Both the position numbers and the translations under genes were made by a program. Shown here in pieces: positions 1 to 40,000 of a stretch of DNA of 40,000 nt. Source of the DNA: Zeimonas sediminis (GTDB taxonomy: Bacteria; Pseudomonadota; Gammaproteobacteria; Burkholderiales; Burkholderiaceae_E); assembly GCF_023721795.1 (NCBI RefSeq), contig NZ_JAMQYE010000001.1, positions 2,351,671-2,391,670 of the forward strand, read 5' to 3'. The notes below the pieces were generated by a model. That model was not told the origin of the DNA and made no database searches. It was given only the letters and a program-made list of their open reading frames with translations. Numbering within the stretch: position 1 is the first letter of the stretch; each line of letters starts with the position of its first letter.

Positions 1-8217: not shown

Positions 8218-9099
8218 TCACCCCGCAGACCCCCCATAAACCGCCACGCACTCCCGCATCGTGTTCACGTGGATCTCCACGATCCGCCGGCGATCCTCCT
8301 GGTACCCGCCCGCCAGGTTCCAGGCCACCGGCAGGCCGAGGCGCCGGCAGGCCTCGAACACCAGTCGATCGCGGCGGCGCAGCTGCCCGGTGGTCAGCCA
8401 TCCGCCGAGCGGGTCGTCGACGTGCGGGTCGGCGCCGGCCTGGTAGAGGACGACGTCGCAGCCCGCCATCGTGTCGACGATGGCCGGAACCTCCGCCAGG
8501 AAGCGCTCGGCCTGCGCCGGCGAGCGCCAGTGCCGCCCCGCGCTGTAGTGGACGACCCAGTCGGCGCCGAGCCACGCGACGATCTCGTCGGTGCCGTCGC
8601 CGTAGTGCTCGTCGAAGTCGAGGATGCCGATCTGCCCGGCGCGCCCTTCCTGCTTCAGCACGCAGGCCGCGACCATCAGCCCGTTGAAGGTGCAGAAGCC
8701 CGCGGCGCCGTCGTGGCGGGCGTGGTGGAAGCCCGAGCAGGGCGCCGCCGCGACGCCGGCGAAGGGCGCGCTTTCGCGAGTGCCGTCGATCGCCGCGCGC
8801 GCGGCCGCCAGCATCGCGCCCGAGGTGAACGGCAGCGAGGCGGCCACCGCCTGCGAGCGATTGCCGAAGCCGTTGGCGATGCGACCGTCGAGCACGCCGT
8901 CGACGAAGGCGCGCTCGTGGGCGAGCGCGAGCTGCTCACGGCCGACCGGCCCGGGCTCGACGAGCTCGATCGGCAGGCCGGCCTCGCGCCAGGCCTGCAC
9001 GACCCACTCGGGCTTGGACGCGCTGGGCGAGAAGCTGCCCGAGTCGGCGACCATCTTCGGCGAGTAGAAGACCTGCACGCTGGCCTCGGATGTGCTCAT
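8218..9099 (-). CDS. histone deacetylase (HDAC)-family deacetylase
   Basis: Start placed at ATG 9097-9099 (MSTSEASV). HDAC motifs are present: SGFHHARHDGAAGFCTFN, ILDFDEHYGDGT, YQAGADPHVDDPLG, NLAGGY. Confidence 0.8.
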   Translation of the reverse strand: MSTSEASVQVFYSPKMVADSGSFSPSASKPEWVVQAWREAGLPIELVEPGPVGREQLALAHERAFVDGVLDGRIANGFGNRSQAVAASLPFTSGAMLAAARAAIDGTRESAPFAGVAAAPCSGFHHARHDGAAGFCTFNGLMVAACVLKQEGRAGQIGILDFDEHYGDGTDEIVAWLGADWVVHYSAGRHWRSPAQAERFLAEVPAIVDTMAGCDVVLYQAGADPHVDDPLGGWLTTGQLRRRDRLVFEACRRLGLPVAWNLAGGYQEDRRRIVEIHVNTMRECVAVYGGSAG

Positions 9100-9168
9100 G
9101 ATCGCCTCGCATTCGACGACGGCGACGCGCCGCCAACGATCATCACGATGCCAGAGGCTCACAGCGGG

Positions 9169-9470
9169 ACCTTCTCATGTCGTCGGCAAGCAGGGCAACA
9201 GCATGACCGGCGCGCCGTGGGCGCAGGACTAGGAGACGGACCTCGACGCGATCGCGCGCTGGCGGTCGGCGGCGATGCGCACGCCGATCGAGGACCACGA
9301 GTTCGACATGCTCGGCGTGCTGCAGCTCGGCGAACGGGTGCGGGCGCGCGGCATCGCCTGGCACCAGCTTCCGATCGTGGACCTGCAGGTGCCGGACGAG
9401 CGGTTTCGCTACCTAATGGCCAGCCGACAAGCGCGCATCGACCCGGTCAGGTAGCGCTTGCCCTGCCACA
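9169..9470 (+). pseudogene. decayed duplicate of the phosphatase gene and of the 3' end of the neighbouring HTH gene
   Basis: 9169-9405 aligns by eye to 6557-6792. The run GATCGAGGACCACGAGTTCGACATGCTCGGCGTGC is identical at 6670-6704 and 9286-9320. The copy carries an in-frame TAG at 9230-9232. It then jumps to sequence matching 6996-7034 and 7099-7120 (GGTAGCGCTTGCCCTG). Confidence 0.75.
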
Positions 9471-9483
9471 TGGCGGCCTGCTC

Positions 9484-10284
9484 TCAGGCCTTCCGGCGCT
9501 TTCCTGGCACCGCCGGCTCGACCACCCGCTCCAGCCTGCCCAGCGCGGCGTCGAAGCGGCGCAGTCGCTCGTCCTCGCCCTCGTCCGCCCGGACACCCAC
9601 GCCGCCGAGCACCACGGCGAGAATCTGGTCGGCCAGCGTCTCGACGTCGAGCTCCCCTTCCCCCGACAGGTAGCGCCAGGCATGGTGCTCGATGCACCCG
9701 AAGATCATGTCGCGGACCAGCCGGACCGGCGTGTCCCGCCTGAGCTCGCCCTTGGCGACCCCTTCCTCGATCGTCCTGCGCAGGAATGCCGAGTAGCGCC
9801 GGTTCAGGTCGCCGATGACCGCCTGGTACTCCTGGTCGTCGGTCCGCAGTTCGCGGATGATCAGCCGCATCAGGCCGGGGTCGTCGCGCAGCGCCCGCAG
9901 GTGCGACGAGATCAGGAAGCGCAGCCGGCTGCGCACCGAGCCGATCGCCGCGCACTCGCGCTCGAGTTCGGCGATCGTCTTCTCGTACCAGTCCGAGACC
10001 ACGCGCGTCAGCAGCTCGCGCTTGGACCGGAAGTACCGATAGATGTTGCCCTCGACGACGCCCACACGCTCGGCCACCTCGGCGATCGTCGCCGCCTCGT
10101 AGCCGACGCTCGCGAAGGTCTGCTGCGCTGCGGCGAGGATCGCCTCGTAGCGCTCGGCCTTCGGCAGGCGCCGCCGGACCGGGGCCGCGGCCGGCCCGCC
10201 CGGCCCGGCCGATCCGCCCGCCCCACCCGGCGCGCGATCCGCGCCGTTGCTTGCCTCGCCGTTTCGTTGCGCGCCGCTTGCCAT
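9484..10284 (-). CDS. TetR/AcrR family transcriptional regulator
   Basis: Start at ATG 10282-10284 within a longer shadow-extended ORF. The HTH reads ILAAAQQTFASVGYEAATIAEVAERVGVVEGNIYRYFRSKRELL. Confidence 0.85.
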   Translation of the reverse strand: MASGAQRNGEASNGADRAPGGAGGSAGPGGPAAAPVRRRLPKAERYEAILAAAQQTFASVGYEAATIAEVAERVGVVEGNIYRYFRSKRELLTRVVSDWYEKTIAELERECAAIGSVRSRLRFLISSHLRALRDDPGLMRLIIRELRTDDQEYQAVIGDLNRRYSAFLRRTIEEGVAKGELRRDTPVRLVRDMIFGCIEHHAWRYLSGEGELDVETLADQILAVVLGGVGVRADEGEDERLRRFDAALGRLERVVEPAVPGKRRKA

Positions 10285-10289
10285 GTCGG

Positions 10290-11066
10290 TCAGCGCGGCG
10301 GAAGACGAAAGGCGCCGTCCAGGCGCACGCATTCGCCGTTCATGTAGCCGCTCTCGCAAAGGAAGGCGCACAGGCCCGCGATCTCGTCGGGCGTGCCGAA
10401 GCGCTTCGGGAACTGGAAGTCCGAAGCGATCCGGCTCAGCACGCTGTCGGGAAGGCTCTTGATCATCGGGGTCTCGAATGCGCCAGGCGCGATTGTATTG
10501 ACCCGGATGCCGAGTTCGGCCAGTTCCCTGGCGGCGGGCAATGCCAGCCCCACCACGCCGGCCTTGCTCGACGCATAGGCAGACTGCCCCACCTGCCCAT
10601 CGAAGGCGGCGCCGGACGCGACGTTCACAACGACGCCTCGCTCGTTGTCGGCATCGGGCTCGTTCCGGGCCATCCACTCGACGCAGTGTGCCATCACGTT
10701 GAAGCTGCCCACCAGGTTGACCAGCACCGTGGCGCGAAAGCGCGCGCCGTTCGAGGCCCGGCCTTCCTTGTCGAGGATGCGCATCGGCGAGACCACGCCG
10801 GCGAAGTTCAGGCAGGCGTGGATCGCGCCGAAGGCCGCGGCCCCCGCGTCGATCGCGGCCGCGACCGCCGCTTCGTCGGTCACGTCGGTCTCGTGGAAGC
10901 GGCATGAGCCATCGCCCAGTTCGTCGACGAGCTCGCGACCGCCGGCCGCGTTCCTGTCGAGCACCACGACGCGCGCGCCCTTCTCCCGGACCATGTAGCG
11001 CGCTGTGCCACGCCCCAGGCCCGAGGCGCCCCCCGACAGCACCACCACCTTGCCCGCGAGATTCAT
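10290..11066 (-). CDS. SDR-family oxidoreductase (3-hydroxyacyl-CoA dehydrogenase-like)
   Basis: 258 aa from ATG 11064-11066. Cofactor motif SGGASGLGRG; catalytic YASSK; ...IRVNTIAPGAFETPM. Confidence 0.85.
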   Translation of the reverse strand: MNLAGKVVVLSGGASGLGRGTARYMVREKGARVVVLDRNAAGGRELVDELGDGSCRFHETDVTDEAAVAAAIDAGAAAFGAIHACLNFAGVVSPMRILDKEGRASNGARFRATVLVNLVGSFNVMAHCVEWMARNEPDADNERGVVVNVASGAAFDGQVGQSAYASSKAGVVGLALPAARELAELGIRVNTIAPGAFETPMIKSLPDSVLSRIASDFQFPKRFGTPDEIAGLCAFLCESGYMNGECVRLDGAFRLPPR

Positions 11067-12307
11067 CGGTCTCGCCCGTAGATGCCGATGTGCGCGACCG
11101 ACTCCTCCACGCCCCAGATGCCGCCGCCGTTCTCCTGGACCGCGAGCCGGGCGGATTGCACTTGCCGCAGCCCGCACTCGCCCCGCAGCTGCGAGACGAT
11201 CTCGAAGACCTGTCCCAGGCCGGTCGCACCGATCGGATGACCCTTTGACTCGAGGCCGCCCGACGGATTGATCGGGATCCGGCCCCCGATGGCCGTGGCG
11301 CCGCTTTCGGCCAGCCGGCCGCCTTCGCCGAGCGCGCACAGACCGAGGTCCTCGGACTGCATCAGCTCACCCATCGCGGTCGCGTCGTGGACCTCGGCCA
11401 GATCGATGTCCTCCGGGCCGACACCGGCAGCCTCGTAGGCGTCATTGGCCGCAAGCCGGGTCAGGTGCTGCGCCAAGTCCTCGGGGTCGCGCGCCGAGGC
11501 CGACCGGACCACGCTCGCCAGCACGCGGATCGCGCGGCTGCGGTCGAGCCCCAGGCGGTCCAGCGCCCGCCCCGTGCACAGCACCGCGGCCGCGCCGCCG
11601 TCCGAGATCGGCGAGCACATCGGCAGCGTCAGCGGGTACACGATCGGCGGCGCCGCCAGCACCTCGTCGATGCTCATCTCCTGCCGGAACTGCGCGCGTT
11701 CGTTGTGCACCGCATGCCGCCGGTTCTTCGAGGCGATCGCCGCCAGCTGCCGCTGCGTGATGCCGAAACGCCGGATGTACTGCCGCGCGAAGGATGCATA
11801 GACATCCATGAAGGGGCTGTACTGCGCCGGCGAGGTGGACCCCGGCGGCGCCTCGACCCCCTCGCCCATCGCCAGGATTCGCCGGTGGTTCTGCTCGGGC
11901 GTGTCGACGTCCCAGGCGGCATCGAAGATCGCGAAGCGCGTAGCCTTGTCCTGCACGAACATCTTGTCAGTGCCGACCGCCAGCGCAACGTCGCAGGCGC
12001 CCGAGCGCAGGTAGGCGATCGCGAGGTGAAGCGCAGTGCTCGCCGTGGCGCAGGCGTTCTCGACGTTGAACATCGGGATGCCCTGGAGCCCCAGCGGCAG
12101 CAGGGCCACCTGCGCCTTGACCAGGTGCTGCCCGTCGATCAGCCCCTGGGCGCAGTTGCCGTAGAACGCGGCCTGGACCTTGCGGGCATCGCAGCCGGCA
12201 TCGCGCAGCGCATCGCCGACCGCGAGCGCCGCGAGGTCCTTGACGCTCTTGTCGAGGTGCCGCGTGAAGGGCGTCATGCCGACGCCGACGATGTAGACGG
12301 GTTCCAT
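11063..12307 (-). CDS. thiolase-family acetyl-CoA C-acyltransferase (SCP-x-like)
   Basis: Start at ATG 12305-12307 (MEPVYIVGVGMTPF). Active-site region NVENACATASTAL; C-terminal NPSGGLESKGHPIGATG. The stop overlaps the SDR start by 4 nt. Confidence 0.85.
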   Translation of the reverse strand: MEPVYIVGVGMTPFTRHLDKSVKDLAALAVGDALRDAGCDARKVQAAFYGNCAQGLIDGQHLVKAQVALLPLGLQGIPMFNVENACATASTALHLAIAYLRSGACDVALAVGTDKMFVQDKATRFAIFDAAWDVDTPEQNHRRILAMGEGVEAPPGSTSPAQYSPFMDVYASFARQYIRRFGITQRQLAAIASKNRRHAVHNERAQFRQEMSIDEVLAAPPIVYPLTLPMCSPISDGGAAAVLCTGRALDRLGLDRSRAIRVLASVVRSASARDPEDLAQHLTRLAANDAYEAAGVGPEDIDLAEVHDATAMGELMQSEDLGLCALGEGGRLAESGATAIGGRIPINPSGGLESKGHPIGATGLGQVFEIVSQLRGECGLRQVQSARLAVQENGGGIWGVEESVAHIGIYGRDR

Positions 12308-12339
12308 CCGCTCTTTTCCTTGTCTCGGCGCCCGATGCC

Positions 12340-13206
12340 TCAGCGCCCAATGAACCTGGGTTGCCGCTTCTCGACGAAGGCCGCCGTGCCTTCCCGCATG
12401 TCGTAGGACCTCATGTGATTGCGCAGCTCGAGCATCTCGTGCCTCAGCGCGTCGTCGAAGGACTTGTCGTTCGCCTCGTTTGCCACCCGCTTCATGCGCG
12501 CGAGCAGCAGCGGGCTGCGCTGCGCGAGCTCGTTTGCGAGCGACTGCGTTCGCCCGTGGAGCGCGTCCGGCGCGATGATCTCGTTGACTACACCGAGCGC
12601 CTTCCACTCCTCGACGCCGAGCAGCTGGCCCGTGAAGAGCAGCTGCTTGGCCAAGTTCAGCGGGATTCGCCTGGGAAGCCCCACCGACGAACCGCCGCCC
12701 GGGAAGATTCCGAAGTTCGAGTGGCCGTCACCGATCCGCACGCCTTTTGCCGCGACGACAAGATCGCAGCACAGGATCATCTCCAGTCCGCCGCCCACCG
12801 CCACGCCGTTCACGCTCGCGATCACCGGCTTGGGCATACCGCGGAGGATGCCGAAGGTCCGGAAGACGCGATCGAGGTAGTCCCCGTCGGCGGCGTCGCC
12901 GCGGCTCGTGGCCTCGTCACCAAGCTCGCCATTCGGGTCGCCGTTCAGCTCGCCGGACAGCGCCTTGATGTCGCCGCCCGCGCTGAACGCGCGCCCGGAA
13001 CCGGTCAGCACGACGACCCTGACCGCGTCATCGGCCCTCGCCGCCTCGAGCCGGTCCGCCAGCTCGTCGAGCATCTGCCGGCTCAGCGCGTTCAGCGTGG
13101 ACGGGCGGCTCAGCCTGAGCCAGGCGACGCGGTCAACCACCGAGTAGTCGACTGCGGGCCCCGTTTCAGCATCCGCGAGGGCCGCCACCTCAGGAGCCTC
13201 GCTCAT
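12340..13206 (-). CDS. enoyl-CoA hydratase/isomerase family protein
   Basis: 288 aa from ATG 13204-13206. VVVLTGSGRAFSAGGDI...NGVAVGGGLEMILCCDLVVAA are crotonase signatures. There is a D/G-rich insertion between them. Confidence 0.85.
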   Translation of the reverse strand: MSEAPEVAALADAETGPAVDYSVVDRVAWLRLSRPSTLNALSRQMLDELADRLEAARADDAVRVVVLTGSGRAFSAGGDIKALSGELNGDPNGELGDEATSRGDAADGDYLDRVFRTFGILRGMPKPVIASVNGVAVGGGLEMILCCDLVVAAKGVRIGDGHSNFGIFPGGGSSVGLPRRIPLNLAKQLLFTGQLLGVEEWKALGVVNEIIAPDALHGRTQSLANELAQRSPLLLARMKRVANEANDKSFDDALRHEMLELRNHMRSYDMREGTAAFVEKRQPRFIGR

Positions 13207-14384
13207 TTCGTGGCGAAGTCGGTCAGCGCCTTGACCGAGCTCGTCTTCGTGTCGACCTGGAACAGCTTCAGCGCGGGCACCGCGTGGCCGGCCGGGTTGT
13301 CCAGCGAGATCGGACCGCTCAGGCCCCCGGTGGAGAAGTCCTTCAACTTGCCCAGCTCGGCAATCACGCAGGGCCGGGTGACGGCCTTGCCGCAGCGCGA
13401 GATCGCCTCGCCCATCACCTTCATCGCGACATAGCCGCTGACCGCGTAGCGGCTGAGCGACGCGACTTCGTCGGCCGAGAGGTGGTTCTTCGCGCTCTCG
13501 ACGAACTTCTGGCCCGCCGGATCGGTCAGCGCGGCGTAGTAGTCGTTGAACAGATAGTCGTAGCCCGAGGGCGCGGTCAGCCGTATCGTCGCCGGCAGTC
13601 CGGCCGCCCAGTTCCCGAGCACCGTCATCTCGGCGTTCAACCTGCGCGACTCGGACAGGATGCCGCCGGCCTCGGCGATCACGGTGCCCAGGTAGAGCAC
13701 CTCCACCCCCGCGCTCTTGAACCGCAGAGCCTCGGCCGAGAAGTCCTTGGCGCCGCGCTGGTAGGGCAGCTCGGCCACGCTGTTCAGGCCGAAATCCTTC
13801 ATCGCCTGCTGGTAGCCCTTCAGCACGCTCTTGCCGTAGTCGTCGTTCTGGTAGATGAGCCCGAACTTCGCGCCCTTCTTGCCCATCTTCTCGACCGCGT
13901 GGCGGATCGACTGGTAGGCCGCCAGGTCGTAGTCGGGGCCGATCATGAAGATGCTCGGCCGGCGCGGGTTCAGCACAGTGGGGTTGGGCGCCACGTGCAC
14001 GATGGTCGGCACCTTGGCATCGTCGAGCACCGGCAGCACCGCGGTGACGCCCGAGCCGCCGGTGGTGCCGGTCACCGCGAACACCTTGTCGACGTCGACC
14101 AGCTTGCGCATCGCCGAGACCGAGCGTGCCGGCACGTAGCCGTCGTCCTCGTACAGCACCTTCAGCTTGCGGCCGTTGATGCCGCCCGCGGCGTTGATCT
14201 CGGCCGCGGCGAGCTTCGAGCCTGCCGCCGCCGACTTGCCGATGAAGGCCGCCGGCCCGGACAGCATCAGCACCTCGCCGATCAGGATCTCGCTGTCGGT
14301 GACCCCGACATCCTGCGCCGCCGCCGCTCCCGCGATCAGCGCAGCCAGCGCCGCGCCCGCCACCTTGAATGTCTTGCGCTTCAT
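13203..14384 (-). CDS. ABC transporter substrate-binding protein (LivK / branched-chain amino acid type)
   Basis: 393 aa with signal peptide MKRKTFKVAGAALAALIAGAAAA. IGEVLMLSGPAAFIGKSAAAGSKLAAAEINAAGGINGRKLKVLYEDDGY is typical of type-I periplasmic binding proteins. Confidence 0.85.
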   Translation of the reverse strand: MKRKTFKVAGAALAALIAGAAAAQDVGVTDSEILIGEVLMLSGPAAFIGKSAAAGSKLAAAEINAAGGINGRKLKVLYEDDGYVPARSVSAMRKLVDVDKVFAVTGTTGGSGVTAVLPVLDDAKVPTIVHVAPNPTVLNPRRPSIFMIGPDYDLAAYQSIRHAVEKMGKKGAKFGLIYQNDDYGKSVLKGYQQAMKDFGLNSVAELPYQRGAKDFSAEALRFKSAGVEVLYLGTVIAEAGGILSESRRLNAEMTVLGNWAAGLPATIRLTAPSGYDYLFNDYYAALTDPAGQKFVESAKNHLSADEVASLSRYAVSGYVAMKVMGEAISRCGKAVTRPCVIAELGKLKDFSTGGLSGPISLDNPAGHAVPALKLFQVDTKTSSVKALTDFATK

Positions 14385-14448
14385 CTCGTGTCACCTCCGA
14401 TAGTTGTCGACCCTTGCCCTCGATCGCGCCTCGCGCGACCGGGCCGGG

Positions 14449-15495
14449 TCATTGGGACAAGGGCCATTTCACCCAGAACCGCTTGGTCTTTCGCCAGATC
14501 CCGGCCAGGCCCTCGGGCTCGAGCCGCAGGAACAGCAGGATCACCACGCCGTACAGGATTTCCTTGATCTCGTAGATCCGGTCGGTCAGCAGCGCCTGCA
14601 GCGCGGAGCCGCCGTAGCCGAAGGCGATCCGGATGACTTCGTGCAGCAGCGACAGAAAGACAGCGCCCATGATCGCGCCGTGCGTGCGGCCGAGCCCGCC
14701 CACGATGATCATCGCCAGGGCCTCGACGCTCAGCAGCAGGCTGAAGTTGTCGACGTTCACGTAGCGGATGTGCAGCGCCATCAGCGCGCCGGCCACCCCG
14801 GCGTAGAAGGCGCTGACCATGAAGGCCAGCAGCTTGTAGCGGGTCAGGCTGATGCCCATCGCCGAGGCGGCGATGTCGTGGTCGCGGATAGCCTTCCAGG
14901 CGCGCCCGACCTTGCTACGCATCAGGTTCAGCGTGCACAGCGTGAAGGCCACCAGCAGCGCCAGCACCAGCAGGTAGAAGTGCGCCTGCTGGTCGAGGCG
15001 CAGCCCGGCCACCGCGAGCGACGGCACCGGCATGCCGCTGGACCCGCGGGTGATGTCCTCGGAGATCAGGATCAGGTGACGAACGATGTACGCGAAGGCG
15101 AGCGTCGTCAGCGCCAGGTAGAGCCCGCGCAACCGCAGTGACGGAATGCCCACGACCAGGCTCGCGGCCGCCGCGATCGCACCGCTCAGCGGCAGGGCGA
15201 TCCAGCCCGGAACGCCGTAGTCGGTCACCAGGATCGCCTGGGCGTACCCGCCGAGCGCGAGGAAGCCGGCATGGCCGAGCGAGAGCTGGCCTGCCACGCC
15301 GCACAGCAGGTTCAGCCCCAGCACGCCGATCGCCGCGATGCCGGCCATCGTGGCCAGGTTGATCACGTAGCCGCCCGCGAACACCGGCAGCAGCGACAGG
15401 GCCAGCACCGCGCCGGCGGCGTAGACCCAGCCGACCGGGTTCCGGGCCAGGACCACCAGCTGCCCGTAGCTCTCCTTGAAGTCGCCGCTTCGCAT
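14449..15495 (-). CDS. branched-chain amino acid ABC transporter permease (LivM-like)
   Basis: 348 aa from ATG 15493-15495. It is a multi-TM protein with GQLSLGHAGFLALGGY and the VGGLGRTHGAIMGA motif. Confidence 0.85.
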   Translation of the reverse strand: MRSGDFKESYGQLVVLARNPVGWVYAAGAVLALSLLPVFAGGYVINLATMAGIAAIGVLGLNLLCGVAGQLSLGHAGFLALGGYAQAILVTDYGVPGWIALPLSGAIAAAASLVVGIPSLRLRGLYLALTTLAFAYIVRHLILISEDITRGSSGMPVPSLAVAGLRLDQQAHFYLLVLALLVAFTLCTLNLMRSKVGRAWKAIRDHDIAASAMGISLTRYKLLAFMVSAFYAGVAGALMALHIRYVNVDNFSLLLSVEALAMIIVGGLGRTHGAIMGAVFLSLLHEVIRIAFGYGGSALQALLTDRIYEIKEILYGVVILLFLRLEPEGLAGIWRKTKRFWVKWPLSQ

Positions 15496-16367
15496 CAGAC
15501 TCGCTCGATATGTCGCTGGCCGAACAGGCCGTAGGGCCGCACCATCAGCACGACGACGATCAGCAGGAAGCCGGCGATCTCCTTGAGGCCGCGCCCCAGG
15601 TAGCCGCCCGCCAGGTTCTCGACCACCCCGATCACCAGGCCGCCGAGCGCGCCGCCCAGCACCGAGTCCAGGCCGCCGAGGATCGCCGCCGGGAACGCGC
15701 GCAGCCCCATGCTGGACATGTCGGGCTCCACGCTGAACATGAAGGCGAAGGCGAGCCCCGCGGCGGCCGCGAAGCACGCCGACACCGCCCAGGCCACGGC
15801 GGAGACCAGCCGCACGTTCACGCCCATCAGCAGCGCGGTGCTCTCGCTGTTGGCGGTCGCCCGCATGACGACGCCGAAGCGGGTGCGATTGAAGAAGACC
15901 CAGGTGACCACGCACAGCACGGCGACCATGACCAGGGTCCAGACCTGCGCCGGGTAGAAGGACACCGGCCCGATGCGAATCAGCTCGGTGCCGAGCAGCC
16001 GCGGCATCGCGTAGGGCTCCTGGCCCCAGATCAGGATCGTCACGCCGCGGATCACGACCGCGAGTGCGATCGTGACCATCACGCGGGAGAACATCGGCTC
16101 GCCCATCATCGGCCGGATGAAGACCCGCTCGATCAGCAGGCCCAGCAGGATGGCCGCCACGAACACGCCGGCGAGCAGCACGGGCAGGTTCGCGCCGAAG
16201 GTCGACGCGAGGCCGAACGCGATGTAGGCCACCAGCATCATCAGCTCGCCCTGCGCGAAGTTGAGCATGCCGGTGGCGCGATAGATCATCGCGAAGCCCA
16301 TCGCGATCATCGCGTAGACCGAGCCCGCCACCAGCCCCGACGCCACGAGGTTGACGAAGTACTCCAT
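15495..16367 (-). CDS. branched-chain amino acid ABC transporter permease (LivH-like)
   Basis: 290 aa from ATG 16365-16367 (MEYFVNLVASGLVAGSVYAMIAMGFAMIYRATGMLNFAQGE...). Its stop overlaps the LivM-like start by 1 nt (TGATG). Confidence 0.85.
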   Translation of the reverse strand: MEYFVNLVASGLVAGSVYAMIAMGFAMIYRATGMLNFAQGELMMLVAYIAFGLASTFGANLPVLLAGVFVAAILLGLLIERVFIRPMMGEPMFSRVMVTIALAVVIRGVTILIWGQEPYAMPRLLGTELIRIGPVSFYPAQVWTLVMVAVLCVVTWVFFNRTRFGVVMRATANSESTALLMGVNVRLVSAVAWAVSACFAAAAGLAFAFMFSVEPDMSSMGLRAFPAAILGGLDSVLGGALGGLVIGVVENLAGGYLGRGLKEIAGFLLIVVVLMVRPYGLFGQRHIERV

Positions 16368-16369
16368 GC

Positions 16370-18258
<1,889 letters not shown>

Positions 18259-18262
<4 letters not shown>

Positions 18263-19032
18263 GCAGTCACCGCCTTGCCCAGATAGGCGGCCACCACCTG
18301 CTCGTCGCTGGCCACTTCGGCGGGCGAGCCGTCGGCGATCTTGCGGCCGAAGTTCAGCACGCAGACGTGATCCGAGATGTCCATGACGATGCCCATCTCG
18401 TGCTCGATCATCATCACCGTGATGCCACGCTGCTCGCGGATGTCGAGGATGAAGCGCGCGATGTCCTCGGTTTCCTCCTGGTTCATGCCCGAGACCATCT
18501 CGTCGAGCAGCAGCAGCCGGGGCCGCATGGCCAGCGCGCGGCCGAGCTCGACCCGCTTCTGCAGGCCATAGGACAGCGCGCCCACCGGCAGCTCGCGGAT
18601 CGCCTCGATCTCGAGGAACTCGACGATCTCCTCCGCCTCCTCGCGAGCGCTGATCTCCTCTCGGCGAGTCCAGGGCGCGAAGAAGGCCGCGGAGAGGACC
18701 CCGGTGCGGATGCGGCCGTGCATGCCGGTGAGGATGTTCTCGATCACCGTGCCGTGCTTGAACACGGCCAGGTTCTGGAAGGTACGAGCGACACCGAGCG
18801 CGGGCAGGTGGTGGGCGCGCAGGCCCGTCAGGCTGCGGCCGTCGAGGACGATCTCGCCGGAGCTCGGCTCGAGCAGGCAGGACACCAGGTTGAACAGGGT
18901 CGTCTTGCCTGCGCCGTTGGGGCCGATGACCGAGCAGATCTCACCCTGCGCGACCTGCAGCGAGATGTCGGCGAGCGCCTCGACCCCGCCGAAGCGCTTG
19001 CCGACACCGCGTACTTCGAGCAGCGCGCTCAT
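18259..19032 (-). CDS. ABC transporter ATP-binding protein (LivG-like)
   Basis: 257 aa. Walker A GPNGAGKTT, signature LSYGLQKRVELGRAL, Walker B LLLLDE. There are 4-nt overlaps with both neighbours. Confidence 0.9.
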
Positions 19033-19820
19033 GACAGCCAGCGCTTGCGGCGCTTGTAGTGCTTGACCTCCTGCATGCGCCGGCGCGTGCCGCCGCTGCC
19101 CACGCCGAGGTAGAACTCCTGCACGTCGGCATTGGCGAGCAGGCGGTCGGGCGTGCCGTCGAGCGCGATGCGGCCGCGATCCATGATGTAGCCGTAGTCA
19201 GCCAGCCCAAGGGCCAGCGCCGCGTTCTGCTCGACCAGAAGCACCGTGAGCCCGGAATCGTCGCGCAGGCGGCGGATCGAGTCGAAGATCGTGTCGATGA
19301 TCTGCGGCGCCAGACCCAGCGAAGGCTCGTCGAGCAGCAACAGCCTGGGCGAGGCCATCAGCGCGCGGCCGATCGCCACCATCTGCTGCTGGCCGCCGGA
19401 GAGATACCCGGCGACGCGCCTGCAATGCGGAACGATCTGCGGAAACAACTCGAGGACACGATCGAGCTCACGCCGGGCCTCGGCCGCGGGCCGCGTGGCG
19501 CCGCCCACCATCAGGTTCTCCTCGACGGTGAGCGTGTCGAAGAGCCGCCGGCCCTCGGGCACGTGCACCAGCCCGCGCCGGACCACCTCGTGCGGCGCGC
19601 AGTGCAGGATGTCCTGGCCGTCGAAGCTCAGCGTGCCGCCGGTCGCCCGCCCCTTCTCTGGGAAGAGCACGCCGGAGAGCGTCTTGAGAACCGTGGACTT
19701 GCCGGCGCCGTTGCTTCCGAGCAGGGCCACGATGCGGCCCTGCGGCACCGACAGGGATACGTCGCGCACAGCTTCGACGACACCGTCGTAGAACACCTGC
19801 AGGTTGCGTATCTCCAGCAC
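19029..19820 (-). CDS. ABC transporter ATP-binding protein (LivF-like) with basic C-terminal tail
   Basis: 263 aa with GTG start at 19818-19820 preceded by AGGAGA. Walker A GSNGAGKST, LSGGQQQMVAIGRAL, LLLLDEPS. The tail reads ...RRRMQEVKHYKRRKRWLS. Confidence 0.85.
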   Translation of the reverse strand: MLEIRNLQVFYDGVVEAVRDVSLSVPQGRIVALLGSNGAGKSTVLKTLSGVLFPEKGRATGGTLSFDGQDILHCAPHEVVRRGLVHVPEGRRLFDTLTVEENLMVGGATRPAAEARRELDRVLELFPQIVPHCRRVAGYLSGGQQQMVAIGRALMASPRLLLLDEPSLGLAPQIIDTIFDSIRRLRDDSGLTVLLVEQNAALALGLADYGYIMDRGRIALDGTPDRLLANADVQEFYLGVGSGGTRRRMQEVKHYKRRKRWLS

Positions 19821-19944
19821 CTTGTCTCCTGTGGTGAGTCTCGTTCATCCTGAAGGTGAATGGACCTCACTTCTCTACCGCCCCTGCTCCATCCGGCTGC
19901 CACCCGCCCGATTGCCAAAAGCACGCGACCGGCACCAGCCACTG

Positions 19945-19959
19945 ATGAGGCGTCCTCAT
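19945..19959. promoter_or_regulatory. 15-bp perfect palindrome ATGAGG-CGT-CCTCAT (candidate TetR operator)
   Basis: Read directly from the sequence. It abuts or overlaps the candidate -10 element of the minus-strand operon promoter. Confidence 0.35.
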
Positions 19960-19988
19960 TATAGGTATCACAACCCCGAGTTTGTCAA
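19958..19988 (-). promoter_or_regulatory. candidate sigma70-type promoter of the minus-strand liv/acyl-CoA operon
   Basis: The minus strand reads gaTTGACAaactcggggttgtgataccTATAATgagg. Both hexamers are perfect consensus, which is unusual in this GC-rich context. The spacer is 19 nt, longer than optimal. The promoter lies about 130 nt upstream of the LivF-like start. Confidence 0.35.
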
Positions 19989-20869
19989 TCTCCGTCGCGC
20001 AAATCACGCGGCCGCGCGCCGGCGGACGGGGTACCCGTCTACCTCGACGTCTCGGGCTCGAGGGAGAGCCCAATCGCGCTGGGCCTCTGCGAGCGCGAGC
20101 ACCGCCACCTCTCCGACGACCAGGCGATCTGCATCGGCTACGCCAACACGATGGCCGACACCAACCACCTACCGCCCGCCCACTGGCTGGCCAACCGGAT
20201 CGGCCGCGAGCTGTTCCGCCTGCGGCTGGAGAAAGGCGCCGGCCAGTTCGGCCCCGACGGCAAGGTGCTGGCGCAGGTGCGCACCGACGGCCACGGCCGG
20301 CAGCCCGAGCGCGTGTCGATCTCGCTGCACAACCACGAAGGCTCCGACTGGTTGCTGCTGCGCAGGATCGCCGAAGAGGCGGTGGCCCGCGCCTGCGCCG
20401 GCAAGAACATGCCCGCGCTGGTGCTGAACGGCGCCGGCATGTTCGTGGCCGGCGGCCCGAACGGCGACAACGGCACCACCGGCAAGAAGCTGGTGATGGA
20501 CGCCTACGGCCCCACGGTGCCGATCGGCGGCGGCGCCTGGTCGGGCAAGGACTTCAGCAAGGTGGGCCGGGCCGGGGGGATGCTGGCGCGGGAGCTGGCG
20601 CTGGTGGCGGTAAGGCGGGCGAGGAGGGAGGCGCGGGTGGAGTGGAGGTACGAGCCGGGTGGGGCGGGGCCGGCCGGGGTGGGGGTTTGGGTGGATGGCC
20701 GGGCAATAGGGTCGGCAGAGATGTGGACGCTATCGGGAGCCGCCACTATGACTTCGGTGTCGCGCGAAGGTTGATTGCCGAGCTCAACGGGCCACTGGCA
20801 GAAAGGGGACGATGGGAGCATTTCAACGCGGTCACCACCAGTGATCGAGGCCGACGGCACGCCGCATGA
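19965..20869 (+). pseudogene. S-adenosylmethionine synthetase (MetK)-like gene lacking the N-terminal domain and probably frameshifted near its 3' end
   Basis: The frame-3 translation runs from the stop at 19962-19964. It reads ...DDQAICIGYANTMADTNHLPPAHWLANRI...GAGMFVAGGPNGDNGTTGKKLVMDAYGPTVPIGGGAWSGKDFSKVGRAGGMLARELA. This aligns by eye with the E. coli MetK middle and C-terminal domains (GDQGLMFGYA...[41 protein letters not shown]). No room or sequence exists for the first ~85 aa. After ~20720 the MetK-like signal seems to continue in frame 2 (...YDFGVARRLIAELNG...) up to 20869. Confidence 0.45.
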
Positions 20870-21118
20870 GGGCCCGACTGGAGATCAAGAGACGTCGTCG
20901 CGCCGCCCGCCTGATGCTCGCGGGACCACGTGGGTACCGCCCTCTGGGCGGCTGCGATCGTCGCATGTGGCCAGGGCACCCATCGGTAGGCCTCTGAAGC
21001 GCCTAGCCTGTAGTTACTAATCCGTTTGTTCAGACTTCGTCCCGCAGTTATTGGCCAAGTCAGAAGCGCATCAGTTACACTAATCGGAATCGATTACTCT
21101 GCTTGTGAAACTGCTGCG

Positions 21119-22057
21119 ATGTCCGGTGACTATGTCGTGGTCACAAACTGCACCGCGCGCAAGCGGGCCGGTGCTCCGCTGGTCCGCTTCGACCCGAAGC
21201 CATCGGCCGCCGCGCTCTCCGAGATCGTCGAGGAATGGCGTTCGGCGCTGCGTTCACAACCCGTGCGCTTGCCTGCGAAGGAGCTCTATGTCGGCCGCTC
21301 GATCAGCGAGGCGAAGTGCGTTGCTCAACAATTGCGATGTTCGCTCTTCGTCGTGTCCGCCGGCCTCGGACTGGTCGAAGAAGATGAGATGGTGCCGGGC
21401 TACGACCTTTCCGCCGCTGGCGCCACCTCCGGCTTGACGCCGGTGTTGGCCCGTCACGGCGCATCCGTCGGCGAGTGGTGGAACACCCTAACTGACGGCC
21501 GCGGATTGCGCTGGTTGCTTCAGCGCGCCTCGGGAGCAGTCGTTCTCCTGGCACTGCCTACGGACTATCTTCGACTCGTCAAGGGGGAACTGCAGGAAAT
21601 GCAGCCCGGCGAGATCTCTCGGCTTCGTGTACTTACATCCGAAGCTGGTCGTAGGGAGTTAGCCACTCTCCCCGCTTTACCAGTGATGCCTTATGACGAC
21701 CGACTGGAGTCGATTCCTGGCCTTGCGGGAACTCGGTCGGACTTTCCTCAACGTGCCCTCCGTCACTTCACCGAGCGCCTTGAAGCTCACAGGCTACCAG
21801 CAGACGTGGCTACCCGAGAGGTGCTGCTCGCCTTGGCTAGATGCGAACACCGAGTTCTCCCGCAGCGAGCACGACTGAACGACGAGGAGATTTGCGGCCT
21901 AATCCGCAGCGGTTGGCCGACGTTCGGCGGGAACAGCGCACGACTATTACGCCATCTCCGAGACGACCACAAAGTCGCGTGCGAGCAGGGGCGCTTCGCT
22001 GCCTTGCGGCGCCGCGTCCAACAGGAACTCGTTGAGAGCTCTGCTGCCTCAGGGTGA
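21119..22057 (+). CDS. uncharacterised protein, first gene of the deazaguanine-modification operon (N-terminus reminiscent of DUF6884-type domains)
   Basis: Start placed at ATG 21119 within ORF 21026..22057. YVVVTNCTARKR...AKELYVGRSISEAK...LFVVSAGLGLVEEDEMVPGYD resembles the CSxxK / elY / ilSAkyGL / PYD pattern I recall for DUF6884. The C-terminal ~130 aa is unrecognised. It ends 4 nt before the next gene. Confidence 0.6.
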   Translation: MSGDYVVVTNCTARKRAGAPLVRFDPKPSAAALSEIVEEWRSALRSQPVRLPAKELYVGRSISEAKCVAQQLRCSLFVVSAGLGLVEEDEMVPGYDLSAAGATSGLTPVLARHGASVGEWWNTLTDGRGLRWLLQRASGAVVLLALPTDYLRLVKGELQEMQPGEISRLRVLTSEAGRRELATLPALPVMPYDDRLESIPGLAGTRSDFPQRALRHFTERLEAHRLPADVATREVLLALARCEHRVLPQRARLNDEEICGLIRSGWPTFGGNSARLLRHLRDDHKVACEQGRFAALRRRVQQELVESSAASG

Positions 22058-22061
22058 CAAC

Positions 22062-23204
22062 ATGGCAACTTCAAAGAAGGGAAGGGAAATTGTCATTCGC
22101 GCTCTGCGGACAAGGCAGGGCCCGGGTCTAGACGTCTACGCATTCTTCATTCGCGGCTCGGACATCATTCGCGTGGCCGACATTTCGCGTATCGGACGAG
22201 ACGAACAAGAAGGACTGAAAGGCTTTCAGCGACCGGAGATCCGCACTCATGTGCGCAGCATCGTGGAGTATCTCAATCAAGGCAGCGTGCTGTTTCCGAA
22301 CGCCATTATCCTTGCCCTTTCGCCCGAGGTTCATTTCGCCGCGTCCCGCGGCACCCGTCCGTCCGGTGACGAAGGCATCGCCCAGAGCGGCACCTTGACC
22401 ATCCCGATCTATGAAGAGGGGCGGCGCGTAGCTTGGATCGTTGACGGTCAGCAACGCTCGCTCGCCCTCGCACAGACAGAACGGAAAGACATCTCCGTTC
22501 CCGTCGTTGGGTTCGTTTCCGACAGCCTGGAAGTCCAACGCGAGCAGTTCATCCTCGTTAACAAAGCGAAGCCTCTACCCACGCGTCTCATTAACGAGTT
22601 GCTGCCCGAGACGCGGTCAGTGCTTCTCCCACGGGAACTCAGTGTTCGGCGAGTGCCTGCGGAATTGTGCGGCCTTCTCAACAGAGACCCTGCATCGCCA
22701 TTCTTCGGGCTCATCAAGCGCCCGTCCGATGACTCTCGCGACCGCAATTCTGTCGTCACCGACACGGCGGTTATAAACGTCATCAAGAACAGCATGAACA
22801 ATCCACTGGGCGCCTTGGCCACCTTCCGCCTTAGCTCGAACGGGCGCGATGGCGTCGATGTCGAAAGCATGTACGCCCTATTGGTGACTTTCTGGTCGGC
22901 GGTAAAAGTTGTGTTTCCGGACGCGTGGGGCCGTGACCCGCGCCATAGCCGCCTGATGCACTCCGCGGGCATCGAAGGAATGGGCGTGCTAATGGACCGC
23001 ATCTACGCACGGCTTCAGCCCAGCGCCGACGTTAAAGCCGTCGAGAGCGAATTGCGTAGGGTCGCGCCCTACTGCCGCTGGACAAAGGGTGTCTGGGATA
23101 GCCTCGGGCTGGCGTGGAACGAAATCCAGAGTACGCCGCGCGATATTCGACGTCTGCAGAATGCACTGGTCCAGGCCTACTCGGCAGCAGGGGCCGCGCG
23201 TTGA
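22062..23204 (+). CDS. DGQHR-domain (DndB/DpdB-like, ParB-fold) protein, paralog 1
   Basis: 380 aa from ATG 22062. Motifs present: LKGFQRPEIRTHVRSIVEYL, FPNAIILAL, WIVDGQQRSLAL, QFILVNKAKPLP. Confidence 0.8.
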   Translation: MATSKKGREIVIRALRTRQGPGLDVYAFFIRGSDIIRVADISRIGRDEQEGLKGFQRPEIRTHVRSIVEYLNQGSVLFPNAIILALSPEVHFAASRGTRPSGDEGIAQSGTLTIPIYEEGRRVAWIVDGQQRSLALAQTERKDISVPVVGFVSDSLEVQREQFILVNKAKPLPTRLINELLPETRSVLLPRELSVRRVPAELCGLLNRDPASPFFGLIKRPSDDSRDRNSVVTDTAVINVIKNSMNNPLGALATFRLSSNGRDGVDVESMYALLVTFWSAVKVVFPDAWGRDPRHSRLMHSAGIEGMGVLMDRIYARLQPSADVKAVESELRRVAPYCRWTKGVWDSLGLAWNEIQSTPRDIRRLQNALVQAYSAAGAAR

Positions 23205-24493
23205 AGTTCCTCTATTCCGACACCCAGGATTACGTCGACCCAAAGTACGACTTCCTTAACGACCGCCCGAACCCAAAGCGTGAACGGTACTGGAACGACG
23301 CCTACGCGCATGAACTCATGCGCGAGGCACCCTACGACGGCCTCCTTGTGGCTATGAGCGCAGTGCGCCAAGCCGAGGGCGTCGCTTCGTCGAAAGTGCG
23401 CTACTCGACAGCCGAAGAGCAGCGAATGCTGCGCATCGGCGCCCGAAAGTACCTGCGCTTCGATGGGCCGAAGTTCAAGGATCTGATGCTGATGGGGGAT
23501 TGCGGTGCATTCGCGTACGCGGAGCACCCCCAACCCGCCTACTCGCCAGAGGAAGTGGTCGAGTTCTACCTGGACGCCGAGTTCACACACGGGGTCTCGC
23601 CTGACCACATCATCTTTGAGTGCGACTTGGAGAATCCGCCAGCGAGCGCTATGCCCGAGGCTCAGCGGCGATTTGAGATCACGCTGGAGAACGCCCAAGA
23701 GTTCATCAAACTCGTCCACCAGGAGGGTGACTTCTTCGAGCCAATGGGTGCCGTTCAGGGTTGGTCGCCGCAGAGCATGGCCGACGCTGCCGACAAACTC
23801 GTCAAGATGGGATACGGCTACTTGGCAATCGGCGGACTCGTTCCACTGAAAGTAGACGTTATCAAAACGGTGCTGGAGGCCATCAGGAACAAGATCGGCC
23901 CGGAGCCAAGGCTTCACCTGCTCGGCTTTGCGAAGGCTGATCATATTCATCAGTTCGTCCGCTACGGCATTACCAGTTTCGACTCGACCTCGCCGCTTAT
24001 CCGTGCCTTTAAGGACGACAAGGCCAATTACTACATCGAGAACGGCGAAGGCGGTTTGGACTACTACACTGCAATCCGCATCCCACAGGCTCTCGAGAAC
24101 AGCCGACTGATGCAGGGCGTCAAGCGCGGTTCGTTCAGCGCTGAAGACCTTGCCAAGCGAGAACGGGTCGCCCTTAAAGCGTTACGCGACTTCGATCAAG
24201 AGCGGGGCAGTATCCAGGGGACCGTGGATGCCGTAATGGACTATCACCAGTTCCTAGTCTTGGGTGAAGGGGGCGACGAGAGCGCTCACGCCAAGGCGTT
24301 GTCCAAGATCCGCGAGCGCGTGCAGCGCACACTCGAGGCCCGCCCGTGGAAACGGTGCGATTGCGCAATCTGCGAGGCCGTGGGCGTGGAAGTCATCATC
24401 TTTCGTTCCAGCAACCGGAACAAGCGACGTGGATTCCACAACCTTGGCGTTTATCACCGACACCTGAAGAGAACCCTGGAGCATTCCGCGTGA
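23201..24493 (+). CDS. dpdA: DpdA-type (TgtA5) DNA-guanine transglycosylase
   Basis: Start placed at TTG 23201, which overlaps the upstream stop (TTGA) and is preceded by AGCAGGGG. This gives MKFLYSDTQDYVDPKYDF..., a DpdA-like N-terminus. TIM-barrel-like segments are present: GYGYLAIGGLVPL, LHLLGFA, TSFDSTSP. The C-terminal TGT-type zinc motif is CDCAIC-x22-H. An upstream ATG at 23114 is an alternative start. Confidence 0.8.
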   Translation: MKFLYSDTQDYVDPKYDFLNDRPNPKRERYWNDAYAHELMREAPYDGLLVAMSAVRQAEGVASSKVRYSTAEEQRMLRIGARKYLRFDGPKFKDLMLMGDCGAFAYAEHPQPAYSPEEVVEFYLDAEFTHGVSPDHIIFECDLENPPASAMPEAQRRFEITLENAQEFIKLVHQEGDFFEPMGAVQGWSPQSMADAADKLVKMGYGYLAIGGLVPLKVDVIKTVLEAIRNKIGPEPRLHLLGFAKADHIHQFVRYGITSFDSTSPLIRAFKDDKANYYIENGEGGLDYYTAIRIPQALENSRLMQGVKRGSFSAEDLAKRERVALKALRDFDQERGSIQGTVDAVMDYHQFLVLGEGGDESAHAKALSKIRERVQRTLEARPWKRCDCAICEAVGVEVIIFRSSNRNKRRGFHNLGVYHRHLKRTLEHSA

Positions 24494-25563
24494 GCGTCTA
24501 TCAATACTCTGCAATCCGAGCACGCCAGGCTGCGGAGCATGACGTCTTCGTCTTCGCTGCGAACCCCAAAGAGGTACTGGAATTCGCGCAGATCGAACGC
24601 GTTGGACGCTCGGACGATGGGCAACTCAAGGGATTTCAGCGGCATCAGATCGCATCGCATATCCGCGATATCCGAGACTATCTGAGCCGCGCAGATGCGC
24701 TTCTGCCCAACGCTGTGATTGTGGCCTTTATCGAGGGGGTGACAGTCAGGGACGTCGGCGACGGGCGGCTGGAAGTGTCAATTGACGCCCGCAAGACCCC
24801 TCCAGGATTTGTCGTCGACGGACAGCAACGCCTAACTGCGCTTTCTGGGCTGGACAAGCCAGATTTCCAGGTGTTCGTATCTGCCGTCGTGTGCAAGAAC
24901 TACGACGAGCTTCGCCAGCAGTTCGTACTCATCAACAGCACTCGGCCGCTCCCCAAGACCCTGATTTACGAGCTACTGCCAACTGTTGAGGGCCTGCCGC
25001 AGCGGTACACGTCGCGCCGCTTTGCGGCCAGGGTGGTAGAGCGACTCAATTTCACCGGCGGCCGGGCACTGCGCGGCGAGATTCGTCAACACACCAATCC
25101 ATCCGGTGTCATCAGTGACACGGCCATGCAGAAACTCGTGATGAACTCGGCCGCGCACGGCGCTATCCGCGAGTTCATCCAATACGAAGATCGTGAAGAT
25201 CGTGCCGTCTCCCTAATCAACGAGTTCTTCGAAGCTGTAGCCACGGTATTTGGCGGCCAGTGGGTCGGCATGAGTCCACGCGTTTCGCGTCTTCGTCATG
25301 GAGCGGGGATCGTCGCCATGGGCTTTGTGATGGATCTGCTCCACTCCTCCCAGGGGGCGACCACCAAAGATGGCTTCGTGCCCGGGCTCGAATTGCTCAA
25401 ACCCTTTACGGCTTGGACCTCTGGCACTTGGAAGATGGACGACTGCGAGTTTGTCTGGAACGACATTCAGAACACTCCCTCCGACATCGACCTCCTTACG
25501 CGTCATCTCGTGTCAGCCACAAAGCGGCAGCTTCGCAAACTGCGTCGGGCCGCCAACGCTTGA
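24490..25563 (+). CDS. DGQHR-domain (DndB/DpdB-like) protein, paralog 2
   Basis: Start placed at GTG 24490, which overlaps the dpdA stop (GTGA) with GGAG 10-13 nt upstream. Motifs present: LKGFQRHQIASHIRDIRDYL, LPNAVIVAF, FVVDGQQRLTAL, QFVLINSTRPLP. It is colinear with paralog 1. Confidence 0.8.
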   Translation: MSVYQYSAIRARQAAEHDVFVFAANPKEVLEFAQIERVGRSDDGQLKGFQRHQIASHIRDIRDYLSRADALLPNAVIVAFIEGVTVRDVGDGRLEVSIDARKTPPGFVVDGQQRLTALSGLDKPDFQVFVSAVVCKNYDELRQQFVLINSTRPLPKTLIYELLPTVEGLPQRYTSRRFAARVVERLNFTGGRALRGEIRQHTNPSGVISDTAMQKLVMNSAAHGAIREFIQYEDREDRAVSLINEFFEAVATVFGGQWVGMSPRVSRLRHGAGIVAMGFVMDLLHSSQGATTKDGFVPGLELLKPFTAWTSGTWKMDDCEFVWNDIQNTPSDIDLLTRHLVSATKRQLRKLRRAANA

Positions 25564-25569
25564 ATAGTC

Positions 25570-26277
25570 ATGAGCACTTCCGCACTCGTCTTGTTCTCCG
25601 GCGGTCAGGATTCCGCCACGTGCCTTGCATGGGCGTTGGACCGTTATGACTTCGTCGAGACGGTGGGCTTCGACTATGGTCAACGGCACAGGGTTGAAAT
25701 GGAGTGCCGAGAGATCTTTCGAAGCGAACTGCGGAGTCACTTCCCTGCATGGGGCGGGAGACTTGGCGATGACCACCTTCTGGATCTAGGACTTCTTAGC
25801 CGAATTAGCGACACAGCACTCACCGCCGAGAAGCAGATTGAGTTCGACGAATCAGGGCTTCCGAATACGTTTGTTCCAGGCCGCAATCTCTTGTTCTTCA
25901 CTCTGGCCGCCGCGATTGCCTACCGTCGCGGCCACAAGATCCTCGTGGGCGGGATGTGCGAGACTGACTATTCGGGCTATCCGGACTGCCGCGACGACAC
26001 GCTCAAAGCTCTTCAGGTAACACTGAATCTTGGTTTGAACTCTCGCCTTGTCGTTGAGACCCCGCTTATGTGGATCGACAAGGCCCGCACGTGGACACTC
26101 GCCCAACAACTTGGCGGAGACGCGCTAGTTGCCCTCATACGAGAGAAGACGCACACCTGCTACCTGGGCGATCACGAGACTTGGCATGACTGGGGCTATG
26201 GCTGCGGGACTTGCGCGGCCTGCGAATTGCGTCTCAGAGGCTATGAGGCATTCGCCCGCGAGGAGGGAGCCAAATGA
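25570..26277 (+). CDS. queC: 7-cyano-7-deazaguanine (preQ0) synthase QueC
   Basis: 235 aa. PP-loop [12 protein letters not shown]; also [18 protein letters not shown]. The C-terminal zinc-site cysteines are C...CGTCAAC. Confidence 0.9.
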
Positions 26278-27371
26278 ACCAACCGGTTATTGTGACCCAG
26301 GCGACGGCGGGGTTTGAGGCGGCGCGCCAAGTGGACGTATTACCCGAAGGACATCGGTGTCGCTCACTGCACGGCCATAGCTTTCAGGCCACTGTGTTCG
26401 CTGAACTGCCAGAAGGCTTTGCCGCTTATCCAGGCGGCGAAGTCGACGCACTTAGCGCCCGTCTCGACGAGTGCGTGTCTCAGCTGAACTATGCGTATCT
26501 CAATCGTGTGATGCCGCAACCTACCGATGAGAACATCGCGCGATTCCTCCGTGAACAGTTGAGGATTCCGGGTATCGATCGTGTCGCGATCCAGAGTACG
26601 ACAATGCAGGGAGTGGATCTGAATCGGGAGGGACAGGCCCACGTGTGGCGGCGATTCCGATTTCAAGCAGCACACCGACTTCCGAACGTACCGCTAGGGC
26701 ACAAGTGCGGCCGAATGCATGGCCACGGTTTTGAGGCGATCATCCACGCAAACCAAGACCTTGGAACTCGTCCATTAAGCACTGACTACGACCACCTTGA
26801 TTCCGTGTGGGCACCGTTGCACGCGCAACTTAACTACCAGTGCCTAAATGAAATCGAGGGCCTCGAAAACCCAACTAGCGAGAACCTGGCCGGGTGGATC
26901 TGGCGGCAACTGAAGCCCGCACTGCCCGAGCTATCTTGGGTGACCGTTTTTGAGACGGCATCTTGTGGTGCGCACTTCGACGGCGAGAACTACCGCATCT
27001 GGAAGGAATTCACACTCGATAGCGCCGTGCGTTGCGAGCGCGCCCCGGAAGGCTCAGATCGTAACCGTACGCACGGTCACACTTATACGCTTCGACTCCA
27101 CCTTGACGCACCACTGAACGAGATCCTCGGTTGGACCGTCGACTTCGGTGACGTCAAGACCATCTTCGACCCAATCTTCAAGTCTATCGACCACCAGATG
27201 CTCAATGGGCTCCCGGGATTGGCTGACGGGAACGCGGCCAGCGTGGCACGATGGATTTTGGATCAGGCCCGACCAAAACTTCCTCACCTCTCCCGCGTCG
27301 ATCTTCACGAAACCCCCGGCACCGGTTGCCTCATAGCAGATAACCTCGACGGTCCGACAATGCCGGTCTGA
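26274..27371 (+). CDS. queD: triple-tandem QueD / 6-carboxytetrahydropterin synthase (PTPS-fold) protein
   Basis: 365 aa, ATGA overlap with queC. It has three ~115-aa modules (about aa 8-118, 124-238, 241-355). Module 2 is close to E. coli QueD: [26 protein letters not shown]...[15 protein letters not shown]...FETASCGA. Modules 1 and 3 are degenerate copies. Confidence 0.8.
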
Positions 27372-27594
27372 CCAACACTAAAGGCTGATTTCGCGAGGAA
27401 ATAACACATCACTTACCTCGACTACCTGGAGTTGTAGCCACAGCGACCTTCTAGCCGACCCGAATGAGAATCATGCGGGGAGTCACGCCACCACCTACCT
27501 CGACCTCCACTGCTGCCAACATACGGGTACTTGACACCTGCACACCAGTGTCAAAGCCAACAAGAGTCGCTACCTCCGTTCTCGATCATCTCTG

Positions 27595-28500
27595 CTAACC
27601 CCCTTCTCGACCTGGCACCTGCCGCCCTTTTTCCCTCGGACTCCAGTCCACCGACAAAGGTGCCACCATTCTTTCCCTTATACAAGCCTGACACATCGTC
27701 GAGCAATTCGCCGGAATACTCAAGCCCGTCCGCACTCGCTTATAGACAAAAAGCTCAGCGTAACTCGGCGAAACGCCGCATCCATCACACTTGCCATCGC
27801 GGCACAGAACGATCCACCGATGGGTTAGCCCGATCTGCCCGACCGCCTGAAAATCATTTCGCTCAAAGAAATCGAACGCAAACTGGGATGTAGCCCACGA
27901 AAGGAGATCGCGCTTGCCCGCATTGCACGACAAACAGGCAATCGCCCAGTTCTTCGCCTCCGGTGGGTCATCACCGATGTGCTTGGGCAACATATGCTCC
28001 AAGCTCTCTTCAACGTTGGGATCACTAAAGAGCGCCCCGCACCAAATACAACGCCCACCTTGCCTTCCCATAACCTTTGTGTACAACGGGTAGTCCGACT
28101 TAAGCGTACCGATCTTCGCCACCTGCGCCCTCGCGGCAGTTGCTGTCAGACCCCGAAGTTTGGCGATATTAATGATCAGATTACGAAGTTCCGCTTTGCT
28201 TTCGCTCGAGATCTGAATACCCAATTCTCCCAGATGCTCGTCGATAAGGGCGTCGTAACTCACGTTTGCAGGCGCGTGCAACGCCTTCTCCGGAATCAGC
28301 GTAAACAATATAGAGTGCCGAATTGCCGGTTCTAGACCGGCAGTGAGACTTTCCAAGGGTTTCCCCAAGGTTCGCGCCCAATCCACCAAGGCAGCGAAAA
28401 GAGTCGGCCACGAATCTGATCTGCCCCTTACGCCCTCCAAGAAATAAGTGTCACTTCTGAGCACCTGGGACACGAGGGAATTTAAGATCTCGCTCGACAT
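27595..28500 (-). CDS. HNH endonuclease-domain protein with extra C-terminal Cys cluster
   Basis: 301 aa. HNH core at aa 151-196: CIWCG...SLEHMLPKHIG...NWAIACLSCNAGK. Second cluster: CRDGKCDGCG...CSTMCQAC. The N-terminal ~140 aa is unrecognised. Its start lies 12 nt after the stop of the upstream DGQHR gene. Confidence 0.75.
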   Translation of the reverse strand: MSSEILNSLVSQVLRSDTYFLEGVRGRSDSWPTLFAALVDWARTLGKPLESLTAGLEPAIRHSILFTLIPEKALHAPANVSYDALIDEHLGELGIQISSESKAELRNLIINIAKLRGLTATAARAQVAKIGTLKSDYPLYTKVMGRQGGRCIWCGALFSDPNVEESLEHMLPKHIGDDPPEAKNWAIACLSCNAGKRDLLSWATSQFAFDFFERNDFQAVGQIGLTHRWIVLCRDGKCDGCGVSPSYAELFVYKRVRTGLSIPANCSTMCQACIRERMVAPLSVDWSPREKGRQVPGREGG

Positions 28501-28512
28501 TTCTTTTTCTTC

Positions 28513-30009
28513 TCACTTGAACCAAGAATCGGCCTTCCAATTTTTCGCAACGCGCCCTTCTATCTTCCCGTCATTGATGAGTTTAGATAGCAGCTTGCGC
28601 AATTCATCTCTACCCTGATTAGTATCAAGACTAACCTTCTCCCAGGGCACGCTCCACATGTCGACCGGGACATACGCCAAGTTCGTGCGGACCACGTCCT
28701 CAAATGCCACCCTGAGCGATTCCACCCTCTCCTCCATCGACGCCTCTGGAGCAACTTTCCAGTGCGACTTCATTTGCCCGTCGGCCTCTATGAGAAGCGC
28801 TTCCTGCAGAGCCCACAGACTGGCACCAATGAAGAATCTGTTCCCCTCGTATTTCTTCCAGTAACTGTTTGGATAATGATCCCGGACAATTCCCCAAAAT
28901 AAGCAGAAAAAGTCAAACCAAATTTTACTGGAACGCCACTCGCTTCGGGCTTTATTTGCATTTTCGGTGGAGAACAGGCTCTTCGCAATTTGAACGAAGG
29001 AGTTGCGCTGGGCCGTGTACCACACCTTCGCTACGCGCTTAATGGCGGCATACCCCAGGAGATCGCTTTTTGCGGATTTTTCTCCGACACCCATGTCAAT
29101 AAAGTTGCTGAATGGGCTCTGGTCATCATAAGCAACCATACTCATGATTTCCACTTCGGTCATCTTGACGCCAGCCTGATTTAACCTACCCCGCAACTGT
29201 GATTGCTCAACCTTCGACAGACTCAGCGCGGCAATTGAAGTTATCAGCGAGGGAGGAATCTTCTTAGGCTTGATGTTTACCACGGTGAACTGGAAAACCT
29301 GCTCCGACCATGTCGCGTCGTAAAGACCGCAGACCATAAACGGCAATCCTTTCGGTCCAAATTTTGCTCCCGCGGAAATCCTGTGTTGGCCATCGATCAC
29401 CATTGCCGGTTTTACGTAGTCCGCGATCGCGTCTCGAAAGGCCGGATTGACCCAGTTCTCTTTATCCCTTAGGAGATCTCGCATCTTGGCAAGCGTTTCG
29501 GTGCCGAGATGAACGGAGATGTCTGTGGCGCCGCCGTTTTCTTCCTCGTCTTCAATCTCGTCAAGATCTTGGTCATCGTCTTCCGAAACCTCCTCTTCCG
29601 ATTGTTCAGCGTCTGCGCCCAAACGTTGTTCAATATAAGAAAGGGCTTGCTCGAAGATCGCGTCAGTTTTCATGGCGTCTTCGTCCATCTCGATCTCTAA
29701 TTGGGTCTCGACGACTTCGCCAACGGGCATCTCGGTGTTTGCGAGGACACATCTTCCAATGCCGGTGTCCGCACGGAGCGCAATGATGACTGCGGTGGGA
29801 CTGCAGTTAGCCGGGTTCTGGAAGAACGGTACGATCGAGCGATTGATGCGGTCGTCGTCCTTAAATCGCTGATAACCAGTGAGCAACTCGTCGGACTTTC
29901 GAGGGATTCCGGCCCATGTCAAGACGTCACCCGCGTTTGCAACGAATGCAACCTGAATCGGTGACTTGGCCTGCTGGCGAAAGGCGAAGACTGAGTAAAC
30001 CAGTTTCAT
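28513..30009 (-). CDS. divergent DGQHR-domain protein (paralog 3) with acidic insertion
   Basis: 498 aa. Motifs present: LTGYQRFKDDDRINRSIVPFF, PTAVIIAL, MVIDGQHRISA, QFTVVNIKPKKIP. It carries a 25-aa acidic run EQSEEEVSEDDDQDLDEIEDEEENG and a long Trp-rich C-terminal domain. Confidence 0.75.
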   Translation of the reverse strand: MKLVYSVFAFRQQAKSPIQVAFVANAGDVLTWAGIPRKSDELLTGYQRFKDDDRINRSIVPFFQNPANCSPTAVIIALRADTGIGRCVLANTEMPVGEVVETQLEIEMDEDAMKTDAIFEQALSYIEQRLGADAEQSEEEVSEDDDQDLDEIEDEEENGGATDISVHLGTETLAKMRDLLRDKENWVNPAFRDAIADYVKPAMVIDGQHRISAGAKFGPKGLPFMVCGLYDATWSEQVFQFTVVNIKPKKIPPSLITSIAALSLSKVEQSQLRGRLNQAGVKMTEVEIMSMVAYDDQSPFSNFIDMGVGEKSAKSDLLGYAAIKRVAKVWYTAQRNSFVQIAKSLFSTENANKARSEWRSSKIWFDFFCLFWGIVRDHYPNSYWKKYEGNRFFIGASLWALQEALLIEADGQMKSHWKVAPEASMEERVESLRVAFEDVVRTNLAYVPVDMWSVPWEKVSLDTNQGRDELRKLLSKLINDGKIEGRVAKNWKADSWFK

Positions 30010-30498
30010 TGTAGGAGTCTCGATAGTTGGACTGGGTTGAGATTCAAAGCCAGCGTAGAACGCGGCGCCCTAAATTGAATGTGAATGCAGTTACGACTGC
30101 AGATGTTCTTTTAAAGGAAACCGGGTTCACCGTCACCTTGTAACCGGGCAAAACCAGTTGCGGAAAATAGTTGTCGAGCACTTGTGACCTCTGGCTTCGA
30201 AAGCTCCTTTGCTTCTAACGCGAAAACGGAACCCTGTGGCCTCGAGCACTCAGATGTAAGGGAACCACACGGGCTCCTCTAACCCACCGAGCAACGCGAT
30301 TGCGCAACCTTCCGATCTAGTCAGAAGTAGGCGGGATATTCGCAATGGCCGTCAAGGTGGACATGGGGCTTAGCCAAGAGAGGGGACCAGGCCCTCGCTT
30401 GGGACCATTCTTGATTTGGCGCACGAGGTGGCAAATCAGATCCTCCGTGCGCTCACACAGACAGACCCGTGGGCGCGTTCTTGGCGCGACTGGTCGCG

Positions 30499-32058
30499 TC
30501 ACCTGTCGGATGCGAGGAACCTGGCCAACACCACCATCGCCCACGTATCCATCGCGCAGTACCTCCTCAGCGCCCCCTCCAGCTCCGCCCGCCTCGCCTC
30601 GCCGGTCTCCGGGGCGATCGCCTCCAGGTACGCCGCCTGCGCAGCCGCGCCGTGCTGCACTTCGTCGAGCAGGCCGTAGTCGACCCCGCCGGGGATCGTG
30701 GGCAGCACCGCCTTGATCGAGCGCGAGCCGCACATGTCGGGGTGGTAGTAGTGCGCGCGCACCAGCGGCAGCAGGTCCACCAGGCGCCGGGCGATCCGGT
30801 TGAGCGGCCTTGCCAGGTCGGGGAACTCGCCGGCGAGCGCGCGCAGCACGCTGCGCTCGAAGCCGGCGTTGTAGACGATGACCGGGCCTGCGGCCGGCAG
30901 CTCGCGCGCGAGCGCTTCGGCGCAGGCGCGGCGCGGGTCGGCGCCGCTCAGGTCCAGGAAGGCGGCTTCGCGCACCTGGCCTTCGTCCGACGGCCCTTCT
31001 TCTGATGACCCTTCTCCCGGCGGCCCTTCCTCGATCTGGCACGACCACTGGAACGGCAGCTGCTGGTAGGGCCGGGTACCGGGCCACTGGGGCACGGCGA
31101 AGCCGATCGTTTCGAAGTCCAGGTAGGCGCGCGGCCAGCCCAGCCCGGCGAGCTTCTCGGCGGCCTGCGGCTCGAGCAGCGGCGCGCCTTCGCGGGTGAC
31201 GCGGGCGATCATGGCCAGCTCGGGGTCTTCGATGCGCCCGGGCGGTACGCTGCGCAGGTCATCAAAGCCTTCGGCCAGCAGCTGGGCGGCCAGCTTCTTG
31301 CCCTTGGTATTGGGCAGCAGCGTGACCGGGTACTCGGGCTGCGGGCCCGCTAGACGCGCGCAGTGCGCCTGGAACGGGCAGTCGAAGGGCGAGCGGCACT
31401 GCTCGCCCATCGCGATGGCGGGCTCGTCGCCCTGCAGGATGCGTTCGGCCTCGCGCACCCAGCGCGGCACCTGGTCGAGCAGCGGCTCGGTGGCGGCGGT
31501 GAGGTCCTCGCGCGCGAACAGGCCCGCGTAGTCGGAGCCGCCGGGCCAGATCCAGCTGGTGTCCACGTGCCACTGCTCCACGCCTGCCAGCGGCGCCAGG
31601 GGGCCGGCCGCCCAGGAGTCGTCCTTCAGCTGCCCCTGCAGCACCCAGCGCTGGATCGCCACGTCGGCCAGGTGGTAGTCGCGCACCGAGCTGGTCGACT
31701 TGACCTCGGCGAGCCGCCAGCCGCCGGGCGCGGGCAGCAGCAGGTCGGCGCGCACCAGCACGCCGTCGCGCTCGAAGGTGGCCTCGTAGAGCGGGCGGCG
31801 CGGCGCGGCGGCGAGCAGCTCGCGGGTGAGGCGCAGCGCCTCGGCCAGGTCGGGCCGGTCGGTGCCGGGCACGCGCGGGTCGATCAGCGTGCCGCCGGGC
31901 GCCAGCGTGCGCGCGACCTCGCCCACCCGGTGGCCGGCGGCGAATACCAGCTGGGTGACGGCCGAGTCTTCGCGCAGCTCGGGGTGGCGGACCTGCAGCC
32001 ACAGGCGTTTGGGGCACTGCTGCAGGTCTTGCAGGCGGGATTTGGAGAGGCGGGGCAT
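30499..32058 (-). CDS. DUF2779-type protein: Cas4/RecB-like PD-(D/E)XK nuclease with Fe-S cysteines fused to an RNase-H-fold exonuclease-like domain
   Basis: 519 aa. The N-terminus SKSRLQDLQQCPKRLWL plus ...RADLLL...WRLAEVKSTS and CRSPFDCPFQAHC gives four Cys, as in Cas4/AddB. The C-terminal half reads YLDFETIGFAVP...IVYNAGFERSVL...YCAMDTWAMV. Confidence 0.7.
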   Translation of the reverse strand: MPRLSKSRLQDLQQCPKRLWLQVRHPELREDSAVTQLVFAAGHRVGEVARTLAPGGTLIDPRVPGTDRPDLAEALRLTRELLAAAPRRPLYEATFERDGVLVRADLLLPAPGGWRLAEVKSTSSVRDYHLADVAIQRWVLQGQLKDDSWAAGPLAPLAGVEQWHVDTSWIWPGGSDYAGLFAREDLTAATEPLLDQVPRWVREAERILQGDEPAIAMGEQCRSPFDCPFQAHCARLAGPQPEYPVTLLPNTKGKKLAAQLLAEGFDDLRSVPPGRIEDPELAMIARVTREGAPLLEPQAAEKLAGLGWPRAYLDFETIGFAVPQWPGTRPYQQLPFQWSCQIEEGPPGEGSSEEGPSDEGQVREAAFLDLSGADPRRACAEALARELPAAGPVIVYNAGFERSVLRALAGEFPDLARPLNRIARRLVDLLPLVRAHYYHPDMCGSRSIKAVLPTIPGGVDYGLLDEVQHGAAAQAAYLEAIAPETGEARRAELEGALRRYCAMDTWAMVVLARFLASDR

Positions 32059-32210
32059 GCGCGAGGGGGTGGCCGGGTCAGGGGGGAGTATGCGGCGGGT
32101 GGGGCTCAGGGGGTGAGCCTGTTGGGGTCATCTCATAACCGATATAAGCTGGTGACCCACGTTCGCCAGCACTCGAGCCTGGCAGAGGAAATCGCGCGGG
32201 ACGCACGAAC

Positions 32211-32555
32211 ATGAGCAGGATGAGAAGGGAAGTGATCGGCGGAACCGAGGTCTTGTGGAGCTCGGACAACATCTACGCGGACATGGGCATCCCCAATGCC
32301 GAGAGGTTCCGGATCAAGGCGGACCTGGCCATCGAGATCACCCTGGCGATCCGCCGGCTCGGCCTCACGCAAGACGCGGCCGCCAGGCGCATGGGCATCC
32401 CCCAGCCCCGGGTCTCCGCGCTGACGAACGGCGACTTCACGAACCTGTCCGAGCGCAAGCTGATGGATTGCCTGACGCGGCTCGGTTACGACGTGGAAAT
32501 CTCCGTGAGGCCGGCGCGCGAGGGGACGGGGCGGCTCACGGTAGCGAGGGGCTGA
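32211..32555 (+). CDS. XRE-family HTH protein (antitoxin-like, no adjacent toxin)
   Basis: 114 aa; ...SSDNIYADMGIPNAERFRIKADLAIEITLAIRRLGLTQDAAARRMGIPQPRVSALTNGDFTNLSERKLMDCLTRLGYDVEISV is the typical pattern of this small HTH family. Confidence 0.7.
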   Translation: MSRMRREVIGGTEVLWSSDNIYADMGIPNAERFRIKADLAIEITLAIRRLGLTQDAAARRMGIPQPRVSALTNGDFTNLSERKLMDCLTRLGYDVEISVRPAREGTGRLTVARG

Positions 32556-32579
32556 CTGGGGGCGGGCCAGGATCCGGTT

Positions 32580-32693
32580 TCAGGCCGCGGTTAGCGACAC
32601 CGCGTGCTGCGGGAAGGCCTTGAGCAACTTGCTGTCCATCGTCACGAGCTTCACGCCCAGGCGCATGCGCACGGCCAGGTTGCTGCGGATCAC
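32580..32693 (-). pseudogene. VapC (PIN) toxin remnant, 37 codons
   Basis: The GTG at 32691-32693 overlaps the upstream antitoxin stop (GTGA). The translation is VIRSNLAVRMRLGVKLVTMDSKLLKAFPQHAVSLTAA*. Only the C-terminal ...LVTxDxKLLxAFPxxAVSL signature of VapC-type PIN toxins is left, and about 90-100 aa is missing. Confidence 0.5.
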
Positions 32694-32935
32694 GGGCGCC
32701 CCTCTCGCTTAGTAGCGTCGACGTCCGGCGCCTCGAACCGGGTCCTTTGCAGTGCGGCCCGCAAGGCGCGGGCACGGGCCAGTCTTTCGCCAGGGTCGAT
32801 CCGCCGAGGCAGCAGCACGGTCTCCAGGCACGCGATCGCTTCGCTGCTCAGGCTGCGCCTATGCAATTTCGAGGAGGCCTTCAGGCGCTGGTACACCTCG
32901 TCGGGGATGTTCTCGAGGGTCAGGGTCGTGGGCAT
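32690..32935 (-). CDS. ribbon-helix-helix antitoxin (FitA/VapB/Arc-like)
   Basis: 81 aa from ATG 32933-32935 inside a long shadow ORF: MPTTLTLENIPDEVYQRLKASSKLHRRSLSSEAIACLETVL.... Confidence 0.7.
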   Translation of the reverse strand: MPTTLTLENIPDEVYQRLKASSKLHRRSLSSEAIACLETVLLPRRIDPGERLARARALRAALQRTRFEAPDVDATKREGRP

Positions 32936-33067
32936 GGGAAGCTCCCGTGCAAGTGCGGCAATATGGTTCGGTTGCGCATGCCCGTCAAACTTCGGGCCGA
33001 TTCTTTGCCCCCAGCCTGCCTCTCTGCCCCGCTCTGCCGCGCCGAGCCTCGCCCGTAGAATCCCGGC

Positions 33068-33778
33068 ATGACCCCCGCACGCTGGCGCCCCCGCGCGATC
33101 ACCCTCGACCTCGACGACACGCTCTGGCCGGTCGGCCCCACGCTGGTCGCGGCCGAGCAGGTGCTGGCCGACTGGCTGCGAGACCGCGCGCCGCGCACCG
33201 CGGCCGGCTACGGCGCCGAGACCCGGGCCGTGATTCGCAAGCGACTGTTGGCCGAGCATCCGCAGCACGCGCACGACATGAGCTTCCTGCGCCGCGAGGG
33301 CCTGCGCCTGGCGATGGCCGACGCGGGCGACGATCCGGGCCTGGCCGACGAGGCCTTCGCGATCTTCCTGGCGGCTCGCCAGCGGGTCGAGTTCTTCGAA
33401 GACGTGCTGCCGGTGCTGGCCCGCTGGTCGGCGCGATTCCGGCTGGTGGCGGTCAGCAACGGCAATGCCGACGTTCGCGCAGTGGGGCTCGGCTCTTATT
33501 TTTCCGCCGCAGTGAGCGCTCACGAGGTGGGCTGCGCCAAGCCCGATCCGCGGATGTTCCACGAGGCCTGCCGGCTGGCCGGCGCCGCGCCGGAAGAGGT
33601 GCTGCACATCGGCGACGACCCGCATCTCGACGTGCTCGGCGCGCGCCGGGCCGGGCTGCAGGCAGCCTGGGTGCGCCGGCCGCAGTTCGTCCATCGGCAC
33701 CCGGCCGAGGGGCTGGGGCCCGAGGTGGGGCCGGCGTTCGAAGACCTGCGCGCGATCGACGCGATGCTCGCGGGGTGA
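33068..33778 (+). CDS. HAD-superfamily hydrolase
   Basis: 236 aa. Motif I ITLDLDDTLW; motif II VAVSNG; motif III/IV ...KPDPRMF...HIGDDPHLDVLGARRAG. Confidence 0.8.
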   Translation: MTPARWRPRAITLDLDDTLWPVGPTLVAAEQVLADWLRDRAPRTAAGYGAETRAVIRKRLLAEHPQHAHDMSFLRREGLRLAMADAGDDPGLADEAFAIFLAARQRVEFFEDVLPVLARWSARFRLVAVSNGNADVRAVGLGSYFSAAVSAHEVGCAKPDPRMFHEACRLAGAAPEEVLHIGDDPHLDVLGARRAGLQAAWVRRPQFVHRHPAEGLGPEVGPAFEDLRAIDAMLAG

Positions 33779-33838
33779 GGGGCCGGAGCTCGGCTGCCTC
33801 CGAAACGGCAATCCGAAGGGACCCGCCGGGCAGCGACG

Positions 33839-34156
33839 TCAGGCAGCCCGGGCCGCCTCGCGCGCCTTCTCCCGCGCCAGCTTCCTGAACGGAACCACCT
33901 CGATGCGCCTGGCCTCCTTCAGGACCTGGGCCACGTCGTACTGCCGTTGCAGCCTAAGCCAGAAGTCGGGATCGTTGCCGACCGCCTTGGACAGGCGAAC
34001 CGCCATCTCCGGGGTGATCCCCGACTTGCCGCTGACCACGTTGTTGAGCGCCTGCCGCGTGACACCGAGGGCGCCGGCCGCTTCGGCCACCGTCAACCCG
34101 AACGCCTCCAGGCACTCCTGGCGGACGATTCGGCCGGGGTGAGAGGGGTTCTTCAT
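33839..34156 (-). CDS. higA: HigA-family (VapI-type) HTH antitoxin, orphan
   Basis: Start placed at ATG 34154-34156: MKNPSHPGRIVRQECLEAFGLTVAEAAGALGVTRQALNNVVSGKSGITPEMAVRLSKAVGNDPDFWLRLQ. The ~280 bp upstream contains no HigB-like reading frame. Confidence 0.8.
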   Translation of the reverse strand: MKNPSHPGRIVRQECLEAFGLTVAEAAGALGVTRQALNNVVSGKSGITPEMAVRLSKAVGNDPDFWLRLQRQYDVAQVLKEARRIEVVPFRKLAREKAREAARAA

Positions 34157-34216
34157 CTGCACTAGCCGATCCGGATCGCGGCAGGTTTCCGCAGCGGGTT
34201 GACACCGAACCCAGAA

Positions 34217-34242
34217 TGTAAAGCGTCGCTTGTCACTTTACA
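34217..34242. promoter_or_regulatory. inverted repeat TGTAAAG-N12-CTTTACA overlapping putative -35/-10 of higA
   Basis: The minus strand reads TTGTAA-agtgacaagcgacgctt-TACATT with a 17-nt spacer. The two hexamers sit in the two arms of the inverted repeat, about 60 nt upstream of higA. Confidence 0.3.
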
Positions 34243-34445
34243 ACATGCACGGGGATGCGCCTGCCCGGCCGAGTTCCATCCCGGCGCACTTGCCGAGACC
34301 CTCGGCCGAACGGACTCGGCCTTCTAGCCAATAGCCGCAAACCCGTTGGCTAGACAGACTTATTCCGACGCGGGCTCGCCGCGCGTGCATGCAGGGCCCG
34401 GCAACGCCTTGGCACGCAAGCTCCCTGGCCTGATACATATCAATA

Positions 34446-34817
34446 ATGATACACTTCGATCCGTCGTCGAGCCCGCCGTCGACTCTCGTCGCGCGGTTCT
34501 ACCGCGGGACGTCCGGTCGAGAGCCCGTGCGGGACTGGCTGAAGTCGCTCCCCCAGGAAGAGCGACGGCAAATCGGCGCGGACATTCGCACGGTCCAACT
34601 GGGCTGGCCCATCGGCATGCCGCTCGTGGGGCACCTCGACGGCCAGATATGGGAGGTCCGTACGCAACTTGCACACCGGATCGCCCGCGTGCTGTTCGCT
34701 CAGGTCGGAGGCGAAATGATCCTTCTCCATGGCTTTATCAAGAAGGATCGCAAGACGCCGAAGCCTGACCTGGACCTGGCCCGAAACAGGTTGAAGAAGC
34801 TCCGGAGCGCCTCATGA
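34446..34817 (+). CDS. RelE/ParE-superfamily toxin (phage Gp49 / HigB-like)
   Basis: 123 aa; FYRGTSGREPVRDWLKSLPQEERRQIGADIRTVQLGWPIGMPLVGHLDGQIWEVRTQL...RVLFAQVGGEMILLHGFIKKDRKTPKPDLDLARNRLK. Confidence 0.8.
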   Translation: MIHFDPSSSPPSTLVARFYRGTSGREPVRDWLKSLPQEERRQIGADIRTVQLGWPIGMPLVGHLDGQIWEVRTQLAHRIARVLFAQVGGEMILLHGFIKKDRKTPKPDLDLARNRLKKLRSAS

Positions 34818-35104
34818 AACGCAACCCTCACCTTGGCTCCACGTTCGACGACTTCCTGCAGGAAGACGGAAGCTACGACGAGGTGCAGGCGATCGCTGTG
34901 AAGCGCGTCCTCGCCTTCCAGGTCGAGGAAAGCATGAAGAAGGCCGGCCTCACCAAGACCGAGATGGCCCGGCGCATGCGGACCACTCGCGCGCAGCTGG
35001 ACCGGCTGCTCGACCCGGACAATCCGTCCACGACGCTGCAGACGCTCGTGCGGGCAGCGGGGGCGGTGGGAAAGCGCCTGCGGATCTCGCTGGTCAAGGC
35101 TTGA
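34814..35104 (+). CDS. XRE-family HTH antitoxin
   Basis: 96 aa, ATGA overlap with the toxin; ...SMKKAGLTKTEMARRMRTTRAQLDRLLDPDNPSTTLQTLVRAAGAVGKRLRISL. Confidence 0.8.
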   Translation: MKRNPHLGSTFDDFLQEDGSYDEVQAIAVKRVLAFQVEESMKKAGLTKTEMARRMRTTRAQLDRLLDPDNPSTTLQTLVRAAGAVGKRLRISLVKA

Positions 35105-35109
35105 TGATA

Positions 35110-35127
35110 CGTACGTTATAGCGTACG
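35110..35127. promoter_or_regulatory. two CGTACG palindromes, 12 bp centre-to-centre (candidate YefM-YoeB operator)
   Basis: CGTACG occurs at 35110-35115 and 35122-35127, 23-40 nt upstream of yefM. As I recall, the E. coli yefM-yoeB operator has two GTAC-core palindromes with the same 12-bp spacing. Confidence 0.4.
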
Positions 35128-35149
35128 CTCGTGGGCTCTCGGAGCCCCC

Positions 35150-35392
35150 ATGTCCACCCTGACCGCCAGCGAAGCCCGCGCGAACCTGTACCGCCTGATG
35201 GACGAAGCGGCGGAGTCGCATCAGCCCATCCATATCACCGGCAAGCGAACGAATGCGGTGCTGATCGCGGCCGAGGACTGGCAGGCGATCCAGGAAACGC
35301 TGTTCCTGCTGTCCGTACCGGGCATGCGCGAATCGATCAAGGAGGGCATGGCGGAGCCTCTCGACGAAAGCGCCCGGGAACTCGACTGGTGA
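35150..35392 (+). CDS. yefM: Phd/YefM-family antitoxin
   Basis: 80 aa; MSTLTASEARANLYRLMDEAAESHQPIHITGKRTNAVLIAAEDWQAIQETLFLLSVPGMRESI. Confidence 0.9.
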   Translation: MSTLTASEARANLYRLMDEAAESHQPIHITGKRTNAVLIAAEDWQAIQETLFLLSVPGMRESIKEGMAEPLDESARELDW

Positions 35393-35652
35393 CCTGGACG
35401 GTCGTCTTTGCGAAACACGCGCTCAAGGACGCCAGGAAGCTGGCGGCGGCAGGCCTGAAGCCCCGGACCGAGGAACTCCTGAAGCTGCTGGCCGAGGATC
35501 CGTTCCGGAACCCGCCACCCTACGAGAAGCTGGTCGGTGACCTTGCCGGCGCCTGGTCGCGCCGCATCAACATCCAGCACCGGCTGGTCTACGAGGTCTT
35601 CACCGAGCGAAGGACCGTGCGCGTGCTCCGGATGTGGTCCCACTACGAATGA
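35389..35652 (+). CDS. yoeB: Txe/YoeB-family toxin
   Basis: The GTG start at 35389 overlaps the yefM stop (GTGA). VTWTVVFAKHALKDARKLAAAGLKPRTEELLKLLAEDPFRNPPPYEKLVGDLAGAWSRRINIQHRLVYEV...VRVLRMWSHYE. Confidence 0.85.
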   Translation: MTWTVVFAKHALKDARKLAAAGLKPRTEELLKLLAEDPFRNPPPYEKLVGDLAGAWSRRINIQHRLVYEVFTERRTVRVLRMWSHYE

Positions 35653-36238
35653 ACCGGCCAAGCTCCCGCGCCGGCATCCCCTGGATCTCGCACAACAAGC
35701 CGTGCGTGACCGCCCCCAGCCGGAACCTGGCCACCAGCTCCTCCTCGAGCCGAACCAGCAGGCTCGCCGCCATCTCGGCGTCGGCCAGCGCGCGGTGGTA
35801 GCGGCCGGCCACCGGCAGGCCGGCGAACTCGACCAGCGTGCCCAGCTTGTGGTTGGGCGCATGCGGAAGCAGCCTGCGCGCGAGCAGCATCGTGCAGGCG
35901 AAGTCCTGCGTGCGCGAGCGGCCCGCGCGGGCCAGCTCGGCGTCCCAGAACTTTCGGTCGAACGACGCGTTGTGCGCGGCCATCGGATTGCCGCCCACGA
36001 AGTCGGCCACCTCGCGCATCACCCTGGCGGCCGGCGGCGCGGCGCGGACCATCTCGTTGCTGATGCCGGTCAGTGCCTCGATGAAGGGCGGCACCCAGGC
36101 GCCCGAGTTCATCAGGCTCTGGTAGCGGTCGACGACCACGCCGTCGCGCACCAGCACCGCCGCGATCTCGGTGGCGCGCGCGCCGTGCTCGGGCGAGATG
36201 CCGGTGGTTTCGAAGTCGATGACGGCGATGGTGTCCAT
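35600..36238 (-). CDS. DEDDh 3'-5' exonuclease (DNA polymerase III epsilon-like)
   Basis: 212 aa from ATG 36236-36238. Exo I IAVIDFETTG; Exo II AAHNASFDRKFW; Exo III HRALADAEM. The 3' end overlaps yoeB convergently by 53 nt. Confidence 0.8.
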   Translation of the reverse strand: MDTIAVIDFETTGISPEHGARATEIAAVLVRDGVVVDRYQSLMNSGAWVPPFIEALTGISNEMVRAAPPAARVMREVADFVGGNPMAAHNASFDRKFWDAELARAGRSRTQDFACTMLLARRLLPHAPNHKLGTLVEFAGLPVAGRYHRALADAEMAASLLVRLEEELVARFRLGAVTHGLLCEIQGMPARELGRFIRSGTTSGARARSFAR

Positions 36239-36279
36239 CAGCTCTGTTGCGCCAATCGGTGAACAGTGAATCTCGAGGG

Positions 36280-36528
36280 TCAGGGGCGCTCGTCGCCCTC
36301 TCGCGGAGGAACGCCGCCTTTGCGCCGGAGGATCCGCCGGAATGCTTCGAGATCCGCGCGGCCCTTGCGCTCGGCGAAGTAGGCCGCCGTGTTCATCGCT
36401 GCCAGTTTCTCGGCCACGGCGGTTGCGACGAACTGGTTCATGCTGATGCCCTCCTCGCGCGCGAGCTTCTCGACGGCCGCTTTCAGCGACTTCGGAAGGC
36501 GCAGCGAACAAGTCGAGGTTTCACCCAT
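36280..36528 (-). CDS. ribbon-helix-helix antitoxin-like protein (HicB/Arc-type)
   Basis: 82 aa from ATG 36526-36528: SLRLPKSLKAAVEKLAREEGISMNQFVATAVAEKLAAM.... No toxin partner was recognised. Confidence 0.65.
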   Translation of the reverse strand: MGETSTCSLRLPKSLKAAVEKLAREEGISMNQFVATAVAEKLAAMNTAAYFAERKGRADLEAFRRILRRKGGVPPREGDERP

Positions 36529-36653
36529 GTCTGCAAGCTCCGGATCTCGCCTGTGCACCCAGCCTGTGCACCCAATTGACGCGTTCTGGACAAACGCGGC
36601 CGATGCGTCACATGGCACTTGGCGAGCTGGAATGATCGCATGCCATCGCAAGC

Positions 36654-36863
36654 CTACTTCCAGCGCAGATCGAGCTTCCTGCGCGAGGCCACGTAGTCTC
36701 TCGAGTAGAGGTTGATCAAGCTCTGGAAGGGAATGCCGACCTCCTCAGAGATCGCCTTGCAGTAGTCGATCGATTCCAGGTCCAGGCGGATCGTGATCTG
36801 CTTCTCGGACTGCGACGCGTACGGGCTCTTCCTCGACTGGCTGAAATCGTATTCCTTGCGCAT
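36654..36863 (-). CDS. BrnA/CopG-like antitoxin, orphan
   Basis: 69 aa from ATG 36861-36863: MRKEYDFSQSRKSPYASQSEKQITIRLDLESIDYCKAISEEVGIPFQSLINLYSRDYVASRRKLDLRW. Confidence 0.7.
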   Translation of the reverse strand: MRKEYDFSQSRKSPYASQSEKQITIRLDLESIDYCKAISEEVGIPFQSLINLYSRDYVASRRKLDLRWK

Positions 36864-36873
36864 TGGTGCACCT

Positions 36874-38361
36874 TCAAGCCGGCCAAACCGCCGCATGACT
36901 CCCCGGCGGCATCGAAGGCCTGGCCCACCCCGCCGGCGTGCGCGACAGCAGCGCCGCATGCCGCACCGCGGTCAGCTCGCCGAAGCCCGATGCCGAGGTC
37001 TCCAGGTAGGGCCCGAGCTCGGGCTTGCCGGCCGAGAAGCCGTCGGCCACCCGCCCCAGCCCGCGCAGCCAGTGGCCGGTCTGCGCGAGCGACACGCGCA
37101 CCAGCCAGCTGCCGCCCTCGAGCTGCTGGCGGCGCAATGCGGCCGCGGCGCCGAAGGCGATCAGGTAGCCGGTGGCTTGGTCGAGGATCTGCATCGGCAG
37201 GGCTCGCGGGGTGGGCTCGGCTGCCTTGCCGGCGGCGCCAGCGGAGCCGGCAGCCGCTGCAGCCGCCGCCGCCTCGCCCTCGGCCCGGTTGAAGCCCATC
37301 GCGGTCTGCACCAGCGAGTCGAAGCCGCGCCTGCCCGCCCACGGCCCCTCCGTGCCGTAGGCCGACAGCGACACGCACACGATGCCCGGCCGCTTGCGGG
37401 CCAGCTCCTCGGGCCCGTAGCCGAGCGAGTCCAGCCCGCCCGGCCGGTAGCCCTGCACGAACACGTGCGCGTCTTCGAGCAGCCGGTCCATCGCGGCGCG
37501 GCCTTCCGGCTCGCGCAGGTCGACCAGCGCCGACAGCTTGCCGCGGCTGGTGTCGGCGATCGCCTCGATGTTGGGCAGGTGCGGCGCGTTGACCAGCATC
37601 ACGTCGGCGCCGTAGGCGGCGAGCGCGCGCCCGCCCACCGGGCCGGCCAGGATGCGGGTGAGGTCCAGCACGCGGATGCCGGCCAGCGGCGGCGCGTCGT
37701 CGGAGAGCGCGGGCAGGGCATGCGACGGCGCATCCCCGATCCGCTCGATCGTGAACAGCGGCTGCGCGGCCACCGCCCTGCCCTGCGGCGTGGCGTCCCA
37801 CTCCTCGAAGCTGCGCAGCGCGGTGGCCACCAGGCCGGCCTCGGCGGTGGCGGTCTCGAAGTCCAGCGCGCGCCAGCCGAGCATCGCCTGCTGCGCGTCC
37901 TCGCGCGTGGCGGTGGCCGGGTCCAGCCCCATCAGCCGCAGCGCGCCCTCGCGGTGGTGCGCGAAGTTGGCGTGCACCCGCACCCAGCCGTCGGCGCAGC
38001 GGTACAGGCCCGAGAACTTGTCCCACAGGTCGGGCACCTGGCCGTCGATCGCGAACCAGCCCAGGCACTCGATCGCGGCGTGCAGCATGTCGACCGAGAC
38101 CTGCTGGCGGCCGAAACCGGCGGCGGCCGACCCCGCGCTCGCCGAGCCGGCGCCGCGCCCTGTCTCCAGCCTCAGCGCGCCCAGCTCGCAGGCCGCCAGC
38201 GCCGCTGCGGCGATCGTGGCCTGCGCCGCGGTGCCCACCGCGAACGACGAAGGCAGCACCGGCTCGCTGCCGGTGAGGCGAACGTGCCCGAGGGCGTCGG
38301 TCGGCAGCCCCGCCAGCTGCCAGAGGTCGGCAAGGACCTTCGCGGAATCCGGATCGCGCAT
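36874..38361 (-). CDS. CoA-transferase family III (CaiB/BaiF-like) protein
   Basis: Start placed at ATG 38359-38361. GIRVLDLTRILAGPVGGRALAAYGADVMLV...VFVQGYRPGGLDSLGYG...SLSAYG..GPWAGRRGFDSLVQ. It carries a poly-Ala insertion. Confidence 0.8.
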   Translation of the reverse strand: MRDPDSAKVLADLWQLAGLPTDALGHVRLTGSEPVLPSSFAVGTAAQATIAAAALAACELGALRLETGRGAGSASAGSAAAGFGRQQVSVDMLHAAIECLGWFAIDGQVPDLWDKFSGLYRCADGWVRVHANFAHHREGALRLMGLDPATATREDAQQAMLGWRALDFETATAEAGLVATALRSFEEWDATPQGRAVAAQPLFTIERIGDAPSHALPALSDDAPPLAGIRVLDLTRILAGPVGGRALAAYGADVMLVNAPHLPNIEAIADTSRGKLSALVDLREPEGRAAMDRLLEDAHVFVQGYRPGGLDSLGYGPEELARKRPGIVCVSLSAYGTEGPWAGRRGFDSLVQTAMGFNRAEGEAAAAAAAAGSAGAAGKAAEPTPRALPMQILDQATGYLIAFGAAAALRRQQLEGGSWLVRVSLAQTGHWLRGLGRVADGFSAGKPELGPYLETSASGFGELTAVRHAALLSRTPAGWARPSMPPGSHAAVWPA

Positions 38362-38410
38362 GGCCGAAGTCTGCCACCGCTTGCGATGCTTGCGTCCTAA
38401 ACTCGGCGAC

Positions 38411-40000
38411 ATGGCCCGAATCGTTCCCGAAGAGATCGACGCCGCGAAGGCGCGCGGCCAGGCGCGCCGCGAGATCGAGACGCTGGAGGCGCTCGAGCGT
38501 GAGCTGTCCGCCGAGTACACCGTGTACCACGGCGTGCACTGGGCACATTCGGACGCCTCCGCCGCCTTCTACGGCGAGATCGACTTCGTGGTCGTGAACC
38601 GTTGCGGCCGGGCGATCGCGATCGAGCAGAAGAACGGCGGGCTGGAGTCCGACGGGCAGGACCTGCTGAAGCGCTACGGGACCGGCGCGAAATCGGTGAG
38701 CGCGCAGGTCGGCCGCAACCTGCGCGGCCTGATGCGCGAGTTCTCGCGCCGCTTCCCGAAGGGCGGGCGGCTCGACATCGACCACCTGCTCTACCTTCCC
38801 GACCACGCGCTCGCCGGCCCCACGCCGGCCTCGGTGGACCCGGCTCGCGTCGTCGACGCGCGCTCGCCCGAATCGCTGGCGAAGCGTATCGAGGCACTGT
38901 TCGACGAGCGACCGATGCCGGCGAGCCAGGGCGCCACCGGTCTGCGGCCTGCCGACGCGTCGGACGTGCACGCCTTCCTGTCCGAGCGGCTGGACCTGGT
39001 GCCGAGCATCGACGCGATCTCGCGCAACGCGCGCGAGCAGTACGCGCGGCTGTCCGGCGGCCTGGCCACCTGGGCGCGCCGCCTGTCGATGCAGCCCTTC
39101 AGGCTGCGGGTGCGCGGCACCGCCGGCTCGGGCAAGACGCAGCTGGCGCTGGCCGAGCTGCGCGCCGCGCACGAAGCGGGCCGCAGCGCGCTCTACCTGT
39201 GCTTCAACCGGCCGCTGGCCGACGCGATGCGCAAGGCGGCGCCGAAGCCCGGCACCTGCATGACCTTCCACGAGCTCGGCGACCGGCTGCTGAAGCAGCG
39301 CGGCGAGCCTGTGGACTACGCGCAGCCGGGCGCCTTCGAGCGGCTGGCGGACGCGGTGGTGGCGGCGGCCGGCGGCGCGAGCGATGCGCACCGCGACCCG
39401 GATGCGCGCGGCGCCGCGGTCGACGACCTGCGCGCCTCGGTCGACTTGCTGATCGTCGACGAGGGCCAGGACTTCGAGCCGCGCTGGGCCGAGGCGCTGG
39501 AGCGGATGGTGGCGCCGGCGGGCCGGCTGCTGTGGCTCGAGGACCCGTCGCAGAACCTGTACCGGCGCGAGTCGGCGGCGCTGCCCGGCTGGGTGACACT
39601 GGAGTCGCCGGTCAACTACCGCTCGCCGCAGGTGATCGTGGCGCTGGTCAACATGCTGGGCCTGGTCGATCACGAGGTCGAGGCGGGTGGCGCGGTGCAC
39701 GGCTTCGAGATTCCGCTCACCGAGTACGCCGACCGCGGGCCCGGAGCCGCCGACGGCGATTGCGGGGAGCCGGAACCCTTCGGCCTCGACCGCTGCCGCA
39801 CGATCGCCGAGCCACGGCCGTCGGCGGGTGGCCGCGAGGCGCCGGGTGATCGCGGAGCCGCCGCGACCGGGTCACGCGCCGATTCGCGCGCTGATTCGCT
39901 GCACGCCCGGACCGACCAGGCGGTCGGCGCGCTGCTCGACGCCGGCCACGCCCCGGCCGACATCGCGGTGGTCTGCTGGCACGGCCTGGCGAGCTCCCGG
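38411..40000 (+). CDS. NERD-domain nuclease fused to SF1 (UvrD-like) helicase/ATPase, 3' end outside window
   Basis: It is not in the ORF track because it has no stop in the window. I translated it by hand from ATG 38411 and it is open for 530 codons to base 40000. NERD/PD-(D/E)XK: YTVYHGVHW...GEIDFVVVNRCGRAIAIEQKNG. Walker A GTAGSGKT; Walker B LLIVDEGQDF. The tail is ...AGHAPADIAVVCWHG. Confidence 0.75.
   Translation, partial: MARIVPEEIDAAKARGQARREIETLEALERELSAEYTVYHGVHWAHSDASAAFYGEIDFVVVNRCGRAIAIEQKNGGLESDGQDLLKRYGTGAKSVSAQVGRNLRGLMREFSRRFPKGGRLDIDHLLYLPDHALAGPTPASVDPARVVDARSPESLAKRIEALFDERPMPASQGATGLRPADASDVHAFLSERLDLVPSIDAISRNAREQYARLSGGLATWARRLSMQPFRLRVRGTAGSGKTQLALAELRAAHEAGRSALYLCFNRPLADAMRKAAPKPGTCMTFHELGDRLLKQRGEPVDYAQPGAFERLADAVVAAAGGASDAHRDPDARGAAVDDLRASVDLLIVDEGQDFEPRWAEALERMVAPAGRLLWLEDPSQNLYRRESAALPGWVTLESPVNYRSPQVIVALVNMLGLVDHEVEAGGAVHGFEIPLTEYADRGPGAADGDCGEPEPFGLDRCRTIAEPRPSAGGREAPGDRGAAATGSRADSRADSLHARTDQAVGALLDAGHAPADIAVVCWHGLASSR

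Follow-up and report, generated by a model that had tools for sequence, protein, structure and literature searches.

A six-gene cluster in Zeimonas sediminis raises the question of whether it specifies a rewired system for writing 7-deazaguanines into DNA, as proposed in the initial annotation, or a member of the known Dpd system, and which genes, if any, could act as its restriction half. The whole stretch of DNA analysed here, 40,000 nucleotides of GCF_023721795.1 (NZ_JAMQYE010000001.1:2351671-2391670), is referred to as the window, and positions are counted from its first nucleotide.

The Dpd cassette and its island

Six open reading frames without internal stops follow one another on the plus strand with the spacings reported before (+4, -4, -4, +6, and -4 nt) and start with ATG, ATG, TTG, GTG, ATG, and ATG, respectively. 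Because this spacing is translationally coupled, they are considered a single operon of the order dpdC-dpdB1-dpdA-dpdB2-queC-queD(x3). Two convergent genes on the minus strand, designated G7 and G8, complete the region. The features and their predicted functions are:

21000..30450 (~9.4 kb), no strand: low-GC island of eight genes, defined by GC/GC3 contrast; borders approximate
21119..22057, plus strand: dpdC, 312 aa (PADLOC PDLC02815, E 2.6e-84)
22062..23204, plus strand: dpdB1, 380 aa, ParB-like ATPase (NF041060 DpdB, 459 bits, cut-off 300)
23201..24493, plus strand: dpdA, 430 aa, TTG start, DNA-guanine transglycosylase (NF041059, 541 bits, cut-off 200)
24490..25563, plus strand: dpdB2, 357 aa, GTG start, second DpdB paralog (NF041060, 374 bits, cut-off 300)
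25570..26277, plus strand: queC, 235 aa, 7-cyano-7-deazaguanine (preQ0) synthase (TIGR00364, 193 bits, cut-off 150)
26274..27371, plus strand: queD(x3), 365 aa, triple-repeat QueD/PTPS (three PTPS stretches in profile matches)
26274-26630, plus strand: QueD repeat R1
26631-26993, plus strand: QueD repeat R2
26994-27371, plus strand: QueD repeat R3
27372..27594, no strand: convergent junction, the site of queE in relatives; no queE remnant
27595..28500, minus strand: G7, HNH nuclease partner, 301 aa (weak HNH profile matches and a 60-member family alignment)
28513..30009, minus strand: G8, divergent third DGQHR/ParB-like protein, 498 aa (motifs and sub-cut-off profiles)

DpdA, both DpdB proteins, and QueC exceed their NCBIfam equivalog cut-offs, in agreement with the earlier assignment as a Dpd-type 7-deazaguanine DNA modification operon. 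The first gene had been described as unknown and DpdC as unrecognised, but this gene specifies a full-length DpdC match, in which residues 2-304 of the protein align to positions 4-309 of the 312 positions of the PADLOC profile. NCBIfam profiles gave no match to this protein, and a weak Pfam match to DUF6884 (25 bits) stayed below the cut-off of 30. The DpdC protein of Salmonella enterica serovar Montevideo is known from in vitro work to convert preQ0-DNA to ADG-DNA (PMC10164549), and the same conversion of DNA-bound preQ0 to amide dADG is predicted for the protein encoded here.

The two presumed DGQHR paralogs next to dpdA are indeed DpdB family members, but the motif reads DGQQR in both, at residue 128 in DpdB1 and at residue 110 in DpdB2, and S. 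Montevideo DpdB likewise has DGQQR (PMC10164549). DpdB1, which also contains the motifs GFQR and FxLxN, matches PADLOC DpdB with E 3e-138. DpdB2 is 34% identical to DpdB1 across its full length (BLASTP), and the position of its gene is unchanged in all relatives. DpdA could be aligned in full length to the solved S. Montevideo enzyme (PDB 7UI4; 304 bits, E 1.7e-89), with conservation of the catalytic residues Asp95 and Asp256, of Phe265, and of the structural zinc site CxCxxC-x21-H. The zinc motif CDCAIC...H had been noticed before, though with a spacing of x22 rather than x21. Support for the TTG start of dpdA comes from the NCBIfam DpdA profile, whose alignment begins at profile position 1. 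QueC, also identified as such previously, matches Pfam QueC with E 2e-65. Roles in modification are thereby assigned on the strength of clear similarity to proteins studied in experiments; the activities of S. Montevideo DpdA, DpdB, and DpdC were reconstituted in vitro, and these three suffice for modification (PMC10164549).

The idea of a rewired component set is not upheld by comparison with relatives. The order dpdC-dpdB-dpdA-dpdB-queC-queD3 is kept in all related loci, many of them with canonical DpdD/K/J/E, and was detected in 11 loci recruited through DpdA as well as in Ideonella and Ramlibacter genomes. It is identical in Ramlibacter montanisoli (L093), Rubrivivax (L010), Solimonas (L003), Ideonella (L012), and Piscinibacter (L001), where the triple QueD is full length too. 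DpdA is 69-82% identical to that of the DpdA-recruited loci of this subtype and 57% identical to that of Ideonella (tblastn). Unlike the window, these loci continue with queE, and three of them carry restriction genes in addition: equivalog-level DpdD, DpdK, and DpdJ in Rubrivivax, DpdE in Solimonas, and genes of the DpdD/K/J or DpdE group in Ramlibacter. A further relative (L007) contains DpdE/DpdF-like genes below cut-off. Such Dpd clusters are already named by NCBI's pipeline. The cassette belongs to a widespread proteobacterial dpd subtype, the full version of which adds queE and a dpdD-K operon. Rather than a one-off rewiring, the locus truly belongs to the known Dpd system.

A distinctive feature of the window is that it lacks queE and dpdD-K altogether, remnants included. 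The failure to recognise DpdD-K in the operon extends to the entire 40 kb: no PADLOC match to DpdD-K was obtained among the 31 other open reading frames, and tblastn searches with DpdD/E/F/J/K of relatives revealed neither matches nor remnants. This absence applies to the 40-kb window; other parts of the 3.25-Mb genome could specify FolE, QueE, and DpdD-K.

With the dpdA-K cluster of S. Montevideo, the locus shares the catalytic Asp residues and zinc site of DpdA, the DGQQR ParB-like ATPase DpdB, DpdC, preQ0 pathway genes within the island, and horizontal acquisition. It differs in having two DpdB paralogs flanking dpdA (order C-B-A-B), a triple QueD fusion, and an adjacent DGQHR and HNH gene pair, and in lacking queE and, across 40 kb, DpdD-K. 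Extra dpdB copies, restriction-less islands, and island-borne queD were described in the 2025 GATOR-GC survey (bioRxiv 10.1101/2025.02.24.639861). Its restriction-less islands resemble the one studied here in containing queD and queC, extra dpdB copies, and dpdAB(C) but no dpdD-K, with HNH genes noted nearby, but the survey singles out no conserved pair of a DGQHR paralog and an HNH protein and mentions neither the triple QueD nor its repeat-specific active-site pattern.

The eight genes, all with intact open reading frames, constitute a horizontally acquired island. GC content is 0.51-0.61 in the span and about 0.70 in the flanks, its genes have 52-63% GC versus 70% outside, and GC3 amounts to 0.61-0.73 versus about 0.9 in host genes. 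Neither tRNA genes nor att-like repeats were found to mark the borders. According to DNA homology the window is a mosaic, the operon cassette being nearest to the Piscinibacter locus and the G8/G7 pair nearest to that of Ideonella.

The G8/G7 gene pair

The neighbouring DGQHR/HNH pair at 27595-30009, like the absence of queE, had been overlooked in the initial annotation. G8 lies 12 nt upstream of G7, and both share the low GC content of the island. In G8, the motifs GYQR45, DGQHR206-210, and FTVVN241 are present, and residues 137-164 form an acidic, disordered insert. The protein reaches 58 bits with the DpdB model and 45.7 bits with the DndB/DGQHR domain (TIGR03187, PF14072; cut-off 58.85), both below cut-off, and has no Pfam match. 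D206-R210 are invariant in the family alignment, the family comprising 233 representatives at E<=1e-30; one protein, M6I34_11265 of Burkholderiaceae bacterium FT117, is 100% identical. A Foldseek search with the AF2 model (pLDDT 85.4) gave nothing significant (E above 0.4), with ParB-type proteins as the insignificant top hits.

Profile matches of G7 were weak (Pfam HNH PF01844 at 17.9 bits, below cut-off, and retron-HNH and PtuB models). In the 60-member family alignment its core, RC..C / L[DE]H..P / D / NW / C..CN.GK, is conserved to 70-90% or more, from which a zinc site (C151/C154/C189/C192) and catalytic residues H169, N184, and N193 are predicted, while the N-terminal ~135 aa are hypervariable. 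The 301-aa reading frame was preferred over the 237-aa call of NCBI because homologs have 294-306 aa. The G7 and G8 families diverge fast, yet have kept the DGQHR motif and the catalytic and zinc residues of the HNH protein. Fused G8-G7 proteins were not seen, nor were dnd genes near G8.

Linkage to Dpd was assessed in a set of 81 loci for which G8 had been the sole bait. In 57 of them the sequence continued downstream for 900 bp or more; a strict script found an HNH partner on the same strand after G8 in 52, and in the other five an HNH gene is located directly downstream, so that the partner follows in 57/57 informative loci (median gap 75 bp). DpdA was present inside the available flank in 18 of the 23 G8 loci of at least 11 kb, and three of the five long loci without it have less than 1.2 kb downstream. 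In Cystobacter, G8-HNH-DpdC-DpdB-DpdA-DpdB are arranged on one strand.

DpdD-K were not found within about 10 kb in the window, Ideonella, and Cystobacter, and in Piscinibacter the roughly 3.4 kb past the pair contain none. Of the 55 PADLOC families matched by 45 flanking open reading frames from 12 such loci, the 25 listed did not include DpdD-K either, and across the 81 G8-recruited loci these genes were mostly undetected. Among the subtype loci named above, the combination of G8/HNH with no DpdD-K nearby is limited to Ideonella and, as a more distant case, Piscinibacter. The pair does occur together with DpdD-K in four loci (L005, L009, L055, and L089), which indicates an accessory rather than a strict replacement.

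Possible roles of the pair

We consider it moderately probable that the Dpd modification cassette and G8/G7, as its nuclease arm, form one compact Dpd system. By analogy to known sensing nucleases, the pair is a candidate for a compact effector arm. QueD(x3) and QueC would boost preQ0 synthesis, with FolE and QueE supplied by the host, and DpdA, driven by the ATPase DpdB, would swap guanine for preQ0 in double-stranded DNA, the two DpdB paralogs probably acting as a heterodimer. After formation of amide dADG by DpdC, G8 as a ParB-like NTPase may sense the modification status of DNA and unleash the HNH nuclease G7 accordingly, comparable to SspE, GmrSD, or GrwAB. If true, this would be a restriction-modification-like system for self/non-self distinction reduced from ten genes to eight, and G8/G7 may represent a much simpler cutting arm than the usual eight-gene restriction half.

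There is precedent for systems of a ParB-like NTPase and a His-Me nuclease that read DNA modifications (PMC4619093), and GrwAB senses 7-deazaguanine DNA (PMC12137116). In GmrSD, SspE, BrxU, GrwAB, and TgvAB, one polypeptide or two provide a ParB/Srx-like NTPase domain (DGQxR) and the His-Me (HNH-type) nuclease that it works with. Unlike the GmrSD/SspE type, G8 belongs to the DGQHR/DndB branch instead of DUF262 (motif DGQHR), and G7 is a classic CxxC/CxxC HNH protein instead of DUF1524 (motif CxxC...EH...N...CxxCN); neither DUF262 nor DUF1524 was matched in Pfam searches with G8 and G7. Since the pair shares the island with a 7-deazaguanine writer, a Type IV role against the same mark is unlikely.

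Alternatively, the cassette could be an orphan that only modifies, for an epigenetic mark, for protection from other nucleases, or after loss of dpdD-K, and G8/G7 an independent, co-travelling defence system, such as a restriction or abortive-infection nuclease acting alone. Restriction-less Dpd islands are documented (bioRxiv 10.1101/2025.02.24.639861), the pair is found both with and without DpdD-K, and the different nearest relatives of cassette and pair in the mosaic window fit this explanation as well. Other defence systems (for example, Mokosh, MADS, and PD-T4-6) abound in the flanks of related loci. One locus (L031) retains the pair with a lone QueC and no DpdABC, and in another (L080), likewise devoid of DpdABC, a distant pair is located amid methyltransferases; such pairs are hard to square with a nuclease killing unmodified self DNA. 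On the other hand, the presence of DpdA near G8 in the 18 of 23 long loci, at 23-66% identity, is far tighter than generic clustering in defence islands, G8/G7 and dpd genes sometimes form one co-directional array, and G8 is itself paralogous to the DpdB of this very system. Independence of the two parts is for these reasons regarded as rather unlikely.

That the pair assists modification, with G8 as a DndB-like regulator or targeting factor and G7 as a nicking enzyme opening DNA for base exchange at further sites, appears still less probable. The relationship of G8 to DpdB could be read in this way too, the founding DGQHR protein DndB was described as a DNA-binding regulator and not a core enzyme (PMC5699537), and the pair accompanies dpdABC irrespective of DpdD-K. 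However, DpdA, DpdB, and DpdC of S. Montevideo are sufficient in vitro (PMC10164549), 8 of the 11 DpdA-recruited loci are devoid of the pair, and the hypervariable N-terminus of G7 resembles an arms-race effector more than a housekeeping cofactor.

Triple QueD and the queE site

The last gene of the operon contains three PTPS/QueD stretches, as noted before, and reaches 146 bits as a whole protein (QueD cut-off 89). Its AF2 model (pLDDT 88.7, pTM 0.88) consists of three T-fold units, each matching single-domain QueD with a TM of about 0.9 on target; none of the solved structures compared has such a fused three-unit architecture. The repeats were inspected for the zinc ligands His16/31/33 and for Cys27, Asp70-His71, and Glu110 (E. 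coli numbering). The residues are R-C-H-H-N-Y-S in R1, H-C-H-H-N-Y-E in R2, and V-R-H-H-D-H-E in R3. The catalytic set is incomplete in each repeat: the zinc triad together with Cys27 and Glu110 is kept only by R2, Asp70-His71 only by R3, and R1 is largely degenerate. Proteins of this kind (~365 aa) constitute a large, already annotated family with members 62-87% identical, across which the repeat-specific pattern is invariant, arguing for selection and not decay.

E. coli QueD (PTPS-III, PDB 4NTK/4NTM) shares its fold with every repeat, and R2 is 44-47% identical to it, including the CxxxHGH motif, the zinc triad, and Glu110. While E. coli QueD is a homo-oligomer of single T-fold subunits, here a single chain comprises three such units, with catalytic residues divided between R2 and R3. 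Because the PTPS triad is intersubunit, it is possible that R2 and R3 form a composite active site.

In relatives extending past queD3, ten in number, queE follows (split in L002). In the window, tblastn with QueE from Piscinibacter and Rubrivivax yielded no match, and no terminator signal above chance was detected in the junction. With no queE in the island, the supply of preQ0 depends on the host.

The missing queE and dpdD-K, which many close relatives possess, and the incomplete QueD repeats could also be taken as signs of decay, with the island a non-functional leftover of a once full Dpd system. This seems very improbable, as its eight reading frames are intact and translationally coupled, catalytic residues are conserved in DpdA, both DpdB proteins, G7, and G8, the QueD pattern is invariant in its family, and DNA homology to the Piscinibacter locus stops cleanly at 27369, the QueD3 stop codon, without pseudogene debris. 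Finally, a tRNA-specific TGT or ArcTGT in an operon for queuosine or archaeosine modification can be dismissed: apart from a distant likeness to the TGT superfamily (Pfam TGT, 33 bits), the 541 bits of DpdA compare with 39 bits for ArcTGT (cut-off 350) and 26 bits for Tgt (cut-off 307), the best solved relative is 7UI4 with the E value given above versus 3.6e-05 for ArcTGT, and the gene, as claimed initially of DpdA type, is surrounded by the two DpdB genes and DpdC.

A Dpd modification cassette on a low-GC island

Six plus-strand genes follow each other with spacings of +4, -4, -4, +6 and -4 nt, as described in the initial annotation; the coordinates were reproduced and all reading frames are intact. 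Such spacing is typical for a translationally coupled operon. From the family assignments of the six products detailed below, the gene order dpdC-dpdB1-dpdA-dpdB2-queC-queD3 was obtained.

Genes of the cassette (none with an internal stop)
21119-22057, plus strand: dpdC, 312 aa
22062-23204, plus strand: dpdB1
23201-24493, plus strand: dpdA
24490-25563, plus strand: dpdB2
25570-26277, plus strand: queC
26274-27371, plus strand: queD3, the triple QueD

The dpdA product reached 541 bits on the NCBIfam DpdA model (cut-off 200) and aligned end to end with the crystallised DpdA of S. Montevideo (7UI4; 304 bits), which confirms the DpdA-type transglycosylase proposed before. Asp95, Asp256, Phe265 and the zinc site are kept, the two aspartates being catalytically important in the S. 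Montevideo enzyme (7UI4; PMC10164549). An identity as tRNA-specific TGT or ArcTGT, which the initial annotation had named as the outcome that would speak against its proposal, was rejected on family scores, since the ArcTGT and Tgt models gave only 39 and 26 bits, respectively. The reported zinc motif CDCAIC-x22-H is present, but its spacer is one residue shorter (x21). Similarly, the two proteins taken for DGQHR proteins are indeed paralogs, with 34% identity to each other and scores of 459 (DpdB1) and 374 bits (DpdB2) on the DpdB equivalog model (cut-off 300), but their motif is DGQQR, which both have in common with the DpdB ATPase of S. Montevideo. The first gene had been considered unknown and DpdC missing, which turned out to be wrong: the 312-aa protein matches the PADLOC DpdC model over its full length (E 2.6e-84). 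Profile searches further revealed a canonical QueC and, as predicted, three PTPS/QueD units in the product of the last gene. Judged from these sequence matches, which comprise DpdA, DpdB and DpdC alike, the modification half of the locus is a true member of the Dpd system.

By homology, QueD and QueC would feed preQ0 synthesis, DpdA would replace guanine by preQ0 in double-stranded DNA with DpdB hydrolysing ATP, and DpdC would turn the nitrile into the amide dADG (PMC10164549). FolE and QueE would be supplied by the host. While Salmonella DpdB is a homodimer (PMC10164549), the two paralogs found here may act as a heterodimer; two dpdB genes flank dpdA in every relative.

The operon is contained in an island from about 21.0 to 30.4 kb with a GC content of 51-63%, compared to about 70% for the window. 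GC3 is 0.61-0.73 in island genes and about 0.9 in the flanking housekeeping genes, which encode an LIV-type ABC transporter, an acyl-CoA ligase and HTH regulators. Because both values are below those of the flanks, the island is horizontally acquired. Searches for a tRNA gene or att-type repeats at the island edges and for Rfam families, such as the preQ1 riboswitch, found none, and no promoter or terminator signals above chance were detected, so that borders and regulation of the island are only approximate. Several genes outside the island were also recorded. A 207-aa ORF abutting the left border (20151-20774, plus strand; host-like GC3 of 0.91) matches the C-terminal domain of S-adenosylmethionine synthetase only in part. 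It has a GGGAWSGKD motif and represents a MetK-like protein, truncated or stand-alone. Directly at the right border, a DUF2779 protein of 519 aa is encoded (30499-32058, minus strand; host-like GC3 of 0.93), for which PADLOC gave no match. A DEDDh exonuclease-like gene (35600-36511, minus strand; PADLOC PDC-S48/DEDDh, E about 1e-36) and a NERD/UvrD-like gene continuing past the window end (37652-40000, plus strand) have host GC content.

Related loci and missing components

Scanning genomes with DpdA yielded 11 loci with 52-82% identity from Piscinibacter, Rhizobium, Solimonas, Caldimonas, Rubrivivax, and others. The gene order of the cassette was the same in all 11, as well as in the Ideonella and Ramlibacter genomes, and a full-length triple QueD is present in 10/10 loci extending past queC; locus L011, which ends within queC, was left out of this count. 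The layout, thought to be non-canonical, is therefore much less so than claimed.

In the relatives, the operon runs on into queE (TIGR04508, 345 bits). Canonical restriction genes are also found in many of them: DpdD, DpdK and DpdJ at equivalog level in L010 (Rubrivivax), DpdE at equivalog level in L003 (Solimonas), DpdE-like and DpdF-like genes with scores under the equivalog cut-offs in L007, and DpdD, a PLD-domain gene and a DEAD helicase beside the operon of Ramlibacter. Within the 40-kb window, no DpdD-K protein was detected by a PADLOC scan of the 31 other ORFs, and tblastn with the proteins of relatives found no remnants of queE or of dpdD/E/F/J/K. The absence of the DpdD-K set noted originally is thus borne out, and the locus lacks an adjacent DpdD-K set, a feature of Dpd membership. 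DNA homology to the closest relative, L001 from Piscinibacter, extends from 22086 to 27369 with 74% identity and stops at the QueD3 stop codon; no debris was seen past this position by tblastn or in the DNA comparison with L001. In L002 (Rhizobium MAG), queE is apparently split into two frames (6392-7023), possibly due to a frameshift or an assembly error.

A 2025 survey defined 2,335 unique dpd islands and already reported islands without restriction operon, with or without dpdC, as well as HNH genes near restriction-less islands; dpdB was the most often duplicated dpd gene with 801 extra copies, and QueD was present in 78% of the islands (bioRxiv 10.1101/2025.02.24.639861). The NCBI pipeline names DpdB-DpdA-DpdB-QueE-QueD-QueC on a Bradyrhizobium plasmid. 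Two DpdBs, restriction-less islands and island-borne QueD are published variants and not new.

Residue pattern of the triple QueD

AF2 gave a confident model of the triple QueD (pLDDT 88.7, pTM 0.88) with three T-fold units, each of which matches single-domain QueD with a TM of about 0.9 on the target. Among solved structures, none with three such units in one chain was found. The three repeats (R1 to R3) were mapped to residues H16, C27, H31, H33, D70, H71 and E110 of E. coli QueD.

Residues of the QueD repeats at E. coli QueD positions
R1: H16=R, C27=C, H31=H, H33=H, D70=N, H71=Y, E110=S
R2: H16=H, C27=C, H31=H, H33=H, D70=N, H71=Y, E110=E
R3: H16=V, C27=R, H31=H, H33=H, D70=D, H71=H, E110=E

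This pattern is invariant across the triple-QueD family at 62-87% identity. Since the Cys-Asp-His triad of PTPS is intersubunit according to the title of Burgisser et al. (1995), a putative composite active site is plausible, in which R2 would give zinc and Cys and R3 Asp-His. With complementary residues of this kind, the triple QueD would be a neat example on which the fusion and specialisation of T-fold subunits can be tested, although of limited wider reach. The family comprises at least 120 clusters, already annotated as QueD. All contexts examined were dpd islands of this subtype, some of which encode a single-domain PTPS as well. Such single-domain PTPS/QueD genes follow queE in L093 from Ramlibacter montanisoli (11729-12178) and in L001 (about 14809-15141), besides the triple QueD.

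A DGQHR-HNH gene pair beside the cassette

Two low-GC genes on the minus strand, which were overlooked in the initial annotation, converge on the operon.

Genes of the G8/G7 pair
28513-30009, minus strand: G8, 498 aa, divergent third DGQHR protein
27595-28500, minus strand: G7, 301 aa, predicted HNH nuclease

G8 scores only 58 bits on the DpdB model, which is under the cut-off, and carries the motifs GYQR, DGQHR and FTVVN plus a disordered acidic insert. Its family consists of proteins of about 500 aa; at E<=1e-30, a library clustered at 50% identity contains 233 representatives. All are named 'hypothetical' or 'DGQHR domain-containing protein' and are without Pfam domains. An identical protein links the window to Burkholderiaceae bacterium FT117, where G8 and G7 carry the locus tags M6I34_11265 and M6I34_11260; exact-sequence look-ups with DpdA and QueC gave no record. 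Sequence profile comparison of G8 with the PDB gave only spurious matches to the acidic region, and Foldseek revealed nothing significant; ParB, Noc, KorB and sulfiredoxin ranked top with E above 0.4. G7 begins 12 nt past the end of G8. In an alignment of 60 members, the zinc site (CxxC/CxxC) as well as the catalytic His and Asn residues are kept at 70-90% or more, and the N-terminal 135 residues or so are hypervariable. The NCBI call for G7 (M6I34_11260) is only 237 aa long; since the 301-aa ORF is covered to 96-100% by homologs of 294-306 aa, the ATG further upstream, at 28500, is to be preferred as start codon. Fused DGQHR-HNH proteins were not seen.

Through G8 alone, 81 further loci were recruited, 3 genomic and 78 metagenomic. 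Among the 57 whose downstream sequence is 900 bp or longer, a strict script detected a same-strand HNH partner directly downstream of G8 in 52, with a median gap of 75 bp; the remaining five are artefacts of the script, an HNH match being directly downstream in all of them. Of the 23 G8-recruited loci of at least 11 kb, 18 contain DpdA, and in three of the five long loci without it hardly any sequence is available downstream. Cystobacter fuscus has the order G8-HNH-DpdC-DpdB-DpdA-DpdB on one strand, and Ideonella shows the arrangement of the window plus queE. By tblastn, DpdD-K were seen in only 4/23 long loci. PADLOC matched 55 families among 45 flanking ORFs from 12 G8 loci; DpdD-K were absent among the 25 of these families that were listed, which represent other defence systems.

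G8/G7 is probably the nuclease arm, in which the ParB-like NTPase would sense how the DNA is modified and license the HNH nuclease accordingly. As a precedent, the GmrSD/SspE/BrxU/GrwAB class combines an NTPase of ParB/Srx fold, carrying DGQxR, with a His-Me nuclease (PMC4619093, PMC12137116), GrwAB being a two-protein version sensing 7-deazaguanine DNA (PMC12137116). G8/G7 is not a member of this class, as DUF262 or DUF1524 matches are lacking and G7 is a classic HNH protein. Type IV restriction of 7-deazaguanine DNA by the pair is unlikely, because in nearly all cases a 7-deazaguanine writer is encoded beside it. What speaks most against an obligate restriction-modification relation with dpd is L031, where G8-HNH (9923-13045) lies beside a lone QueC, 68% identical to that of the window, and a serine recombinase, while DpdA/B/C are missing within 10 kb. 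The appearance is that of a decayed island, with the pair surviving the loss of the modification genes. A second locus, L080, also breaks the linkage, with a distant pair located among DNA methyltransferases. Neither is the pair a strict substitute for DpdD-K, since both are carried by L005, L009, L055 and L089. The combined reading, that G8/G7 is a hitherto unrecognised, minimal 7-deazaguanine-reading effector restricting unmarked DNA and the triple QueD a single-chain pseudo-trimer with one R2+R3 site, is tentative and we consider it rather doubtful.

If it were true, the two genes of G8/G7 would do the work of the eight-gene DpdD-K machinery and, with dpdC-B-A-B, form the smallest complete Dpd restriction-modification system. 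The modification chemistry of DpdA/B/C is understood, Dpd restriction is not, and a nuclease arm reading 7-deazaguanine marks would offer a two-gene, genetically tractable entry to it. It would also be the third case of a ParB-like NTPase with a His-Me nuclease as reader of DNA modification, after SspE (phosphorothioate) and GmrSD/GrwAB (hypermodified bases). If G8/G7 is not such an arm, what is left is an ordinary member of a known, annotated system, valuable mainly as a correction: the gene called 'unknown' is dpdC, and its architecture represents a common subtype. A conserved pair of DGQHR paralog and HNH protein tied to dpdABC appears to be undescribed in the literature searched, and the same applies to the active-site pattern by which the repeats of the triple QueD differ.

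Some loci showed further arrangements. L005 (14927-16641) and L009 (14887-16991) contain a distant HNH-like gene ahead of a distant third DGQHR gene, the reverse of the order in the window, between queE and dpdD; DpdD/K-type genes are also found downstream. Searching plasmids with G8 gave a single weak match, on pB41S5 of Bradyrhizobium sp. 41S5 (L094, 12337-24304). There, a G8-like gene and its partner, both annotated 'hypothetical', are followed by a PD-(D/E)XK nuclease, a DEAD/DEAH helicase and, in PGAP names, DpdB-DpdA-DpdB-QueE-QueD-QueC, which is another, plasmid-borne combination of restriction genes beside the same cassette. The flanks of G8/dpd loci, including L017 (16716-19985), harbor MADS mad3/mad8-like genes, Mokosh MkoA, PD-T4-6 kinases, PglW and DndB, and these other defence genes indicate that the islands sit in defence hotspots.

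Follow-up and report, generated by a model that had tools for sequence, protein, structure and literature searches.

The analyzed window, a 40,000-nucleotide stretch of contig NZ_JAMQYE010000001.1 of Zeimonas sediminis (positions 2,351,671 to 2,391,670), contains a low-GC island that carries the whole of a predicted system for modification of DNA with 7-deazaguanines. The features distinguished, numbered from the first letter of the window, are as follows:

21000-30300, strand not assigned: low-GC island with the whole system; 51-61% GC versus ~70% in the flanks (composition profile)
21119-22057, plus strand: dpdC, preQ0-DNA to ADG-DNA hydrolase family (DUF6884); PADLOC DpdC 1.7e-84, Pfam DUF6884 weak
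22062-23204, plus strand: dpdB1, upstream DpdB paralog (B1); ATG 22062, TGA 23202-23204, 380 aa, DGQQR at residue 128
23201-24493, plus strand: dpdA, TGT-like DNA guanine transglycosylase; TTG 23201, TGA 24491-24493, 430 aa
24490-25563, plus strand: dpdB2, downstream DpdB paralog (B2); GTG 24490, TGA 25561-25563, 357 aa, DGQQR at residue 110
25570-26277, plus strand: queC, 7-cyano-7-deazaguanine synthase (preQ0 supply); Pfam QueC 2e-65, TIGR00364 192.9 bits (cut-off 150.3)
26274-27371, plus strand: queD-like gene, 365 aa, three PTPS/QueD repeats; Pfam PTPS 1.4e-56 and TIGR03367, each in 3 stretches
27595-28500, minus strand: HNH-like nuclease candidate, 301 aa; Pfam HNH 17.9 bits, below threshold; Cys/His motif in the translation
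28513-30009, minus strand: B3, divergent DpdB-family paralog, 498 aa; DGQHR at residue 206, acidic insert at ~residues 139-165

The genes are ordered dpdC-dpdB1-dpdA-dpdB2-queC-queD, and the pair encoding B3 and the HNH candidate (27595-30009) is convergent to this operon. A partial metK gene marks the left border of the island, and genes for ABC transporter, thiolase, TetR, HAD and CoA-transferase proteins are located in the flanks. No tRNA genes were found at the island borders, nor were direct repeats found flanking it. Since the family scores exceed curated cut-offs, the system is identified as Dpd, which places 7-deazaguanines in DNA. Almost certainly the region represents a two-DpdB subtype, widespread among Dpd systems, and holds its modification operon on a low-GC island that was acquired horizontally. 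Searches of the scanned island and flank ORFs with PADLOC, NCBIfam and Pfam gave no match to dpdD-K, the genes that, beside dpdABC, distinguish a complete Dpd restriction-modification system.

The DpdA protein reached 541 bits with NCBIfam model NF041059 (cut-off 200; aligned to model positions 1-405), matched Pfam TGT (3.4e-08) and is ~39% identical to the Enterobacter version. In an alignment of 10 sequences, its zinc-site columns CxCxxC...H (C386, C388, C391 and H413) do not vary. The dpdC ORF opens at TTG 21026 and the PADLOC alignment begins at residue 31 of this TTG ORF; ATG 21119 is the likely start. Nearly all related loci have dpdC upstream of B1, and the queD-like gene is conserved in close loci and in Ideonella.

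Two DpdB paralogs flanking DpdA

The earlier note described the proteins encoded at 22062-23204 and 24490-25563 as colinear paralogs, and BLASTP bore this out: they share 34% identity (E 4e-58) over B1 residues 14-372 and B2 residues 8-343, far beyond chance. The four motifs that it quoted occur in both proteins (B1/B2: LKGFQRP/LKGFQRH, FPNAIILA/LPNAVIVA, VDGQQR in each, and QFILVN..PLP/QFVLIN..PLP). The NCBIfam DpdB equivalog NF041060 (model length 352, cut-off 300 bits) matched B1 with 458.9 bits over model positions 2-352 and B2 with 374 bits over positions 3-352, and the corresponding PADLOC DpdB values were 3e-138 and 4e-123. Sequence comparison confirms that DpdA is flanked by two genuine DpdB paralogs, B1 and B2, both of full length. 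DpdB is a member of the DndB/DGQHR group, and Pfam DndB matched all the paralogs, with TIGR04172 (dnd-associated DGQHR; cut-off 450 bits) giving only 41, 45 and 22.6 bits for B1, B2 and B3, respectively. A protein of Burkholderiaceae bacterium FT117 is 100% identical to B2.

Loss of catalytic residues from one paralog, which the earlier note had named as speaking against its proposal, was not seen. The DGQQR NTPase motif is kept in at least 90% of the 74 orthologs in each of the B1 and B2 clades, and the same applies to LxGFQR, PN, VDGQQRxxAL, QFxLxN, LPxxLIxELLP, SRLxHxxG and WTxGxW. The two clades have 59 conserved columns in common and only 12 fixed differences. An AlphaFold2 model of B1 (pLDDT 92, pTM 0.86) gave ParB-N, ParB-CDP and PadC as its top PDB matches in Foldseek, none of them significant (all E > 0.01). 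A PDB sequence search with B1, B3 and two family profiles as queries returned no solved relative.

The genes overlap at TTGA 23201-23204 (B1/dpdA) and GTGA 24490-24493 (dpdA/B2), exactly as had been claimed. The TTG start of dpdA is supported by the NCBIfam DpdA model, which aligns from position 1 there, and the codon in this position is ATG in 68, GTG in 12 and TTG in five of 85 related loci; the alternative start suggested earlier, ATG 23114, is in fact a GTG codon. A GTGA/ATGA junction between dpdA and B2 was found in 10/11 genome loci and in 39/69 loci overall. Among orthologs the B1/A junction differs (-4, -1, +1 or +8 nt). The queC and queD-like genes likewise overlap, via ATGA (26274-26277), and so do dpdA and dpdB of the Enterobacter homolog, by 4 nt. 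Four-nucleotide overlaps are the most frequent type in compact operons. The earlier note took them to indicate translational coupling and fixed stoichiometry: a single transcription unit is upheld, but a special B:A:B stoichiometry is not, because overlaps present throughout the operon are weak evidence for it. The close gene packing would be that of a single translationally coupled operon. A promoter/terminator scan of the region was uninformative, with 1 promoter-like site against 3.2 expected.

The third family member, B3, scored below the cut-off of NF041060 (58 bits), but matched the DpdB family over its full length in hhalign (probability 99.5%, E 3e-23); its AlphaFold2 model has a pLDDT of 86. 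Homologs of B3 number ~90, every one of them annotated as hypothetical. In all three informative contexts they adjoin a DpdC-DndB-TGT-DndB operon, and orthologs of the HNH candidate directly follow those of B3 in Cystobacter, Ideonella and a JGI contig (E 1e-23 to 2e-118). The B3-HNH pair may constitute a restriction arm.

Distribution and divergence of the two-DpdB arrangement

The DpdB-DpdA-DpdB sandwich proved to be no peculiarity of this DNA but the usual arrangement within a large DpdA clade: among 94 related loci, 60 had enough flank for the arrangement to be judged, and B1-A-B2 is present in 59 of these. B1 was found in 75/75 loci with upstream room and B2 in 74/75 with downstream room, the single exception to their co-occurrence being a frameshift-ridden metagenome-assembled genome (MAG). 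The same sandwich occurs in three more distant relatives (L101, L106 and L109), and RefSeq (PGAP) annotates DpdB-DpdA-DpdB on plasmids of Agrobacterium and Caulobacter. Neighborhoods combining TGT and ParB were reportedly discussed by Iyer in 2013. The 2025 GATOR-GC survey counted 801 additional dpdB copies and left them uninterpreted (PMC12235509). Since the B1 or B2 superclades hold a considerable part of the diversity of DpdB (36 of the 104 full-length representatives at 50% identity), the two-DpdB subtype, common in environmental Proteobacteria and Myxococcota, is a main form of the system and no curiosity. The statement that the canonical system has a single DpdB holds: the Salmonella/Enterobacter type has one, downstream of DpdA, in the order dpdC-dpdA-dpdB.

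Departures from the arrangement are few. Contig L091 carries dpdC-dpdA-dpdB2 without B1, which shows that B1 can be lost. Frameshifts interrupt B1 in a few MAG loci (L033 and L011) and may be assembly errors. A natural DpdC::B1 fusion of 689 aa is present on three contigs and in L064, all within one lineage, and canonical-type DpdA::DpdB fusions occur in five separate 50% clusters. An apparent B1-DpdA-B2 triple fusion (P0239) was rejected, being produced by frameshifts in a fragmented assembly.

In the phylogeny, the B1 clade (bootstrap 94) and the B2 clade (97) are reciprocally monophyletic, with within-clade distances of 0.62 and 0.71 versus 1.48 between the clades. Canonical DpdB is 38% identical to B1 and 38% to B2, so that each paralog is no nearer to its counterpart than to the single canonical protein. 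On this sequence divergence, B1 and B2 are ancient paralogs retained long-term as two distinct subunits, and not a recent duplicate. The deeper groupings received bootstraps of 54 (B2 with canonical DpdB), 33 (B1 with B2) and 13 (B1 with canonical DpdB), and orthology of B2 to canonical DpdB was rejected as unproven at a value of 54. Partial Mantel tests on distances from 42 non-redundant loci, in which the other proteins were controlled for and which are liberal under shared phylogeny, gave covariation of B2 with DpdA (r 0.78, p<=0.0005) and of B1 with B2 (r 0.38, p<=0.0005), and no significant covariation of B1 with DpdA (r 0.05) or with DpdC (r 0.09). Similar substitution behavior of homologous folds could be a partial cause of the B1-B2 signal.

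Possible roles of the two paralogs

By analogy with steps established in Salmonella, preQ0 would be made by QueC and QueD together with host FolE and QueE, DpdA would exchange guanine in DNA for preQ0, with ATP hydrolysis by the ParB-like DpdB being required, and DpdC would hydrolyze dPreQ0 to dADG. DpdB of S. Montevideo is an ATPase, stimulated by DNA and needed for DpdA activity, and forms a homodimer according to SAXS/MALS (PMC10164549), which makes a hetero-oligomer of DpdB paralogs plausible. The canonical homodimer and the covariation pattern together make a B1:B2 heterodimer, with B2 nearest to DpdA, the best reading. The homodimer would then be replaced by a heterodimeric ParB-like ATPase clamp with both subunits catalytically competent, B2 contacting DpdA and B1 pairing with B2; we place this proposal at or just under even odds. 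The overall explanation, a two-DpdB Dpd modification operon with a B1:B2 heterodimer, has in our estimate a probability of about 0.5.

Some observations count against a heterodimer. NTPase motifs are complete in both proteins and the active-site asymmetry frequent in obligate heterodimers is absent; the natural fusion joins B1 to DpdC and not to B2; B1 was lost in L091; the overlaps extend through the whole operon, and the B1/A junction varies. Several of these, with the canonical gene order, in which B2 occupies the canonical position and B1 looks inserted beside dpdC, would also suit two separate homodimers with divided labor, B2 activating DpdA and B1 serving another step, e.g. recruiting DpdC, or moving it along DNA, for the conversion of preQ0 to ADG. 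The DpdC::B1 fusion recurs in independent samples, canonical-type DpdA::DpdB fusions are spread over separate clusters, L091 retains C-A-B2, and B2 covaries strongly with DpdA, which B1 does not. We nevertheless consider such a division rather unlikely, as the residual covariation of B1 is with B2 and not with DpdC, only one lineage has the fusion, and DpdC of Salmonella needs neither DpdA nor DpdB for its activity in vitro (PMC10164549).

It is distinctly less probable that B2 alone powers DpdA and that B1 acts as a regulator of the DndB kind or as a site selector, binding promoter or target DNA and tuning the frequency or context of modification. The kinship of DpdB with DndB, the operon-proximal position of B1 and its lack of covariation with DpdA are in line with such a role. 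DndB itself has been described as a DNA-binding regulator of phosphorothioation (PMC5699537). However, B1 outscores B2 on the DpdB equivalog model and keeps every NTPase motif, the upstream scan found no promoter-like site or operator-like repeat, and the near-perfect co-occurrence exceeds what would be expected of a tuning factor. That one of the two is a redundant copy, or one in decay, with no role of its own appears highly improbable: the locus lacking B1 and the frameshifted B1 genes, possibly misassembled, would fit, but the clades are deep and distinct, their motifs are conserved, the distances between them far exceed those within, and both paralogs are kept in 59/60 loci.

A B1:B2 heterodimer would separate the halves of the DpdB dimer genetically, with the ATP site, DNA contacts and DpdA contacts mutable singly. 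Clamp and helicase-like models of how the DpdB ATPase enables base exchange by DpdA in duplex DNA, a step known from the only characterized Dpd system, would become directly testable. It is possible, if doubtful, that three ParB-like DGQ(Q/H)R paralogs form the core of a compact 7-deazaguanine restriction-modification system that is complete within the island. In it, the B1:B2 ATPase would load or activate DpdA to write the mark, and B3 with the HNH protein would read it and cut unmodified DNA, replacing the eight-gene dpdD-K set; with an asymmetric B1:B2 clamp, non-palindromic targets could also be recognized. If the DGQHR and HNH proteins are indeed the restriction arm, they would constitute a two-gene reader of 7-deazaguanine, far simpler than dpdD-K.

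Comparison with known systems

The Dpd system of S. enterica serovar Montevideo has the same DpdA, DpdB and DpdC families, linked preQ0 genes and the DGQQR motif. It has one downstream DpdB copy, whereas here two anciently diverged copies flank dpdA, and in place of dpdD-K, absent from the ORFs scanned, divergent DGQHR and HNH proteins adjoin the operon. DndB and SspE share with the B paralogs the DGQ(H/Q)R motif and, by prediction, the ParB/Srx-like N-terminal NTPase domain that carries it, and SspE couples its NTPase module to a nuclease, which resembles the B3-HNH pair. However, the EHxxP nuclease motif of SspE is absent from B1, B2 and B3, and the partner is a transglycosylase and not DndACDE or SspABCD.

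Among solved folds, the CTPase clamps ParB, Noc and PadC come closest to the B1 model, as weak matches (5k5d, 6sdk, 6ryk and 7nfu), and dimerization of their N-terminal domain is nucleotide-gated, as proposed for DpdB (PMC10164549). They differ in being homodimers with a GxxRxxA box that use CTP and act in segregation, not base exchange. The eukaryotic TGT heterodimer QTRT1/QTRT2, mentioned in the same study (PMC10164549), provides a precedent within deazaguanine insertion for a heterodimer of paralogs replacing a homomeric enzyme. In that case the transglycosylase was duplicated and one copy is non-catalytic, whereas here the duplication is of the accessory ATPase, with two copies that both look catalytic.

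The low-GC dpd island

The dpd genes lie within a low-GC island at ~21.0-30.3 kb of the window (51-61% GC in the composition profile versus ~70% in the flanking DNA). Its plus strand is occupied by a single tightly packed operon, dpdC-dpdB1-dpdA-dpdB2-queC-queD (B1 and B2 denote the products of dpdB1 and dpdB2), and two minus-strand genes, encoding an HNH-like protein and a divergent DpdB-family protein (B3), are convergent with it.

Predicted features of the island (window coordinates)
from 21119 (likely ATG start), +, dpdC (PADLOC, 1.7e-84)
22062-23204, +, dpdB1, 380 aa, ATG start at 22062
23201-24493, +, dpdA, 430 aa, TTG start at 23201 within TTGA
24490-25563, +, dpdB2, 357 aa, GTG start at 24490 within GTGA
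26274-27371, +, queD-like gene, 365 aa, three tandem PTPS/QueD repeats
27595-28500, -, HNH-like protein, 301 aa
28513-30009, -, B3, 498 aa, DGQHR motif, acidic insert

The coordinates of dpdB1 and dpdB2, the TTGA and GTGA overlaps and the non-ATG starts agree with those of an earlier note on this DNA, and its four quoted motifs were found in both B1 and B2. Pairwise alignment bore out the proposed paralogy (34% identity, full-length, E 4e-58), and both proteins exceed the curated cut-off (300) of the NCBIfam DpdB equivalog, with 458.9 bits for B1 and 374 bits for B2. The middle gene product is DpdA (NCBIfam, 541 bits versus a cut-off of 200); since this alignment begins at model position 1, the TTG start at 23201 is supported. 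The alternative start suggested for dpdA, ATG 23114, had been misread, as the codon there is GTG. Overall, the observation was correct and non-random.

The dpdB1/dpdA and dpdA/dpdB2 pairs overlap by 4 nt, while gaps of 4 nt and 6 nt separate dpdC/dpdB1 and dpdB2/queC, respectively. Because queC and queD likewise overlap by 4 nt, such overlaps are an operon-wide trait and not a signature of the dpdB1-dpdA-dpdB2 trio. The triple-repeat QueD-like protein has 365 aa, where a usual QueD has ~120 aa, and it is conserved in Ideonella as well as in the closest loci. Neither queE nor folE accompanies this gene and queC in the island, whereas less closely related two-DpdB loci have queE together with a single-domain queD.

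The island is flanked by housekeeping genes. No tRNA gene, integrase or flanking direct repeat was detected at its borders, and no homologs of dpdD-K, the restriction operon of the canonical Dpd system, were found among the scanned ORFs of the island and flanks. A partial metK-like ORF in high-GC DNA (20151-20771, +; NCBIfam metK 81.9 bits versus a cut-off of 309, model positions 129-304 of 377) abuts the left edge and could be the remains of a gene at the border of the insertion. Close to the right-hand edge, and likewise in high-GC DNA, a DUF2779 protein (30499-32058, -) shows a weak PD-(D/E)XK / Cas4-like match.

Conservation and age of the two-DpdB arrangement

Related loci were gathered from genomes (11), metagenomes (80) and annotated plasmids. 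The DpdA of 94 loci is 44-82% identical to that of the window. Of these loci, all 75 that extend at least 1.2 kb upstream of dpdA have B1 there, 74 of the 75 with room downstream have B2, and 59 of the 60 with enough flank on both sides have the complete trio; the exception is a frameshift-ridden MAG. One short contig (L091) reads dpdC-dpdA-dpdB2, with no B1. The dpdB1/dpdA junction is -4 nt in 69/85 loci (otherwise -1, +1 or +8, and in three loci a larger gap), and the codon at the dpdA start position is ATG, GTG or TTG in 68, 12 and 5 loci, respectively. The dpdA/dpdB2 junction is -4 in 39/69 loci, with GTGA or ATGA in 10 of the 11 genome loci. The PGAP annotation of Agrobacterium vitis and Caulobacter plasmids already reads 'DpdB-DpdA-DpdB-queE-queD-queC', and more distant relatives (L101, Cystobacter fuscus L106, L109) share the gene order. 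Within a large subtype that is already annotated, the arrangement is conserved as the norm. Some loci encode three DpdB proteins of the B1/B2 type, with an extra B2-clade copy that lies upstream of dpdC in divergent orientation (L035 4717-5937, L036 1270-2361, L037 4327-5403 and L096 4717-5820, all -).

Searching 1.84 billion representatives with a profile yielded 2369 DpdB family members (E<=0.001). When 104 full-length representatives, labelled loci and a B3 outgroup (147 sequences in all) were placed in a neighbour-joining tree, B1 and B2 formed separate clades (bootstrap 94 and 97, respectively). Bootstrap values for the branching order were low, at 54 for B2 with the canonical clade, 33 for B1 with B2 and 13 for B1 with the canonical clade; the canonical DpdB of Enterobacter shares 38% identity with B1 and likewise with B2. 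Of the representatives, 26 belonged to the B1 superclade and 10 to that of B2, and members of B1's sister group are likewise upstream genes of DpdB-DpdA-DpdB trios. The separate clades, superclade sizes and sister group indicate that the two-DpdB architecture is old and makes up a substantial part of DpdB diversity.

Possible partners of B1 and B2

DpdB of S. Montevideo, which has a DGQQR motif and is a homodimer by SAXS/MALS, is an ATPase needed for guanine/preQ0 exchange by DpdA, and DpdC acts independently (Gedara et al. 2023, PMC10164549). By analogy with steps shown elsewhere, QueC and QueD would, with host enzymes, provide preQ0, DpdA would place it into DNA, powered by ATP hydrolysis by DpdB, and DpdC would convert the inserted preQ0 to ADG.

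For 42 non-redundant loci encoding all five proteins, partial Mantel tests controlled for the remaining proteins gave r 0.78 for B2-DpdA and 0.38 for B1-B2 (both p <=0.0005), although the test is liberal under shared ancestry and paralogs may covary merely from a common fold. Correlations for B1-DpdA (r 0.05), B1-DpdC and B2-DpdC (both 0.09) were not significant. The two significant pairs form a chain, B1-B2-DpdA, which fits a B1:B2 heterodimer with B2 as the putative DpdA-proximal subunit. The hetero-oligomer proposed in the earlier note is plausible, and we give a B1:B2 DpdB dimer a probability of roughly 0.45-0.5.

Gene fusions give mixed signals on partners: canonical-type DpdA::DpdB fusions are found in five separate clusters, and DpdC::B1 fusions occur in one lineage (three contigs and L064). 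A rather unlikely alternative, which would match the latter fusion although B1 and DpdC do not covary significantly, is that B1 and B2 each form homodimers of their own, B1 assisting DpdC or a different step. Less probable still is that B1 is a DndB-like regulator or selector, a reading that the missing covariation of B1 with DpdA would fit. The loss of conserved catalytic residues from one paralog, which the earlier note had considered, is not seen. Among 74 orthologs per clade, LxGFQR, (F/L)PN, VDGQQRxxAL, QFxLxN, LPxxLIxELLP, SRLxHxxG and WTxGxW are at least 90% kept in both, and neither B1 nor B2 contains the SspE EHxxP nuclease motif. These clades have 59 conserved columns in common and 12 fixed differences, mostly conservative; redundancy of the paralogs, both retained at nearly every locus, is very improbable. 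The AlphaFold2 model of B1 is confident (pLDDT 92, pTM 0.86); its best PDB matches, ParB-N, ParB-CDP and PadC, were not significant.

On three independent metagenome contigs (L103 667-2736, L104, L105) and one WGS contig (L064 3068-5221), the gene for the DpdC::B1 fusion protein (689 aa) precedes dpdA and dpdB2. A protein resembling a triple fusion (P0239) was rejected as an assembly artefact. Proteins of ~690-703 aa joining a DUF6884 (DpdC-type) N-terminal part to a TGT/DpdA domain occur at L101 240-2351, L016 753-2849 and L017 9158-11227; that of L101 is divergently oriented and lies beside a complete DndB-TGT-DndB trio.

B3 and comparison with known Dpd systems

B3 aligns over its full length with the DpdB family (hhalign probability 99.5%, E 3e-23), which makes it a third paralog of that family; its ~90 homologs are all annotated 'hypothetical'. 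It adjoins a DpdC-DndB-TGT-DndB operon in 3/3 informative contexts, each with an ortholog of the HNH protein following it. This two-gene module, with no PADLOC entry or Pfam family, stands beside two-DpdB operons in Burkholderiales, Myxococcota and metagenomes (e.g. L106 9001-11393, L107 9001-11431, L109 9001-11350), and nine further loci carry related HNH+DGQHR pairs of ~400 aa. The pair may be a restriction arm replacing dpdD-K, a credible candidate in islands without that operon. B3-containing islands of Ideonella and Ralstonia (L107, L108) directly follow dnaA-dnaN-gyrB, suggesting that islands integrate recurrently at a hotspot close to the replication origin.

Our literature search, with incomplete coverage of key papers, found no paper analysing two DpdBs. 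The GATOR-GC survey of 2335 unique dpd islands reported, without interpretation, that dpdB is the gene with the largest number of additional copies (n = 801), and described islands without a restriction operon, e.g. in Agrobacterium, some with HNH neighbours (PMC12235509). The novelty of the arrangement is lowered by its being a subtype norm with extra dpdB copies already counted in print. Cyanobacterial and Paenibacillus plasmids differ in encoding a ~690-aa DpdA fusion with no adjoining DpdB, and the Salmonella-type Enterobacter cloacae plasmid carries a single dpdB after dpdA, with dpdD, K, J and H behind them. We regard the two-DpdB operon as an uncharacterised variant of the known Dpd system that offers a natural handle on DpdB mechanism.

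Follow-up and report, generated by a model that had tools for sequence, protein, structure and literature searches.

A QueD-family protein of three fused T-fold modules, with active-site residues divided between the second and third module, in Zeimonas sediminis and other proteobacteria

In this study, we describe an open reading frame of Zeimonas sediminis (Burkholderiaceae), here called queD3, whose product joins three QueD/PTPS modules (M1, M2 and M3) in a single chain and distributes the QueD active-site residues so that M2 holds the core set and M3 the Asp-His dyad of the partner. The residue pattern recurs in a large family of proteins of the same length. QueD makes 6-carboxytetrahydropterin (CPH4) from H2NTP on the way to the 7-deazaguanine base preQ0. 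The protein is probably a functional CPH4 synthase, in which the joined modules would form one ring, M2 and M3 would split the catalytic labour, and two chains would dimerise and thereby build two composite active sites. The queD3 product is identical to WP_272485773.1, which carries the NCBI name '6-carboxytetrahydropterin synthase'. Hence annotation as QueD is already found in the databases, though the trimodular layout is apparently undescribed for this enzyme fold.

The open reading frame lies in a 40,000-nucleotide stretch of DNA, referred to as the window, and its features are collected in Table 1. Against the Pfam family PTPS (PF01242) the whole protein matches in three stretches, with 190.1 bits and an E value of 1.4e-56, and the NCBIfam model for QueD (TIGR03367) likewise matches in three stretches. 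When the thirds of the protein are scanned singly, each of them passes the PF01242 gathering score of 22.4 bits (Table 1), which bears out the proposal of the initial annotation that three PTPS-fold modules are fused in one polypeptide. The three modules share only 20-25% mutual identity. TIGR03367 is an equivalog model with a cut-off of 89.25 bits, above which the whole protein scores (145.7 bits); the single modules remain below it (33.6, 64.8 and 56.1 bits for M1, M2 and M3) and only their sum passes. Annotation pipelines thus call the protein QueD only through the addition of three module scores that each lie below the threshold. With its 365 amino acids and three modules, the chain has neither the hallmark of QueD, a unimodular subunit of about 120 amino acids that assembles into a homohexamer, nor the two tandem modules per chain of a bimodular T-fold protein.

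Table 1. Features of queD3 and its surroundings, in positions of the window. Starts of the dpd open reading frames are the longest possible ones; model matches start 20-50 codons later.
Feature	Position	Strand	Remarks
dpdC	21026-22057	+	PADLOC DpdC, 282 bits
dpdB	22032-23204	+	NF041060 DpdB; the paralogues score 459 and 373 bits
dpdA	23114-24493	+	NF041059 DpdA, 539 bits
second dpdB paralogue (dpdB')	24346-25563	+	NF041060 DpdB; scores as given for dpdB
queC (7-cyano-7-deazaguanine synthase)	25570..26277	+	profile match
AGGAGG Shine-Dalgarno to queD3 start	26261..26277	+	7 nt upstream of ATG; sequence read directly
queD3, trimodular QueD/PTPS open reading frame	26274..27371	+	ATG start, 365 aa, TGA stop
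M1, aa 1-119	26274..26630	+	putative non-catalytic T-fold; PF01242 32.7 bits
M2, aa 120-240	26631..26993	+	putative catalytic core module; PF01242 90.9 bits
codons of Cys145-Gly-Arg-Met-His149-Gly-His151	26706..26726	+	Cx3HGH signature of QueD-type (PTPS-I)
M3, aa 241-365	26994..27368	+	putative helper module; PF01242 76.3 bits
codons of Asp306-His307	27189..27194	+	equivalents of E. coli Asp70-His71
HNH-like protein	27595-28500	-	
third, divergent DGQHR protein	28513-30009	-	

Concerning the active site, we aligned the three modules to the sequences of E. coli QueD (4ntm) and Pseudomonas aeruginosa QueD (2oba) and use the E. coli numbering throughout (Table 2). The Cx3HGH motif together with the third N-terminal His as Zn ligand is present in M2 only: M1 has Cx3HGH with Arg at the His16 position, and M3 lacks both the first His and the Cys. 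Of the Asp70-His71 dyad and the Glu110 anchor, M2 supplies the latter with Glu227 and M3 the former with Asp306-His307. Dyad, Glu anchor and Zn/Cys set are therefore never all found within one module of the window protein. Signatures of other PTPS types, namely ExxHGH (PTPS-III), CxxxxxHGH (PTPS-II) and Cx4HGH (QueD2), are absent from M2. The residue assignments of the initial annotation for all three modules prove correct in this alignment, as does its statement that no single module holds a complete set. A chain with three fully active modules is a reading that we reject.

Table 2. Residues of the window protein at QueD active-site positions. Brackets give conservation in 78 divergent representatives of the family.
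E. coli QueD position or motif	M1	M2	M3
His16	Arg18	His134 (75/78)	Val252
Cys27	Cys29	Cys145 (76/78)	Arg263
His31/His33	retained (His33-Gly-His35)	retained, His149-Gly-His151 (His 76/78 and 76/78)	retained
Asp70-His71	Asn72-Tyr73	Asn187-Tyr188	Asp306-His307 (76/78 and 75/78)
Glu110	Ser108	Glu227 (78/78)	Glu346
GWIIDF	absent	absent	GWTVDF, Gly286-Trp-Thr-Val-Asp290-Phe291 (Gly 73/78, Trp 76/78, Asp 77/78, Phe or Tyr 76/78)
ENPTSE	PQPTDE (Pro-Thr-Asp85)	ENPTSE, Pro200-Thr-Ser-Glu203 (Pro 76/78, Thr 75/78, Ser 74/78, Glu 78/78)	ADGNAA

Key positions were tabulated in 121 close homologues and in the 78 divergent representatives (33-57% identity). The core residues of M2 and the GWxxD[F/Y] motif and dyad of M3 are near-invariant among the representatives (Table 2). 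The remaining positions of M3 are less constrained: a mix of aliphatic residues and Thr occupies the place of His16, the Cys position varies, the first His of HGH is retained in only 38/78 and the second (the His33 equivalent) in 68/78, and the Glu persists in only 29 of the 78. At the dyad position of M2 we find N-Y, D-H, H-H, D-G and other pairs. The lack of Asp-His in M2, pointed out in the initial annotation, holds for the window protein but not for the family, since about a tenth of the representatives have D-H there; the position is thus under no constraint. Three full-length proteins depart from the rule of an M2 core plus an M3 dyad, and two of these lose both parts together, one (P0143) having Arg for His in M2 and Asn for His in M3, the other (P0188) Ser for Cys in M2 and E-E for D-H in M3. 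Complementary losses between the modules had also been noted at the outset. This stands for M2 and M3; M1 supplies no canonical catalytic residue. Rather than random complementary decay, the alignments show that each chain has exactly one core and one partner set, both under selection. Modules, residues and family-wide conservation together support the initial interpretation, with these refinements.

M1 is the most divergent of the modules, with a mean pairwise identity of 0.30 as compared to 0.48 for M2 and 0.40 for M3. At the His16 position it has Arg in 70/78 representatives; the His residues of HGH are kept in 66/78 and 64/78. The dyad position shows Asp or Asn (62/78) followed by Tyr (49/78), the Ser85 position Asp (68/78) and the Glu110 position Ser (55/78). 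The Cys of M1 found in the window protein is not conserved across the wider family. Going by these frequencies, M1 keeps a signature of its own at the former active-site positions, a pseudo-site with Arg in place of His.

Neighbour-joining places M1, M2 and M3 in three separate monophyletic groups, as would result from one ancient triplication. The search of representatives also met a separate bimodular PTPS family of 232-236 amino acids. Its N module keeps His16, HGH, GWxxDF and Asp-His and is devoid of the Cys, PTSE and the Glu; its C module keeps the His, Cx3HGH, ENPT[S/A]E and the Glu, lacks GWxxDF and is variable at the dyad position. In the tree the bimodular N modules group with M3, whereas M2 has the bimodular C modules and the unimodular QueDs as its closest relatives. 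Two independent multi-module families hence segregate the residues into the same two sets, which supports a partition of the active site into two halves and also argues that the PTSE loop acts together with the core set.

An AlphaFold2 (AF2) model of the queD3 protein, built from an alignment of 51 sequences, reached a pLDDT of 89.9 and a pTM of 0.89. It shows three T-fold units in one chain, each with the secondary structure bbaabb, and successive modules are linked, last strand to first strand, by only 4-5 residues. T-fold rings assemble by pairing of beta1 of one subunit with beta4' of the neighbour, and linkers of such hairpin length fit the beta4-beta1' pairing that a covalently closed pseudo-trimer requires. 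From topology and pTM, closure of the chain into a 12-stranded covalent pseudo-trimer is thus predicted. Foldseek searches of the PDB gave module-sized matches, each to a single subunit of PTPS or QueD, with TMq about 0.3 and TMt about 0.9. A solved chain with three-module architecture was not among them, and PTPS matches never covered more than about one third of the model; the only multi-module matches were bimodular uricases with TMq of at most 0.37. M2 is the module nearest to solved QueDs (2oba, E 6e-35; 44-48% identity, TMt about 0.89) and shows 48% identity to P. aeruginosa QueD when the structures are aligned.

The trimodular form is widespread. Among the close homologues listed there are at least 120 clusters at 90% identity, of 363-413 amino acids (most of them 364-366), which match 96-100% of the query length with 62-87% identity. 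An exhaustive search of representatives at 50% identity yielded 113 matches at E <= 1e-30, about 77 of which are 315-407 amino acids long and align over most of their length with 33-57% identity. A scan of one genome per species detected homologues of the same length in about 70 beta- and gammaproteobacterial species, including Burkholderiales (Roseateles, Pelomonas, Rubrivivax, Paucibacter, Ideonella, Sphaerotilus and Aquabacterium among others), Chromatiaceae (e.g. Halochromatium, Lamprobacter), Chromobacteriaceae (e.g. Chromobacterium, Aquitalea, Vogesella, Crenobacter), as well as Methylophaga and Contendobacter. Protein searches of phage and plasmid collections returned unimodular QueDs only and no trimodular QueD.

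In the window, queD3 closes the gene order dpdC-dpdB-dpdA-dpdB'-queC-queD3. Its start overlaps the queC stop as ATGA, and the same 4-nucleotide overlap occurs in three other loci (L002, L003 and L084). DpdA, DpdB and DpdC, the components of the Dpd modification module, are all encoded, and the GC content of the island is 52-59% as compared to 70% for the genome. As for the dpdD-K restriction module, tblastn of the window with DpdD, the PLD protein, DpdE and DpdF of the related islands L002 and L003 gave no match. Downstream of queD3, the pair of HNH-like and DGQHR genes stands where related islands have queE and dpdD-K. In these islands (L001-L003, L010, L011) queE comes next and is followed by a varying set of dpdD, a PLD-domain gene and DEAD/SNF2 helicases. 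One metagenome contig with 87-94% protein identity has the same layout as the window. A queE gene is not present in the window, and the preQ0 pathway encoded in the island is to that extent incomplete, which we count, like the sub-threshold TIGR03367 scores of the single modules, against the reading of a functional CPH4 synthase.

The window is a minority case among the loci that carry queD3. In 58/73 such loci queD3 lies directly upstream of queE and in 41/73 downstream of queC; most show a queC-queD3-queE or queD3-queE operon amid unrelated housekeeping genes and have no dpd genes within 8 kb. The association with queC and queE that is characteristic of QueD is thus seen through the queC of the window and the queE of related loci, and the operons free of dpd genes suggest that queD3 has ordinary CPH4 synthase activity. 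In a tree, Dpd-linked QueD3 copies are scattered among the housekeeping copies, which indicates that the islands took over the QueD that was present locally and did not invent QueD3. Evidently, queD3 is not peculiar to the window island, since many Burkholderiales, Chromatiaceae and Chromobacteriaceae have it as the queD gene of an ordinary queC-queD-queE operon.

How the two residue sets would meet depends on where the dyad comes from. Mammalian PTPS reportedly employs an inter-subunit triad of Cys and Asp-His, with the His given by the other trimer. In the rat enzyme His89 from subunit B of the other trimer is part of this 'intersubunit catalytic triad'. In E. coli QueD, it is the opposite ring that contributes His71'' to the catalytic site (a single prime denoting a neighbour of the same ring), in agreement with the triad of rat PTPS; QueD active sites 'bridge the two rings', and His68 of AbQueD2 likewise comes from the opposite ring. 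With a dyad from the opposite ring, a pseudo-trimer alone would be incomplete at the M2 site and a head-to-head dimer would be needed.

Along these lines, we propose that one queD3 chain forms the 12-stranded ring which is normally built from three separate QueD subunits. M2 would carry the set of the Zn-bearing subunit, i.e. the three His that serve as ligands, Cx3HGH with its Cys nucleophile, the PTSE loop and the Glu that anchors the pterin. M3 would carry the set acting across the ring-ring interface, i.e. GWxxDF and the Asp-His dyad, and M1 would close the ring as a non-catalytic module, its conserved pseudo-site having Arg for His. A second chain would stack on the first, head to head, in the pairing M2:M3', M3:M2' and M1:M1', which would be the only exact C2 pairing that brings Asp-His of M3 into the M2 site. 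The product would be a dimer of about 82 kDa, a D3-like particle with a local two-fold axis between the two members of every top-bottom pair, and with two composite active sites as compared to six per QueD hexamer. M2 would then give its own dyad position to a dead M3' site, which would explain the drift of that position, and M1 would face itself across the dimer, which may explain the conservation of its pseudo-site. In the window island, the enzyme and QueC would feed preQ0 to DpdA, DpdB and DpdC, and FolE and QueE would come from elsewhere in the genome. The PTSE loop fits less well: its equivalent in rat PTPS (Thr105/Thr106) seems to come from the same-ring neighbour, and, if this is right, the invariance of PTSE in M2 would be unexplained and at odds with a loop that acts with the core set. 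For the more far-reaching view we see equal weight for and against, namely that queD3 represents the first trimodular tunnel-fold class, with a self-closed ring, a C2 dimer, a core half in M2, a partner half in M3 and an Arg-centred M1 pseudo-site that faces itself and may set the register or bind a ligand.

A composite site could in principle also be built in cis. M2 and M3 are neighbours in the sequence as well as in the predicted ring, and the conservation data speak for their cooperation in either arrangement, cis or trans, so that a monomeric pseudo-trimer, with Asp-His and GWxxDF of M3 completing the M2 site of the same ring and one site per chain, has to be considered. We regard it as rather unlikely, because the dyad His of E. 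coli QueD and its counterpart in AbQueD2 come from the opposite ring and the sites bridge the rings; moreover, T-fold topology would put the catalytic residues at the ring-ring end, so that a dyad of the same ring would point away. A different product is a still less probable reading, in which queD3 would have drifted to the folate/biopterin-type PTPS reaction or would make a new pterin for Dpd in place of CPH4. COG0720 is known for promiscuity and for subfamilies that are hard to separate, and the QueD equivalog cut-off lies above the score of each single module. Against such a change of chemistry stand the QueD signature Cx3HGH of M2, in place of the PTPS-III, PTPS-II or QueD2 motifs, its 44-48% identity to characterised or solved QueDs, and the fixed place of queD3 between queC and queE in many lineages.

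Two further readings would deny the gene a function in its present form. The low-GC island has lost queE and dpdD-K, and core residues are missing from two of the three modules, as might be expected if the triplication were decaying, had no function and merely travelled along with a mobile island. Such decay is highly improbable, and the conservation data effectively refute it: length is intact in at least 77 clusters at 50% identity, the M2 core and the M3 dyad hardly vary, the monophyletic module classes point to one ancient triplication, and the gene resides in housekeeping-type operons. We therefore reject a decaying pseudogene. That an assembly or frameshift artefact has joined three ordinary queD genes is the least credible reading of all, with nothing found in its favour, given the low identity of the modules to one another, the absence of stops or spacers between them, and the recurrence of a protein of 364-366 amino acids in isolates, complete genomes and independent metagenomes; the same-length homologues and the conserved residue pattern exclude it. 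The functional CPH4 synthase with M2 and M3 paired across two rings thus remains the reading that we favour.

Among known proteins, E. coli QueD (YgcM; 4NTK/4NTM/3QN0) and P. aeruginosa QueD (2OBA) resemble M2 in fold and in the core of Cx3HGH, His16, Glu110 and PTSE, and E. coli QueD has the same pathway neighbours as queD3, queC and queE. However, E. coli QueD is a 121-amino-acid unimodular homohexamer with six identical sites, whereas a queD3 chain holds a single core set and a single Asp-His set. Rat and human PTPS (1GTQ, 3I2B) are also T-fold proteins with a His supplied by a partner, there within a dimer of trimers; the mammalian enzymes differ in the CxxxxxHGH motif, in the product and in their unimodular subunits. 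Tandem T-folds with specialised modules, not all of which hold a complete active site, are shared with FolE2/GCYH-IB, type II QueF and urate oxidase, but these bimodular enzymes build a ring from two chains with two modules each, as compared to the three modules of queD3. QueD2, the low-zinc paralogue of Acinetobacter baumannii, is an alternative architecture of CPH4 synthase with an opposite-ring His at the metal site. It has Cx4HGH, 190-300 amino acids, extensions outside the T-fold and an octameric assembly, in contrast to Cx3HGH and three T-folds in the window protein. As to the island, the window resembles the dpdA-K island of Salmonella Montevideo in that dpdA, dpdB and dpdC are neighbours, and preQ0 genes are co-localised as in about 27% of Dpd islands; as compared to it, the window has a second dpdB paralogue and neither queE nor dpdD-K.

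In the literature that we covered, T-fold enzymes are classed as unimodular or bimodular only, with QueD as a unimodular homohexamer. The main text of a survey of 34,387 PTPS sequences, with its QueD and QueD2 clusters, makes no mention of a three-module form, and our literature search found no QueD or T-fold protein described as trimodular, tandem or triplicated, though a prior remark elsewhere is possible. With queD3 the classification of T-folds gains a third architecture. No new pathway or mechanism is opened by it; still, it offers a natural dissection of the QueD residues that belong to the Zn-bearing module and to its partner, a distinction usually drawn from crystal structures and mixed mutants. 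For annotation, a dedicated model that flags only one module as catalytic would be cleaner. The trimodular form is relevant to queuosine and 7-deazaguanine biology in the groups that carry it, including several Dpd islands.

Module 1 of the trimodular queD3 gene product has a conserved Arg-for-His pseudo-site made up of Arg18, His33, His35, Asn/Asp72-Tyr73, Asp85 and Ser108. In the predicted dimer of two QueD3 chains, this pseudo-site would lie opposite its own copy across the dyad. Among the proteins retrieved with the queD3 product, P0225, P0237, P0238, P0244, P0255 and P0259 belong to a PTPS family that is bimodular, with chains of 232-236 aa. Its N-terminal module carries His16, HGH, GWxxDF and Asp-His and is devoid of the Cys, PTSE and Glu; the C-terminal module has the Cx3HGH/PTSE/Glu core and is devoid of GWxxDF. 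These two modules divide the labour as do modules 3 and 2, respectively, of the trimodular protein, in reversed order. The Dpd island of Ramlibacter montanisoli (L001) has, besides trimodular queD3, an additional unimodular PTPS gene, which follows queE. Between dpdB' and queD3 of this island queC is not among the called genes, and a tblastn match to QueC persists there.

Both DpdB paralogues of the window score above the equivalog cut-off for this family. They lie on either side of DpdA, against a single DpdB in the characterised system of Salmonella Montevideo. The order dpdC-dpdB-dpdA-dpdB' was noted for the window, for the related islands L001-L003, L010 and L011 and for L084, a metagenome contig with the layout of the window island.

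Features of the window island and of L001 (positions in the window unless stated)
Feature	Position	Strand	Remark
ORF, 207 aa	20151-20774	+	partial MetK match
DpdB paralogue	22032-23204		one side of dpdA
DpdB paralogue	24346-25563		other side of dpdA
queD3 module 1	26274-26630	+	pseudo-site
HNH-like gene and third DGQHR gene	27595-30009	-	counterpart L084 7463-9910
DUF2779 protein gene	30499-32058	-	downstream edge of island
Unimodular PTPS gene, 149 aa	L001 9729-10178		after queE

The 207-aa ORF, situated on the upstream margin of the low-GC island, aligns with the MetK model only at positions 129-304 of 377, in the central and C-terminal region of that protein. The ORF may be a shortened metK-like gene or an insertion-site remnant; its counterpart in L084 is 87% identical. 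The DUF2779 protein, with a weak N-terminal Cas4-like match, is encoded next to the island in L084 too.

Where related Dpd islands carry queE and dpdD-K, the window island instead has the HNH-like/DGQHR pair, also present in the independent contig L084 (94% identity). The HNH-like protein (301 aa) gives weak HNH/PtuB-like matches, and the third DGQHR protein (498 aa) is divergent, scoring 58 bits against the DpdB model. The pair may represent an alternative effector module of a Dpd-type system.

Follow-up and report, generated by a model that had tools for sequence, protein, structure and literature searches.

What acts as the restriction arm, if there is one, in a 7-deazaguanine DNA-modification island with no recognizable dpdD-K genes? 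This question is raised by a ~9-kb, eight-gene island in the 40-kb window (the whole stretch of DNA that we analyzed), which is made up of dpdC-dpdB-dpdA-dpdB′, queC, a triple queD and a pair of genes for a long DGQHR protein (DGQHR-long) and an HNH endonuclease. The modification operon runs on the plus strand and consists of a DUF6884-type dpdC (21026..22057; PADLOC DpdC, 282 bits; Pfam DUF6884, 24.7 bits; no NCBIfam match for this ORF at E ≤ 0.01), a first dpdB (22032..23204; NCBIfam DpdB, NF041060, 459 bits, cutoff 300), the DNA-guanine transglycosylase gene dpdA (23114..24493; NCBIfam NF041059, 539 bits, cutoff 200; PADLOC DpdA, 539 bits), a second copy, dpdB′ (24346..25563; NCBIfam DpdB, 373 bits, cutoff 300), queC for preQ0 synthesis (25570..26277; profile matches) and queD (26274..27371), whose three tandem PTPS domains are each picked up by Pfam PTPS and by TIGR03367. 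The start codons of the first dpdB and of dpdA are mechanical calls, and the two DpdB copies share 34% identity (E = 4e-57, BLASTP).

The gene pair lies on the minus strand and faces this operon, which ends at 27371, across a 223-nt convergent intergenic region (27372..27594) in which no convincing terminator was found. Its two ORFs encode DGQHR-long (28513..30009, 498 aa; the candidate NTPase/DNA sensor) and the HNH protein (27595..28500, 301 aa; the candidate nuclease), and they are separated by a purine-rich spacer of exactly 12 nt (28501..28512, minus strand; TGA gaagaaaaagaa ATG). GC content is 0.51–0.53 at 28–30 kb, compared with 0.58–0.61 in the modification operon and ~0.70 in the flanks, and the pair therefore occupies the lowest-GC stretch of the island and of the window; these coordinates, the gap, the convergent orientation and the GC minimum all agree with what the first-pass annotation had reported. 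The non-coding region upstream of the pair (30010..30498, minus strand) forms the right edge of the low-GC island, with GC rising beyond ~30.3 kb, and contains one weak sigma-70-like match (30434-30407) that does not exceed chance expectation. The ends of the island are not defined by a tRNA or by direct repeats that convincingly resemble att sites, and promoter and terminator predictions did not rise above chance. The first-pass annotation had also recognized no Dpd restriction genes here, and this held up as far as the queries reached: tblastn of the 40-kb window with four proteins from a related locus (L011), namely DpdD, DpdH, DpdJ and a PLD/DpdK-like protein, returned nothing, and every island ORF is accounted for by other functions.

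Judged by its sequence, the smaller protein of the pair is a zinc-finger HNH endonuclease of the H-N-N, CxxC...CxxC kind; a helical domain peculiar to it makes up its N-terminus, and further cysteines cluster towards its C-terminus. Across 25 HNH family members, residues C151, C154, H169, N184, C189, C192, N193 and K196 do not vary (catalytic H169/N184/N193), and Pfam HNH (PF01844) was matched by 25/25 (best E = 4.7e-11); the window protein alone scored 17.9 bits, under the gathering cutoff of 21.4. The HNH core that had been proposed is thus borne out, with its catalytic residues present throughout the alignment rather than missing from it. The family profile matched Cas9 and IscB-type HNH domains in the PDB (E = 5e-6), with no SspE or BrxU chain among the matches, and DUF1524 was found in 0/25 members at E ≤ 0.1. 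An E-H-x-x-P segment lies at residues 168-172. The additional Cys4-like cluster of the earlier description (C238, C241, C266, C270 and C273) stands only in part: it is present and invariant in the close clade, but family-wide only C238 is nearly invariant. The N-terminal ~140 residues, which had been called unrecognized, are helical and conserved (P70 is invariant) and matched no Pfam family; GenBank annotates only 237 aa of the protein and leaves out 64 N-terminal residues that are conserved. An AF2 model built on an 8-sequence alignment was too poor (pLDDT 55) and was set aside. A first HNH profile that included a kinase fusion (L010) returned only kinases, and the profile was then rebuilt. 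The protein does not belong to the Septu PtuB or retron-associated HNH proteins, whose models matched the HNH core only (11–17 bits for the window protein, 27.8 for the best relative); neither PtuA nor a retron is encoded next to the pair.

The larger protein is a divergent member of the DpdB/DndB family (DGQHR, ParB-fold) and, as had been claimed, the third DGQHR protein of the island. It carries MVIDGQHR at residues 202-210, and the NTPase-type motifs QR (47-48), DGQHR (206-210) and FxxxN (241-245; F241, N245) are invariant in 42 homologues; profile-profile alignment to DpdB/DndB (hhalign) gave a probability of 99.1% (E = 4e-19) over ~280 columns. It falls under the curated cutoffs for both DpdB (NF041060, 58.2 bits vs. 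300) and DGQHR (TIGR03187, 45.7 bits vs. 58.85), and a Pfam search returned neither a DndB nor a DUF262 (PF03235) match at E ≤ 1. The protein is indeed longer, as first described, but not by a simple added C-terminal domain: most of its extra length is an internal ~100-residue insertion (roughly 110-200), and the remainder is a divergent C-terminal tail. A conserved acidic stretch within the insertion (137-164) is disordered in an AF2 model of the protein (pLDDT 86). While DGQHR-long shares its homology and motif set with DpdB/DndB, it differs from them in this insertion with its acidic disordered linker, in its tail and in its constant HNH partner. Foldseek of the model against the PDB gave no match at E ≤ 0.001, with ParB, PadC and sulfiredoxin appearing only at probability 0.03–0.15, and the family profile (A1) yielded only low-complexity acidic matches in the PDB. 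A putative sensor role is thus not supported by the modeled structure, for which ParB-like matches were sub-threshold. DpdB itself is an ATPase with a fold resembling that of SspE, without the EHxxP nicking motif of SspE (PMC10164549).

We found that the two genes are an obligate unit and always adjacent; an ORF for the HNH partner lies directly downstream of the DGQHR-long gene in all 74 unique related loci in which 1 kb or more of sequence follows the DGQHR gene, either 4–100 nt away or overlapping it by up to ~40 nt. They are probably translationally coupled, and the closer one of them is to its counterpart in the window, the closer the other tends to be as well (Spearman correlation of identities 0.65, n = 47, p = 1e-6). 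The family comprises 231 cluster representatives at E ≤ 1e-30. An Ideonella lacteola island is 66%/57% identical to that of the window. Counting from the pair and not from dpd islands, DpdA/DpdB occurs within the locus in 36 of the 47 loci flanked by 6 kb or more, and the 11 exceptions without DpdA include 6 one-sided contig ends and 2 loci with other dpd genes; homologues thus lie mainly beside deazaguanine genes rather than away from them. One pair locus has queC alone nearby. The dpd context recurs in at least 10 phyla and extends to the most divergent subfamily that was sampled, and a Bradyrhizobium plasmid also carries the pair in such a context. Where sampled, the pair sits in dpdA/dpdB/dpdC islands mostly without dpdD-K, and ten large neighbor ORFs from nine loci contained no Dpd equivalogue. 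A DUF2779/PD-(D/E)XK gene was rejected for now as a third component on account of its host-like GC (0.74) and its absence from most loci, and it is also unrelated to the PD-(D/E)XK gene of the Bradyrhizobium plasmid. A phage origin was likewise rejected (0 matches in 50,697 phage records; a single weak match to a viral contig).

We lean, cautiously and from sequence comparison, towards reading the pair as the effector arm, the one that restricts, in a compact restriction-modification island of the Dpd type. In Salmonella, it is DpdA, DpdB and DpdC that place dPreQ0/dADG in host DNA (PMC10164549), and their counterparts in the island would mark host DNA in the same way. DGQHR-long may then bind DNA by means of nucleotide binding/hydrolysis at its QR/DGQHR/FxxxN site, and such an NTPase sensor, together with a separate HNH nuclease, would attack unmarked foreign DNA, working like a split SspE or GmrSD. 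Precedent exists, as DGQHR/DUF262 ParB-like domains pair with HNH-type nucleases beside DNA-modification systems (PMC3632139, PMC4619093). Like the canonical Dpd system (dpdA-K, Salmonella Montevideo), the island lies in horizontally acquired DNA and holds DpdA, DpdB (in two copies), DpdC and preQ0-synthesis genes, with a candidate nuclease arm linked to them; unlike it, the island has a duplicated DpdB, no DpdD/H/J/K-like genes were found in it, and its candidate effector would take two genes, one for a DGQHR paralogue and one for an HNH protein, rather than eight. The specific roles of DpdD-K in the canonical system are not known (PMC10164549), and a ~9-kb, eight-gene island with a two-protein candidate restriction arm would make it much easier to study how 7-deazaguanine-marked DNA is told from unmarked DNA. 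A survey scored some dpd islands as having no restriction operon (PMC12235509), and under the effector reading the pair would account for part of these.

Comparison with SspE, the effector of the SspABCD-SspE phosphorothioate system, shows a similar logic: each is tied to a modification module, and in each a ParB-like NTPase with a DGQ(Q/H)R motif is joined by a His-Me nuclease that has an EHxxP-type motif. However, SspE is one polypeptide with DUF1524 and has phosphorothioate as its partner modification, whereas here there are two proteins, the nuclease belongs to the classical HNH type with two CxxC pairs (PF01844), its nearest solved domains being those of Cas9/IscB, and the partner modification is 7-deazaguanine; PDB searches with the pair families gave no sequence match to SspE. 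GmrSD/BrxU (DUF262 + DUF1524) shares the ParB-fold QR, DGQxR and FxxxN motifs and an E/D-H-N-N nuclease with the pair, and a split GmrS + GmrD is known (PMC4619093); the pair has neither Pfam DUF262 nor DUF1524, and the resemblance is at the motif level only. GmrSD enzymes are stand-alone and depend on modification of their target, whereas the pair is tied to a self-modification operon. By Pfam, then, the pair falls outside the SspE/GmrSD families.

Is the pair bound to one mark? How far it has diverged shows no correlation with how far DpdA (rho -0.15) or DpdB (rho -0.20) has, and the pair and the modification genes evolve as separate cassettes. Furthermore, in one genome (L018) the pair sits beside a dndB/C/D (phosphorothioate) cluster instead of dpd, and its link to 7-deazaguanine is, from this one locus, not exclusive. 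The missing correlation fits a portable cassette and gives no positive support for the reading of this particular mark. It is possible, if doubtful, that the pair is a portable reader-nuclease cassette for chemically unrelated marks (mostly 7-deazaguanine, with phosphorothioate at L018 and, perhaps, m6A at L092), which may couple through DpdB/DndB, for example by ParB-like nucleotide-gated heterodimerization, and not through a single chemical mark. If true, this would amount to a general adaptor principle by which restriction-modification systems are built from DNA-modification modules, and would provide a two-gene handle on the policing of deazaguanine marks.

The pair had been proposed to replace DpdD-K, and while no DpdD/H/J/K-like gene was found in the window, this wording is too strong: DpdD/H/J/K-like genes coexist with the pair in L011, L015, L065 and L101, and on several short contigs the pair comes directly after a DpdD-like gene. 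The pair is thus not simply their substitute and, given these loci, might assist either arm. That it instead serves the modification arm alone, with the DGQHR protein selecting sites or regulating dpd and the HNH protein nicking DNA for base exchange or repair, and no restriction of foreign DNA, we regard as unlikely. Such a role would suit the homology of DGQHR-long to DpdB, which acts in modification (PMC10164549), and to DndB, a regulator (PMC5699537), and where canonical DpdD/J/K restriction genes stand alongside the pair a second restriction arm would seem redundant. However, Salmonella DpdA and DpdB reconstitute preQ0 insertion in vitro and DpdC acts independently in the conversion, with no HNH partner described (PMC10164549); the island already holds two bona fide DpdB copies, and the dnd system beside which the pair is also found has its own DndB. 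The decoupling of pair divergence from DpdA and DpdB likewise speaks against an accessory of modification, and an active site invariant in every HNH family member fits an effector better.

An independent Type IV modification-dependent nuclease (GmrSD/BrxU-like), directed against the modified bases of phages and merely sharing a mobile island, appears improbable to us. A ParB-like DGQxR protein with a His-Me nuclease does match the logic of GmrS/GmrD, which can be split in two (PMC4619093), the cassette differs from the dpd operon in GC and in evolutionary history, and other defense genes lie nearby in some loci (e.g. an MzaE-like AIPR protein in L014). An independent gene, however, should scatter over many defense-island contexts, and the pair instead keeps dpdA/dpdB as neighbors in the proportion and across the phyla given above. 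The missing DUF262 and DUF1524 signals also tell against a Type IV nuclease, and deazaguanines are expected in the host’s own DNA, which narrows its possible targets. Quite improbable, finally, is a toxin-antitoxin or abortive-infection module in which the DGQHR protein, possibly through its acidic insertion, restrains an HNH toxin that is freed upon infection or island loss, such addiction stabilizing the island; the tight layout of overlapping or closely spaced genes, the conserved acidic disordered segment, the mobility of the islands (low GC, a plasmid copy and recombinases nearby) and the proposal that COG1479/DGQHR proteins are programmed-cell-death modules tied to modification systems (PMC3632139) would all accord with it, but it leaves the specific tie to dpd (once dnd) over other mobile elements unexplained.

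The pair, which the first-pass annotation could not assign to a named defense system, indeed goes without a name: we found no paper that names it and no PADLOC v2 model, PADLOC v2 giving only a weak DpdB-like or HNH-core match, and RefSeq labels it ‘hypothetical’ even where the adjoining dpdA and dpdB carry names. It would therefore add an unnamed module to defense-system catalogues. Cultured carriers of the pair include Ideonella lacteola DXS29W, Cystobacter fuscus, Nannocystis exedens DSM 71 and Neobacillus pocheonensis.

We recovered both minus-strand ORFs at the positions proposed in the first-pass annotation: the DGQHR-long gene (28513-30009 (-), 498 aa; product 100% identical to M6I34_11265 of Burkholderiaceae bacterium FT117, the source of the window) and, after 12 nt (TGA gaagaaaaagaa ATG), the HNH gene (27595-28500 (-), 301 aa; product matching M6I34_11260). 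GC content is 0.51-0.53 across this pair, 0.58-0.61 across the plus-strand operon (21-27.4 kb) and ~0.70 in the flanks, and from this profile we take ~21.0-30.3 kb to be an acquired island with the pair as its most foreign segment; in the window sequence we found neither a tRNA nor an att-like repeat or integrase at the island ends. The plus-strand operon carries dpdC (PADLOC, 282 bits), dpdB (NCBIfam, 459 bits), dpdA (NCBIfam, 539 bits), a second dpdB copy, dpdB' (NCBIfam, 373 bits; 34% identity to the first), queC (by family matches) and a queD (26274-27371 (+)) whose three PTPS domains lie in tandem within one 365-aa protein. By these curated scores the island is a Dpd modification module, a feature shared with canonical Dpd, from which it departs in the dpdD-K genes: DpdD, DpdH, DpdJ and PLD/DpdK-like genes, the families queried, were not detectable in the 40-kb window, and for these families the absence of Dpd restriction genes noted on first reading holds. 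A triple-PTPS QueD also occurs in Ideonella (L001) and at L023, the copy at L008 is apparently interrupted, and most other islands have a single-domain QueD.

The DGQHR-long protein scored far under the curated cutoffs (58 bits vs. 300 for DpdB, and 45.7 vs. 58.85 for the DGQHR domain) and had no match in Pfam. BLASTP aligned it with the two DpdB copies of the island over the N-terminal QR region as well as the DGQHR region, profile-profile comparison with DpdB/DndB gave a probability of 99.1% (E = 4e-19, 283 columns), and three motifs are invariant in 42 homologues (QR, Q47 and R48; DGQHR, 206-210; FxxxN, F241 and N245), these being the signature motifs of the DGQHR/GmrS domain (PMC4619093). 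Despite the sub-cutoff scores, the protein is clearly a DpdB/DndB homologue. The AF2 model is confident (pLDDT 86), and Foldseek of this model against the PDB returned ParB-like matches only, all sub-threshold. Relative to DpdB, the model predicts an insertion of ~100 residues, with helices around an acidic disordered stretch (137-164). This segment (EEEVSEDDDQDLDEIEDEEE) is strongly acidic, predicted to be disordered, and variable yet present family-wide; a DNA-mimic or autoinhibitory role for it would be pure speculation.

Taken alone, the 301-aa protein falls narrowly below the Pfam HNH gathering score (17.9 vs. 21.4 bits). We therefore considered it within a family set of the window protein and 24 partners from related loci and the protein database (n = 25): all 25 match PF01844 (best E = 4.7e-11), C151, C154, H169, N184, C189, C192, N193 and K196 are invariant, and a PDB search with the family profile recovers HNH domains from Cas9, IscB-like proteins and group II intron maturases (best E = 5e-6). 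On this evidence the protein is a classical zinc-finger H-N-N nuclease, not DUF1524, and the HNH core read from the sequence at first pass stands with its catalytic residues intact; the additional Cys cluster is C-terminal and fully conserved in the close clade, but only there. The N-terminal ~140 residues are helical and conserved, and match no Pfam family. The GenBank call (M6I34_11260) is 237 aa long and omits 64 N-terminal residues. Every close homologue conserves this stretch, with W41, E57, P58 and R61 invariant, and the HNH product is therefore likely to be the 301-aa form. At one locus (L010:11469-13112, Polyangia MAG DATJWP010000197.1) the HNH partner is C-terminally fused to a Ser/Thr protein kinase domain, with a UvrD-like helicase between the fusion and the dpd genes, and the island of Cystobacter fuscus (L003) is bordered by a free-standing Pkinase gene.

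DGQHR-long relatives were collected from five contig look-ups, 19 species-representative genomes and 80 metagenome contigs, giving 101 unique loci. Where at least 1 kb of downstream sequence was available (n = 74), the HNH partner was found in 66/74 by tblastn and in 74/74 by the family HMM, always directly after the DGQHR-long gene on the same strand, with gaps varying from small spacers to overlaps of ~40 nt. Divergence from the window protein co-varies between the two genes (rho 0.65, n = 47, p = 1e-6), a crude measure because a single reference served for all identities. Carriers span at least 10 phyla, and none of the phage records searched carries the pair. With 231 of 1.84 billion cluster representatives matching at E <= 1e-30, this is a small family. 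A longer subfamily (594-615 aa), the most distant of all, still has the HNH partner, and its member with adequate flank (P0264) retains the dpdB-dpdA-dpdB neighbourhood. On a metagenome contig encoding a 615-aa member (L107:4942-10836, Ga0335049_0001004), the pair follows a same-strand gene for a 987-aa protein with no Pfam match, with a reverse-transcriptase gene upstream; this arrangement recurs on a second contig.

SspE is a modification-sensing NTPase-nuclease that partners SspABCD, and the pair is like SspE and GmrSD in domain logic but is not a family member (no DUF262 or DUF1524 match). DpdA together with the ATPase DpdB inserts preQ0 into DNA for conversion to ADG by DpdC, and DpdB is a ParB-fold, SspE-like NTPase without the EHxxP nicking motif of SspE (PMC10164549). 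Beside modification systems, fusions of DGQHR/DUF262 domains with HNH-type nucleases recur (PMC3632139), and split GmrS and GmrD proteins exist (PMC4619093). DGQHR-long, a DpdB paralogue, retains the nucleotide-site motifs, and an E-H-x-x-P/N/N nuclease centre (residues 168-172, N184, N193) sits on its obligate separate HNH partner. From the observed pairing, conservation and context, we lean cautiously towards a compact Dpd-type system with the pair as its restriction arm: DGQHR-long would load onto DNA and detect whether it is modified, and unmarked DNA would be cut by the HNH partner; mark sensing, this choice of target and any defence phenotype would all follow from that reading.

We counted association with modification genes over the 47 loci whose flanks total at least 6 kb. 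DpdA is present in 36 of these, almost always in the order dpdB-dpdA-dpdB', to which dpdC, queC and queD may be added, the co-occurrence that the first-pass annotation had looked to. That the pair is a modification accessory or regulator is in our view unlikely. A diverged pair accompanies dpdB-dpdA-dpdB-queE on Bradyrhizobium sp. 41S5 plasmid pB41S5 (L106:10337-15914), where RefSeq names dpdA and both dpdB copies and annotates the pair as 'hypothetical'. These two groups of genes are separated by a PD-(D/E)XK nuclease and a DEAD/DEAH helicase, dinB and ku are nearby, and the plasmid's DGQHR-long, annotated at 371 aa, appears truncated or mis-started. Six of the 11 loci without DpdA have flank on one side only; among the rest, L015 has a DpdD-like gene with the pair and L041 has queC only, beside a serine recombinase. 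In Neobacillus pocheonensis (L011:54-9755), DpdH, DpdJ (1830 bits), a PLD protein and DpdD (485 bits) lie directly upstream of the pair and queC/D/E and a YhhQ-type (Vut_1) transporter gene downstream, with no DpdA within 10 kb; this gene order indicates that the pair can coexist with canonical Dpd restriction genes.

The pair had been proposed as an effector module replacing DpdD-K, and this is partly supported, but as a strict replacement the claim fails: DpdD/H/J/K-like genes accompany the pair in 4/47 well-flanked loci, and four short contigs have a DpdD-like gene immediately upstream of it. Ten large unassigned neighbour ORFs from nine other loci contained no Dpd equivalogues. The pair thus stands in place of DpdD-K mostly, not strictly.

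Pair divergence shows no correlation with DpdA divergence (rho -0.15) or DpdB divergence (rho -0.20), while DpdA and DpdB co-vary (rho 0.53); at three loci (L008, L022 and L023) DpdA is 65-66% identical to the window's and DGQHR-long only 23-31%, and two others (L002 and L003) show the opposite pattern. Together with the GC step within the island, this indicates that pair and modification operon form two distinct cassettes, which have repeatedly been recombined or exchanged. The two remaining loci carry other modification genes. In Candidatus Binatia (L018:5119-17347, OZ246887.1; DGQHR-long 9983-11479, HNH 11483-12406), dndB (511 bits), dndC (578 bits) and dndD (545 bits) lie on one side of the pair and a DndD-like ATPase and a helicase resembling dnd_restrict_1 on the other; here the partner of the pair is a phosphorothioation system instead of dpd. 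On a metagenome contig (L092:1699-6569, Ga0307986_10000966), a pair homologue (557 aa + 260 aa) has a D12-class N6-adenine DNA methyltransferase ~1.5 kb away and lacks dpd genes over the 10 kb downstream. An independent Type IV enzyme, a mere passenger of the island, would fit poorly with the 36 loci that carry DpdA, and we regard it as quite improbable. A toxin-antitoxin or abortive-infection module, for which a two-gene layout might speak, we think the least plausible.

As the restriction arm of a Dpd-type system, the pair would have its main value as a minimal, testable model of deazaguanine-mark-guided restriction. It has no PADLOC v2 model and our literature search found nothing naming it, in line with the initial view that it is not a named defence system; an earlier mention in the 2016 PNAS paper, reportedly the first description of Dpd islands, cannot be fully excluded. 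The closest mention we found is the GATOR-GC survey, which recorded numerous extra dpdB copies, as well as restriction-less dpd islands with HNH endonucleases and several hypothetical proteins, and left them uninterpreted (PMC12235509); one of these islands, from Verrucomicrobia LW23, is our locus L012.

Just beyond the island's left edge, a 207-aa ORF of host-like GC (20151-20774 (+)) contains only an S-adenosylmethionine synthetase C-terminal domain (PF02773, 56.7 bits). Abutting the pair is a DUF2779 / PD-(D/E)XK protein (30499-32058 (-)) with weak Cas4-like similarity and host-like GC (0.74); DUF2779-like fragments lie beside islands, at either end, in two metagenome loci (L026:3992-4381 and L058:2-346), a recurrence that may reflect a shared insertion site or a loose association.
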